From Dendrobates tinctorius (Eukaryota): a stretch of DNA of 64,000 nt. This document shows positions 1-64,000 of this stretch, one piece after another; positions within the stretch are counted from its first letter, which is position 1; each line of letters begins with the position of its first letter. Under the pieces are notes generated by a model. It searched no databases. It was given only the letters and a program-made list of their open reading frames with translations, and was not told the origin of the DNA. The stretch lies in contig NW_027361754.1 of the NCBI RefSeq assembly GCF_039654945.1, positions 20,832,001 to 20,896,000 of the forward strand, given 5' to 3'. The translations under genes and the position numbers were made by a program.

Positions 1-404
1 GCTCATGTATGCGCACAATTGCTCCATTCACACTGGGGACATAAGACCGCCATTCCCAGGAACGGTGGTGGTCCCAGTGGTCAGTCTTGCACTGATGTCA
101 CCTACATCATCTATCCAGTGGTGGTGGTGGGTTAACTCCTTCAAGGGATTTCTATGTTCCCAATTTAATTGAGCACCACAGGCCATAAATGCACGACCGG
201 GCTGAGATCTCTATGTCCATTGTGTGTTTGATGTAGACGTCAATGTGAGCTTTCACAGCAGCTCCACAGAGAGGAACATATGGACTTATGTGGGATTATT
301 TCAGCAGAGCATACGCTACAGCATGTGCAGAAACAAAGGAGTCTGCTGTACATAAAACAGAGAGCCGTGCTTTGTATAAGTATAGAATAAACAGTGCTTC
401 TTAC

Positions 405-540
405 CCCAGTACTACGCTAAAAGGCCAGCCCCAAAAAGCCCCGGCCGCCACACCCAACACGGCCACCGAGACCTTCTCCATGTACCAGCCCGTCATGGCG
501 ATCATCGTGGTGTACATGCAGAAACTGCTGGGGAGGTACG
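405..540 (-). CDS. ALG9: ALG9 coding exon 6 (AYLPSSFCMYTTMIAMTGWYMEKVSVAVLGVAAGAFWGWPFSVVLG); gene continues beyond window start
   Basis: LPSSFCMY and GWPF motifs; CAG acceptor, GTAAG donor; 136 bp. Confidence 0.96.
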
Positions 541-1148
541 CTGTAGGACGAAAGGGGGAATCATTAAGGAAAGCTGCACATCCAACATTCACCAAATTTA
601 ACTTTGAACTGGTGGACAGGTCATGAATGCACAAGATGGGAATACCCCTTTAAATCAATCACTTCCCGACTAGTTCACCAAGTGATCTTAGGAGCTTGTG
701 TTATGCAGCCGATACCTGCATCTACCAGCAGCAACCGGCACGAGCTCTGATCGCTGCTGCTGTTAACCACTTTTATGCCACCGACAGGCACTGACTGTAC
801 GATCGCATGATCCTCACCGGATGTGCAACGTGTGAAACTTCCAAGAGAGATTATTTCTGCAGATGGATCAATTTGGAGGACTCTGTTCCAGCGGTCACGT
901 CACTAGTCTGTGGTGGACAGGTGGGAGACCTGCAAGCTTCCTCCTCCCTGCCAAAGCCCCCGACACCTCTTCTGATTATTAGACTTGGCATTAAGTCATA
1001 CATGGCAGCCCTACTAATCAGAAGAGGAGGCGGACTTTGGTCTGGAGGCCATGGACTACTAATGTGGCCATTGTACCAGGATCCTGCAAATCGATCCGCT
1101 AAATATCATAACAAGAGAAGATATATCGACCATGTAATCATCACCTAC

Positions 1149-1237
1149 CGGCAGCCGAGCAAAACATTCCCGTACTGAGGACAAGGAACGCCAACATCAG
1201 ACGGCCAACATGGAGGCCAAATCTTTTGCACACAGCC
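1149..1237 (-). CDS. ALG9: ALG9 coding exon 5 (AVCKRFGLHVGRLMLAFLVLSTGMFCSAA)
   Basis: Manual translation; TAG acceptor, GTAGGT donor; 89 bp. Confidence 0.95.
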
Positions 1238-2383
1238 CTAGAGAGACAGAAAAACTATAAGTGTGGTAAAACTGCGGTCGTCTGTGGCCCATACATATCA
1301 CACAGCGAAATGGCAAGATATAGGGCAATATAGGATTTAGATTGTGAGCTCTAATGGGGGACAGGAAGCGATATAAATGACGGGATGACAATCTCTGTAC
1401 AGCGCTGCGGTGTATGTTGGTGCTACAAACTGTATTTTGTGATCTATTGCAACATCTCAAAGGACATCTGTCAGATGAGTCTTGCTGGCCCAAACTGCAG
1501 GCGGCATGAATCACTGCAGTCTGGTTGCACGATTGCAGCCAACGTGTAATATTCTCCAAAAAGCGATGGAATTTCAGAGAAACAATACTTTTAAGATCCG
1601 TCCAGGGATCACATATTCGGAGAACAGACTAGTCCGGTGGTGCTCCTGGATGCCTCTTCCTGGCATTGCCGACAGGTCTCTATGTGCACGCGAGAGAAAG
1701 ATCTATCAATCACCTGCAGTGGCGCCAGGAAGAATTGGCTGAAAATGGCCCTGGACCAGAGTCTGTTCTCCAAATCTTCAAAGTATACTTTCTCTGAAAA
1801 GCAGGAGCAAATTATGGAATATATTTATGGTTGCAATCATGCTGCCAGGATTTGACACTGCCCACAGTTTCATCAGCAGTACTCAATACAGATTTTTCTC
1901 TTCTGGAAATGTCTCTTCCTGTAATATAGGTTGGATGTGAGCTGTGTGTGTGTCCAGGGTGCTGCAGCCTTCATTTGCTCATATCAACACTGCTTCTATC
2001 CTGCACTCACTTCTTCTTAATGTGCTTTCCGCCTTCTTTGTAACCCTTTTTCTCTGCTCTCCGTGATACTGTAGATACTTTCTCCCCCTCTCCATAATCC
2101 TTTGCTTTGAAGCCTAATAGTTTCCTTTTAGTGACATGTCACATTACAATGCCCCAGTGATAGAGACGTACATAATCACATTTTTGCGCTCAAATGCAAC
2201 CAGTAATAAAATATTGGCACGTAATATACCCCCAGCTGCTACAGAACTTCTTTTTGCAATGGGTAATGGCAATGCATAACAATGAACATAAGCTCCATGA
2301 GTCCTAGCGGACGGCCAACAGCCACAGCAGCGTGTAATGAGAGGCGCTGGGTAACTCATTTATAAGAATTATTAGATACTTAC

Positions 2384-2454
2384 TTATAGAAATAAAGCTC
2401 GCATATGCAGCTACAGAAAGCCAAAAAGCACCGGATGAAGTAAAAGACCAGAAC
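2384..2454 (-). CDS. ALG9: ALG9 coding exon 4 (VLVFYFIRCFLAFCSCICELYFYK)
   Basis: Manual translation; polypyrimidine-TAG acceptor, GTAAGT donor; 71 bp, phases consistent. Confidence 0.95.
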
Positions 2455-2590
2455 CTAACAAAGGGGAAAAAAAATTACTTTCCACCAAAATGACATATTA
2501 TGAGCAAGAGGACACTGGAGACCAAATGACAAGTATATAAGATATCAAAAACAAAAAAAAAAGAAAAGGCAACTAATCTCGTCCAGCTAC

Positions 2591-2725
2591 CTTGTTCGTC
2601 TGGAGAACATTGGCATGGAACCACGCGGGTAAAGCGTGCAGCCACAGGTAGGCATAGGAGCGGACAGCGTAGGCTGGAGAATATTCCCACGTCTGGAATC
2701 CTTTTCCGTATACGAGGTAGTGAGT
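2591..2725 (-). CDS. ALG9: ALG9 coding exon 3 (THYLVYGKGFQTWEYSPAYAVRSYAYLWLHALPAWFHANVLQTNK)
   Basis: Manual translation gives the GFQTWEYSP motif; TAG acceptor, GT donor; 135 bp; not in the ORF track. Confidence 0.97.
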
Positions 2726-2938
2726 CTATAAAAGAAAACGGTGTGAAGGAAAAATAATTGAAATCAACATAAGTTATAATTTGTAAACAGGGCTGTGGAG
2801 TCGGAGTCGTGGAGTCAGAGTTAGTTTTGGTTGGAGTCGGAGTCGGAAGAAATGTACCGACTCCAGCTTTAAAAAAAAATGTATTAATATTTCATAATTG
2901 AACTTTCATATGAATTTTATAAATGTTACTCAAATATA

Positions 2939-4159
2939 CACTCACTGGCCACTTTATTAGGTACACCATGCTAGTAAGGGGTTGGACCCCCTTTTGCCTT
3001 CAGAACTGCCTCAATTCTTCGTGGCAGAGATTCAACAAGGTGCTGGAAGCATTCCTCAGAGATTTTGGACCATATTGACATGATGGCATCACACAGTTGG
3101 CGCAGATTTGTCGGCTGCACATCCCTGATGCGAATCTCCCGTTCCACCACATCCCAAAGATGCTCTATTGGATTGAGATCTGGTGACTGAGGAGGCCATT
3201 TGAGTACAGTAAACTCATTGTCATGTTCAAGAAACCAATCTGAGATGATTCGAGCTTTATGACATGGCGCCTTATCCTGCTGAAAGTAGCCATCAGATGT
3301 TGGGTACATTGTGGTCATAAAGGGATGGACATGGTCAGCAACAATACTCAGGTAGGCTGTGGCGTTGCAACGATGCTCAATTGGTACCAAGGGGCCCAAA
3401 GAGTGCCCAGAAAAAATTCCCCACACCATGACACCACCACCACCAGCCTGAACCGTTGATACAAGGCAGGATGGATCCATGCTTTCATGTTGTTTACGCC
3501 AAATTCTGACCCTACCATCCAAATGTCGCAGCAGAAATCGAGACTCATCAGACCAGGCAACGTTTTTCCAATCTTCTACTGTCCAATTTCGATGAGCTTG
3601 TGCAAATTGTAGCCTCAGTTTCCTGTTCTTAGCTGAGAGGAGTGGTACCCAGTGTGGTCTTCTGCTGCTGTAGCCCATCTGCCTCAAAGTTCGACGCACT
3701 GTGCGTTCAGAGATGCTCTTCTGCCTACCTTGGTTGTAACGGGTGGCAATTTGCGTCACTGTTGCCTTTCTATCAGCTCGAACCAGTCTGCCCATTCTCC
3801 TCTGACCTCTGGCATCAACATGGCATTTCCGGCCACAGAACTGCCGCTCACTGGATTTTTTTTCTTTTTCGGACCATTCTCTGTAAACCCTAGAGATGGT
3901 TGTGCGTGAAAATCCCAGTAGATCAGCAGTTTCTGAAATTCTCAGACCAGCCCTTCTGGCACCAACAATCATGCCACGTTCAAAGGCACTCAAATCACCT
4001 TTCTTCCCCATACTGATGCTCGGTTTGAACTGCAGGAGATTGTCTTGACCATGTCTACATGCCTAAATGCACTGAGTTGCCGCCATGTGATTGGCTGATT
4101 AGAAATTAAGTCTTAACACACAGTTGGACAGGTGTACCTAATAAAGTGGCCAGTGAGTG
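2939..4159 (-). mobile_element. Tc1/mariner DD36E (Incomer-type) transposon, 1221 bp
   Basis: Perfect 29-bp TIRs CACTCACTGGCCACTTTATTAGGTACACC; TA on both flanks; contains a 346-aa transposase. Confidence 0.95.
2971..4011 (-). CDS. Tc1-like transposase, 346 aa, DD36E triad
   Basis: Paired-like HTH N-terminus; [21 protein letters not shown]; 36 residues counted between the second D and E. Confidence 0.95.
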
Positions 4160-4614
4160 TATATGTTCTATCAAACTATCACAACAGTGATAAGCAGTTC
4201 TGCTGGAGATAGAGACATTTCTTACTTCTTGTGTGTCACTGTTCTCCACTGCCCTTATCTAATCTTATACTTGGTTAACCTCATGCTGCCCCAACCCCCC
4301 TACTTACAATGTATGAAACTGAAAGTGAAAATGTGTTGCAAATTCTTAGTAGTAAAGCTCCTCCTCTAGACTAGATCATACTAGGTGTGCGTCTTCCAAG
4401 CATCTCACAGCTGCCTGCTACTCAGAAGAGGAAGACTGTAAGAAGTATTATCCTTTCAACAAACTTTGCATCAGTTAACTGTGAGTACATGAGGAATAGT
4501 AACAGTATTACTGACCACTATATCAGTTGTACGACCTGGCAATAATTTTGTACAATTGTTTTTAGGAAAAACAATTGTCATTTGGATTGTGAATGCAGAA
4601 TTAAAAACCTGAGA

Positions 4615-6624
4615 ATGTCAAAGCAGCATCACATTAAATCAGCTGTATTTGAACATTTCACCATCACTCAAGATAGAAAACATTATGTCTGTCAGTGTAT
4701 GACAAATGATCCAGACGAAAACAAATGCTGTGAAGCCAAGATGAGTGCATATTCAGGCAAAGATAAAAATGCTCCTACCAGAGCTTCTAATCTAAAGAGA
4801 CATTTACAGTGCTTTCATCCAGAAGTACTGAAAGCAGTGGATGAGAAAGACTGCATCCAAACCAATGAACCAGTGCCCAGCTCTTCCAGCCAAACAAAGG
4901 AGCAGAGAACTTTGCAGCCATCAGTTGCAAGATATTTTGTCAGTGACAAAGTTACTGTGACAATGACAGTAGATACATTTAAAAAACAGATCATAGAGCT
5001 TGTTGTAAAGGATAGTGTGCCTATTTCATTATTTTCACGACCAGCTTTTATGTGTCTGAATGGGGAAATGGCCCGCAAGCTTGGTGTTTCTCTGGAGAGA
5101 GAGAGTATTAGAAAATTAGTAATCGAAGAAGCTTTTAAACAAAAGGAAGAACTTAAAAAAACTCTCAAGGGACGCTTTCTGTTTCTTAAAATGGATGCCT
5201 GCACACGTCACAGAGTGAACTATTTTGCCATCAATGTCCGATTTGTTTGCGACAAAAATGAAATAGTTACCAAGACATTGGCAGTAAAATACACCAAAGC
5301 TCATCACACCAGTGAGTTTCTCCAGGTCTTGGTGGAAAAGGTTCTGCAAGACTATGAACTTAAAAAAGAGCAAGTTCTTTCTGTCGTAACTGACAATGCT
5401 TCAAATATAAGTACTATTAAGCTAATGAATGAGAGTAATGATGGTGACCAGCAGCTAGAAGAACATTCTGGGTCCACAGACACAGAAATGTTTGAAATAG
5501 AGGAACACAGTATTATAACTGAGGAGCAAACTGAAGTTGCTTCAGATGAACAGCAACATGATAGTTTAGATGATCTTGTTGAAACTGTGTCAATATGTTC
5601 TTTCATTCATCACATGCGCTGTGTTGTGCATACGCTACAGCTGGCTATAAGAGACAGTCTGCAAGAAGGACATGCTGCTGCACTGATTGGCAAGGTGAGA
5701 AAATTGGCTACTGTTGCCAGAACCCCTAAAGTTGACTCAATTTTGAAGAGACGTGCTGGAAAAGGGGCAATTATTGATCAAGCCACACGATGGGGCAGTA
5801 CTTACTTAATGATTCAGCGCTTGGTTGAACTGAAAACCTTTCTTGTAGACATGGCTAACCCACAACTGACGCTAAATGAAAGTCAATGGAATCAGGTGAC
5901 TGAGCTGGAAAAATTGCTAGAGCACCCATTTACAGTGACTAAAAAATTACAAGCAGAGGACTTAACTCCAGGTATTTTCTTAAAGGAGTGGAAGAACCTG
6001 ATCTTTCGCCTGTCCCAAAGAGGAGGGTTAATTGCAAGTGGCATTGCTACATCAATGAAACGGAGAGAGGAGCTACTATTACAAAATAACATTCTTTTGG
6101 CAGCTGTTTATGTAGACCCAATGCATCGGATTCTTCTAGATGATCAACAGCTAAGTAAAGGAAAAGAAGCTCTGTTTGAAATAGCAGTAAGAATGAAAGG
6201 GTTGCAGAACAGTCAGGAGGAACAAGACGACTTTGGTTGTCCTGCCACATCTTCACCCTCATCATCAACTGATGAAGAATTTAATTTCGAAAAATATTTG
6301 GATCACAAGAACCGTGCAAAGCGTTCCCGCATAGAAGAGTCATCCCCATCAAGGAACACAGCCAGTACATTTCAGCAGAATTTTTCATGTGCACTAAAAG
6401 AAATTGAGAAATTTGACCGTTCATCAAAAATAACAGAGCAACAAGCGATTCCTCTGTATCCTGACATTGTCAGAGATGTTGCCCGAGTGGTTACTGCTTT
6501 GCCACCAACACAAGTTAGTGTAGAGAGGTTGTTCTCTGCTCTCAAAATAATTAGATCAGATTTGAGGGCATCCATGAAGGAGGATCTGACAGAGGCAATA
6601 CTTTTTCTGAGGACAAATTTATAG
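4615..6624 (+). CDS. hAT transposase (BED zinc finger, DDE core, C-terminal dimerisation region), uninterrupted ORF, 669 aa from first ATG
   Basis: BED-like C..C..NLKRHLQCFH; KMDACT, VTDNAS, CVVH (CxxH), TRWGST, VERLFS motifs. Confidence 0.9.
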   Translation: MSKQHHIKSAVFEHFTITQDRKHYVCQCMTNDPDENKCCEAKMSAYSGKDKNAPTRASNLKRHLQCFHPEVLKAVDEKDCIQTNEPVPSSSSQTKEQRTLQPSVARYFVSDKVTVTMTVDTFKKQIIELVVKDSVPISLFSRPAFMCLNGEMARKLGVSLERESIRKLVIEEAFKQKEELKKTLKGRFLFLKMDACTRHRVNYFAINVRFVCDKNEIVTKTLAVKYTKAHHTSEFLQVLVEKVLQDYELKKEQVLSVVTDNASNISTIKLMNESNDGDQQLEEHSGSTDTEMFEIEEHSIITEEQTEVASDEQQHDSLDDLVETVSICSFIHHMRCVVHTLQLAIRDSLQEGHAAALIGKVRKLATVARTPKVDSILKRRAGKGAIIDQATRWGSTYLMIQRLVELKTFLVDMANPQLTLNESQWNQVTELEKLLEHPFTVTKKLQAEDLTPGIFLKEWKNLIFRLSQRGGLIASGIATSMKRREELLLQNNILLAAVYVDPMHRILLDDQQLSKGKEALFEIAVRMKGLQNSQEEQDDFGCPATSSPSSSTDEEFNFEKYLDHKNRAKRSRIEESSPSRNTASTFQQNFSCALKEIEKFDRSSKITEQQAIPLYPDIVRDVARVVTALPPTQVSVERLFSALKIIRSDLRASMKEDLTEAILFLRTNL

Positions 6625-7029
6625 ATTTCTTCTTATTAACTGCATAAAAGTGTTTATTGCATATTTACTTCCAGTTTAGAAAAGTTTATAAAAGTTATTT
6701 GCTATATTCTAATTGTATTCTAATAAATGTAGTTTTTGCTCTAAGTGGTCTGATTACTTATATGATGGTGAGAAACTGAATAAGCACGATGTTTAATATT
6801 TTACAACAGTAAATTTGTTGTTATGAATTGGCCATTTATGAAGGTGTCGGAGCCTGATAAAATCCAGGAGTCGGAGTCGCAACTGTGGCTTACCGACTCC
6901 ACAGCCCTGTAAATTTTCTTTTATTCCGAAGAATTTGCAGAGTGATACTTTAGGCAAAAGATAAAAAACAATAGTTTAATATGTGCTGTTTGAAACCCGA
7001 TCTAAAATTCTGATTTTTCTCTTGTGAGA

Positions 7030-7950
7030 GTGTCTCTCCCAGTAACCTAGGCTGGATGCAAGGTCTGTGTGTCTCTGCCAGTAATAAAGGTTGGATGTGA
7101 GCTCTGCATGTCTCTCCCAGTAATATAGGCTGGATGTGAGCTCTGCATGTCTCTCCCAGTAATATAGGCTGGATGTGAGCTCTGCATGTCTCTCCCAGTA
7201 ATATAGGCTGGATGTGAGCTCTGCATGTCTCTCCCAGTAATATAGGCTGGATGTGAGCTCTGCATGTCTCTCCCAGTAATATAGGCTGGATGTGAGCTCT
7301 GCATGTCTCTCCCAGTAATATAGGCTGGATGTGAGCTCTGCATGTCTCTCCCAGTAATATAGGCTGGATGTGAGCTCTGCATGTCTCTCCCAGTAATATA
7401 GGCTGGATGTGAGCTCTGCATGTCTCTCCCAGTAATATAGGCTGGATGTGAGCTCTGCATGTCTCTCCCAGTAATATAGGCTGGATGTGAGCTCTGCATG
7501 TCTCTCCCAGTAATATAGGCTGGATGTGAGCTCTGCATGTCTCTCCCAGTAATATAGGCTGGATGTGAGCTCTGCATGTCTCTCCCAGTAATATAGGCTG
7601 GATGTGAGCTCTGCATGTCTCTCCCAGTAATATAGGCTAGATGTGAGCTCTGCATGTCTCTCCCAGTAATATAGGCTAGATGTGAGCTCTGCATGTCTCT
7701 CCCAGTAATATAGGCTGGATGTGAGCTCTGCATGTCTCTCCCAGTAATATAGGCTGGATGTGAGCTCTGCATGTCTCTCCCAGTAATATAGGCTGGATGT
7801 GAGCTCTGTGCATCTCTCCCAGTAATATAGGCTGGATGTGAGCTCTGCATGTCTCTCCCAGTAATATAGGCTGGATGTGAGCTCTGTGCATCTCTCCCAG
7901 TAATATAGGCTGGATGCCAGGCCTGTGTGTCCCTCCCTGTAATACAGGCT
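7030..7950. repeat. 39-bp minisatellite (TCTCTCCCAGTAATATAGGCTGGATGTGAGCTCTGCATG), about 23 copies, highly homogeneous
   Basis: Direct inspection; 13-aa periodicity in the spurious ORFs. Confidence 0.97.
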
Positions 7951-8045
7951 GGAGCCATATCCTCCTCCTTCTCCTCTCGCTTCCTCAAACTCACTGTGGA
8001 CAAATCTGAACCACCATCTTTCCTCCATCTCACAGATCTTCCTTA

Positions 8046-8383
8046 GGCTATGTTCATATTGCGTTAGAGCAGTCCGTTCAATGCATGCGTTAAACAGACT
8101 GCACTAACGCAACTCTTTATTTTTGATCGTGTTATGCGATCGCGCTAGCGCAGATGCTCCATCCATGCGCTAGCAGTGACGGACCCTCGAAGGCTGCAGA
8201 CTGCGTCCAAGGGTTCATCACAGAATGATGGCACATCGCTAATGTATGCCGATTATGACATGCGTTAGCGATGCACTACGTTATGGCAGTCTATGGGTGC
8301 GTTAACGCATCCTTACATAGCATTAATGCTGCTATATAACGGATGCGTTAAACGCAGCGCCATAACACAATATGAACCCAGTC
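8046..8383. mobile_element. PIF/Harbinger-type MITE
   Basis: Imperfect TIRs GGCTATGTTCATATTG / CAATATGAACCCAGTC; TTA on both flanks. Confidence 0.75.
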
Positions 8384-8384
8384 T

Positions 8385-9297
8385 TACCTGACCTATGACA
8401 ATTAACGACATCACGCTTTCCCTCCATACCAGAAGTCCGCTGCCTCGGAGCAACCCTCGATTCTGCCCTGTCCTTCAAACCACTCATCTAAGCTCTTTCC
8501 TCCTCCTGTCGCATCCAGCTCAAAAATATCTCCAGAATCCGTCCTTTCCTCAATCTACTAAAAATGCTTGTGCATGCCCTCACCATCTCCCACCTTGACT
8601 ACGGCAACATCCTTTTCTGTAGCCTCTCTGCTAACACCCTCGCACCTCTCAGTCCATCTTTAACTCTGCTGCCCGACTAATTTATCTCTCTCCTCGCTAC
8701 TCCTCTGCAAATCTCTTCACTGGCTCCCATTCCCTCAGCGTATCCAGTTCAAATTACTAACACTGACCTACAAAGCCATCTATAGCCTGTCTCTTCCATA
8801 TATCTCTGAACTAATCTCCCCATATCTTCCCTCACGTAATCTCCGGTCCTCCTAAGATCTCCTCTCCTCCACACTTACTTGCGCCTCACCCAATCGCCTC
8901 CAAGACTTCTCCCGAATAGACCCCATCCTCTGGAATTCTTTACCCCACCATGTCCGACTATCAACCACTTTTGGATCCTTCAGACGGAACCTGAAAACCC
9001 ATCTATTCAGGAAAGCCTACAGCCTGCAATGATCCCCGCTGCCTCCTCACCACTACCGGAACTTACGCATCACCAACACCAGAGCTGTAGCAACCCCCCA
9101 ACCTACTGTCTCCTTCACCACTATCCTGTAGAATGTAAGCCTGCAAGGGCAGGGTCCGCTCTCCCCTCTGTATCAGTCTGTGATTGTTAGTTTGTTTACT
9201 GTAAGTGGATATCTGCACATTAGTATGTAACCCCCCTTCTCATGTGCAGAACCATGGAATCAATGGTGCTACATAAATAAATAATGAAAATAATAAT
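8385..9297 (+). mobile_element. L2-type LINE 3' fragment, degenerate
   Basis: Degraded RT C-terminal sequence homologous to the other L2 pieces in the window; ends in an AAATAAATAAT tail. Confidence 0.75.
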
Positions 9298-9545
9298 GTT
9301 AGCTCTTTGTGTCTCACCCTGTAATATAGGCTGGATGTGAGCTCTGTGTGTCTCCCAGTAATACAGCTTGGATGTGAGCTATGTGTGTCTCCTCCAGTAA
9401 TATATGCAAAACACAAGCCGCGGAGACACCATCACATGTTTCTCAACGCAAGCAATGACTAGCCAGGTCTTTCCCCGGGAAGGAACAACCACGGGAAGGG
9501 CAGTCTCCAATGAAGGAAACCACCTATGCCAAAACATGGTATCCA

Positions 9546-9589
9546 TCCACAAACAGCTGTTTCGGGGTATTGCCCCTCATCAGTGTGGA
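9546..9589 (-). ncRNA. Minimal type I hammerhead ribozyme, copy 1 (GUU cleavage triplet)
   Basis: UCCACA-CUGAUGA-GGGG caaua CCCC-GAAAC agcu GUU-UGUGGA. Confidence 0.88.
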
Positions 9590-9896
9590 GTAGGAAACTG
9601 GCTAGTAGGAGCAATGCCTAGTAAAAAACTGTGAAAAATGAGGATGAATGAACTCATGGAGATCAACATCCAACACTGCGGAGACACCATCACGTTTCTC
9701 AACGCAGAGATTCTAGAGCAATGCCCCCATTCCTTATGGGAAATATGCAAAAACATGCAAAACACAAGCCGTGGAGACACCATCACATGTTTCTCAACGC
9801 AAGCAATGACTAGTCAGGTCTTTCCCCGGGAAGGAACAACCACAGGAAGGGCAGTCTCCAATGAAGGAAACCACCTATGCCAAAACATGGTATCCA

Positions 9897-9940
9897 TCCA
9901 CAGACAGCTGTTTCGGGGTATTGCCCCTCATCAGTGTGGA
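9897..9940 (-). ncRNA. Minimal type I hammerhead ribozyme, copy 2 (canonical GUC triplet)
   Basis: UCCACA-CUGAUGA-GGGG caaua CCCC-GAAAC agcu GUC-UGUGGA; all core nucleotides and stems I-III intact. Confidence 0.93.
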
Positions 9941-10230
9941 GTAGGAAACTGGCCAGTAGGAGCAATGCCTAGTAGAAGACTGTGAAAGACTGGGGAAAGA
10001 CCTGGCTAGTCATTGCTTGCGTTGAGAAACATGTGATGGTGTCTCCGCAGCTTGTGTGTTGCATGTTTTTGCATATTTCCCATAAGGGTGGGGGCATTGC
10101 TCTAGAATCACTGTGTTGAGAAACATGTGATGGTGTCTCCGCAGTGTTGGATGTTGATATCCATGAGTTCATTCATCCTCATTTTTCACAGTCTTCTACT
10201 AGGCATTGCTCCTACTGGCCAGTTTCCTAC

Positions 10231-10274
10231 GCCACACTGATGAGGGGCAATACCCCGAAACAGCAGTCTGTGGA
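10231..10274 (+). ncRNA. Minimal type I hammerhead ribozyme, copy 3 (GUC triplet, loop III AGCA variant)
   Basis: CCACA-CUGAUGA-GGGG caaua CCCC-GAAAC agca GUC-UGUGG. Confidence 0.88.
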
Positions 10275-11570
10275 TGAATACCATGTTTTGGCATAGGTGG
10301 TTTCCTTCATTGGAGACTGCCCTTCCCGTGGTTGTTCCTTTCCGGGGAAAGACCTGGCTAGTCATTGCTTACGTTGAGAAACATGTGATGGTGTCTCCAC
10401 GGCTTGTGTTTTGCATGTTTTTGCATATTTCCCATAAGGGATGGGGGCATTGCTCTAGAATCACTGCGTTGAGAAACATGCGATGGTGTCTCCGCAGTGT
10501 TGGATGTTGATCTCCATGAGTTCATTCATCCTCATTCCTCCAGTAATATAGGCTGGATGTGAGCTATTTGTGTCTCCTCCAGTAACATAGGCTGGATGTG
10601 AGCTCTGTGTCTCTCCTCCAGTAATATAGGCTGGATGTGCGCTCTGTGTGTCTCCTCCAGTAATATAGGCTGGATGTGAGGTATGTGTGTCTCCCCCAGT
10701 AATATAGGCTGAAAGTGAGCTCTGTGTCTCTCCCTGTAATATGGGGTGGATGCGAGCTGTGAGTGTCTCCTCCAGTATTATAGGCTGGATGTGAGCTATG
10801 TGTGTCTCCCCTAGTAATATAGGTTGAAAGTGAGCTCTGTGTCTCTCCCTGTAATTTGGGGTGGATGCGAGCTGTGAGTGTCTCCTCCAGTAATATAGGC
10901 TGGATATGAGCTATGTGTGTCTCCTCCAGTAATATAGGCTGGATGTGAGCTCTGTGTGTCTCCTCCAGTAATATAGGCTGGATGTGAGCTCTGTGTGTCT
11001 TCCCCAGTAATATAGGCTGAAAGTGAGCTCTGTGTCGCTCCCTGTAATATGGGGTGGATGCGAGCTGTGAGTGTCTCTCTATGTAATTTGGTTGGATGTG
11101 AGCTGTGTGTATATCCAGGGTGCTGCAGTATTCAATTGCTCATATATCAACACAGCTTCTATCCTGCACTCTCTACTTGTTAATGTGCTTTCTTCCTTCT
11201 TTTTAGCCATTTTTCTCTGCTCTCCCTGAGACTGTAGATACTTTCTCCCCTATCTATAACCCTACTTTCTCTCCTCTCCATAACCCTTTACTTTAAAGCC
11301 AGGTTATACATTTTCCACCAGAGATATTGCAAATAATCCACAGCAAAATCAACATATATTACATATTAATTTTTTGGTAAATCTACCATAGTTTGTTTTT
11401 TTTAATTGGGACCATGTGATACCACATCTTCCCTGCAGTGGTGGATGGATGCCACAGCGTCTATCCAGGCTGTGCCCGCTGTCACAGAGGCACAACATGA
11501 GCGTGTACACCTTGTAATAGCTGATAACACTGTGTGCACTAGACCTAATTCTCTTCCATCCGTTACTTAC

Positions 11571-11709
11571 AGGTTCCCAGTAGTTGAAGGTTTCATCGCA
11601 GTCGGAGATGTTGCTCAGTAATGCGGCACAGAAGCGGGCAGAGATCAGGCATTTAAATGCAGTGGCTCCTTCAGGTGCCCACACTTGTCCGGCCTTACTA
11701 CACGCAGAT
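11571..11709 (-). CDS. ALG9: ALG9 coding exon 2 (SACSKAGQVWAPEGATAFKCLISARFCAALLSNISDCDETFNYWEP)
   Basis: Hallmark DCDETFNYWEP motif; CAG acceptor and GTAAGT donor; 139 bp. Confidence 0.97.
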
Positions 11710-12074
11710 CTGGGGAACGAACACAAGACGTCACCATTAATAAAGAACACGGCAGAGATCCTGTACAGGCCAAAACTCTGTGTGTGGCCAATACTTGTAT
11801 TTGGGCAGTAAATAGAGGTGTTGATGAATTTACCAAATCTCACCCACATATTGCAGCAAAATCTGACCCGGGCGTGGACTGTGGATTCGCTACATGTGGT
11901 TTTCTGCTGCGGATTTTACCCTTGCAATGCACAAATAAAATCCAGAAAACCCACAGCGGAAAATGTGCCCCCGGGGCAAAGTCAGCAGATTGCAAATGAC
12001 TGACCTCTACGTATGGGAACACAGATATATGGGGTCCGATATACAGATCCTGTACGTGTGGCGGTCAGCCATCA

Positions 12075-13262
12075 ATGGGGAATATATGCGGGGAAGAGAC
12101 GCGGGCGGGGCCCCACATGCGGGGAAGAGACGCGGGCGGGGCCCCACAAGCGGGGAAGAGACGCGGGCGGGGCCCCACATGCGGGGAGCAGATATATACG
12201 GGGTCCCACATACAGGGAAGAGACATGTACGGGGTCCCACATACAGGAAAGAGACATGTACGGGGTCCCACATACAGGGAAGAGACATGTACGGGGTCCC
12301 ACATACAGGGAAGAGACATGTACGGGGTCCCATCTATGGGGAGCAGATATATACGGGGTACCATATACAGGGAAGAGATATACATGGGGTCTCTTCTACG
12401 GGGAACAGATATATGGGGGTACCATAAACAGGGAAGAGACATGTACGGGGTCCCACATACAGGGAAGAGACATGTACGGGGTCCCACATACGGGGAAGCG
12501 ACATGTACGGGGTCCCATATACAGGGAAGAGAGATGTATGGGGTCCCATATACAGGGAAGAGAGATGTATGGGGTCCCATCTACGGGGTCCCATCTACGG
12601 GGAGCAGATATATACGGGGTACCATATACAGGGAAGAGATATACATGGGGTCTCTTCTACGGGGAACAGATATATGGGGGTCCCACATACAGGGAAGAGA
12701 CATGTACGGGGTCCCACATACAGGGAAGAGACATGTACGGGGTCCCATCTACGGGGAGCAGATATATACGGGGTACCATATACAGGGAAGAGATATACAT
12801 GGGGTCTCTTCTACGGGGAACAGATATATGGGTGTCCCATAAACAGGGAAGAGATATGTACAGGGTCCCACATACAGGGAAGAGACATGTACGGGGTCCC
12901 ACATACAGGGAAGAGACATGTACGGGGTCCCACATACAGGGAAGAGACATGTACGGGGTCCCATCTACGGGGAGCAGATATATACGGGGTACCATATACA
13001 GGGAAGAGATATACATGGGGTCTCTTCTACGGGGAACAGATATATGGGTGTCCCATAAACAGGGAAGAGATATGTACGGGGTCCCACATACAGGGAAGAG
13101 ACATGTACGGGGTCCCATCTACGGGGAGCAGATATATACGGATTCTCATCTATGGGGAACAGATATATATGGGGTCTCATCTATGGAAGATAGATATATA
13201 CAGAGAGATATACTGTATACGGGGTCCCATCTATGGAAGACAGATATACAGGGTCCCATCTA
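12075..13262. repeat. ~31-bp minisatellite (GGGGTCCCACATACAGGGAAGAGACATGTAC and variants) in ALG9 intron 1
   Basis: Direct inspection; recurring variant blocks. Confidence 0.95.
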
Positions 13263-13377
13263 GGAGGGACAGATGTCTGGGTCCTATTTGTGACATGCAG
13301 CCCCTCACTACACGCCACCCTTCCATTACACGCCCCTATACACAGACCACCACCCTTATTCCCGGCGCTGTCCTCAC

Positions 13378-13484
13378 TCTGTTCTTTGCTCCGGTCCCCG
13401 GTTCTCTTCCTTGTGTTTTCCGCTGTTTTCCTCCCTTTCTCCGCCGGTTCCTTTCCATCGGTGTCGAGTTCCCTTGGACGCCAT
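13378..13484 (-). CDS. ALG9: ALG9 alpha-1,2-mannosyltransferase, coding exon 1 (MASKGTRHRWKG...EQRT)
   Basis: ATG at 13484 in a GC-rich promoter context; N-terminus resembles vertebrate ALG9 (MASRGARQRLKG); GTGAG donor at 13377; phase 2 joins exon 2 in frame. Confidence 0.85.
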
Positions 13485-13494
13485 TGCTACTGTG

Positions 13495-13600
13495 GGCAGG
13501 AGGAAGTTACTTCCGCGCACGGGTGAAGAGTGAGGAATTGGCAGACGCCACGTTTACTACTGGCGCCTTGACGTCCTATTGCGCATGCGCGGTGCGTAGA
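13495..13600. promoter_or_regulatory. ALG9 proximal promoter: ETS-like GGAAGT/ACTTCCG sites, CRE-like TGACGTC (13569-13575), NRF1 palindrome TGCGCATGCGC (13580-13590)
   Basis: Motif matches immediately upstream of the ALG9 ATG in CpG-rich sequence; typical housekeeping promoter. Confidence 0.6.
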
Positions 13601-13737
13601 ATGCCGTGTGCCACTTAGGGAAGATGTGAGCGGGGCAGAGAATCCGTCATGGAGGTTCTGTGTGGAACAGATCACCGTCTGCTGGGTCTGCGCACCTCCC
13701 TGTGCTGCGGTTATTACATACGTCTTCTATTCATTTA

Positions 13738-13964
13738 GGCTATGTGCACACGCTGCAGATTCACCTGCAGGTTTTTCCCCGCGGAACCGCAGGTAAAGTG
13801 ACCTGCGGTTTCACACCTCTACTATGTTAAAGGTGTGAAACCGCAGCGGAATCCGCAGAAACAATTGACATGCTGCGGAAAAAAAACCAGCGTGAGCACT
13901 GCGGTTTTGAAAACCCATAGGGTTACATGTCTGCAGAACTGCTGCGGTTCCGGTGCACATAGCC
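13738..13964. mobile_element. Harbinger-type MITE upstream of the ALG9 promoter
   Basis: TIRs GGCTATGTGCAC / GTGCACATAGCC; TTA/TCA flanks; CTGCGG-rich interior shared with elements at 48181 and 55246. Confidence 0.75.
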
Positions 13965-15832
13965 TCACTTCTCTCCAATGTACTTTATCACCTAGTGCAG
14001 TTAACCCTTTAATAGTGTGCCAAAAATGGAAATCACAGGTGCTAGGTTCTGCGTCACGACTTACACGTTCGTCCAGGTGGCGCTGTAATAGCAGCACTGA
14101 TGCTACTGGAAATGCTTGCTGCTTGTTGCAGTCAGTAGCCACAGCATCTAGGCGGTCACACCACTTATTTGTTTATTAGTGGCACTTAATTTTCCAAAAA
14201 CCATAGCATGGGGGAACCTGTTTACATACAAGAGTTCCCCTTTAAACCTTCCGCCCTTTACAGGTGCCCATATACCCTAGCTAGCTGTGGCCGGAAGCTA
14301 AACCGCTATCGCTTTTGACTTCGCCATACACAATATTCAATGTGTCCGATCTGTTATGTCTCGCCTGGTGATGTGGATCCTCGAAGCGGTTGGCACAGAC
14401 TGATGGCGCAGCAGAGATCTGTTTGGAACAAAGGAGGCCGATGTGGCAGACCTAGAACAACGGCAACTGATGAAGCAGGTGTAGCAGACATGTATTTGCA
14501 GTGGCGGTTCGGAGTCAGGACTGGCCAGCAGTGCGATGCAGCAGAGCCATCAAAGTGAGGAGGAATCTGAGTAGCAGTGCTGCGCTACATAGTAGGTTTA
14601 ACGCAGTGGAGCTGGCACGGCCCTGAACAGAGATAACTGAGCGATGACGAAGAGGAGGGCACAGCACCGAACCCTGGATCCACGAGAGGAACACCATCCT
14701 TCTCTTCCATGACATCATGGCCTGCTGAAATCTGTGGACTCCGCCAAAAGGGGTTGTCCAGGATTTGGACATTACGTGCGATAAACATACAGCTCGGTAC
14801 ATCCATATTGCGAACACCATGAAACATTCACATATTGTATTTCATCATCCTCACAGACGGCGCACAGTGCATACATGACTGAATTAGATGTTTACAACCT
14901 TGGGTTGGGATATAAATGTTTCTGCTGACTCTGTCCCAGGCTACACAGCAAAGCCTAAAAAAAAGGTCAGCAGAAAACAGAAACTTGTATTCTATTGTTT
15001 GCTCCGGTAGTGGAAAAAATGGAAATATATGCAGAATATTTCCTTTTTATATGGACACAAAAAAATACACCAGAATAATGTAAAAAAATATTTATAGTCA
15101 ATATTTTTCTATATCAAATACATGATGTACAGCTCTGCACAATAGTTTTCCAGTAAAAAGTTGTCACTTCCGCATCGGTAGGTGAGTGTGATTGCCACAC
15201 TGTCCAGTCGAGAAAGACAAACATCTGTAATCCAAAAACTACTGGCAGATATATGAAAACAAATTGTGAGTTTTTTACTTAAAGCCACAGTTTATTTTGG
15301 CAGCTTTTTTTTATTTTTTTCAGAACGTTGGGGCATATTCTACATGTGATTAAAAAAAAAATAAAACTTTTTTTATTTATACACATAGAAAACATACGGT
15401 ATATATAGTAAATAACATATTTTTATATTCTATGTATAAACCAAAAAATGTATTTTGTTTACATATTTTTTTCTATGTGTATATGTATAAAAAAGAGAGA
15501 CAAAGATTTTTCAAGTCCTAAAGTGGGACTAATCCAAAAAGAAATTTTTGTTACAAATGTAAAAGAAAAATGTAAACAAGATTATTTTTAAATGGCCTTT
15601 TTCCCCTGTACTTGTTTCCCTAGAATATAAATAAATTAAATAATAATAATAAAAATCACATTACTGGAGGCGCCACATTAGTTACAACTCTGAATAAAAA
15701 CATTAGATAACCCAAATGGTGAAAAAAAATAAAAAATGTCAGAATTGCTGCTTTTTATTTGACTTATCCCAACAGATGATAAATTAAAAAAAAAAAAAAC
15801 CACATGCACCAATAAGTATTTTAACTCATGAT

Positions 15833-17236
15833 AAGTGATAAGCGAGCGTACTCGGGTAAGGTGTTATCTGAGCATGCTCCTGTCCTAAACGAGTGACTTT
15901 GGTGTGCTCGAAAAAATGCTGGAGTCTCTGCGGCTGCATGTCTCGCTCCTGTTCGACAGATTATTATTAATTATTGTTATAGCGCCATTTATTCCATGGC
16001 GCTTTACATGTAAGGAGGGGTATACATAAAAACAAGTACAATAATGTTAAACAATACAAGTCATAACTGATACAGGAGGAGAGCGGACCCTGCCTGCGTG
16101 GGCTCACAATCTACAAGGGATGGGTGATAATACAGTAGGCGAGGGTAGAGCTGGTCATGCAGCGGTTTGGTCGATCCGTGGTTACTGCAGGTTGTAGGCT
16201 TGTCGGAAGAGGTGGGTCTTCAGGCTCTTTTTAAAGGTTTCGATGGTAGGTGAGAGTCTGATATGTTGTGGTAGAGAGTTCCAGAGTAGGGGTGATGCAC
16301 GAGAGAAATCTTGTATGCGATTGTGGGAAGAGGAGATAAGAGGGGAGTAGAGAAGGAGATCTTGGTCACAGATGTATGGAGGAGACAGGTTGTGGATGGC
16401 TTTGTATGTCATGGTTAGGGTTTTGTACTGGAGTCTCTGGGCAATGGGGAGCCAGTGAAGGGATTGACAGAGGGGAGAAGCTGGGGAATAGCGGGGGGGA
16501 TAGTTGAATTAGTCGGGCAGCAGAGTTTAGAATAGATTGGAGGGGTGCGAGAGTGTTCAAGGGGAGGCCACAGAGCAGGAGGTAGCAGTAGACAAGGCGA
16601 GAGATTATGAGGGCATGGACTAGGGTTTTTGCAGATTCTTGGGTGAGGAATGAACGGATTCGTGAAATATTTTTGAGTTGAAGTCGTCAGGAAGAGGAAA
16701 GGGCTTGGATATGTGGTTTGAAGGAGAGATCAGCGTCAAGGATTACCCCGAGGCAGTGAGCTTGTGGGACTGGGGAGAGTAAGCAGCTATTTACTGTAAT
16801 GGATAGGTTTGGGGAGGGGGTCACGTGAGATGGGGGAAAGATGATGAATTCTGTTTTGTCCATGTTAAGTTTCAGAAATCTAGCAGAGAAGAAGGATGAA
16901 ATAGTGGACAGACATTGAGTGATTCTGGTTAGCAGGGAGGTGATATCTGGTCCAGAGATGTAGATCTGTGTGTCATCAGCATAGAGGTGATACTGAAATC
17001 CATGAGATTCTATGAGCTGTCCCAGGCCAAAGGTGTAAATGGAGAAGAGCAGATATACCGTAACACATTCAGGGATTACATAACAAACAAGCAATCCATG
17101 CATGCATTGCGGCTGTTGAACAGCCGCGAGATATGCTGCCGCGGGGACTCCAGTAATTTTTTCGAGCACACCAAAGTCTTTTAGGACACGAGCATACTCA
17201 GATAACATCTTATCTGAGAACGCTCGCTCATCACTG
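15833..17236. mobile_element. hAT-type MITE (xAGTGATGAGCGA termini) interrupted by an L2 fragment
   Basis: Termini match the uninterrupted copy at 19126-19432; 8-bp flanks CTCATGAT / ATCATGAT. Confidence 0.75.
15961..17050 (-). mobile_element. L2-type LINE 3' portion
   Basis: [25 protein letters not shown] and KTHLFRQAY in minus-strand ORFs; AATAA-type tail at the low-coordinate end. Confidence 0.9.
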
Positions 17237-17478
17237 ATCATGATGTAAAAGAATGGAAAAATAATAACAGTAATGGCTCCCAGAATATGGCGACAAGAAA
17301 ATGATTATTTTCTTTCATTTCAAATGGATTTAATTTTGAAAAGGGTGAAAAGCCGACCCTTCCAGTCCCTGTACGGACGTGTTCAGCGCGTACGTGCCAA
17401 ACCACCTGCTTACTTATACGCAGTGTGAATGCGGCCTCAGATGTCTGGAAATGGTTTCCAGATAACCCCTACGAGCCG

Positions 17479-18547
17479 CTATCTGAGAACAACGTGTAAA
17501 CGCCTTGGCAGCTCATCCCGAAGCTGCAGCTGCATCGCCAGCGCCGATCTGTAACTCAGCGCTCGGTCACAGGACTGATATTTCAGCCGGTAACACAGAC
17601 CAGTTCTCCCAGTTTCAGTATTTTTATACAGATCCAGAAGCTGAATATCCATGATGTTTCCCTTTGACATTTGCAACGCTACGGTGTGAAACTCGACGTC
17701 ATCAAATGCGGCGTTCTCCTCCACCCAAAAACTAACATCGTGGATATAATAAGGGGGATATAGGGAGAACGTCTGGTGAGGTTTTAGGTCACGATGATGG
17801 AACTGGGCTCCGAATCTGTCATCCTCTGTCCATAGCAGTCGCCAGTCTTCAATCCTGAGCAGACACATGGCGAGTAAATCTAAATTCAGGGATACTATGA
17901 AAGTTTTGGGCTGACCTCCGGCGGGGACCTCTTTGATCGTCCCTATCATCCAGTCAGGATTAGCAGGTGACATGGTGACGATATAATCTTTTTCCAGATG
18001 AAACGTTATTTTCTCACTACTTACAGTTTCCATAGATATGATGGACGCCATCACTGTGCTCATGGTGTCCATCACCAGTTGGAGCTGTTCTCGGCAATCC
18101 AACAACATGAGCATCTCATGATAAATCGGCATGGACTGCGGAGATATCAGACACTTCCTAAAGACAAGGCCGCTCACGACGGTCAGAGAATTTGGTCTGC
18201 AGTTGGATTTATGAGAAATGTCGCTGATAAAACACGTCAGCGTCGGTCTCAGATGATGGAGCCCCGCCGTCCGATTATTATCTGGGTGAGCTGCCTCAAC
18301 AGAACATAAGTGTGTCGTGTGTAAATCATCAGAAATCTCTGATCCTTCCTTCTCTGTACCAGCAGTCACAGTGTAAAGTTTGGAGTGAGACGCTAAATAT
18401 GGGGGACGAGAAGAACAAGCATCATTGCGACAAATTAGAGGAAAAGTGTCTTCCAAAACGTTCACCTGAAGCTTCTGATGAAAACACTTCACCAGCTCTT
18501 TATAGATTACACCGATGGGGTGAAGAGATGTTTTACCTAGGAAACCC
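17479..18547 (-). CDS. FDXACB1: FDXACB1 last coding exon (PheRS-like region and ferredoxin-fold anticodon-binding domain)
   Basis: SLNLDLLAM, DWRLLWT, SLYPPYYIHDVSFW and LCYRLKYQSCDRAL match vertebrate FDXACB1; CAG acceptor at 18548; TAG stop. Confidence 0.95.
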
Positions 18548-19125
18548 CTGAAAGAATAAAAAAAATACAGAATTAATACAATTTACATTCTTTCAAGGCT
18601 CTCGGTTCAATAGAAAGTAAATTAATTTTCACACCATATTTTTACTGTATTTTTAGAAAAAATTATTAGATAAAAAATATTCAGACTTTCTAGTCTAGAA
18701 TAATGGATAGGAATCTGTCAGAACAAAACGACTGTTCAAACCAAGCACAGGTACACGGGTGCATACTTGTCGCGTGCAATCGGTTCCTTCCCACTTTTGT
18801 TAAATCTATTTCTGACCTCTCTTATTTGACAGCTCTGGGTTTACGTGAGCCAGAAGAGGGTAGAGAAAGATGGAAAACGGTATTAAAATGTTTGGCCACT
18901 CCAAGGGTGCACTGAGCTCCATTGCTGAACAGATCAATTACATCAAGACAAGGCAGGGAGGACTATATGGCTGTGAGCTTTCCACCCAACCAGCAAGAGA
19001 TAAAACATGCTTCAGAGAGGGGCTGGAGAAATACTTTGATGACCTGGGACCAAATGGGATTGAGCAGCCTTCACTGTTCTGTATTACCTGCAAGCTCTAC
19101 AAGCCAAATATTTACAACTGAAAAT

Positions 19126-19432
19126 TAGTGATGAGTGAACGTGCTTGGATAAGGTGTTATCTGAGAATGCTCGAGTGCTAACCGAGTGACTTCAGCGTGC
19201 TCAAATAATATGTTTGAGTCCCCGTGCCTGCATGACTTATGTCTCTTCAACAACCACAACCCACGCAGGGATTGCCTGTTTGTTTTGCAATCCCTGCATG
19301 TGTTGCGGCTGTTGAACAGCCACGAGTCAGGCAGGCACGGGGACATGAACATATTTTTCGAACACACAGAAGGCACTCAGCACCCAAGCATTCTCAGATA
19401 ACACCTTATCTGAACATGTTCGCTCATCACTA
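19126..19432. mobile_element. hAT-type MITE
   Basis: Long imperfect TIRs TAGTGATGAG…GATAAGGTGTTATCTGAG / CTCAGATAACACCTTATC…CTCATCACTA. Confidence 0.8.
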
Positions 19433-19904
19433 ATACAAATCTCTTTTGCAAACACGCATGCAATGCAATGATGAAAAGGTGTGCACGTCCTATAGTAAGA
19501 AACACCTGTAAAAAAATAGATTTTCCCCAGTTCTGTTCACAAATGATAGTAAAGGAGTTGGCAACAGCCACCTGCTGCACTCGAGCTGTTGTGAAACTAC
19601 AACTCCCAGCAAGTCCTAATGGCCAAAGTTTATCATGGCATGTTAAGAGTTGCAGTTTCACAATTGCTGGAATGCTGCAGGTTGCTGACCCCTGCAGCAT
19701 AGTAAAGGGGCCAGATCTGCAAACTCCTATAAAGATTTGTCAGAACAGAAGAATAATCAATACCACCGGCACTTACAGGAGACAATGACTGGAATATATG
19801 TATAAGCTTTCTTACTTTCTTTACTCTTGTACATGAGTTAAGGAAAAATGGGGGTTCGGAGACTAATGTATGGTAACCAAAAAAGTTTTATCCCAAGTAA
19901 TCAC

Positions 19905-20051
19905 CCATCAACTTCATCATCAATGCACTTCGGTTCCTGGACAGAAGTTAACTTCTCAATTATTTGCAATGCTGATAAGTTCTCCAGTGGTAAACTTCTG
20001 GTAAAAACGTGGTTCAACGCTCCGATAACATGGAACGATTTCTCCTGGCTC
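19905..20051 (-). CDS. FDXACB1: FDXACB1 coding exon 4 (SQEKSFHVIGALNHVFTRSLP...)
   Basis: Manual translation; TAG acceptor; GTGATT donor gives the correct phase. Confidence 0.88.
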
Positions 20052-20225
20052 CTACAAAAGAAAGAGAGAAATATTCATTTTAACTATTACGATATAATGT
20101 GAAAATAATGTAATAATACAAGTTCTAGTTTCAGCAAATGAAGGTTATTCATTATGCAATAAAACAGTTAAAGTTTCCATTTTAGCTACTGTCTCAATCC
20201 TTGCAACTTTCAAGATCACTGCTTA

Positions 20226-20724
20226 GGCTGGTTTCACATTAGCGCTTTTTAAGCGCACGCACGGCCGGGGGTAGCTCCGCCCCCGAGCCGGCTCTCTGCC
20301 CGGTGTGCCCGCCCCTTGCTTGTAGCGCCGCCTCCTAGCGCACAGCGGCGCCTGCGATCGGCGCACCCTATCTTTAGCATAGGGTGCGCAGATCGTGCGC
20401 AGGCCGTGCGCTAGTTGCGCTTTGACCTGCGCTGCGCACTTTTGACGGTGCGCCGTGCGCGCCAAAATCAAACTTTTCGGATTTTGGCGAGCACGGCGCA
20501 CCGTCAAAAGTGCGCAGCGCAGGTCAAAGCGCAACTAGCGCACGGCCTGCGCACGATCTGCGCACCCTATGCTAAAGATAGGGTGCGCCGATCGCAGGCG
20601 CCGCTGTGCGCTAGGAGGCGGCGCTACAAGCAAGGGGCGGGCACGCCGGGCAGAGAGCCGGCTCGGGGGCGGAGCTACCCCCGGCCGTGCGTGCGCTTAA
20701 AAAAGCGCTAATGTGAAACCAGCC
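20226..20724. mobile_element. Palindromic PIF/Harbinger-type MITE, 499 bp
   Basis: GGCTGGTTTCACA termini; TTA on both flanks; arms nearly perfectly complementary around a ~10-nt loop near 20470-20479. Confidence 0.9.
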
Positions 20725-21067
20725 TTACTGTCACTCAATGGGAATTCTCATCATTTACTTGGGGGAGATGTAAACTTTGTACCGGCCATGCGATGATCAC
20801 GCAGGTGGTCTGCTCATTACAAGGCAAGTATGATCATAGCAAGTCTCGGAAAAGTTTGCTCCTCATACTAATTGACTGCACGCAGAAATCTTAAAAATCA
20901 TGAAAAACTGATAATGAAAGTATCGAGAAAAATGTAAGAAAACGTCGTAACATTGAACTAAAATGGACGCCGTGAATATTTTTGCTCATCTCTTAAAAAA
21001 AAAAAACCCTACTTCGTACCCTATAATACTCCTGTAAGATAATAGTTTTGCTATACAGTCTCATTAC

Positions 21068-21271
21068 CTGTACCCGGTGCTCTGGTAGCCGTAGTGTTTA
21101 TCAGACTCAAACGGGACCACTGATGTCAGGATGAACCCGGCCGTTGCAGCCATGGCCACCACTTGCCAGCTGTTATGCCATTCCCTCTTTGACTGATCAG
21201 CAGGAGTGCCACCTTGCCCCTGGCATAAGGCTACATGGATTTCACCTTTCGCTGAAAGTACACATGTACAG
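21068..21271 (-). CDS. FDXACB1: FDXACB1 coding exon 3 (…GEIHVALCQGQGGTPAD…REWHNSWQVVAMAA…TGYR)
   Basis: Manual translation; CAG/GTAATG boundaries; 204 bp. Confidence 0.95.
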
Positions 21272-22029
21272 CTGGAATATTATAAAAACAAAACGGATTA
21301 ACAGTTCTTATAAGAACAGTGACGGAAACAGCCTCTAGCAAGTTTTACATTTTATTATATATGTAGAATAAAATTATTTTTCGGTGATCTAATAATAATA
21401 TTAACATGAGACTGAGACCACATATGCAATAGACAACATAATCCAAAATGTGCAAACTAGCTCAATATTGGGTGCCAGGAAGGTGGCATAAAGGAGATTT
21501 TTGTGTACTCACCGTAAAATCTCTTTCTCTTAGCCTTTAATTGGGGGACACAGAACCGTGGGTGTTATGCTGCTGTCCACTAGGAGGTGACACTATGCAT
21601 AATCTGAAAAAGATTAACTTTGGCTCCTCCTCTGCAGTATACACCCCTGGATGGCGTCAGCCTTTTCCAGTTTTGTGCAAAAGCATTAGAAGGAATATAC
21701 CAGAAACATAACCATGCCTGTAAAAAAAGGCTACTATAAACAGGCTCAAACAACAATATGAGAAGAAAACCAGAACAACGGCCCGCAAGGGCAACAGGGT
21801 GGGAGCTGCGTCCCCCAATTAAAGGCTAAGAGAAAGAGATTTTACGGTGAGTACACAAAAATCTCCTTTACTCTGTCGCCTTATTGGGGGACACAGAACC
21901 GTGGGACGTCCCAAAGCAGTCCCTGGGTGGGAAGCAGTGGACGAATATTGTGCTGACAGTCCCCTAGACTTGGGGTACTGCCGCCTGCAGGACCCGTCTA
22001 CCCAGGCTCGCATCCGCTGAGGACTGGGT

Positions 22030-23020
22030 ATGCACTCTGTAGTGTTTTGTAAATGTGTGCAGGCTAGTTCAAGTGGCTGCCTTACACATTTGATGTGCCG
22101 AGGCTTGATGCCGAATGGCCCAAGAGGCCCCTACCGCCCGCGTAGAGTGTGCCGTGATACCGGCCGGAAGGGGAGAATTGTTGAGGCGTTAAGCCTCTTG
22201 AATGGTGGACTTGATCCACCTAGCAAGGGTGGCTTTGGAAGCCGGTAGGCCCTTGCGAACGCCTTCTGGAAGAAGGAAAAGTGAATCAGACTTCCGGAAG
22301 GGAGCAGTCCTAGACACGTAAATACGCAATGCCCTGACAAGGTCAAGCGTACAAGCGTATGCAGAGCCTTCTCTACCCTATGAACGGGAGCCGGGCAAAG
22401 AGACGGTAGTGATATTTCCTCATTGAGGTGGAAGCTGGACACGACCTTCGGAAGGAAGGATGGTACTGTACGGAGAACCACCTTGTCCTGATGAAAAACC
22501 AGGAAGGGTTGTCTGCAGGAAAGAGCTGAAAGTTCAGACACCCTGCGTAACGAGGTGATTGCCACCAGGAAAACCACTTTCTGTGATAGAAAGCGGAGTG
22601 AGACCACCCTAAGGGGTTCAAAAGGAGGTGACTGTAGTGCTGTCAAGACCAGGTTGAGGTCCCACGTCTCCAACGGACGTTTGTAGGGGGGAACCAATCG
22701 GGAAACCCCTTGGAGAAAAGTCTTCACTTGCGGCTTGTTAGCAATACGCCCCTGAAAGAGCACTGAAAGCGCTGACACCTGGCTCTTCAGCGAGCCCAGG
22801 GATAGCCCGGCGTCCAGGCCTGACTGAAGGAAACCGAGGACCTTTGGAAGAGAATAGGGAAGTGGAATCTGCCCACGAGAGTCGCACCATGTGAAGAAAA
22901 CCTTCCAGGTACGATAGTAAATCCTGGCTGAAGTTGGCTTTCGAGCCCTGATCGTGGTTTTAACAACGTCCGGTGAAAAACCTGCTTGGGTCAAAACCCA
23001 GGTCTCAATGGCCACGCCAT
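22030..23020 (-). pseudogene. DIRS tyrosine recombinase, frameshifted with an in-frame stop
   Basis: LRRVSEL motif; AHSTRA…KAAT*TSLHTFTKHY read manually near 22040-22160. Confidence 0.8.
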
Positions 23021-24979
23021 CAAATTGAGAGCCCCTGAGTTCTGGTGGAAGAACGGGCCTTGTGACAGGAGGTCGGGACGTGTGGGGAGACGCCAGGGAG
23101 CGTCTGCTGTGAGTTGCACGACGTCGGCGTACCATGTACGCCTGGGCCAGTCTGGAGAGATCAGAATGGTGGGAACACCCTCTTGTTTGATCTTCCTCAG
23201 GACTCTGGAGATCAGGGGGAGGGGTGGAAAAATGTACAGAAGCTGGAACTGGGTCCAGTCCTGAACCAGGGCATCTGCTCCGAGCGACCGCGGATCGCGC
23301 GTCCTGGCCATGAAATTGGGAACCTTGGCATTGAGATGGGATGCCATCAGATCCACGTCCGGGGTCCCCCAACGATGACAGATCTGACAGAAGACTTCGG
23401 GATGGAGAGACCATTCCCCCGAGTCCATTCCTTGTCGGCTGAGATAGTCGGCTTCCCAGTTGTCCACACTCGGAATGTGGACCGCGGAGAGTACTGACCT
23501 TGCAGCCTCCGCCCATTGTAGGATACGCGTTACTTCGGTCATCGCCTGGATGCTGCGGGTGCCGCCTTGATGGTTCACGTATGCCACTGCCGTGGCATTG
23601 TCCGACTGTACTCTGATATGAGAGTCTGCCAGCAAGTGATGGAAGGCTTTCAACGCCAGGAAGATGGCCCGAATTTCCAGGATGTTGATGGGCATGGTCG
23701 ATTCCCTTGGTGACCACCTGCCTTGCGCTCTGCGATGTAGGTGCACCGTGCCCCAACCCATAAGGCTTGCATCGGTGGTCAAAACCTTCCATTGACCGGA
23801 GAGAAAGGATTTTCTCCTTGCAAGCGAGGTTGGCTTGAGCCACCAGTGCAGGGACCTCCTGGTGTTTGCTGATAACCGGAACTCCCTGTCGAGGGAGAAC
23901 GGATTCCTGTCCCAGGACTTGAGGATGGCCAGTTGAAGGGGTCTGAGATGAAACTGGGCAAATGGTACCACCTCCACTGCTGCTGCCATCCTGCCAAGTA
24001 CTCTCATGGCATATCGGAGAGATCTGGGGGACTTGCGGAGGAGTGTGTGAACTCCCAGACGGAGAGCCAGTGCCTTGTCCCTGGGGAGGATCACCAGACC
24101 CTTGGAGGTGTCGAATAGCATCCCCAGGAAGGTCAGAGACTGACTCGAGGTAGTCGAGGACTTCTGTAAATTGACTAGCCATCCCAGGCGCGTCAGAGTG
24201 TCGATCGTGATCGAGACGTTGACCTCGCAGTCCTTGAGGGTGGGGGCCTTGATGAGAAGGTTGTCCAGGTATGGAACGACTACTATGCCTCTGGAGTGCA
24301 GAACGTCCATGGTAGCTGCCATGACCTTTGTAAATGTTCTGGGAGCCGTGGCGAGACCGAACGGGAGGGCCACAAACTGGTAATGGTCTTGGTTGATTGC
24401 GAATCTGAGAAACCTCTGATGGGCGGGAGCAATCGGTATATGCAGGTATGCGTCCTGTATGTCTATGGAGGCAAGATATTCTCCTTTTTCCATAGATGCA
24501 ACGATTGACCGGAGGGATTCCATGCGGAAGTGACGAACTCGAACGTACTTGTTGAGTTGCTTGCGGTCTAGTATGGGTCGGACGCTGCCTCCCTTCTTGG
24601 GCACCACAAACAGGTTGGAGTAGAACCCTCGGAAGCGCTCTTCTGCTGGGACTGGCACTATGACTCCTGCGAGAGAAGAAACCGCTTGACGGAAGGCCTG
24701 AGCTTTGAGCGGGGATTTTGGAGGGACAGAGGGAAAAAACCTGTGCGGTGCGCTGGTAGTAAACTCGATTTTGTATCCTGAAGACACTATTTCCTTGACC
24801 CACTTGTCTTCTGTAATAGGCAGCCAGACCTGTTGAAAGAGTAGCAGTCGTCCGCCTACAAGTGGGGTGTCTTCCAGAGGGCATGAGTCAGGATGAGGAA
24901 AAAGTCTGAGGTTTTCCTCCTTTAGGTTTTGCCTGGCTTGCCTTTGATTGCCAGTTCCTGTCCGGCCTCTGTGCCGCAC
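22991..24979 (-). CDS. DIRS RT-RNase H-methyltransferase-like ORF
   Basis: SIDIQDAYLH, LPFGLATAPR, YLDN (expected YLDD), TTDAS, INILE, SDN, VDLMAS, YIFPP motifs. Confidence 0.9.
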   Translation of the reverse strand: MRHRGRTGTGNQRQARQNLKEENLRLFPHPDSCPLEDTPLVGGRLLLFQQVWLPITEDKWVKEIVSSGYKIEFTTSAPHRFFPSVPPKSPLKAQAFRQAVSSLAGVIVPVPAEERFRGFYSNLFVVPKKGGSVRPILDRKQLNKYVRVRHFRMESLRSIVASMEKGEYLASIDIQDAYLHIPIAPAHQRFLRFAINQDHYQFVALPFGLATAPRTFTKVMAATMDVLHSRGIVVVPYLDNLLIKAPTLKDCEVNVSITIDTLTRLGWLVNLQKSSTTSSQSLTFLGMLFDTSKGLVILPRDKALALRLGVHTLLRKSPRSLRYAMRVLGRMAAAVEVVPFAQFHLRPLQLAILKSWDRNPFSLDREFRLSANTRRSLHWWLKPTSLARRKSFLSGQWKVLTTDASLMGWGTVHLHRRAQGRWSPRESTMPINILEIRAIFLALKAFHHLLADSHIRVQSDNATAVAYVNHQGGTRSIQAMTEVTRILQWAEAARSVLSAVHIPSVDNWEADYLSRQGMDSGEWSLHPEVFCQICHRWGTPDVDLMASHLNAKVPNFMARTRDPRSLGADALVQDWTQFQLLYIFPPLPLISRVLRKIKQEGVPTILISPDWPRRTWYADVVQLTADAPWRLPTRPDLLSQGPFFHQNSGALNLMAWPLRPGF

Positions 24980-25066
24980 GTGTGTTGTCCCTGCGGGGGG
25001 AACGATTACGGTTTTGTGCTGGGCGTGAGACAGACCAGCCTGAAGAAACGAGATTGATTACGCCTT

Positions 25067-28000
25067 TTAAACGTGCGTTTTGGTCTTAGTTGAGGGAGGG
25101 AAGTACTTTTGCCTCCCGACAGCTTTGGATATCATTGTATCCAGCTTTTCACCGAAAAGACGGCCACTGAAGTACGGGAGATTTGTTAGGGACTTTTTTG
25201 AGGCCGCATCCGCTTTCCATTCTCTTAGCCAGAGAATACGCCGGATTGTGATGGCGTTTGATGCTATTCCTCTTGCAGAGTCCAACGCTGCATGGACCAT
25301 GTAATCTGCCACCACTGCAATTTGCACCGCCTGGTCCGCCAGCTGAGGATTTGAAGCTTGAAGGCCCTTTTGCAATAGATCAGCCCAAGCCATGATGGCC
25401 TTGGCTGCCCAAACTGAAGCAAATGCGGGAGCCAAAGAGGCACTTGCCGCTTCAAAGATTGAATGAGCCATGCGTTCGACTTGTCTGTCTGCTGTGTCCT
25501 TGAGGGTTGAACTGTCCGGCAGCGTTTGTGCTGCCAGCCTAGAGACTGGAGGGTCCACTTCAGGCGGATCTGTCCAATCCTTGGTGTCTTTCTGTGGAAA
25601 GGGGTATTTTGCTTCCAAATACTTGTGATGGGCGAATTTTTTCTCAGGCTGCGAAAAATGCTTAGAAAGGATTTTTTGAAATTCCGGGTGATTAGGGAAG
25701 ACCTTCGATGGTTTCTGAAGACTTTCAAAGGAAATCTTGTGTTCTGGTGCTTCCGGGGTTGGATCTGAAATGTCCAGCACCCGAAGGATGGAAGAGACGA
25801 TATCCTCAACTATCGCAGTATTGCTAGGGGGACAAGGTAGCAAAGCGTTCTCTGTTTCGTTATCTGAATTGGAGTCACATATGCCCTCTGAGTCCTGCGC
25901 ATCGCTAAGGAGCTCCCTAGCGGGCGAACTAGAGCGGAGGTTTCCCGTGGTCTGGGATCGTTGTGGAGATCCGCATTGTCCTTCTCTATCAGGGGACGGC
26001 CTCGGTGACCTGAGGCCACTGTGTCTTTCCCTGGAGGGGGAAGACCTATTGCTATGTGAGGACGCAGATGAATGCGACCTGTGGGTCCGCTTACGCCTCG
26101 AACTGTCGGAAGCGCCCTGATCATGAGACCGGACGTCCCTTTGCTGGGTAACGTTCATAGCCGTGACATGACCCTGTAGAGCCTGCAGTAATGTGGAGGT
26201 CAGGTTATCTATAGATTGTGTCATAGACTGCGACATCTGAGTCGCCCATTCCGGCGCAGTAGCGGTCGCAGAAGCATTGGTAGGGACTTCTTGGGGTTCT
26301 GATCCTGTTTGGGAGAAATGGGAGAAAGGATCTCCAGAAGCATTTGTGATCGTAATGGGGGACTTTAACAAAGGAAAACTCAACCTGGATCTCCCCAAAT
26401 TTACTCAACATATAAACTGCTTCACGAGAGAGAACAATACGCTTGATCACTGCTATACAGTCGTAAAAGGGGCCTACAGGGCAGTGAGGAGAGCAGCAGT
26501 GGGCTTTTCAGATCATTGTCTAATTCATTTAATTCCAGCCTACAGGCAAAGGTTGAAAACATCCAAACCTACAGTTTATACAAAGAAGACATGGTCTGAG
26601 GAGGCAAAATTGCAACTACAAGCATGCTTTGAATGCACGGACTGGGAGGTATTCCAGGAAACATGCTCGGGTCTGGATGAATGGGTTGATGCAGTGTCCT
26701 CATATATCCGTTTTTGTGAAGACACGTTTATTCCATCCAAATCTATCCACTTTCGGGGAAACAACAAGCTGTGGTTTACAAATAAAGTCAGGTTGATCCG
26801 TAAGAGAAAAGAGGAGGCTTATAAAGCAGGCGATATTACTGAATTCAAGAAGCTTAGGAACTCGCTATCTAAAGAGATCAAGTTAGCCAAACACGAGTAT
26901 GCAAAGATTCTGGAGGAAAGGTTCTCATCAAAAGATACTAGATCTGCATGGAGAGGATTAAGAGAGGTCACCAATTATAAAAGCCACCCCACTATAGTGA
27001 ACCCCAGCAGAAGTCTGGCAGCAGAGTTAAATGAATTCTACTGCAGATTTGAGGCAAGCTCTACACACAGTGGCTATTCATCTCTAAGCTCCTCAGTCTG
27101 TTCATATAAAGATCATTCATTGTGCAACACCCAAGTAGTGATCTCCGAGGCAGAGGTGATACGCATCCTGAAGGGACTTAAGGTCAAAAAGGCACCTGGC
27201 CCTGATGGTGTATCTCCAATGTGTCTGAAAGTATGTGCTACCCAGCTTGCCCCTATACTGACAAATATATACAATGTGTCACTGAAAGAGTGCGTTGTAC
27301 CTCAGTGTTGGAAAAATTCCACAATTATCCCTGTCCCCAAGAAAGTGGGATCCTCTGAGTTGAACGACTATAGACCAGTAGCACTCACATCTGTAGCTAT
27401 GAAAGTCTTTGAAAGAATTATGATGTCCCACCTGATAAAATTCAGGCAGAAGCTATGGGACCCGCTTCAGTTTGCCTATAAGGAGAATCGTTCGGCAAAC
27501 GACACTGTCAATCTGGCACTGAAGTACATTTTGGATCATACAGATGAACTGCACTCGTATGTCCGGATTCTTTTCATGGACTTTAGCTCAGCGTTCAATA
27601 CCATTGATCCGAATTTACTTCATAAGAAAATGGTAGCTCTTGGAGTCCCTCTCAACTTATGCTTGTGGATTTATAACTTCCGGACAGCCAGGATACAGAG
27701 TGTAAAAGTTGGACCATTCACTTCGGACACCTTGGTCACAAACATCGGGGCACCTCAGGGGTGTGTTTTGTCCCCGTTACTGTTTTCTCTCTATACGAAT
27801 GATTGCATCTCTTCAGCAGACTCAGTAAAAATCTTGAAATTTGCCGATGATATGACACTGATTGGTCTCATCGGGGGAAATGCTGAAGACTTGTATCGGA
27901 GTGAGGTGAAAAGAATATGTGACTGGTGTAAAGCCAATAATCTTGTACTCAACACTAAAAAAACTGCTGAGATGGTTGTGGATTTTAGGAAAGATCAACA

Positions 28001-28767
28001 TGAGATACTTCCAATCTACATCCATGACGAAGTGGTTCTTAGGGTCACAGAGACCAAATTCCTTGGTGTTATCATCTCTCATGATCTTAAATGGGGGAAA
28101 AACGTGGATGCTGTTATAAGAAAAGCACAACAGAGGATGTTCTTCCTGCGTCAGCTGAAAAGATATGGTTTGTCTAAGAATCTGCTGATCTTATTCTTTA
28201 ATGCTGTCATCAGATCTGTGATTTGTTCCTCTCTGATAGTCTGGTATGGGGGAGCCACTGCGCATGACAAACTCCGCTTACAAAGGACTTTCAGAACAGC
28301 AGAGAGAAAATTATAGGTTCCCCCCTGCCTAAAATCCAGGATCTTTATGATAAGAGTATTCGATCCCACGCATTGAAAATTTCATCCGATCCCTCTCACC
28401 CGGGACACTCCTCATTCCAACTACTCCCTTCAGAGTCCCCAAATGCAGCACCAACCGCCATATGAACAGCTTCTATCCACTCTCTGTTCAACAATTAAAT
28501 CGTCATGTGTAGACTATATACTGTATCTGTCTTGTTAGATGTTACTTGTTGTATCTGTTGTTATATATTATGTTGCCTCTTTGCCACAAAGAATTCCTTG
28601 TATATATGTAATATGTACTTGGCGATAATAAATTTGATTGATTGATTGTTTTTTTGGGTACAATCCCGGCAGTGCGGGTACGTGCTGCTGCTGGGGAGAG
28701 TGGCCTTGCAGGCTGTGCAGACTGCATAAAAGCAGTCTTGCCTGGTTCTTTTCCTTGAGCCCGACAT
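25067..28767 (-). pseudogene. DIRS gag split by a LINE insertion
   Basis: MSGSRKRT…CTAC…HCRDCTQ (28767-28653) continues in frame as TGSEPQEVP… once the LINE and one TSD copy are removed; RRILWLREW and LFGEKLD motifs. Confidence 0.85.
26314..28652 (+). mobile_element. 5'-truncated Rex1/Babar-like LINE (APE C-terminus plus RT)
   Basis: GDFN, TLDHCY, SDH; GAPQGCVLSPLLF, KFADD; AATAAA then (GATT)n tail; TTTGGG duplication; ORF ends early at 28316 after an apparent GA slippage. Confidence 0.9.
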
Positions 28768-30239
28768 AGTACCTAGGCTGATTAGTGGAGGCCCTACAGG
28801 GGTGTCTACGCAGAGGAAAGGAGTAGGAGAGCGCTATATGGTATAGGAATTCACAGCTGAGTACCAAGGACCCAGCTGTGATCTTACCCCACTGGTGCTC
28901 CCCCTTAGGTCCAGCGCTGATAAGTCCCACGTCCTGTGCCCCCCGGAGACTGCTGTGCTGCGTTCTTCCAGGTGCAGCAAGATGGCCACCGGGTTCTGAG
29001 GTGGAGAGGGAAGGGGGCGGAGAGCTGGAAAAGGGCGCGCTGGGCCATGTAAAAGCGCGCCCCTCCTGCCTCGATCCGCCCCTTCTATGACACTACAGTG
29101 TCATTTTCGTCATCCGGGGGGCGGGAATGGGGCGGCGACTTCGGCTAGGCCGAAGCCGCGGCCTAAATTTGAGGTCTCCTGCCCAGCAGGGCTCCAGGAC
29201 GGCGCGGTCGTCCGCGGGGGGGGGGGGGGGGGGTCGGATTTAAACCAGACCCCCCCAGAATGAAAGGAGGGCTGGCGGTGGGGCCATATATGTGACTGGG
29301 GCCCTGTGGAGGGTCCCTTGGGGTGCCATTGCTGCCGAGACCGGAGCGCAGGGAGCCCGGTCTCTGATAAGTGCCGTGCCTCGCTGCACCTCCCCCGGTC
29401 CCTAAAGGAGTCCACAGGTGGACTGGGGTCCCTGGTGCCTGGTACAGGCCCTACCTGCGGTGTCTCAACCTAATACCCCCAGATTAGGGGGGGTGCTGCT
29501 GTCACCGTCAGGGGGCTTCATCGTCGCCTCGACCTCGACCCAGAGCCGGACGGAACTGAGGAAGGAGGGGGGTCTCGACCTCAAACCAGTACCCGAGGGA
29601 CTGGTGAGGGAGCGACATGGGGAATAGCCACCTCGACCTCAACCGGGTACCCCTAATAGGGAACCGAGGAGGGAGCCATGCCGGGAGTCTCGCTGGAGAC
29701 CCTCTTTTCTTCATCTGTAGTCCTTTGGAAAAAAATCCAGGAAAAAGACGGAGTAAAAAAAAATCTTAGGTGTGCCTCCTGCGACACTAAGCAAAAACTG
29801 GAGAAGGCTGACGCCGTCCAGGGGTGTATACTGCAGAGGAGGAGCCAAAGTTAATCTTTTTCAGATTATGCATAGTGTCGCCTCCTAGTGGACAGCAGCA
29901 TAACACCCACGGTTCTGTGTCCCCCAATAAGGCGACAGAGTAATTTGCTTTGGCCCATCTACTATGGAGGGAAATGGTGTACCATCAGGCCACCATCTTG
30001 CCTTTCCTCATGCAATGCTGGTAAAGTATAGTAGGTGAAATATAAAAAATCCTAATGATTGGGGTATAAACAGGCATGATTGAGGACAGTCCTCTGTGAA
30101 CCTCCTTCTATAAGCCAAATCTACTTACCAGCGGCTCCTTCTCTGATACATCGAGCCATGTGTTGCCTGTTATGAGTAGGCTGCCATGTAATAGTATTTG
30201 TACCCCGCATCAGGCATAGAGACGACCCTTCTCACTTAC

Positions 30240-30396
30240 CTATTAAAAAAATTGGACAGCAAATCCCTGTTCTTCTTGACTCCTGCCTTCCTGCCGCAAT
30301 GTGGAAAGTTGAAGATAATTCTGTCGTAAGACTGATTAGTGATAAAACCATATTCATCTAGTTTTGTCACGTCCACACCAAAGTGAACCTCGGCTC
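30240..30396 (-). CDS. FDXACB1: FDXACB1 coding exon 2 (AEVHFGVDVTKL…FNFPHCGRKAGVKKNRDLL)
   Basis: FPHCGRKAGV motif of the N-terminal methyltransferase-like (DUF2431) domain; TAG/GTAAGT boundaries; 157 bp. Confidence 0.95.
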
Positions 30397-30689
30397 CTAT
30401 AATATATCGCAGGAGAAACATGGCATGGACAAATGTTAGAAACGGGAAAATAATTTCATGGCATTAATATGCTTATTTTCATCACCAAATAACCATGAAG
30501 AAATTATTGTGGAATATAGAGGTCAGTAGGATGTTTTGCGATGATTTTACTGACTCAAACCTGATGGCAGATGCCCAAGAAAAAAAAAAAAAAAAAAAGA
30601 TTGGTGAGGTTGGATTTGTTTTCAAGGGAGAGACTTCACCGCCAGAAGAGTTCGGAGTGGGGACAGAGGTGTGCAGAGTGGGGACGCTG

Positions 30690-31306
30690 ATGGACGCGGA
30701 AGGGAACGCAAAGGAATGCAGAAGGGGACACGGAGAGACGAGGAAGGGGACACGGAGAGACGAGGAAGGGGACACGGAGAGACGAGGAAGGGGACACGGA
30801 GAGACGAGGAAGGGGACACGGAGAGACGAGGAAGGGGACACGGAGAGACGAGGAAGGGGACACGGAGAGACGAGGAAGGGGACACGGAGAGACGAGGAAG
30901 GGGACACGGAGAGACGAGGAAGGGGACACGGAGAGACGAGGAAGGGGACACGGAGAGACGAGGAAGGGGACACGGAGAGACGAGGAAGGGGACACGGAGA
31001 GACGAGGAAGGGGACACGGAGAGACGAGGAAGGGGACACGGAGAGACGAGGAAGGGGACACGGAGAGACGCGGAAGGGGACACGGAGAGACGCGGACGGG
31101 GACACGGAGAGACGCGGAAGGGGACACGGAGAGACGCGGAAGGGGACACGGAGAGACGCGGAAGGGGACACGGAGAGACGCGGAAGGGGACACGGAGAGA
31201 CGCGGAAGGGGACACGGAGAGACGCGGAAGGGGACACGGAGAGACGCGGAAGGGGACACGGAGAGACGCGGAAGGGGACACGGAGAGACGCGGAAGGGGA
31301 CGCGGA
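30690..31306. repeat. 22-bp purine-rich minisatellite (GAAGGGGACACGGAGAGACG[A/C]G), about 27 copies
   Basis: Direct inspection. Confidence 0.97.
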
Positions 31307-31970
31307 AAAGTGCAAAGGGGACCATGAAGGGGAAGGTAGCAGGAAGGTTGGGAGGGGGTGAGAGAAAAGGTGCCAAGGAGGGTATAGAGGAGCATGCATG
31401 CATATGAAGAGGTTGGGAGAATAAGCTCTCAGCTTTATGATCGTTCTGCCAACAGCTTTCTAAGTGTATGCCCAACTGAAAAGGGGTATTCCTATCTCAC
31501 ACATTGTCAAAACCTGTGATAGGTACTGCTCCTATCTTGAGAAAGGAGTGTGGTCTCACATCACTGTAAGGGAAGTGGTGGCTGCGCATGTGCAACTCTC
31601 TCCATTCATTTCTATTTCAGTACTCCCACAGAGGTGACTGTAAAGAGCTGCACATCCGTGGGGGTCCAAGAGGTGAGACTTGCATCTATCAGACATATGT
31701 AACAGTTTGTATAAATATGCCATAAATGTCTGAGGTCGGAATACCCCTTTAAGCCTAGACATTAACAAGTTGTACTGTAAGATATTGCCATATAGCAAAA
31801 CAAATGTGACTGCTAACCAGGCAGCTGGCTGTGACAGCACCAAATATCAGATGGGAGCTGCTGTTTTAGGATGCAGAGCCCCATATAATGGGGGGCATTT
31901 CAGCGACTTTACAGCTGTCAGTGGCAGTTACTGCCATCATCAGCAGACAGTGAATCTGGTACTAACTGAC

Positions 31971-32136
31971 CTTTACTTCTAAGATGCTGGACGTTCCTCC
32001 AAGAGAGGTGCTGCTGACGGACCGTGTCCTCCGCCTCATAGCAGGTGGCGGTGATGTGATGAGCGTCTTCTCCGGTGTCACAGAGTGAAGCAGAAAATGA
32101 AAAATTTCCTTCTCCGACCAACAGAATAGAAACCAT
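31971..32136 (-). CDS. FDXACB1: FDXACB1 coding exon 1 (MVSILLVGEGNFSFS…)
   Basis: LLVGEGNFSF motif; GTCAGT donor; preceded by a strong acceptor at 32148, implying an upstream non-coding exon. Confidence 0.95.
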
Positions 32137-32859
32137 CGTCTCTGGATCTGAAAGAAAAAAAAGAACATTTCTTTTTTCTGTCCGCTCTTCTTCTGCCCCT
32201 AAACTGCCACCATATTATATGGACCAATGAGATTTCTAAATCTCCCTCGCAATAGGAAATCCAATGCAGGCTAATCAGAGAGCTCACTAATAACAACGCT
32301 GCAATAGTCATGTGGGCAGAGTCTAAATCAGGAAGAGTCAGAACCGCAGCCCCGCCTCCTCCCGAAGCGACTGATGTCTGTCTGGTCTCTGGTGGAGCTT
32401 GTGGCTCCAAAACGGTCATAAAGCAGGAAACATCAGGGGCCCCATAGCAGCTGGGTGTGCCGCTATTAGCGACACACCACTGGCTGGGGGCCCTAGGCAG
32501 CTGCTGGCCAATATGCCAACAAGTGTCAGAGCCAAGGTCCGCTGGAGAATCCTCCGGTTCTCCGATGGGCCAGTCCGACCCTGAACAAGGGCGACAAGAG
32601 GAGGTGCACGGACCGGCCATGGCCCACGGCCTCCCAGATTTCCATGTAATCAGCACCGGCTAATTAAAAGCAAAATTGGCAATGCAAGGAATATAAAAAA
32701 GCGTGTCTTCCGCAATGTGTGAATTTAGTGCAAAGTTTGTATCAGTGACCACCATTCCCACAGAAGGAACATTGTGCAGACACTGAAGTGGGAATTAAAT
32801 GTGTCTTTAATGCAATGTTCGTGCTGTCTGCAGGGATCTGTTCACACAGTAACGTCACT

Positions 32860-33040
32860 TACCTGCCAGTCACCCCCTGCAGCGCACACAGCCGCAGTCA
32901 CCGGCGGACGGCTACAACCACGTGACTCCTTCCTGCAGCTACTTCCGGGTTCTGCGGCGCACGCTGATGACGTCATGATCTGTTACTAAGCAACACAGCA
33001 ACAAAACCGGCGTTGGGTTCCTCAACCGATACCCGGGTAC
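32860..33040. promoter_or_regulatory. Putative bidirectional FDXACB1/CFAP68 promoter with non-coding first exons
   Basis: E-box CACGTG 32919-32924, ETS ACTTCCGG 32941-32948, CRE TGACGTCA 32968-32975; minus-strand donor CAG|GTAAGT at 32862 and plus-strand donor CGG|GTACGT at 33037. Confidence 0.7.
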
Positions 33041-33187
33041 GTGCAGGCGTTTTTCCAGCGCTTGTGGTGATGGGGGAGAATCCTGACTGGCTGTAATAAT
33101 GTACAGTACTGGGAGGAGTACAGTACAGAGGATGGACATGGTGGAGGCTGATGGCAGAGTGTGAGGAGGGAAAGGGGGAAATGTGCT

Positions 33188-36100
33188 GTCCTGGTGATAA
33201 ATATACCGCCCTGGGGATAAATATACCGCCCTGGTGATGAATATACCGCCCTGGGATGAATATACCGTCCTGGGGATGAATATACCGTCCTGGTGATAAA
33301 TATACCGCCCTGGTAATGAATATACCGCCCTGGGATGAATATACCGTCCTGGGGATGAATATACCGTCCTGGTGATAAATATACCGCCCTGGTGATAAAT
33401 ATACCGTCCTGGGGATGAATATACCGTCCTGGTGATAAATATACCGTCCTGGTGATGAATATACCGCCCTGGTGATGAATATACCGCCCTGGTGATGAAT
33501 ATACTGTCCTGGTGATAAATATACCGCCCTGGTAATGAATATACCGCCCTGGGATGAATATACCGTCCTGGTGATGAATATACCGTCCTGGTGATAAATA
33601 TACCGTCCTGGTGATGAATATACCGCCCTGGTGATAAATATACCGCCCTGGTGATGAATATACCGCCCTGGTGATGAATATACCGTCCTGGTGATAAATA
33701 TACCGCCCTGGTAATGAATATACCGCCCTGGGATGAATATACCGTCCTGGTGATGAATATACCGTCCTGGTGATAAATATACCGCCCTGGTGATGAATAT
33801 ACCGTCCTGGGATGAATATACCGCCCTGGTAATGAATATACCGCCCTGGGATGAATATACCGTCCTGGTGATGAATATACCGTCCTGGTGATAAATATAC
33901 CGTCCTGGTGATGAATATACCGCCCTGGTGATAAATATACCGCCCTGGTGATGAATATACCGCCCTGGTGATGAATATACCGTCCTGGTGATAAATATAC
34001 CGCCCTGGTAATGAATATACCGCCCTGGGATGAATATACCGTCCTGGGGATGAATATACCGTCCTGGTGATGAATATACCGTCCTGGTGATAAATATACC
34101 GTCCTGGTGATGAATATACCGCCCTGGTGATGAATATACCGTCCTGGTGATAAATATACCGCCCTGGTAATGAATATACCGCCCTGGGATGAATATACCG
34201 TCCTGGGGATGAATATACCGTCCTGGGATGAATATACCGTCCTGGTGATAAATATACCGTCCTGGTGATGAATATACCGCCCTGGTGATGAATATACCGT
34301 CCTGGTGATAAATATACCGCCCTGGTAATGAATATACCGCCCTGGGATGAATATACCGTCCTGGGGATGAATATACCGTCCTGGTGATAAATATACCGTC
34401 CTGGGATGAATATACCGTCCTGGTGATAAATATACCGTCCTGGGGATGAATATACCGTCCTGGTGATAAATATACCGTCCTGGGATGAATATACCGCCCT
34501 TGTGATGAATATACCGTCCTGGTGATAAATATACCGTCCTTGTGATGAATATCCCGCCCTGGGGATACATATACTGTCCTGGGGATGAATATACCGCCCT
34601 GGTAATGAATATACTGCCCTGGGATGAATATACCATCCTGGGGATGAATATACCGTCCTGGTGATAAATATACCGTCCTGGGATGAATATACCATCCTGG
34701 TGATAAATATACCGTCCTGGGGATGAATATACCATCCTGGTGATAAATATACCGTCCTGGGATGAATATACCGCCCTGGTGATGAATATACCGTCCTGGT
34801 GATGAATATCCCGCCCTGGGGATACATATACCGTCCTGGTAATGAATATACCGCCCTGGGATAAATATACCGTCCTGGTGATGAATATACCGCCCTGGTG
34901 ATGAATATACCGCCCTGGGATGAATATACCGTCCTGGTGATAAATATACCGCCCTGGGATGAATATACCGTCCTGGGGATGAATATACCGTCCTGGTGAT
35001 AAATATACCGGCCTGGGATGAATATACCGTCCTGGTGATAAATATACCGCCCTGGGGATACATATACCGTCCTGGGGATGAATATACCGTCCTGGTGATA
35101 AATATACCGCCCTGGGATGAATATGCCGTCCTGGTGATAAATATACCGCCCTGGTGATGAATATACCGTCCTGGTGATAAATATACCGCCCTGGTGATGA
35201 ATATACCGTCCTGGTGATAAATATACCGCCCTGGGATGAATATACCGTCCTGGTGATAAATATACCGCCCTGGGATGAATATACTGTCCTGGTGATAACT
35301 ATACCGCCCTGGTGATGAATATACCGTCCTGGTGATAAATATACCGTCCTGGTGATGAATATACCGCCCTGGTGATGAATATACCGTCCTGGTGATAAAT
35401 ATACCTCCCTGGTAATGAATATACCGCCCTGGGATGAATATACCGCCCTTGTGATGAATATACCGTCCTGGTGATAAATATACCGTCCTTGTGATGAATA
35501 TCCCGCCCTGGGGATACATATACCGTCCTGGGGATGAATATACCGCCCTGGTAATGAATATACTGCCCTGGGATGAATATACCGTCCTGGGGATGAATAT
35601 ACCGTCCTGGTGATAAATATACCGTCCTGGGATGAATATACCGTCCTGGTATAAATATACCGTCCTGGGGATGAATATACCGTCCTGGTGATAAATATAC
35701 CGTCCTGGGATGAATACACCGCCCTGGTGATGAATATACCGTCCTGGTGATAAATATACCGTCCTGGTGATGAATATCCCGCCCTGGGGATACATATACC
35801 GTCCTGGTAATGAATATACCGCCCTGGGATAAATATATCGTCCTGGTGATGAATATACCGCCCTGGGATGAATATACCGTCCTGGTGATAAATATACCGC
35901 CCTGGGATGAATATACCGTCCTGGGGATGAATATACCGTCCTGGTGATAAATATACCGCCCTGGGATGAATATACCGTCCTGGTGATAAATATACCGCCC
36001 TGGGGATACATATACCGTCCTGGGGATGAATATACCGTCCTGGTGATAAATATACCGCCCTGGGATGAATATGCCGTCCTGGTGATAAATATACCGCCCA

Positions 36101-37950
36101 GGTGATGAATATACCGTCCTGGTGATAAATATACCGCCCTGGTGATGAATATACCGTCCTGGTGATAAATATACCGTCCTTGTGATGAATATCCCGCCCT
36201 GGGGATACATATACCGTCCTGGGGATGAATATACCGCCCTGGTAATGAATATACTGCCCTGGGATGAATATACCGTCCTGGGGATGAATATACCGTCCTG
36301 GTGATAAATATACCGTCCTGGGATGAATATACCGTCCTGGTATAAATATACCGTCCTGGGGATGAATATACCGTCCTGGTGATAAATATACCGTCCTGGG
36401 ATGAATATACCGCCCTGGTGATGAATATACCGTCCTGGTGATAAATATACCGTCCTGGTGATGAATATCCCGCCCTGGGGATACATATACCGTCCTGGTA
36501 ATGAATATACCGCCCTGGGATGAATATACCGTCCTGGTGATAAATATACCGCCCTGGGATGAATATACTGCCCTGGTGATAACTATACCGCCCTGGTGAT
36601 GAATATACCGTCCTGGTGATAAATATACCGTCCTGGTGATGAATATACCGCCCTGGTGATGAATATACCGTCCTGGTGATAAATATACCGCCCTGGTAAT
36701 GAATATACCGCCCTGGGATGAATATACCGCCCTTGTGATGAATATACCGTCCTGGTGATAAATATACCGTCCTTGTGATGAATATCCCGCCCTGGGGATA
36801 CATATACCGTCCTGGGGATGAATATACCGCCCTGGTAATGAATATACTGCCCTGGGATGAATATACCGTCCTGGGGATGAATATACCGTCCTGGTGATAA
36901 ATATACCGTCCTGGGATGAATATACCGTCCTGGTATAAATATACCGTCCTGGGGATGAATATACCGTCCTGGTGATAAATATACCGTCCTGGGATGAATA
37001 TACCGCCCTGGTGATGAATATACCGTCCTGGTGATAAATATACCGTCCTGGTGATGAATATCCCGCCCTGGGGATACATATACCGTCCTGGTAATGAATA
37101 TACCGCCCTGGGATAAATATACCGTCCTGGTGATGAATATACCGTCCTGGGGATGAATATACCGTCCTGGTGATAAATATACCGCCCTGGTGATGAATAT
37201 ACCGTCCTGGTGATAAATATACCGTCCTGGTGATTAATATCCCGCCCTGGGGATACATATACCGTCCTGGTAATGAATATACCGCCCTGGGATAAATATA
37301 CCGTCCTGGTGATGAATATACCGTCCTGGGGATGAATATACCGTCCTGGTGATAAATATACCGCCCTGGGATGAATATACCGTCCAAGTGATAAATATAC
37401 CGCCCTGGGGATACATATACCGTCCTGGGGATGAATATACCGTCCTGGTGATAAATATACCGCCCTGGGATGAATATGCCGTCCTGGTGATAAATATACC
37501 GCCCAGGTGATGAATATACCGTCCTGGTGATAAATATACCGCCCTGGTGATGAATATACCGTCCTGGTGATAAATATACCGCCCTGGGATGAATATACCG
37601 TCCTGGTGATAAATATACCGCCCTGGGATGAATATACTGTCCTGGTGATAAATATACCGCCCTGGTGATGAATATACCGTCCTGGTGATAAATATACCGC
37701 CCTGGGATGAATATACCGTCCTGGTGATAAATATACCGCCCTGGGATGAATATACCGTCCTGGTGATAAATATACCACCCTGGTGATGAATATACCGTCC
37801 TGGTGATAAATATACCGCCCTGGGATAAATATACCGTCCTGGTGATAAATATACCGCCCTGGGATGAATATACCGTCCTGGTGATAAATATACCGTCCTG
37901 GAGATGAATATACCATCTTGGTAATGACTATACCGTCCTGGTGATGTATA
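33188..37950. repeat. 19-20-bp satellite (TATACCG[T/C]CCTGGTGAT[G/A]AA), about 240 units
   Basis: Direct inspection; repeated multi-unit variant blocks. Confidence 0.98.
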
Positions 37951-38944
37951 CACAGTGCCTTTCAAAAGTATTCGGCTCCCTGGAGCTTTTCAACCTTTTC
38001 CCACATATCATGCTTCAAACATAAAGATACCAAATGTAAATTTTTGGTGAAGAATCAACAACAAGTGGGACACAATTGTGAAGTTGAACGAAATTTATTG
38101 GTTATTTTAAATTTTTGTGGAAATTCAAAAACTGAAAAGTGGGGCGTGCAATATTATTCACCCCATTTACTTTCAGTGCAGCAAACTCACTCCAGATGTT
38201 CACTGTGGATCTCTGAATGATCCAATGTTGTCCTAAATGACTAATGATGATAAATATAATCCACCTGTGTGTAAACAAGTCTCCGTATAAATGCACCTGC
38301 TCTGTGATAGTCTCAGGGTTCTGTTTGATGCACAGAGAGCATCATGAAGACCAAGGAACACAACAGGCAGGTCCGTGATACTGTTGTGGAGAAGTTTAAA
38401 GCCGGATTTGGATACAAAATGATTTCCAAAACTTTAAACATCCCAAGGAGCACTGTGCAAGCGATCATACTGAAATGGAAGGAGTATCATACCACTGCAT
38501 GCTATACACAGACAGCACTAACAGCACAACACAGCACACTCTAGTGACAGCTGGAAGTGCAGCACAAATCTGCATTATACCATAAAGCAGGAATCCACAT
38601 AGATTCTTGGTTCTATATCTGATCATTATACCGTGTTAGCAGTCGGCAGACTGACGAAGGTCGATTGTGGACAGAAACGTCTTCTAGGACTGCATATAAA
38701 ATAAAAACTTATTTTGTAAAGGATCATTCAGTTGAGTGCCAAGTTACTTTATCAATCAGTCGCACACTGCACAAATCAGGCCTTTATGGAAGAGTGGCAA
38801 GAAGAAAGCCATTTCTCAAAGATATCCATAAAAAGTGTTGTTTAAAGTTTGCAACAAGCCACCTGGGAGACACACCAAACATGTGGAAGAAGGTGCTCTG
38901 GTCAGATGAAACCAAAATCGAACTTTTTGGCAACAATGCCAAAC

Positions 38945-41900
38945 TGTTGTGAGTTCATTTTCCCCTTCGTCACTGAGGTCTGGTGAACTCCCTATTCTGG
39001 TAAAGGAAGGTAATGAGCCTGATTATCAGGCACCTGAGTCTAATGATGATGACTGGCTGAGTGGAGTCACGGACTGGATATAAGGCTGCCGACGCCCTTC
39101 TGCCCTGCGGGTGATTTCTCTGTGGACTTCTTTGAGACCAGTCTGATTCCTGCTCCTCTAAAGCTAAGTTTTCTGCTTTGCCTGTTAGCATTTGTGTTTT
39201 GTTTTTTGTTTCCCTTGCTTTTCTGGATTCTGCCATTCCCTGCTGGGGTGAGCTGAATCTCCTTTTGCCTGTTGCTCTGTCTTCAGAATATTCCTGAGTA
39301 CTGACATAGTTTTTTGAAGCTTAGCGTCTTCAGGGCCTTTTTTCACTGTCAGTTTGTTGGCTCTTATTTTTGTAGGGTTTTTCACGGATTGCAGACAGCA
39401 GCCTTCCTGTCCTTTCCTGTCTAGTTAGCTTGGGCCCCGTCTTTGCTCAGTCTATCTTTCTGTCTGTGTTAGTGTTCTTTCTTCTTGCCTCACCGTCATT
39501 ATATGTTGGGGGCTGCCTTTTGCTTTGGGGTCTGCTCTGGGGCAGTTTAGATTTCCCTTTCTGTCTTTAGGCTAGGCAGTTCTCCGGCTGTGATCGAGGG
39601 GTCTAGGTCATCGTAGGAACCCCCCACGGCTACTGCTAGTTGTGTTGATAGGTTCAGGGGTCTGCAATCCGATAGCTGCCAACTTCTCTGGTTTTCTGGA
39701 CTTAGCTAGCATTTCTGTTTTTGCCTCCTACGGTGACTCATTCATAACAGAATCACCCGCCATACCGCAGATCCTAGGGTACTCAATAGCAGGAAAGAAT
39801 TGTGTTAAAAAAAAAAAAAAAAGTGTGTATATTCTTTCCTCTATATCTCTGAGGCCATAGGGGGAATTTTTTTTCTCTCAATGGAGATAAAGCAATTGTC
39901 TGATCAAGTGGAGCAGCTTGCTGCGGAAGTGCGGGGAATTTCCGCCTACCTTGCTCGTTCGCATGCTGTTGAACCAAAGATCCCTACACCTGATGTATTT
40001 TTTGGGGATCGATCTAAATTTTTGAGTTTCAAAAATAATTGTAAATTATTTTTTGCCTTGAAGCCTAACTCGTCAGGGAGCTCCGCGCAGCAGGTTAAAA
40101 TTGTCATCTCTTTGCTGCATGGCGATCCCCAGGATTGGGCGTTTTCTTTGAGACCAGATGATCCTATTCTGACTAATGTGAACGCATTCTTTCAAGCCTT
40201 GGGGTTGTTGTATGACGAACCTAATGCTATTGATCAGGCTGAAAAGACCCTGTTGGCATTGAACCAGGGTCGAGATTCTGCAGAGTTGTACTGTCAAAAG
40301 TTCCGAAAGTGGGCGGTCCTTACTACCTGGAATGATAATGCCTTGGCTGCTCTCTTTCGGAAGGGTTTGTCAGAAGCCGTAAAAGATACTATGGTGGGAT
40401 TTCCTGTTCCCTCTGGTCTGGACGATTCTATGTCATTAGCCATTCAGGTTGATCGGCGTTTACGTGAACGCAGGATTGCACGAGAGGTGTTTCCACCGGT
40501 TGAACATACGTCTGAACCTATGCAATGTGATAGAGTTTTGTCTAGGGCGCAACGTCAGGAGTTCAGAAGGCGTAATAAGCTGTGTTTTTTCTGTGGAGAT
40601 GCCTCGCATATTATTTCTGTTTGTCGTAAACGAGAGAAACGCTTTGCACACACGTTTTCTGTTGGTGGTGTTCAACCTAAGTTTCTTGTGGCAATTACTC
40701 TGATCTGCTCCCTGTCCACATTTTCCGCCAAGGCTTTTGTGGATTCAGGAGCAGCGCTAAACCTAATGGACTTGGATTTTGCCAAACGTTGTGGATTTCC
40801 GATGACACCTCTGCAGACGCCTATCCCTTTGAGGGGGATTAATGCTACTCCTTTGGCGAAAAATAAACCTCAGTTTTGGACCCAGGTGGTCATGCGGGTC
40901 GCCCCAGACCATCAAGATAATTGCAGATTTTTGGTGTTGCATGGTCTGCATGATGCCGTTGTTCTGGGGTTTCCCTGGCTGCAAATTCATAATCCAGTTT
41001 TGGATTGGAAATCTGTGTCTGTGGTGAGTTGGGGTTGTCGGTGTGCCTTTAGTGAAGCTCCGGTTTTTTCCACCTCTCCTCAGTCGCATGATGTTCCTGA
41101 CTATTTGGCGGACTTTTATGATGTATTTAGTGAGAATGAGTCTGCATCTTTGCCTCCTCATAGGAGTTATGACTGTGCAATTGAACTGAGCCCGGGGTGT
41201 AAATTTCCCAAGGGTCGGCTCTTCAATTTATCTGTACCCGAGCACGAGGCTATGCGATCCTATATTAAGGAGGCGTTGGAGAAGGGTCATATTAGACCAT
41301 CCTCTTCACCCTTAGGTGCCGGTTTTTTTTTTGTGGCCAAAAAGGATGGTTCTTTAAGGCCTTGTATTGATTATCGTGCCCTCAACAAAATTACTATTAA
41401 ATATCAGTATCCGTTACCCCTGATTTCGGATCTATTCTCTAGAGTTAGAGGTGCTTGCTGGTTTACCAAGCTTGACCTCAGGGGGGCGTATAATCTTATC
41501 CGCATTAAACAGGGGGATGAATGGAAGACGGCGTTTAATACTCCGGAGGGACATTTTGAGTACCTGGTGATGCCTTTTGGGCTCACTAATGCCCCTTCTG
41601 TCTTCCAGTGCTTCATGAACGATATTTTCCGAGACTTTGTCGATAAATTTTTGATTATCTATCTGGATGATATTTTGATCTTCTCCAAGGATTGGGATTC
41701 TCATGTGGAACATATTCGGACTGTGTTCCGGATCTTGAGGGAGAATTCCCTGTATGTCAAAGGATCGAAATGCCTTTTTGGAGTACAGAGGATTTCATTT
41801 TTGGGATTTATTTTGTCTCCGTCAACTATTGAAATGGACCCGGCCAAGGTACAGGCCATTTATGATTGGGTTCAGCCCACTTCTTTGAAGGCCCTCCAGA

Positions 41901-44734
41901 AGTTTTTGGGTTTTGCTAATTTTTATCGGAAATTTATAGCAAAATTTTCTAGTATTGCCAAGCCATTGACTGATCTGACTAAGAAGGGTGCTGATGTGTT
42001 GAATTGGTCTCCGGAGGCTGTTGCTTCCTTTCAGGAGCTGAAGCGAAGATTTACCTCCGCCCCGGTTTTGCGGCAACCTGATGTCTCACTCCCGTTCCAG
42101 GTAGAGGTGGATGCTTCTGAGATTGGTGCAGGAGCTGTTTTGTCCCAAAAGGATCCTGTAACATCTAAAATGAATCCCTGTGCTTTCTTTTCCCGAAAGT
42201 TCTCTCCATCTGAACGTAACTATGATGTGGGGAATCGGGAACTGTTGGCCATGAAATGGGCATTTGAGGAGTGGAGACATTTGTTAGAGGGAGCTAAACA
42301 TCAAGTTGTGGTCCTCACTGACCACAAGAATTTGATTTACCTAGAGTCGGCTAAACGCTTGAACCCTAGACAGGCTAGGTGGGCCTTGTTTTTTACACGT
42401 TTTGATTTTGTGGTCTCTTTTCTTCTTGGAACTAAGAATGTCAAGGCAGACGCCCTCTCTAGGAGCTTCTTTGCTGATTCTCCTGTGGTGACCAAGCCTG
42501 CTACCATCTTAGGCGAAGGGGTAGTTCTTTCTGCCATCTCGCCCGATTTGAGACTTGCTCTGCAAGAGTTCCAGGAGGACAAACCTGAGCGTTGTCCCAG
42601 TGGAAAGTTGTATGTTCCTGACCAGTGGAAGAAGAGAGTGATGTCTGAAGTTCATTGCTCTGCATTGGCTGGTCATCCAGGTATTTTTGGTACTAGAGAT
42701 CTGGTGGGTCGCTCTTTTTGGTGGCCCACCTTGTCTCATGATGTCAGGAATTTTGTGCAGTCCTGTGGGACTTGCTCCCGGTCTAAATCTTGTTCTCGCA
42801 CTAGTGGGTTGTTGATGCCTTTGCCGGTCCCCAGGAGGCCATGGACCCATATTTCAATGGATTTCATCTCTGATATGCCTGTCTCTCAAAGAATGACTTA
42901 TTTGTGTGATTTGTGATAGGTTCTCTAAGATGGTTCATCTTGTACCACTCCCTAAGTTGCCGTCTTCCTCTGAGTTGGTGCCCCTGTTTTTGCAACAGGT
43001 GGTTCGCTTGCACGGGATTCCTGAGAACATTGTATCTGACAGAGGAGTTCAGTTTGTGTCTAGATTTTGGAGGACTTTCTGTTCCAAGCTGGGAATTCAG
43101 TTGTCCTTCTCCTCTGCTTTTCGCCCTCAGACCAATGGACAGACAGAGAGAACAAACCAGACCTTGGAGTCGTATTTGAGATGTTTTATTTCCGCTGATC
43201 AGGATGATTGGGTTTCATTTTTGCCCTTGGCCGAATTTGCTTTAAATAATAGAGCTAGTTCTGCCACTTTGATGTCACCTTTTTTTTGTTACTTTGGGTT
43301 TCATCCTCGATTTTCTTCAGGGCAGGTGGAGCCTTCTGCCTGCCCAGGTGTTGACACTGTGGTGGAGAGAATGCACCAGATCTGGGACCAAGTGGTGGAT
43401 AAGTTATCTCTCTCCCAGGAAAAGGCCCAGCGGTTTTCCAATCGACATAGGACCATTGGTCCCCAGTTTAAGATTGGTGATATGGTGTGGTTATCATCAA
43501 AAAATATTGCTATGAAGGTGGCTTCTCCTAAGTTTAAGCCCAGATTTATTGGACCTTACAAGATTTTGGAGATTATTAATCCGGTCTCTTTTCGTTTGGC
43601 TCTTCCTGTCACATTTAAGATCCATAATGTGTTCCATAAGTCCTTGTTGAAGAGGTTTGTTGAACCAGTTGTTCCTGGGGTGGCACCTCCGGACCCTGTA
43701 TTGGTTGAAGGTAACATGGAATATGAGGTAGAGAAAATACTGGATTCCCGTCTGGCTAGACGGAGACTCCAGTATTTGGTTAAGTGGAAGGGTTATGGTC
43801 AGGAGGATAATTCCTGGGTCTCTGCCTCTGATATTCATGCCAAAAGATTGGTGCGTGCCTTTCATCGGGCTCACCCTGGTTGCCCTGGTGGCGTGGATGA
43901 GGGTTCGGAGACCCCTCCTCAAGGGGGAGGTACTGTTGTGAGTTAATTTTCCCCTTCGTCACTGAGGTCTGGTGAACTCCCTATTCTGGTAAAGGAAGGT
44001 AATGAGCCTGATTATCAGGCACCTGAGTCTAATGATGATGACTGGCTGAGTGGAGTCACGGACTGGATATAAGGCTGCCGACGCCCTTCTGCCCTGCGGG
44101 TGATTTCTCTGTGGACTTCTTTGAGACCAGTCTGATTCCTGCTCCTCTAAAGCTAAGTTTTCTGCTTTGCCTGTTAGCATTTGTGTTTTGTTTTTTGTTT
44201 CCCTTGCTTTTCTGGATTCTGCCATTCCCTGCTGGGGTGAGCTGAATCTCCTTTTGCCTGTTGCTCTGTCTTCAGAATATTCCTGAGTACTGACATAGCT
44301 TTTTGAAGCTTAGCGTCTTCAGGGCCTTTTTTCACTGTCAGTTTGTTGGCTCTTATTTTTGTAGGGTTTTTCACGGATTGCAGACAGCAGCCTTCCTGTC
44401 CTTTCCTATCTAGTTAGCTTGGGCCCCGTCTTTGCTCAGTCTATCTTTCTGTCTGTGTTAGTGCTCTTCTTGCCTCACCGTCATTATATGTTGGGGGCTG
44501 CCTTTTGCTTTGGGGTCTGCTCTGGGGCAGTTTAGATTTCCCTTTCTGTCTTTAGGCTAGGCAGTTCTCCGGCTGTGATCGAGGGGTCTAGGTCATCGTA
44601 GGAACCCCCCACGGCTACTGCTAGTTGTGTTGATAGGTTCAGGGGTCTGCAATCCGATAGCTGCCAACTTCTCTGGTTTTCTGGACTTAGCTAGCATTTC
44701 TGTTTTTGCCTCCTACGGTGACTCATTCATAACA
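38945..44734 (+). mobile_element. Chromodomain Gypsy LTR retrotransposon (Tf1/sushi-like); LTRs 38945-39749 and 43934-44734
   Basis: TG…CA LTRs of ~800 bp that are nearly identical; PPT AAGGGGGAGG; flanking CCAAAC duplication; gag-pol ORF. Confidence 0.97.
39881..43946 (+). CDS. Gypsy gag-pol (CCHC knuckle, protease, RT, RNase H, integrase, chromodomain) with one frameshift near 42900
   Basis: CFFCGDASHIISVC, FVDSGA, YLDD, VDAS, TDHKNL, HPG/CxxC, SDRG, GQTER, GPY, YEVEKILDSR…YLVKWKGY. Confidence 0.93.
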
Positions 44735-45516
44735 CCAAACAATATGTTTGGCGTAAAGGCAACACAACTCATCACCCTGAACACACCATCCCTACTGTCA
44801 AACATGGTGGTGGCAACATCGTGGTTTGGGCCTTCTTTTCTTCAGCATTGACAGGGAAGATGGTTAAAATTGATGGGAAGATGGATGGAGCCAAATACAG
44901 GACCATTCTTGAAGAAAACCTGTTGGAGTCTGCAAAAGACCTGAGACTGGGACGGAGATTTGTCTTCCAACAAGACAATGACCCCAAACATAAAGCAAAA
45001 TCTAAAATGGAATGGTTCACAAATAAACGTATCCAGGTGTTAGAATGGCCAAGTCAAAGTCCAGACCTGAATTCCATCAATCTGTGTAAAGAGCTGAAAA
45101 CTGCTGTTCACAAATGATCTCCATCAGACCTCAATGAGCTCGAGCTGTTTGCCAAGGAAGAAAGGGAAGAATTTCAGTCTCTCAATGTACAAAACTGATA
45201 GAGACATACCCCGAGCGACTTGCAGCTGTAATCGCAAGAAAAAGGTGGTGCAACAAAGTATTAAGTTAAAGGAGCCAAATAATATTGCACGCCCCACTTT
45301 TCAGTTTTTGAATTTCCACAAAAATTTAAAATAACCAATACATTTCGTTCAACTTCACAATTGTGTTCCACTTGTTGATTCTTCACCAAAAATTTACATT
45401 TGATATCTTTATGTTTTAAGCATGATATGTAGGAAAAGGTTGAAAAATTCCAGGGGGCCGAATACTTTCGCAAGGCACTGTACCATCCTTCGGATTAATA
45501 TACCGTCATGTGGATG

Positions 45517-46851
45517 TGTGACGAATCACACAGGGAAAGGGGTTGTCGACTTCGCTCACCCCGGGGGAGGGGAGAGAAGGACCCAGCGGGGATCGTCTCT
45601 CTGGCGCCACCACTTACTCCAGGTCAGTCAGGGAACTGCACTGAGGGCAAATAGTTGCCGGAAAGGCTTTCCTTATAGGGACGAGTTATTGAGGCGCTCC
45701 CAGTGAGGGGGATACATAGCACAAGTCCAGGCTGGGGATACATATATAAACCTCTCCCAGCCGTCACTGCCAGAGTTCCTCACTAAAACAGTACGGTCTA
45801 CTGCCACCAGTTCCTTGTTTGACATAAGCCCCGTCTGGCAGCAGGCAGTCAGGAAACATCTCGGGTAGCGTATAATATAACCAACCGATCGTGTGGACGT
45901 GGGGATTTGGGTATCAAGATAAAAGAGCAGCCCGATATTAATTTTATATTTAATCACCGAAAAGCGCACAAGAAATATACAAGTATATATTTACAGAGCA
46001 ATATACAAGTATACAGTCAGGAGTGTAGTACGGATAGGGTATAGATAGGTTGCAATTACTGTGTTATGTAGCATGTGATCACAGGTACAAATCATAGTTA
46101 CAGGCTTTCCTGGCTGTGTCAGCTAACGGTTCCTCCTGCCAGTAGAAAACTAAGCTCAAAATGAGGAGCTGCCTCTTTTCTCCTGGGCTGCTCCCTCCCC
46201 ACTCTGTGCCCACCCCTGGGCTTGTGCAGCCTCTTTCCTCCCATCTCTGAGAGTATGATTTTTTTCAGGCATAACAATGGATGGCGCTTAACTTTCCGCC
46301 CGTAGCTCCAAATGGGTCGGCAGCGCCGCAACTGGGTTTCCCTGGATTTTATCTCCACAGGGAGACCAAATATGTCTACGTATGTAATCCCAGGTAGCTA
46401 TGCTTCATAACTCCATAATGCAGAGTGCTACAGGTGGCTGCCGGGCACGGGCATGTGGGGGAAAGAATGCTGGTTCCGAGACTGTGCTCGACTAGGCTCA
46501 GAGATATTGCATTCTGTTATTATAGGTCATTTTCCAGTTTCAATACCTCAGAGCCTTGCTGTGGCCTGTGGTGCCACAATGTCACCATGTGCTTGAGGCA
46601 GACAAAGGAATCCAGCTGTAGCTGCACTAGAGTTTACACCCTTGTGCTAATTGCTAGTCACCGAGCATCAAAGGGCTTGTTCTGTTCCTGTGGTTTAATT
46701 AAAGATAAACATTGATCCTGGGGAATGAATGCCAAGGGAGGGGGGCTGAGTGGTATAAAGCAAGTATTTTTGGGCCCAACTGTCTCTTGATGGGGAATTC
46801 CATCAGAAATCAAAATTGTATCATTTATATGTCATTTTCCCATATCTCACA
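45517..46851. mobile_element. Probable solo LTR, 1335 bp
   Basis: TGTGAC…CTCACA termini with 5-bp GGATG duplication, inserted in a satellite unit. Confidence 0.8.
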
Positions 46852-46871
46852 GGATGTATATACCGTACTGG

Positions 46872-48823
46872 CAGGGTCGGCGTTAGGGGCAGGCAGACCA
46901 GGCAGCTGCCTAGGGCCCCCGCTCCTCCAGGGGCCCCCAGCCAGCGGCACATCACACAGCCACTATGGGGCCCCTGTGAGGCAGGGGGGCCCGCCTGACC
47001 CCAGCGCCGACTCCCACCGCCGCCGCATTGAAGGAGGCAGTGGTGGAAGAGAGAGCGTCACCTGATGCTCCCTCTCCCATCATTCCCCGCTCTGCCTCTG
47101 ACACAGCGGGGGTCGATGACGTCATTGCGCTCTCACTATGTGCCAGACGGAGCAGGAGGAGACAGGAGCAGCCAGCAGCGCAGGCACGAGGAGAAGGTGA
47201 GGAGTGTTTTGTTTTGTTTTTTTAAAATCATTGTGAGTACTGGGCTGTATACCTTGGTGGGCTGGGCTGTATACCATGTGGTGCTGGGGTATATACTATG
47301 CGGCTGTGTCATATACCATGGGGGGTAGATTTTACATTATATTCTATAGGGGGAGGCTGTGTTATATAATATGGGGGGCTACATTATATTCTATGGGAAG
47401 GTGGGCTGTATTATATTCTATTTGGGTCTACATTATATTCTATGGGGGACTGTATTATATTTATTATATTCGATGGGGGCTGCATTATACTATATGATGA
47501 GGGCTACATTGTATTCTATGGAGGGGCTACATTATACTATATAAGGGGCTGCATTATATCCTATGAGGGGGTTGCCATATATTCTATGGAGGGGCTGCAT
47601 TATACTATATGGGGGGTGGGGCTGCATTATATTCTATGGGGGGTTGCACTATATTCTGTGGAGTGGCTGCATTATACTCTGGGGTAGCTGCATTATTCTC
47701 TAAGGGGTGGCTGCATTATACTATAAGAGGGGGGCTGCATTATATTCTTTGGGGGTTACATTATATTGTATGGCGGGGCTGCATAATACTCTGTGGGGTG
47801 GCTGCATTATGCTCTATTGGGTGGCGGCATTATACTATATGTGGGCTGCATTATACTGTATCGAGGACTATGGGGAATACATTAAATGAAGAACTATGGG
47901 GTGCATTATGCTATGGGAAGTGAATTGTACTACATGGGTGACAATGGCGGTGCATTATACTATATGGAGTACTATGAGGAGTGTATTATACTATATGGAG
48001 GACTGAGCAGTGTATTTTAATATATGGAGGGCTATGAGGAGTGTATTTTAGTATATGGAGGACTGATGAGTGTAGTATACTATATGGAGGACTATGGGGC
48101 AGATTATATTATTTGGAGGACTATGGGGTGTAAACTGTAGATGTGCTGCTGATAACATGATACTGTACTGTGATCCGTTAGGGTGTGTGCACACGTTGTG
48201 GATTAGTCTGCGGCTTTTTCTGCAGAGAATCCATATCTCTTGGCAGAAAACGCAGGGTAAAACACATGCATTTTTCCTGCGGATTCCTAGCATGTGTACA
48301 GCGGATTTGATGCAGGTTCTAGTGTGGTTTGGCAGTGCGGATGAGAGAGAGAGATTGATTGATTTGTATGTCCCAGAACGTACACTGCAGCTGCGGTTCC
48401 GCAAAAAAGAAGTAACATGCTGCGGAAAATAAACCGCAGCTAATCTGCGCAGTATTTTCCGCAGCATGTGCACGGCGGATTTGGTTTTCCATAGGTTTTC
48501 ATGGTACTGTAAACCGCAAAGAAACTGCTGCGGATCCGCAGGACCAAATCCGCTGCGGATCCGCAGCAAAAACCGCAACGTGTGCACACACCCTTAGTGA
48601 TCCATTACTGATTGTTCTGTCCCCATCATTCTTTCTCAGATGGTGGAAAGAGGCCGGGAAACAAGTGTTGAACGACTTCTTCAATTTTGTCGATCTCATT
48701 TACCGGCCTGAACTCAGCACATGTAAATACAATCAAAATGCTTCTGTGATGAGCAATATGTTAGCATTTGGGGCCCCATTTTAAACTTTGTCTAGGGCCC
48801 CACTTTACCTAAAACCAGCCCTG
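46872..48823. mobile_element. Non-autonomous hAT element with internal degenerate minisatellite
   Basis: CAGGGTCGGCGTTAGG / CCTAAAACCAGCCCTG termini; 8-bp flanks CGTACTGG / CATACTGG; GGGGCTGCATTATACTATAT-type repeats ~47260-48130. Confidence 0.85.
48181..48593. mobile_element. Harbinger-type MITE nested in the hAT element
   Basis: TIRs GGGTGTGTGCACACGTTG / CAACGTGTGCACACACCC; TTA on both flanks. Confidence 0.88.
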
Positions 48824-49735
48824 CATACTGGTGATGAATATACCATCCTAGTTATGAATACTCTGTCCTGGTGATGAATATACCATCCTTATAATGTATA
48901 TATCATCGTGGTGATGAGTATACCGTCCTAGTGATGAGTATACCGTCCTGATAATGAATATACTGTCCTGGTGATGAATATACCATCCTTGTAATGTATA
49001 TACCATCGTGGTGATGAATATAATGTCCTGATGGTGTATATACTGATAATGAATAATGAATATACTGTCTTGGGGATGAATAAACCGTCCTGGGGATGAA
49101 TATACCGTACTGGTAATGAATATACTGTACTGGTGATGTATATACCGTCCTGGGGATGAATATACCATCCTGATAATGAATATGCCATCCTGGTGATGTA
49201 TATACCATACTGGTGATATATATACCGTCCTGGTGATGTATATACCATACTGGTGATATATATACCGTCCTGGTGATGTATATACCATACTGGTGATATA
49301 TATACCGTCCTGGTGATGTATATACCATACTGGTGATATATATACCGTCCTGGTGATGTATATACCATACTGGTGATATATATACCGTCCTGGTGATGTA
49401 TATACCATACTGGTGATATATATACCGTCCTGGTGATGTATATACCATACTGGTGATATATATACCGTCCTGGTGATGTATATACCATACTGGTGATATA
49501 TATACCGTCCTGGTGATGTATATACCTTACTGGTGATATATATACCGTCCTGGTGATGTATATACCATACTGGTGATATATATACCGTCCTGGTGATGTA
49601 TATACCATACTGGTGATATATATACCGTCCTGGTGATGTATATACCGTCCTGGTGATGTATATACCATACTGGTGATATATATACCGTCCTGGTGATGTA
49701 TATACCATACTGGTGATATATATACCGTCATATTG
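48824..49735. repeat. Distal part of the 20-bp satellite; 40-bp dimeric higher-order unit from ~49190
   Basis: Alternating CCATACTGGTGATATATATA / CCGTCCTGGTGATGTATATA. Confidence 0.95.
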
Positions 49736-49969
49736 ATGCCCTAAATGTAAATGGTGGGAGAACCTCATAAGGACAATAGCTATCTCACAGCCATATTTAT
49801 TGGACCTTCTAATGGTGAAGTAGTACGTATATGGGGCATTTACATGGTGATCAAATAACTGCTCACGTTTGGTTGTGTAGGATCCTATAACAAAACATTA
49901 CACAGGGTTTCTCAGAATTTAAGACAATGGACATGTCTTTATGTGACACGACTTTTCTCCTTCTGCAGA

Positions 49970-50173
49970 ATGTCGCATTTTGTTTCCAATCTTAAAGCAA
50001 ACGGACATGGTGAGGTATGGCTAGACATCAGACCCGAGACCAAATTCAAGCAGTACGGATGGAGGTGCACAACCAACGAGGACGCGTACTGCAACAAGAC
50101 GCTCATCGGCAACTGGAATCAGGAACGTTACGACCTGTGTAAACTAGAGCAGAGGAGACCGCCGCCATCCCAG
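49970..50173 (+). CDS. CFAP68: CFAP68 (C11orf1, UPF0686) first coding exon
   Basis: GHGEVW…KFKQYGWRCTTNE…NKTLIGNWNQERYDL…PSQ; CAG acceptor one base before the ATG; GT donor. Confidence 0.93.
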
Positions 50174-51168
50174 GTACTGATGAAGGGAGGCCAAGACCTA
50201 TGTGGAATTTCACTACTTCTCTTAAATGGTTGCTGTTGTTTCAAAAAACTTTATGTACATCCATAATACAAGCAAATCTAAGAAACTTTGTCATGTATTT
50301 TACCATAATAATCTGCTTCTTTCTTCAATTATGAGTCACTTCTTTTCCTGCCCCTGTCTTATGAACACCTTATCCACTCAGAAAAACGGCTAAAATATGT
50401 ATTATTCTAAAAACAACATTTAATGCCCGCTCAGTGACTAATCAGATTGTGGCTGCCATTTGAAGTCTATGGAGAAGGGGAGGAGCAGAGAGAACAACCA
50501 TGCTACTCCTTTAAAAAAAAAATTAAATCTGATCCTGAGTTGGATTCACAGCTACACTGCTCAGTGTTGCAGGATATTGTCCTCCATGCTGGTGCTGTTG
50601 ACTATGTGCTACACAGAGATAGAAGAGCAGGAATCCCCCTGTCTATGTGTCCTGTGTATGGCAGACACCATAACAGCTAGTATTACTATCTCAGAGAGCG
50701 ATCATGCTAATTCTTTTTTAACAAGTTTTTGTATCTGACCCTGAGCTGAATTCACATCTACACTGCTCAGTAGTGCTGTATGTTATCTTCCATGCTGCTG
50801 CTGAACATTTGTTACACAGAGATGGGGAAACAGGAATCCCTCATGTTTGTGTGCGCTGTGTATTGCAGACACCATAGCAGCTAGTCTTTACCCTCTAGCT
50901 CAGAGACAGCTGAAAATTGGAGACAGAACCTGAAGATGCTGAAAAAAAATGCAGAAATAATGCTATTCCTCAAGTTTACACAGGGCACATTCTGAAAAGT
51001 TATCAGAAATGTGAGGTACATTTGGAAAACAAAAATAAAAGTAACCAGAAGATAACTGTCCAGTATCAGCACAACGTCCTCCTCTTGGATTTTGGCCCAG
51101 GCGAAGGCGGCATGAGAAAGTAATCACAAGTTAGATCACTAATCAAACTATTTTCTTTTTTTTTTCAG

Positions 51169-51238
51169 TACGCTCATTACTATGAGACCTCGTATAACGC
51201 GGACTATCTCAGAAATGATGTTCCTGCAGAGAGACAAG
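51169..51238 (+). CDS. CFAP68: CFAP68 coding exon 2 (YAHYYETSYNADYLRNDVPAERQ)
   Basis: Poly-T CAG acceptor, GTAGG donor; resembles human FGHYFETTYD; phase consistent. Confidence 0.9.
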
Positions 51239-52036
51239 GTAGGGGACTGCACATGAGGTCCAGCCTCTTCCACCAGTTCATATCTGCGCATACTCATAAG
51301 AAGGGTTTTCTCTTATTTCCCGGAGATACAGAGCCTTTCTCAGGTTCCTACAACAATTGCCAATGAACGTCCACCCTTACATCTATGGGTCAGTGTGGCT
51401 GACAAGCAATCCAATGCAATATATGTCAGATCAAGGGACCTCCAAATTGAAGAATGCTGGTATAGTCTCAATTCCAAAAGTTGTGGTGGATAGATGTATA
51501 GACATATGGAAAAATAATAATGCAGCCCCCAGATATAGGGTTATTTAACTCCACAATACAGCGTAACAGGCAACCATCGATGTACCATCTTCCTAGGCCG
51601 ATTGTCACCCTCATGGAAAAATAGTCCTGCCATCCATGTTGGAGATGACCGTCCAGCTTATAAATTGGACTAAGGGCTCCCGTCTTTCCAGTGGTTTGTG
51701 ATTGTAAGTTGGGACTTGGAAGAGTAGAATAATAGACCCTAAGGTTAACAAGCAATCCAGGCAGGGGGTGAGTGGATACCTGTGTGCTACCCACTGTAGT
51801 GGAGAAAGACACCTGTTGAATTTACTTTTACCCATGTCCCACGGTATCTTAGTTTTATTGCATCACTGAGCAGGGAATTATAACGTTTCAGCCTCGGACA
51901 AGGCTGCGTCCACTGTAGCTGCTGCCGGGGTTATGTTTAGTAGATAGGGTAATGATGTGATGTCAACGCTGATGCCTCATCGTAAGTCATCTCCAGGCCG
52001 AGCAATAATTAGCAGCCTAGGTCTCTTGGAATATAT

Positions 52037-54010
52037 AGTAGTAATAATTTTATTTCTATAGCGACAACATATTCCACAGCACTTTACCTTAGAGGGAACT
52101 TGTACAGACAGTAAAAGACATTACAGCCTAACAATAGTCACATAAACAACAGATACCAAGAGGAAATGGGGATTAATCAAACTATCCTGAGTAGTGCATT
52201 CCAAAGAATTGGCACAGCACATGAAAAGTCTTGGAGACGGGAGTGGGAGGTTCTGATTATTGAGGATGTTAGTCTTAGGTCATTAGCAGAATGGAGGGCA
52301 CAGGTAGGGTGGTAGACTGAGACGAGGGAGGAGATGTAGGGGGTTGCACATGAGAAGTCTTGGAGACGGGAGTGGGAGGTGGTTCTGATTATTGAGGATG
52401 TTAGTCTTAGGTCATTAGCAGAACGGAGAGCCACGGGTAGGGTGGTAGACTGAGACGAGGGAGGAGATGTAGGGGGTTGCTGAACCATGGAGCGCTTTGT
52501 GGGTGAGAGTGATAAGTTTATATTGAACTGGAGTGGATGGGTAACCAGTGTAGTGACTGGCGCAGGGCAGAGGCATCGGTGTAATGGTTGGTGAGGAATA
52601 GGTGTAAGAATTCTGGACTTTCCTTTGTGCCTGTTCGCCCTGATCCAAGATGGAGTCTTGTATCTCTTCCTGCCATGGAATTCCTGTCTGTCCTGATTAT
52701 TTAAGTCCAGGTCGTGTGCTCCTCTTTGCCTGAGTATTTTGTTGCTGTTGGCTCCCGAGCTCCTGCTGTTCTGCTGGTGAACTCCCTGCTGCTGCTCTTT
52801 ACTCGGTGCTCTGCCTCTCCTCGTTCTGCTACCTACAGTGCTCTGTGCATCTCCCTGATGCTGTCTGTGTTTAACTACTGTCTGGACTGCTAGTTGGAGC
52901 TATTCACCCCTGGAACTGCGATGGACTATAAGGAATCCTGACATCATCTTCTCCTCTAGATCTGTGTTTGTGTGGGCTGCTGTGCGGGACTTACAGCTCA
53001 AAAGGTACACAGGTGACCTTCTCTTGTTAATGCCACTCCGGTATAAAGCTGGATGTCCACGTTTAAGTGCCTAGTGCATTCCCACCTTTATAATTGCTGG
53101 ACTTCTACACTTTAGTGCTGTGTGCATGCTCATTCTTAATATCGCTGGACTGTCTCATTAAATGCGGTGTGATAACTCACATACGTTCTGCTGGACTTCT
53201 ACGTTTAGTGCCTTGTACACACCTGCGTTATATTACTGTTGGACTGGTTATATTAGCGGTCACGCCCCGCTCTTCAGTTACTCTGGACATTTCTATATTG
53301 AGCTGTGCATTCGTTACTATTGCAGGAAGTGCTCTGTTCGTTTTACTTAACTTCCATCATTCCATATTGTGCTGTGTTTTCGTTACTATTGCAGGAAGTG
53401 CATTGTTAGTTTTGTTACACTTGTTAAATATACTTATTTGCATCAACTTTGGTCTCAGTGTCATGTTATCCCATGCAATCAGATTCTGTAGTACCCATAT
53501 AATTGTTACAATATGATCCTGACTGCAGCATTCAAGACAGATTGGAGGGGGGAGAGTTTGGTAAGAGGGAGACCGATTAGAAGAGAGTTACAATAGTCCA
53601 GATGAGAATGAATAAGAGAAACAGAAAGAGTTTCTGCAGAGTCAAAAGTAAGAAAAGGTTGAATTCTAGAAATGTTTTTGAGATGGAGATAACAAGAGAG
53701 CCAGTGATCGGATGTGGGGGGCGAAGGAAAGCTCGGAATCAAGTATGACCCCAAGACAGCGGGCATGTTGTTGGGGAGTAATAGTGGAACCACACACGGA
53801 AATGGCAATGTGGGCATAGTTAGTAGAGGGAGGAAACACAAGGAGTTCAGTCTTTGACAGGTTCAGTTTCAGATAGAGGGAGGACATGATGTTAGAGACA
53901 GCGGTAAGACAATCACTGGTGTTTTGTAATAATGCAGGCATGATGTTAGAAGTAGAGGTGTATAACTGAGTGTCATCGGCATAGAGATGGTACTGGAAAC
54001 CAAATCTATT
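52037..54010 (-). mobile_element. L2-type LINE 3' portion interrupted by a solo LTR
   Basis: LKLNLSKTELL, LGVILDSEL, HLDYCNSLL, YKLITLTHKAL in minus-strand ORFs; short internal tandem duplication near 52220-52460. Confidence 0.85.
52603..53510. mobile_element. Probable solo LTR, 908 bp
   Basis: TGTAAG…GTTACA termini; ATAGG/ATATG flanks; L2 sequence is collinear across it. Confidence 0.75.
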
Positions 54011-54091
54011 GATTGTTTCAGTCAGTACATATACAACACATACTGATTGATGTCTGTATGGATGTTAACTCCAGTATTCCTTTATTTTCAG

Positions 54092-54201
54092 TTTTCAGGA
54101 GAGAGCCTCATGTTTTCCCAGGACATCAACCTGAACTAAACCCACCACAATACCGGCCTCAACAAAAATCCTGCTATATGATCGACTACGGCAGCTCTTA
54201 A
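54092..54201 (+). CDS. CFAP68: CFAP68 last coding exon (FRREPHVFPGHQPELNPPQY…)
   Basis: FPGHQPEL motif; TAA stop; candidate AATAAA at 54677. Confidence 0.93.
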
Positions 54202-55245
54202 CTATAAACTCATTGTTATTCTGGAGCTAATTCTTGCTATATGTAAATGTAATTATTAACATGGATCTGTCATCAGAATTCACAGTATGAACTGTTTACA
54301 TTATTTAATCATCTCTTAAACCTGATGACACTGGTATACTTTCTTTGATAACTCATGTTAGAATCAGAATATAATTGTTTTTGAAAGATTCTTCAGCTCC
54401 TCAGTGTCCCTCCTCTCTGCTGCTGAATCTCCACTCACCTAGCAGCTTCTCTTCCCCCCTGCTGAACCTCTGCCCACTTAACCTGATTGATCGTTCCTCT
54501 GTGTCTCCCCCCCCCCCCGTGGAATCTCCTCCTTCCTGCTGAATCTCATTGAGTCTCCTCTCTCCAGCTTTATCTTGCCCACCTACTCTGATTGACAGCT
54601 CCTACGTGTCCTACCTGCTGCTGAAATCTTCTGCTGCTTAGTATAAGCTGCAGCTCCCTCACTCGATTCCTTGACTAATAAAGTGCTCATTTTAATATCA
54701 GGATTACACAGATTTTATGTCTTAAATTTTCAGTGAGTACAACAAATTCATCAGGTCTAGGATATCTATGGAAAAATGTATTGCTATGAGAAGTTCCAGG
54801 AATCCACTGGGTGAGGTGGATCATCTAAGCCCAAGGTTGGTAAGTAGAGGGACTGGAAACCATAGGTAGACAGGTGGGATGGTGGAAAGTGCAGGCACGT
54901 GGGGGATGTCAGGAAAACGCAAGCAGCCGGGGGATGTCAGGAAACCGCAGGCAGGCAGAGGATGTGGGGAAACCACAGGCAGGTGGAGTACAGGACTCAA
55001 TTCAATAAAAAGGCCCGGGTGTGAGTCTTAGAAACTCTTAAATAGGCCCTGGCAGTTCATCACATGGAGGCACACCAGGCCACCTGCACAGTCCGACATG
55101 GAGCACCAAAAAGTTCAACGGACCGGGGCAGATGTAGCACAGCCCAGACGAGGGAAACAAGGAGGAGGACGTCATCTCTAGAAGATGGGAGGCGCCTAAC
55201 GGAACCGCGACACCTATCGGACCAGACCGGACGCCCTGATAAGTC

Positions 55246-55453
55246 CTGCGGTTTATCTGCGGTTTTGCCCTGCGGTTTTACACCTCATAATGGATGAGGT
55301 GTAAAACTGCAGTGTTTCTGCATCAAACAATTGACATGCTGCGGATTGTAAACCGCGGAAAAATCCGCAGCCATGTGCACTGCGTTTTTTTATTTACATA
55401 GGAAATAAAGGTACTGTACAACGCAGCAGAATCTGCACCGTGTGCACATACCC
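55246..55453. mobile_element. Truncated Harbinger-type MITE
   Basis: Right TIR GTGTGCACATACCC followed by TTA; interior similar to 13738-13964. Confidence 0.6.
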
Positions 55454-55732
55454 TTATAGGCCAAAAATGGGTTGACAGATTCCCTTCAAATGTAATTTTA
55501 AAAATTGTTTGCTAATGTTTTTTTGTGTTATTGATGTATATGAAAAAAAAAATCTATATGAAAAAAAATCTTACAATTTTCATACTAGAAACTAGCACAA
55601 AAATTAGATGCATACTTCCTAGTGCGAACGTGGACATTAGCATCGACAAACAATCTTCTATATAGAAAACTGCGGAGCTTCTAATCTGAGTGTGCTGTAT
55701 TCTGGCAATGGTCATTGTGAAAAAAGGGGGAA

Positions 55733-56360
55733 GAGGTGAGCTCTGACATCACCTATTGTGAATGGTGGATCCTGTGTTATCTACTGTATATAGAGGTGTT
55801 ATCAGTCATTGTACAGGAGGAGGAGGGGAGCTGTGACATCACCCATTGTGAATGGTGTATCCTGTGCTATCTACTTTATATAGAGGTGTTATCATTGTAC
55901 AGGAGGGGGAGGTGAGCTGTGACATCACCTATTGAGAATAGTGATCCCGTATCTACTGTATATAGATGTGTTATCAGTCATTGTACAGGAGGAGGAGGTG
56001 AGCTGTGATATCTATTGTGAATGGTGGATCCTGTGTTACTGTATATAGAAGTGTTATCAGTCATTGTACAGGAGGAGGAGGTGAGCTGTGACATCACCTA
56101 TTGTGAATGGTGGATCCTGTGTTATCTACTGTATATAGAGGTGTTATCAGTCATTGTACAGGAGGAGGAGGAGGAGGTGAGCTGTGACATCACATATTGT
56201 GAATGGCGGATCATTTACTGTATATAGAGGTGTTATCAGTCATTGTACAGGAGGAGGAGGTGAGCTGTGACATCACCTACTGTGAATAGTGGATCCTGTG
56301 TTACTGTATATAGAGGTGTTATCAGTCATTGTACAGGAGGAGGAGGTGAGCTGTGACATA
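55733..56360. repeat. ~85-90-bp tandem repeat, about 7 copies, between the 3' ends of CFAP68 and CRYAB
   Basis: GAGGTGAGCTGTGACATCACCTATTGTGAATGGTGGATCC…TGTACAGGAGGAG units. Confidence 0.92.
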
Positions 56361-56655
56361 TCACATTCATACTTGGATTATAAATATTCTTATTCATGTT
56401 CTTTTGTTGTGTGCTGCAGTTGAGTGGGATATTAGGTTATTAAATTGCATAAAACATTCTGAGTCCCTTCTGACTTATGTAATGATTTCATCGGTAATAA
56501 TCCACTTGCAGATGCTTCTCTTTATCTTTATTCTCATTAGTAATTTGGTTTGGTCACAGGACAGCACAAATAAATACATGTAGCAGTGTAGTACGCGCGC
56601 ACTCTCTCTGGCAGGGTGGAAAGGTGTCTTCTCTAGCTGGAAATGCTGAGAGATT

Positions 56656-56859
56656 CTACTTCTTGGGAGCAGCACCGATGGCCACCTTCTCTTCACGGGT
56701 GATGGGGATGGAGCGCTCAGGAACGTCAGCCAGTTTTCTTGGTCCAATTACGGTCAGAACTCCATCTGAGGACAAGGATGAAGTGATGGAGAGAGGATCA
56801 ACATCCACAGGGATTTTATATCTACGCTGGAAGTCTCTGGAAACATAGCCGTGTTCATC
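56656..56859 (-). CDS. CRYAB: Alpha-crystallin B chain exon 3 ([14 protein letters not shown]…[11 protein letters not shown]…PKK)
   Basis: Alpha-crystallin domain end with IPI motif; minus-strand AATAAA at 56527-56532. Confidence 0.97.
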
Positions 56860-57901
56860 CTGGGAAGTGAGAGAATAGCCAGTTGTAAGATTAATGGATA
56901 ACGTTGACGCATAGTGACCATATATATTAGATTTCAGCAAGACCTGCCATCTATTGGGGGTGTAAAAGTGGCGGTTTCACCCAATCCTGGAGCCTTGGAG
57001 GGGACCAAAAGAAGAAGACTTGCACTATTGAAGATCTGTAATATTTGGGGGCACTGTTGGACATTTTGCCTTGGGGTTCATAAGCTTCAAAGTTCAGCTG
57101 ACTTTCAAGAGGAGAAAAGAATCATGCATGTTACAAGTCAACATGCCCAATCCTTTTGTTTTTAAGGGAGATATGTATGGCATATGTCTAAGCCATGGGA
57201 ATAGCTTTAAGCTGGGAACTTGAAAATGTAAGGCCACTTTTATTTAGTCTGCTATCTGTAATTAGCAAACTTATTAACTTTCCTGGAACATCTGTAAGCC
57301 TCATGGAAAAGGGAAGAACTTCGGTCCTCCTGGAGGAATTTGCAGATCTTCCGGGAGCTTCTGAAACCTTCAGAAACCATCTCATATAGAAAGTTTCTAC
57401 TACGTGAAGCTAAGATGATCCATTATTGGGAATGGACAAAAAGGCATGATGCGTCTAGACCAAGATAAATGGGCTGGGGTCAAGGGACCTCCATACTAAG
57501 GATGGTCGTGTGCTATAGCTACCAACTGTAGACTAGTAATTCCAGAGGCATTTACCAAGCTAAATACTACAGAATTATGGATTTCATTGCACCAAAAAAC
57601 CCTGGGAAAAGTCTTGCTTCAGTTTTTTTCTGCCTCACATGACAGGTGGGTCACTTGGTGGAAAGAAGGAATTGCTTACAGAAGGACAACAAGCACCAAA
57701 TGTGGTGGCAGATCTTTATAATGGCTCCAAATGGACTCCCGGGGAAAAATGATTGACTTTTTTTGATTTGGCTAAAATTGACAGCAATAATACAGCTAAT
57801 ATACAACAAAGCTTGACGGAAATCAAAATGGAGAGTAATGTAGTGCAAGTGGCATCAAAGCCAAATAAAGAAGGGTCCAATAGGAGGATCCCAATTATTA
57901 C

Positions 57902-58024
57902 CGGACGCTCCTCGTGCTTTCCATGGATTTCAATGAAATCTCCCATCACTTTCACTTTCAGCTCTTCTGGGGAGAAATGTTTCACATCGAGGTTAACAGA
58001 AAACTTGTCCTTTTCCATTCTCAT
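57902..58024 (-). CDS. CRYAB: CRYAB exon 2 ([26 protein letters not shown]…HGKHEERP)
   Basis: Diagnostic sHSP sequence; CAG/GTAAT boundaries; 123 bp. Confidence 0.97.
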
Positions 58025-61000
58025 CTGTGGAAGACGATAGAGCGTGTCATAACTGTGGTAGAATGGATAGGCCATCACTATAGTGGTCCTAGAAAACCAC
58101 CTAAATATGGAGGTTCTCCTCCAAAATGTATCTTGACATTTGAGAACATAAAACTAAAACATATTTGAATCATACTGTACTTACCACAATGTACACCAAT
58201 ATTGAGGACATCTAAGCCAACGCCCCAACCTCCTCCCAGGAAAGCCCCTGAAAAGCCCAAGTTTCAGATATGGTTTTGCAAGACTTCATTGCTTTTACAG
58301 TCTGGTTCCCGAAAATGTACAGGATAATTGAGTCTGTTTTTAGGCATAATTTAAGTCCTGCTGTGTCTACCTGCCTGGTTACATCTCTTTGCAGGGTTGT
58401 CCAGTTGATATAATATTAAGGCTTAGACTGGAAGGAAAGAAAACGATACTCCCATTGGAGGCAGCTACTCTGTAAGTCAATGTCCGACCCTTCACTGAGC
58501 TTTGTAACATGACCAGGGATATTAGCCAAGTCAGGCATTCATTGCCTCTTTATGAGTGCAGGGTTGGCTGTCTAAATAAGATACCTTCGATTCTGCCTTA
58601 TAGGTACTCACTCTTTAAAGGGTTGTCCATTACTGGAAAACCCCTTATACCAGCGCCACTCTTCTGTACTCAGCATAACGTGACCTGCCAGACAGATTGG
58701 ATCACCATCAATACTGTTTCTTCCGCTAGGAGGCTTTAGAGCTCACGTAACGTCCCCGACAAATGTTGATCCCAACAGATCGGTAAGTGACAATGCTGTG
58801 TACGGTGGAGCACCTCTAGTCCGGCAGGTAAGTAACAGGTTTTTTTCTAATTTTTTCCCACCTCCCTGGGCCCATTAATAAGAAGTTGAGTCTTTTTTGG
58901 TAATCATCCATTCTCTCTCTCCTGGAACAAAAGGAACTTCTCTAGTGTCATCGATTTGGAAGTAGCTACCCTGAAGGGCAATGTGTTAGCCTTTCAACAT
59001 GACCAGGAACATTAGGTCATCCCTCAGATGGTTTCCTAAATAAAGTCATAAGTATAGTTCCCGTGCTGCCGCTTTGGTGGTCATGTTGGTCATTCATGGT
59101 TGCCTTGTCCCGACTATAGTCATCTGACTGCTCTAGCCGTGGTATTAGCCATGATGGTGGTGCATGACCGCTGATGTCATGTAGGTAGAACGGCACCACT
59201 GCGGGACAGCTAACGACTGGCAGGAGATGGACCAGGATAGTATTGGTATTAATGCAACCCCAGTGAAGATCCCAAATTAATACCATCTGCTTCAAGAGGA
59301 AATACAAGAACTCGAAAATAAACATGATTGCATAACTCAATCTCCCATAACATCACTGTACGACGGCTCGTGTTTCTGCATTTCATAAGGAAAACGAATT
59401 ACATGTCAAGGAGAGCTGTTGACTACATGTCTGTACTGTAAGAGGATATGTACGTATTAATAAGGGAATCTCTTTGCGCCAACTGATTTATTACTGTGGG
59501 GCAAGAATGTACAGTACTTGTGATCTCACACAGAGACCAAACCAAGACACCTTATATCATCAGTGATCTTTAGGGGAAACAATTTTGGTTTTATTTTAAA
59601 AAGTCTGAATTAGTGAAAGAGGGAAAACTGGTGAAAATACAGAATATAGCTCTAATTTTCAGATTTCTCTGAGCTAGTGCGAGGAGAGTAGCCATTCTGA
59701 TGTCTGTGTGTGATGTGTATGAGGGACATGAGGGATTTCTGTTCACTTGTTTCTATGTAGCACGTCCAGAAGCATCAGTATAGAGACCTATACAGCAGTA
59801 CTGAGCAGTGTAGCTGTGAATCCTGCTCTGAGTTGAATCCACAGGTAAAGTGGATCCTCTAAGCCTCATGTCCAAGTGAGCACACAGACCCTGGGCATTT
59901 ATGCAGCAAGCAGGAAGGCACGTGGGCAGGGAGGACTGGGCACACATAGGAATCTCAGGAGAAGGAAGACGAACAAAGTGGAATCCAGCAAGGATGAATG
60001 CAAGTTGAAAACACAGCAAGCACAAGTAATGGAGTAAACCAAACAAGGATCTACTAGAGTCTGAATCCCAAAACTCACATGTGTCTAAATGTATCTTAAA
60101 TAGGTCTAGGGAGATGATATCATTGATCCACTACGGGCTACCTGCAAAACCCAACTTCGAGCACAGCAGAGGGCAGCGAACCCAGAGGAAGGAAGTGGAG
60201 CCTGGGATACCTGGGACAGGTGTGTAACACTATGGAAAGTGAGATAAAGCACTTAATAAAAAGAAGCATCAGAGTCTGTGTATGTCTTTTTGATTTTTGT
60301 TCTGCTCTTACTATCTGCCCTCACTCTCCATAGACTTCAGTAAACAGCTGTAATCTAATCCCTCAGTGATCTGGCAGTCCATTTAGTTGTGATCATGACA
60401 GATTTTAGCACTTTAAAGCATGAAAGGCTATGCCTCCCAAGCTCATATCATATCGTGTCTTGATAATACTACAATATACGATCCAAATACTGACACCATA
60501 TAGCGTCCACGTAACAAAACGCCACATGAGCGTCACATTACAACATTGCAAGCGCTGATTGCGAATGCGGTCAGTTTGCAAGACATCATATAATGCAGCT
60601 GCAAACCTGCAAGATTTTTGGTTGCACCTTTGCCAGCTTAGACGTTACTGTAAATCACATGACTGTGATTAGGACTCCCTTGCGAATTGTCTGCAATTTA
60701 ATTTTTTTTTGAGTGTTGTATGTCCAACATCACGTACGACTCATTCCCAAAATGTGCAAAGATGCGTGACCGAAAACCTCCATCAAAACACACACACATC
60801 TTTATGGTTATGCAAACCCCATCCTAATATATGTTTTTTAAGCCAAAAGCAATACTGCCCTATAATTCCCAGCATAATACCGCCATATGCTCTTAAATAA
60901 TACTGTCGGGTTTTACGTTGCACCCCTATAGTTCCTAATAAAAATCCATTCACATACAGAAAGATACAACTGGAATATCAGATATTGTTCCTCTATCATA

Positions 61001-61429
61001 GTGATTCCTCCAGGGCAGAGAATGGTCATAGCTTACAGTCCTTAGATGTAGTGGATATCCCATGTGAGATGACCCAACAATTACTCAAAAACCTTTTCCT
61101 AAGCATGCATTACAAAACCAAAAATGCAAGTATTTACACTCAGTCCCTCCTCTTTTTATCCGCCTTGTCCCTTTATTATAAGATTAATTGCCATTTTACT
61201 CCCAAATAGTAACATATATTTTACCGCTATACCCTCTGGAACCTAAACAGTTAAAAGCTTCATCTACTGACTTCCCACAACGACGTTCTGACTTTTTTTT
61301 TCATAATTTTAGCCCATATCCTGGATGAATTAACAGAACATGTTGGGAGTTGTAATCTCACAACAGCTAAGGAGTCGCAGTCCCTATAGATTGTACTACA
61401 TGAAACGAACAAAACAAGTAGAGAATTAC

Positions 61430-61621
61430 CTCTGAGAAGCCACTTTCTATCCAGGATGGAAGTCTAAGGAAAGGATATTTGAAGTAGAAAGGGGACAGCA
61501 TGGTGGGAAAGAGTTCAGACTCCTGAAGGTGATCTCCAAAACTCTGTTCAAAGATCCTGTTTGGGCCAAAGAAGGAGACAAATTGGCGGCGAAACCAGGG
61601 ATGTTGGATTGTCACATCCAT
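61430..61621 (-). CDS. CRYAB: CRYAB exon 1 (MDVTIQHPWFRRQF…PSWIESGFSE)
   Basis: Alpha-crystallin N-terminus; GTAATT donor; spliced product 172 aa; synteny next to CFAP68. Confidence 0.96.
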
Positions 61622-61694
61622 GTTCTTCAGGCGTTTGGTGGTAGCTGTCAGACAGAACTGTTCAGTGTTTGATTCACCCACCAAAATCCAATGG

Positions 61695-61760
61695 CCTTAT
61701 ATACAGAGTGGCGGCTCTTGTGCTCCTCCCCGGCACCCCAACATTGAACTTTCTGGAAAA
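61695..61760 (-). promoter_or_regulatory. CRYAB promoter: TATA box (TATATAA, ~61697-61703) and perfect heat-shock element GAActTTCtgGAA (61746-61758)
   Basis: Three inverted nGAAn units about 45 bp upstream of the TATA box. Confidence 0.8.
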
Positions 61761-62259
61761 GTGCTGTCAGATGGTTTCATTATCCCAGCACGCCTGTCTG
61801 CCCCCATTCAGTGGATAGACGGAGGATATGAGAAAAGACAAATCTTCTGTTCTCTGGACAAGTCATTGGATCAGCAAGTAATAGAGATGCTGATTATCTC
61901 TGTGCACATTGGATTAGCGGACAGCAGGATCATTTCAGCTACCGTACTGCGACATGACAAGGGATGAGTTCATTCTGAGATCTGACAGCTGATAATGTGA
62001 TCCCAGCCGCAGAGAGCAGCGTATTCCTCCTGCCATAGACCTGAATAATCCAGCTCTGGCCCACTGCCCTTCTGTGGGTCCACGTCTTATGAAGTGGGAT
62101 GAAGAAATATGTATTGTGACCTCTCCGCCATCTCCGTCAGCATACAACATGCCGAATTGTATTACTGTGTGTCACATTACTGTTACATAATAGCTGTAAC
62201 ATTAATACCACCTGTGTGATATAGTGCGAGCGTCCGGGTACGGACCCCACTACGGTCCC

Positions 62260-63940
62260 ATACACTTGCTCGGCCAATTTTCATTTTTCTGCTTTTTTTT
62301 TTCTCCCCTTTTTCCAAGAGTCAGAACATTTGTATTTGCAGTTGCAGCTTTAAATATAATGTCCTGAAAAATAGAGAAAAAAAAATTCCAGGTGGGAGAA
62401 AATGGTGAGAAAAAACAAAAAACAATTCCTCCATTTTTTTTGTTTCATTTTTACGCCATTCATTGTGCGGTACAATTGACCTGGTAATCTGATTCCCCAG
62501 ATGAGTACAATTGCAGTGATACCAAACTTTTTTGAAAAATTATTATTATTTTAGAACTTTTATTTTTTTTTTACTATTTTAGTGGTTTAAACAAATTTTT
62601 GAAAATGAAAAATATAATGGGTTGTGTCAATATTTTCTGAGACCCGTACCTTTTTATTTGAGGGCTTGTGTTTTGCATGCCAAGCTATAGTTTTTATTGG
62701 CAATATTTAATCACTTTACATTGTATTCCTGGGAGCAGTTCGGCAGCCAAAAAAATGGCAATTTTGAGTTTTTGGATTTTGTTATTTTATAGTTTAATTT
62801 CAGATTTTCATAGACAAACTTTATGGACACTGTTATATTGAACAAGTATTATTTTTAATTTAATCTCTTTATTTTTGGATGTAGAAAAGGGGGAGGGTGT
62901 GATTCAAACTTGATTTTTTTTATATATTTTCAGAAACCATCTATATTACATTTTCCTATATTTTTCGTTCTATATTTGTAGCATTACTTATGTTACAGTA
63001 TATATTGCATTGCTTCAACATTGCAGTATATGCTAATAGTTATGGATCTTCTATGAACCACACTTTTTTTTCATCTTAGTGGTAAACATTTTTTTCTGAA
63101 ATTGGTCACCGTTTTCTGAGGTCCGTATTTTTTACATTTTTATTGGTATTTGTGCCTTTTTGATAGCTTTTTATCTCATTTTTTTTGCAGTTTTGAGGAG
63201 CAGAGACTGAAAAAATTCTGTTTTTTTATGGATTAAATCATTTGCTATTTTTTGATCTGACATTTTGCACATGGCAGTACCGAACATGTTTATTTTTTAT
63301 TAAAGGAGCGATTTATACTTTTATATATTTTTTTCTAAACTTTTTTTTCTATTTTTACCTATAAGTCTCCTTAGGGGACTTGAACCTTCGATCGTTTGAT
63401 CTCATACTATAAAATGAAATATCTCAGTGTTGCAGTATACTGCATAGTGAAGTCACTGTTCTTCCATGAAGTCCTGCCTGTGGCTGAGCTTCATTGAAGG
63501 ACCAAGATGGCAGTGACGGTGGCCTTCCAAAGTAATTCATCAGCTACATCTCAGATGGCCAATGGAAGCTGGTGGCAATGGCGTCATTTAGATGCCAATG
63601 TCAGAGATGCGATTGGAGCTCGGATACACATGCAAGCTATGTAATATACAAAGGCTTGTGGAGAGAGCGCAGCTCCTGAGCTCTCTCCAAAGGTTAATGC
63701 AGCACAGGATACTATTCCTCAGTCTAACCCTATGGAATTGACCATTGTGATGTCTAGCGGTTACCGCCATTAGATCCGTGTGTTCAGCATGAGCAGTATA
63801 TGCACAGAGAGCTGCATTACACGGATATAAAAAAAGTTCAATTTTTATTATAATACAATATAAAATATAAATTAGAATACAATATAAAATATAAATGTGA
63901 CATAACGACTTTCAGGAGTAGACAGAAGCACCAGGGTTAA
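62260..63940. mobile_element. Degenerate AT-rich non-autonomous DNA element(s), possibly piggyBac-like
   Basis: T-rich low-complexity interior ending in GGGTTAA at ~63934-63940; left boundary not resolved. Confidence 0.35.
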
Positions 63941-64000
63941 CACTCATTAGTATAACAGTATTGCACATGTCCCGCATTTTCATCGTCTTAATCCTCAACA

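What the first reader, a model, noticed from the sequence alone, without database searches (positions are those of the whole stretch)
9404..10536. Hammerhead-ribozyme repeat element (retrozyme-like, 351-nt unit) in ALG9 intron 2
Seen: a non-coding 351-bp unit repeated about 3.2 times. Each full unit has a complete hammerhead core: stem I UCCACA/UGUGGA, CUGAUGA, stem II GGGG-caaua-CCCC, GAAA, and a 2-bp stem III whose palindromic ACAGCUGU could pair between copies. The triplets are GUC (9897-9940, 10231-10274) and GUU (9546-9589). Each unit also holds two copies of a ~30-nt motif, GCGGAGACACCATCACATGTTTCTCAACGCA. Known: minimal type I hammerheads with palindromic stem III occur in Penelope-like elements, newt satellite 2 and metazoan non-LTR retrozymes; they cleave as dimers and release monomers that can circularise. 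Inference: this is a non-autonomous, self-cleaving, probably circular-RNA-forming mobile element. The ORF track and ordinary gene annotation miss it. Whether this family is already described cannot be judged from the sequence.
Basis: partly seen in the sequence, partly recalled or inferred. Interest (0 to 1): 0.92.

Follow-up and report, generated by a model that had tools for sequence, protein, structure and literature searches.

The report
Hammerhead-ribozyme retroelement, flipped insertion in ALG9 intron
A non-coding 351-letter repeat carrying a self-cutting RNA motif sits in an intron of the frog ALG9 gene as two back-to-back arms copied from one long RNA; it is a clean new example of an already described class of amphibian jumping elements.

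Summary
The sequence features are real, but the layout was mis-described. Positions 9405-10536 hold 3.2 unit-lengths of a non-coding 351-nt repeat. Each full unit has a complete type-I hammerhead: 6-bp helix I, 4-bp helix II, and a 2-bp helix III with a palindromic loop.

It is not a 3.2-copy tandem array. About 1.66 units lie on the minus strand (9405-9987) and 1.55 on the plus strand (9992-10536). Their 5' ends meet at a 4-nt filler.

The right arm's 3' end and the left arm's 5' end are adjacent positions of the unit. Joined, the arms give one seamless 1128-nt, 3.2-unit sequence. I read this as reverse transcription primed from both nicked DNA strands on one RNA. The insert carries a 15-bp flanking duplication inside a 39-bp minisatellite, within an ALG9 intron.

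This is the known insertion style of Penelope-like elements. The element matches published amphibian "non-LTR retrozymes".

The inferred template ran uncleaved through three ribozyme sites. Related contigs are abundant in runs of three organism labels, with family consensus triplet GUC. Self-cleavage and RNA circles could not be tested, because only contigs were available. Rfam scores it 20.2 bits against a threshold of 34.

This scan has noted similar insertions elsewhere in the same genome. It is a new member of a known kind.

The parts
9390..9404 (.). Left copy of the putative 15-bp target-site duplication (TCCTCCAGTAATATA), part of the 39-bp minisatellite
   Evidence: Identical 15-mer at 10536-10550. 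Removing the insert plus one copy restores the minisatellite phase. A 24-bp deletion with no duplication would give the same phase.
9405..9987 (-). Left arm: 1.66 units, hammerhead-sense on the minus strand. It runs from unit position 269 at the centre to position 148 at the outer end.
   Evidence: Direct repeat with period 351; register alignment; blastn of the unit against the window
9546..9589 (-). Hammerhead A: complete core, triplet GUU, predicted cut between 9552 and 9551
   Evidence: Family contigs mostly carry C at 9552 in the sense strand, i.e. GUC.
9897..9940 (-). Hammerhead B: the best-preserved copy, triplet GUC, palindromic helix III ACAGCUGU, predicted cut between 9903 and 9902
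   Evidence: Rfam Hammerhead_1 aligns to model positions 1-45 of 45 at 20.2 bits.
9988..9991 (.). 4-nt filler (GACT) at the junction of the two arms' 5' ends
   Evidence: It matches neither arm's unit sequence
9992..10536 (+). Right arm: 1.55 units, hammerhead-sense on the plus strand. It runs from unit position 76 at the centre to position 268 at the outer end. The last T could instead belong to the target duplication.
   Evidence: Direct repeats with period 352-353 and inverted repeats against the left arm; register alignment
10231..10274 (+). Hammerhead C: core intact and triplet GUC, but the first helix I pair is broken and the helix III palindrome is lost (ACAGCAGU). Predicted cut between 10268 and 10269.
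10536..10550 (.). Right copy of the putative 15-bp target-site duplication
10018..10048 (-). One of seven copies of the ~31-nt internal motif, two per unit. The others are at 9420-9450 (+), ~9678-9706 (+, with a 2-nt deletion), 9771-9801 (+), 10112-10142 (-), 10370-10400 (-) and 10465-10495 (-).
   Evidence: It is an internal duplication of about 29 nt at unit positions 102-130 and 197-223.
9296..9404 (.). Left part of the 37-39-bp minisatellite that received the insertion
   Evidence: Tandem Repeats Finder
10536..11110 (.). Right part of the same minisatellite: about 15 copies, period 39
   Evidence: Tandem Repeats Finder
2726..11570 (-). ALG9 intron that hosts the insertion, with a GT donor at 11570 and an AG acceptor at 2726
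   Evidence: The flanking exons 11571-~11699 and 2591-2725 match Glyco_transf_22 positions 2-31 and 33-75, and PDB ALG9

Best explanation
This is one old, now inert insertion of a non-autonomous retroelement. The element's 351-nt non-coding unit carries a canonical metazoan type-I hammerhead ribozyme. It fits the class 'non-LTR retrozyme', a passenger of Penelope-like elements (PLEs).

Inferred mechanism:
1. A PLE-type endonuclease and reverse transcriptase nicked both strands of a minisatellite, 15 bp apart.
2. Each 3' end primed reverse transcription on the same RNA.
3. One cDNA started at unit position 148 and ran 583 nt, up to position 269.
4. The other cDNA started at position 268 and ran 545 nt, to position 76.
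5. The two cDNA ends were joined through a 4-nt filler.

The result is two inverted arms. Re-joined, they make one seamless 3.2-unit sequence of 1128 nt. The template was most simply a linear, uncleaved multimer transcript. Since insertion the copy has decayed by about 1.7%.

What is shown and what is inferred:
- Shown: the motif, the arm geometry, the adjacency of the arm ends, the flanking repeat, and the family's abundance.
- Inferred: the PLE machinery as mobiliser, the linear rather than circular template, and the ribozyme's activity as a dimer through its palindromic helix III.
For: Hammerhead motif:
- Complete core and helices at three sites, with none in shuffled sequence.
- Two-molecule folding pairs the 8-nt palindromes of two copies into an extended helix III.
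- Rfam Hammerhead_1 aligns end to end.
- The 351-nt monomer's minimum-energy fold closes helix I and forms helix II.

Arm geometry:
- Period 351-353 within each arm, and 94-97% complementarity between the arms.
- The arms' outer 3' ends lie at unit positions 148 and 268, and their central 5' ends at 269 and 76.
- The right arm's end (268) and the left arm's start (269) are adjacent. A 120-nt window across the virtual join aligns without gaps, 117 of 120 identical, to an uninterrupted unit. The chance of this for two independent events is roughly 1-3 in 351.

Target site:
- A 15-bp direct repeat flanks the insert, and the reconstructed empty site is in phase with the minisatellite.

Family:
- Contigs from four runs under three organism labels cover the unit at 85-99% identity.
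- All four runs show head-to-tail joints of 351 nt.
- The majority triplet is GUC.

An unrelated repeat shares only the ribozyme:
- A 626-nt tandem repeat in a lake metagenome contig shares about 57 nt with this unit, and that stretch is the hammerhead.
- Three helix I pairs are changed on both sides, and its helix III is a different palindrome.

Literature:
- PLE insertions are partial tandems with an inverted 5'-truncated copy, and favour microsatellites (PMC8557442).
- A purified PLE protein nicks and extends both strands. It starts reverse transcription internally without homology to the target, and it uses unprocessed multi-copy RNA (PMC11167929).
- Amphibian retrozymes have units of about 330-350 nt with weak helix III hammerheads that cleave as dimers (PMC7229834).
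- Vertebrate retrozymes derive from the pseudo-LTRs of PLEs (10.64898/2026.07.22.740005).
Against: - No PLE reverse transcriptase or GIY-YIG gene was found among the ten largest ORFs of the window. I could not compare the unit with PLE pseudo-LTRs of this genome, or with Repbase or Dfam.
- Rfam reports nothing at gathering score. Hammerhead_1 reaches 20.2 bits against 34.
- The target duplication lies in a 39-bp repeat, so a 24-bp deletion without duplication would look the same.
- No RNA evidence was obtained. All runs offered were contigs, the RNA label of two of them is a guess, and no molecule ends were reported.
- The variant sites listed within the family are not rarer in the hammerhead (2 in 44 nt) than in the rest of the unit (6 in about 313 nt). 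Both hammerhead sites are tolerated positions, namely position 17 and loop 2. Eighteen further variant sites were not shown. Preferential core conservation within the family is therefore not demonstrated.
- In a published test, only 1 of 9 Xenopus retrozyme dimers self-cleaved in vitro (10.64898/2026.07.22.740005).
Confidence: 0.78

Rival explanations
1. The element and machinery are the same, but the template was a 351-nt circular RNA copied by rolling-circle reverse transcription, as in the published retrozyme model, and not a linear multimer.
For: - Both arms are longer than one unit and start at permuted positions. A circle explains this naturally.
- The published model proposes that target-primed circles give tandem cDNA (PMC7229834).
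- Substitutions private to each unit are spread evenly: 6, 4, 8 and 0 over 278, 353, 351 and 148 nt. This fits units that were identical at insertion.
Against: - On a circle, the first cDNA must pass the second priming site once and then stop exactly there on the second lap.
- The second reverse transcriptase must also displace 545 nt of the first cDNA. A linear 3.2-mer needs neither step.
- In vitro, unprocessed RNA is the dominant PLE substrate and hammerhead cleavage is dispensable (PMC11167929).
- No end of the insertion lies at the cleavage and ligation site.
Confidence: 0.2
2. It is a fragment of an autonomous Penelope-like element, namely a stack of its pseudo-LTRs, and not a separate non-autonomous family.
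For: - Hammerheads sit in PLE pseudo-LTRs (PMC4209133).
- PLE insertions are usually 5'-truncated and can retain only terminal repeats (10.64898/2026.07.22.740005).
Against: - The inferred template is 3.2 consecutive units with no ORF sequence between them.
- Head-to-tail 351-nt joints recur in contigs of all four runs.
- The hammerhead has the 'canonical' type-I architecture that the papers assign to retrozymes, not the minimal variant typical of PLE pseudo-LTRs (PMC4209133, PMC7229834).
Confidence: 0.1
3. It is ordinary satellite DNA that expanded by unequal crossing-over and was then partly inverted by a DNA rearrangement, with no retrotransposition.
For: Retrozyme multimers behave like satellites and cluster near centromeres and telomeres (10.64898/2026.07.22.740005). 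The host site is itself a minisatellite.
Against: - The insert interrupts the minisatellite in phase, with a 15-bp flanking repeat.
- The arms' ends are adjacent in unit register.
- The junction is not a symmetric fold-back: the centre ends lie at unit positions 269 and 76.
- The family is dispersed and abundant.
Confidence: 0.05
4. The inverted layout is an assembly artefact, a palindromic chimera of long reads.
For: Complex tandem and inverted PLE structures are known to trouble assemblies (PMC8557442).
Against: - The arms differ at 3-6% of positions, and also by indels.
- They end at different unit positions and join through a 4-nt filler, not on a symmetry axis.
Confidence: 0.02
5. It is a domesticated intronic ribozyme pair that regulates ALG9 pre-mRNA.
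For: Hammerheads A and B are on the pre-mRNA strand, 351 nt apart, and could pair through the palindrome.
Against: - Hammerhead A has drifted from the family triplet, and hammerhead C is decaying at a neutral-looking rate.
- In the predicted pre-mRNA fold, the antisense arm, which is transcribed first, sequesters hammerhead A in a hairpin with 417 inter-arm base pairs.
- Retrozymes are depleted from introns (10.64898/2026.07.22.740005).
Confidence: 0.03

Closest known systems
Amphibian non-LTR retrozymes (axolotl Rtz_353 with HHR_Amex2; newt satellite 2; Xenopus families such as REP4_XT)
   Same: - Non-coding head-to-tail units of about 330-350 nt, with GC below 50%.
- One type-I hammerhead per unit: 6-bp helix I, 4-bp helix II, and a 1-2-bp helix III capped by a small palindromic loop. 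It is expected to cleave as a dimer.
- Flanking duplications longer than 4 bp.
- Co-occurrence with PLEs.
(PMC7229834, PMC4209133, 10.64898/2026.07.22.740005)
   Different: - Sequence relatedness to any named family could not be tested, because Repbase and Dfam were not available.
- Cleavage and circular RNA are demonstrated for axolotl and for one Xenopus family, but not here.
- This copy is a short tandem-plus-inverted insertion in an intron, not a long array.
Penelope-like element insertion architecture (partial tandem plus inverted 5'-truncated copy)
   Same: - Tandem units with an adjacent inverted 5'-truncated copy, and insertion into a micro- or minisatellite (PMC8557442).
- Both DNA strands are nicked and extended, and reverse transcription starts internally without homology to the target (PMC11167929).
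- No convincing microhomology appears at either outer junction of this locus.
   Different: - The element has no reverse transcriptase/GIY-YIG ORF, and the ten large window ORFs scanned showed no GIY-YIG endonuclease and only a Gypsy and a LINE-like reverse transcriptase.
- I could not identify the 30-40-bp 'tail'.
- The hammerhead is the canonical type, not the minimal PLE type.
L1 twin priming (5'-inverted LINE-1 insertions)
   Same: The geometry is identical. The 3' ends point outward and the 5' ends meet in the middle. The outer end of the inverted segment is adjacent, in the RNA, to the inner end of the direct segment. The whole is flanked by a target duplication (my own knowledge of Ostertag and Kazazian 2001).
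   Different: There is no poly(A) tail. The template is a repeat multimer, and a different enzyme family is presumed.
Plant LTR retrozymes
   Same: They are also non-autonomous, bear hammerheads, and give rise to circular RNA (PMC4918200).
   Different: Plant retrozymes have type III hammerheads in LTRs, a primer-binding site and polypurine tract, 4-bp target duplications and mobilisation by Gypsy elements. None of these features is present here.

Membership tests
Hammerhead ribozyme, type I (canonical metazoan form) | Conserved catalytic core: CUGAUGA, GAAA, the A15.1-U16.1 pair, and a cleavage triplet ending in a base other than G | tested here: met
   All three copies have the full core, with triplets GUC, GUU and GUC
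Hammerhead ribozyme, type I (canonical metazoan form) | Three-helix junction with open helix I (6 bp), helix II (4 bp, G10.1-C11.1), and a short helix III with a palindromic loop that allows a dimer | tested here: met
   Descriptor scan. Two-molecule folding gives an 8-bp intermolecular helix III for copies A and B, while copy C has lost the palindrome. The architecture is as described in PMC4209133.
Hammerhead ribozyme, type I (canonical metazoan form) | Reaches the gathering score of Rfam RF00163 | tested here: not met
   No family reaches its gathering score in the window. Hammerhead_1 aligns to model positions 1-45 of 45 at 20.2 bits against 34. The field finds these weak helix III motifs with descriptors, not with Rfam models (PMC4209133, 10.64898/2026.07.22.740005).
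Hammerhead ribozyme, type I (canonical metazoan form) | Helices kept by compensatory change across relatives | tested here: inconclusive
   Compared with the one unrelated repeat that shares the motif (L001), three of six helix I pairs differ on both sides and still pair, and helix III is a different palindrome. That is a single comparison. Within-family variant data are incomplete.
Hammerhead ribozyme, type I (canonical metazoan form) | Site-specific self-cleavage | not testable with these tools
   Only contigs were offered, so no RNA ends could be seen
Metazoan non-LTR retrozyme | Non-coding head-to-tail units of about 170-400 nt, each with a type-I hammerhead, and at least two consecutive complete motifs | tested here: met
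   The unit is 351 nt. Hammerheads A and B are consecutive on the minus strand, and each folds at -15.4 kcal/mol. There is no ORF over 115 aa and no Pfam hit. Head-to-tail joints appear in all four runs.
Metazoan non-LTR retrozyme | No LTR, primer-binding site or polypurine tract, GC below 50%, and target duplication longer than 4 bp when present | tested here: inconclusive
   GC is 46%. A 15-bp flanking repeat is present but lies within a minisatellite. Primer-binding site and polypurine tract were not searched for explicitly.
Metazoan non-LTR retrozyme | Expressed as unit-length linear and circular RNA | not testable with these tools
   Two runs guessed to be RNA hold contigs of the unit, but the label is a guess and contigs cannot show circles
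Penelope-like-element-dependent insertion | Partial tandem plus an adjacent inverted 5'-truncated copy inside one target duplication | tested here: met
   The architecture is as described in PMC8557442.
Penelope-like-element-dependent insertion | Sequence relatedness of the unit to the pseudo-LTR of an autonomous PLE in the same genome | not testable with these tools
   No access to the rest of the genome, Repbase or Dfam. The window's ten largest ORFs include no PLE gene.

The most novel reading that the evidence does not exclude
The locus may be a molecular fossil that speaks to an open question: what RNA do animal retrozymes use as their template? The two inverted arms are exactly adjacent in unit register, they re-join into a 3.2-unit sequence, and no end lies at the ribozyme cut site. 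If this pattern holds across the family's insertions, mobilisation would use long uncleaved multimer transcripts primed from both DNA strands. That matches what a purified Penelope-like protein does in vitro, and differs from the proposed route through cleaved and ligated unit-length circles. The hammerhead would then serve some step other than making the insertion template.
Probability: 0.3. Interest if true: 0.55.

Novelty: new member of a known kind. Interest (0 to 1): 0.3.

Why it matters
Hammerhead-bearing repeats in amphibians have been known since newt satellite 2. They were recast as retrozymes in 2020, and a 2026 preprint ties them to Penelope-like elements in frogs. The existence of such an element here is therefore expected.

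The value of this copy is its clean anatomy: a bounded insertion, a flanking duplication, and two arms that fit together to the nucleotide. That gives a simple rule that can be checked across a genome, namely arm adjacency in unit register. Applied to all copies, the rule could show whether these elements are copied from multimeric transcripts or from RNA circles, and whether priming from both strands, so far seen in vitro, is the norm in vivo.

For ALG9 itself the insert is probably neutral. It does place a roughly 0.5-kb inverted repeat in the pre-mRNA, which could form double-stranded RNA.

Tried and rejected
- **Rfam.** Nothing at gathering threshold over the whole window. Over 2 kb at a permissive threshold, only Hammerhead_3 at 16 bits survived clan competition.
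- **Other copies in public collections.** Exact scans for the 25-nt core string gave 0 hits in bacterial and archaeal genomes and 0 in viral contigs. Metagenomes gave one hit, L001, which is a different 626-nt repeat that shares only the ribozyme.
- **RNA ends and circles.** All 24 runs offered were assembled contigs. Read laying reported no places where molecules begin or end, and its depth figures are not copy numbers. The left flank, which I had meant to use as a single-copy baseline, is itself highly repeated.
- **Naming the species.** Two exact-protein look-ups found nothing. A homology search with the Tc1 transposase returned mostly fish proteins and did not help. Other agents of this scan call the genome a (dyeing) poison frog. 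I did not verify this.
- **The 2026 preprint's held supplements.** They contain no matching sequence strings.
- **Snap-back (fold-back) reverse transcription.** Rejected, because the arms are not mirror images about the centre.
- **Microhomology-guided priming at the outer junctions.** At most 1 nt is shared.
- **A circle-spanning open reading frame.** Rejected, because every unit has a stop codon in the longest frame.
Full report
**What is in the sequence**

Positions 9405-10536 interrupt a 37-39-bp minisatellite that spans 9296-9404 and 10536-11110. The insert is built from a 351-353-nt unit. Tandem Repeats Finder reports no 351-nt array here, because the units are not all in one orientation.

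The repeat finder gives direct repeats inside 9399-9987 and inside 9992-10536. It also gives 94-97% complementary inverted repeats between those two blocks. The insert is therefore two arms:
- 1.66 units whose ribozyme-sense strand is the minus strand (9405-9987);
- 1.55 units whose ribozyme-sense strand is the plus strand (9992-10536).

The arms are separated by four unassigned bases, GACT (9988-9991). The window contains no N and no further copy of the unit.

**The hammerhead**

The 25-nt string covering the core and helix II occurs exactly three times in the window. No shuffle produced it. I wrote a descriptor requiring:
- 5 bp of helix I;
- CUGAUGA;
- a helix II of at least 4 bp opening with G-C;
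- GAAA;
- a helix III of at least 2 bp opening with A-U;
- a base other than G at position 17.

It finds only these three sites, and none in 300 Markov-1 shuffles of the window.

The three copies compare as follows:

| Copy | Coordinates (strand) | Triplet | Condition |
|---|---|---|---|
| B | 9897-9940 (-) | GUC | Intact; helix III is the palindrome ACAGCUGU |
| A | 9546-9589 (-) | GUU | Otherwise intact |
| C | 10231-10274 (+) | GUC | First helix I pair and the helix III palindrome lost |

Folding two molecules together pairs the 8-nt palindromes of two copies into an extended helix III. This is the classical double-hammerhead arrangement. The 351-nt monomer, cut at the predicted site, folds with helix I closing the whole molecule and helix II formed. 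Its z-score against shuffles is -2.6, and the antisense strand scores similarly.

Rfam gives nothing at gathering score. On the 81-nt stretch around copy B, Hammerhead_1 aligns to model positions 1-45 of 45 at exactly 9897-9940 on the minus strand. The score is 20.2 bits against a threshold of 34.

The architecture (helix I 6 bp, helix II 4 bp, helix III 1-2 bp with a small palindromic loop) is what Cervera and de la Pena call the canonical metazoan type-I hammerhead (PMC4209133).

**Evidence from elsewhere**

I laid contigs of four public runs, under three coded organism labels, on 8900-9760.
- Thousands of contigs match at 85-99% identity.
- Up to the counting limit of 128 distinct contigs were counted at single variant sites; within the unit the counts are lower, up to 75.
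- A head-to-tail joint of 351 nt (9754 back to 9404) appears in all four runs.
- At 9552, about 84% of depth in the best DNA run carries the base that makes the triplet GUC. The GUU of copy A is thus a minority or private change.
- The only other listed variant inside the hammerhead is in loop 2 (9569).

The variant list is truncated, and the hammerhead does not show fewer variable sites than the rest of the unit. Preferential core conservation within the family is therefore not demonstrated.

A scan of metagenome contigs found one hit, L001 from a lake sample. It is a 626-nt tandem repeat. Only about 57 nt of it resemble this unit, at 81% identity, and those 57 nt are the hammerhead. Core, helix II and the flanks of helix I are conserved. 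Three of the six helix I pairs are changed on both sides yet still pair. Helix III is a different palindrome, ACCGGU. This shows that the ribozyme is the conserved module shared by two otherwise unrelated repeats.

**How the insertion arose**

I put all segments in one register, counting from the first base after the cleavage site.
- The right arm runs from unit position 76 at the centre to position 268 at the outer end.
- The left arm runs from position 269 at the centre to position 148 at the outer end.

Both arms therefore have their 5' ends in the middle and their 3' ends outside. The right arm's 3' end is the immediate neighbour of the left arm's 5' end.

Joining right arm plus left arm in silico gives 1128 nt, or 3.21 units, with no phase break. 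A 120-nt window over the join aligns without gaps, 117 of 120 identical, to an uninterrupted unit. This is the signature known from L1 twin priming (my own knowledge): two staggered nicks, each 3' end priming on the same RNA, with the first cDNA stopping where the second began. For two independent events the adjacency would have a chance of about 1-3 in 351.

The flanks carry the same 15-mer at 9390-9404 and at 10536-10550. Removing the insert and one copy restores the minisatellite phase. Because the 15-mer is part of a 39-bp repeat, a 24-bp deletion without duplication cannot be excluded.

Neither outer junction shows more than 1 nt of microhomology.

These features match published properties of Penelope-like elements:
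- partial tandems with an adjacent inverted 5'-truncated copy, and a bias for microsatellites (PMC8557442);
- a purified protein that nicks and extends both strands, starts reverse transcription internally at sites not homologous to the target, and uses unprocessed multi-copy RNA, with hammerhead cleavage dispensable (PMC11167929).

**Template**

The inferred template passes three hammerhead sites uncleaved, and none of its ends lies at the cut site. A linear multimer is the simplest reading.

A 351-nt circle copied by rolling-circle synthesis is not excluded. It would require the first cDNA to pass the second priming site once and then stop there, and the second enzyme to displace the first cDNA.

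Substitutions private to each unit are 6, 4, 8 and 0 over 278, 353, 351 and 148 nt, about 1.7% overall. Many are at CpG sites. This is compatible with units that were identical at insertion and have since decayed neutrally. With the anuran rates quoted in PMC12822217 (10% divergence corresponding to 30-100 million years), that suggests an age of very roughly 5-17 million years. This is inference only.

**Context**

The flanking exons on the minus strand are 11571-~11699 and 2591-2725. They match Glyco_transf_22 positions 2-31 and 33-75, and residues 97-141 of the solved ALG9 structure. The intron has a GT donor and an AG acceptor and spans 2726-11570.

Hammerheads A and B are in pre-mRNA sense, and the antisense arm is transcribed first. 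The predicted fold of this pre-mRNA stretch is a hairpin with 417 inter-arm pairs. It buries hammerhead A completely. A regulatory role for ALG9 therefore looks unlikely.

The element has no ORF above 115 aa and no Pfam match. The window's ten largest ORFs include a Gypsy element, a LINE-like reverse transcriptase, Tc1 and hAT transposases and an FDX-ACB exon, but no PLE gene.

**Comparison with what is known**

- Metazoan non-LTR retrozymes have units of about 170-400 nt with type-I hammerheads. Amphibian ones need dimers to cleave well. The axolotl Rtz_353 family has a 350-nt unit and a 2-bp helix III with a tetraloop (PMC7229834).
- A 2026 preprint finds such elements in all seven amphibian genomes sampled. 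It counts 57 families in Xenopus, relates them to PLE pseudo-LTRs, and reports that only one of nine tested dimers cleaved in vitro (10.64898/2026.07.22.740005).

This element meets the structural criteria. Expression, circles and cleavage remain untested here. I could not check whether this exact family is already in Repbase or Dfam.

Other notes of this scan describe several hammerhead or Penelope-type tandem-plus-inverted insertions with 13-16-bp duplications on other pieces of the same genome. They call the genome a poison frog. I did not verify the species.

**Verdict**

The ribozyme motif and the repeat are real, and the layout is corrected. The mechanism is best explained as a Penelope-type insertion primed from both strands on a multimeric retrozyme RNA. 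It is a new member of a known kind. Interest is modest, with some added value from the exact arm adjacency, which offers a testable rule for identifying the template.

Noticed in passing
L001:1-1157 (lake metagenome contig TBL_comb48_EPIDRAFT_1067204): A 626-nt tandem repeat with a type-I hammerhead in each unit (core at 439-463 and 1065-1089). Triplet GUA, helix III palindrome ACCGGU. Outside the ribozyme it is unrelated to the frog unit. It is probably a retrozyme of some lake animal; the source organism is unknown.
   Followed up: partly
window 2971-4011 (-): An intact 346-aa Tc1-type transposase ORF inside the same ALG9 intron. It is 88-94% identical to Tc1 transposases of teleost fishes, which is high similarity for a frog-like genome. 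This may reflect horizontal transfer of this Tc1 lineage.
   Followed up: no
window 9296-9404 and 10536-11110: A 37-39-bp minisatellite of about 18 units in total, consensus starting TCCTCCAGTAATATAGG. It received the insertion. Contigs from the runs show many length variants of it (go-back joints of 33-45 nt).
   Followed up: partly
window 8900-9290: The stretch left of the minisatellite consists of very high-copy repeats in all four runs laid. Most family contigs differ from this copy at many sites. The repeat type was not identified.
   Followed up: no
window 32939-37965 (-): Several overlapping ORFs of 1482-1647 aa on the minus strand. The only Pfam signal is a diffuse DUF2633 match with no discrete stretch. 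This looks like a long stop-free repetitive or low-complexity region and not a normal gene.
   Followed up: no
window 17479-18492 (-): An ORF ending in a ferredoxin-fold anticodon-binding domain (FDX-ACB). This is consistent with FDXACB1, the neighbour of ALG9 in human (from my own knowledge). It would indicate conserved synteny.
   Followed up: no
window 39881-43946 (+), 26277-28316 (+), 4582-6624 (+): A Gypsy-type gag-protease-RT-RNaseH-integrase ORF, a LINE-like reverse transcriptase ORF, and a hAT transposase ORF. None is a Penelope-like element.
   Followed up: no
window 9450/9698 (joint seen in run X14): One contig joins 9450 to 9698 on opposite strands, at the two copies of the 31-nt internal motif. 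This could be another inverted insertion junction of the family, or a template switch at the motif.
   Followed up: no
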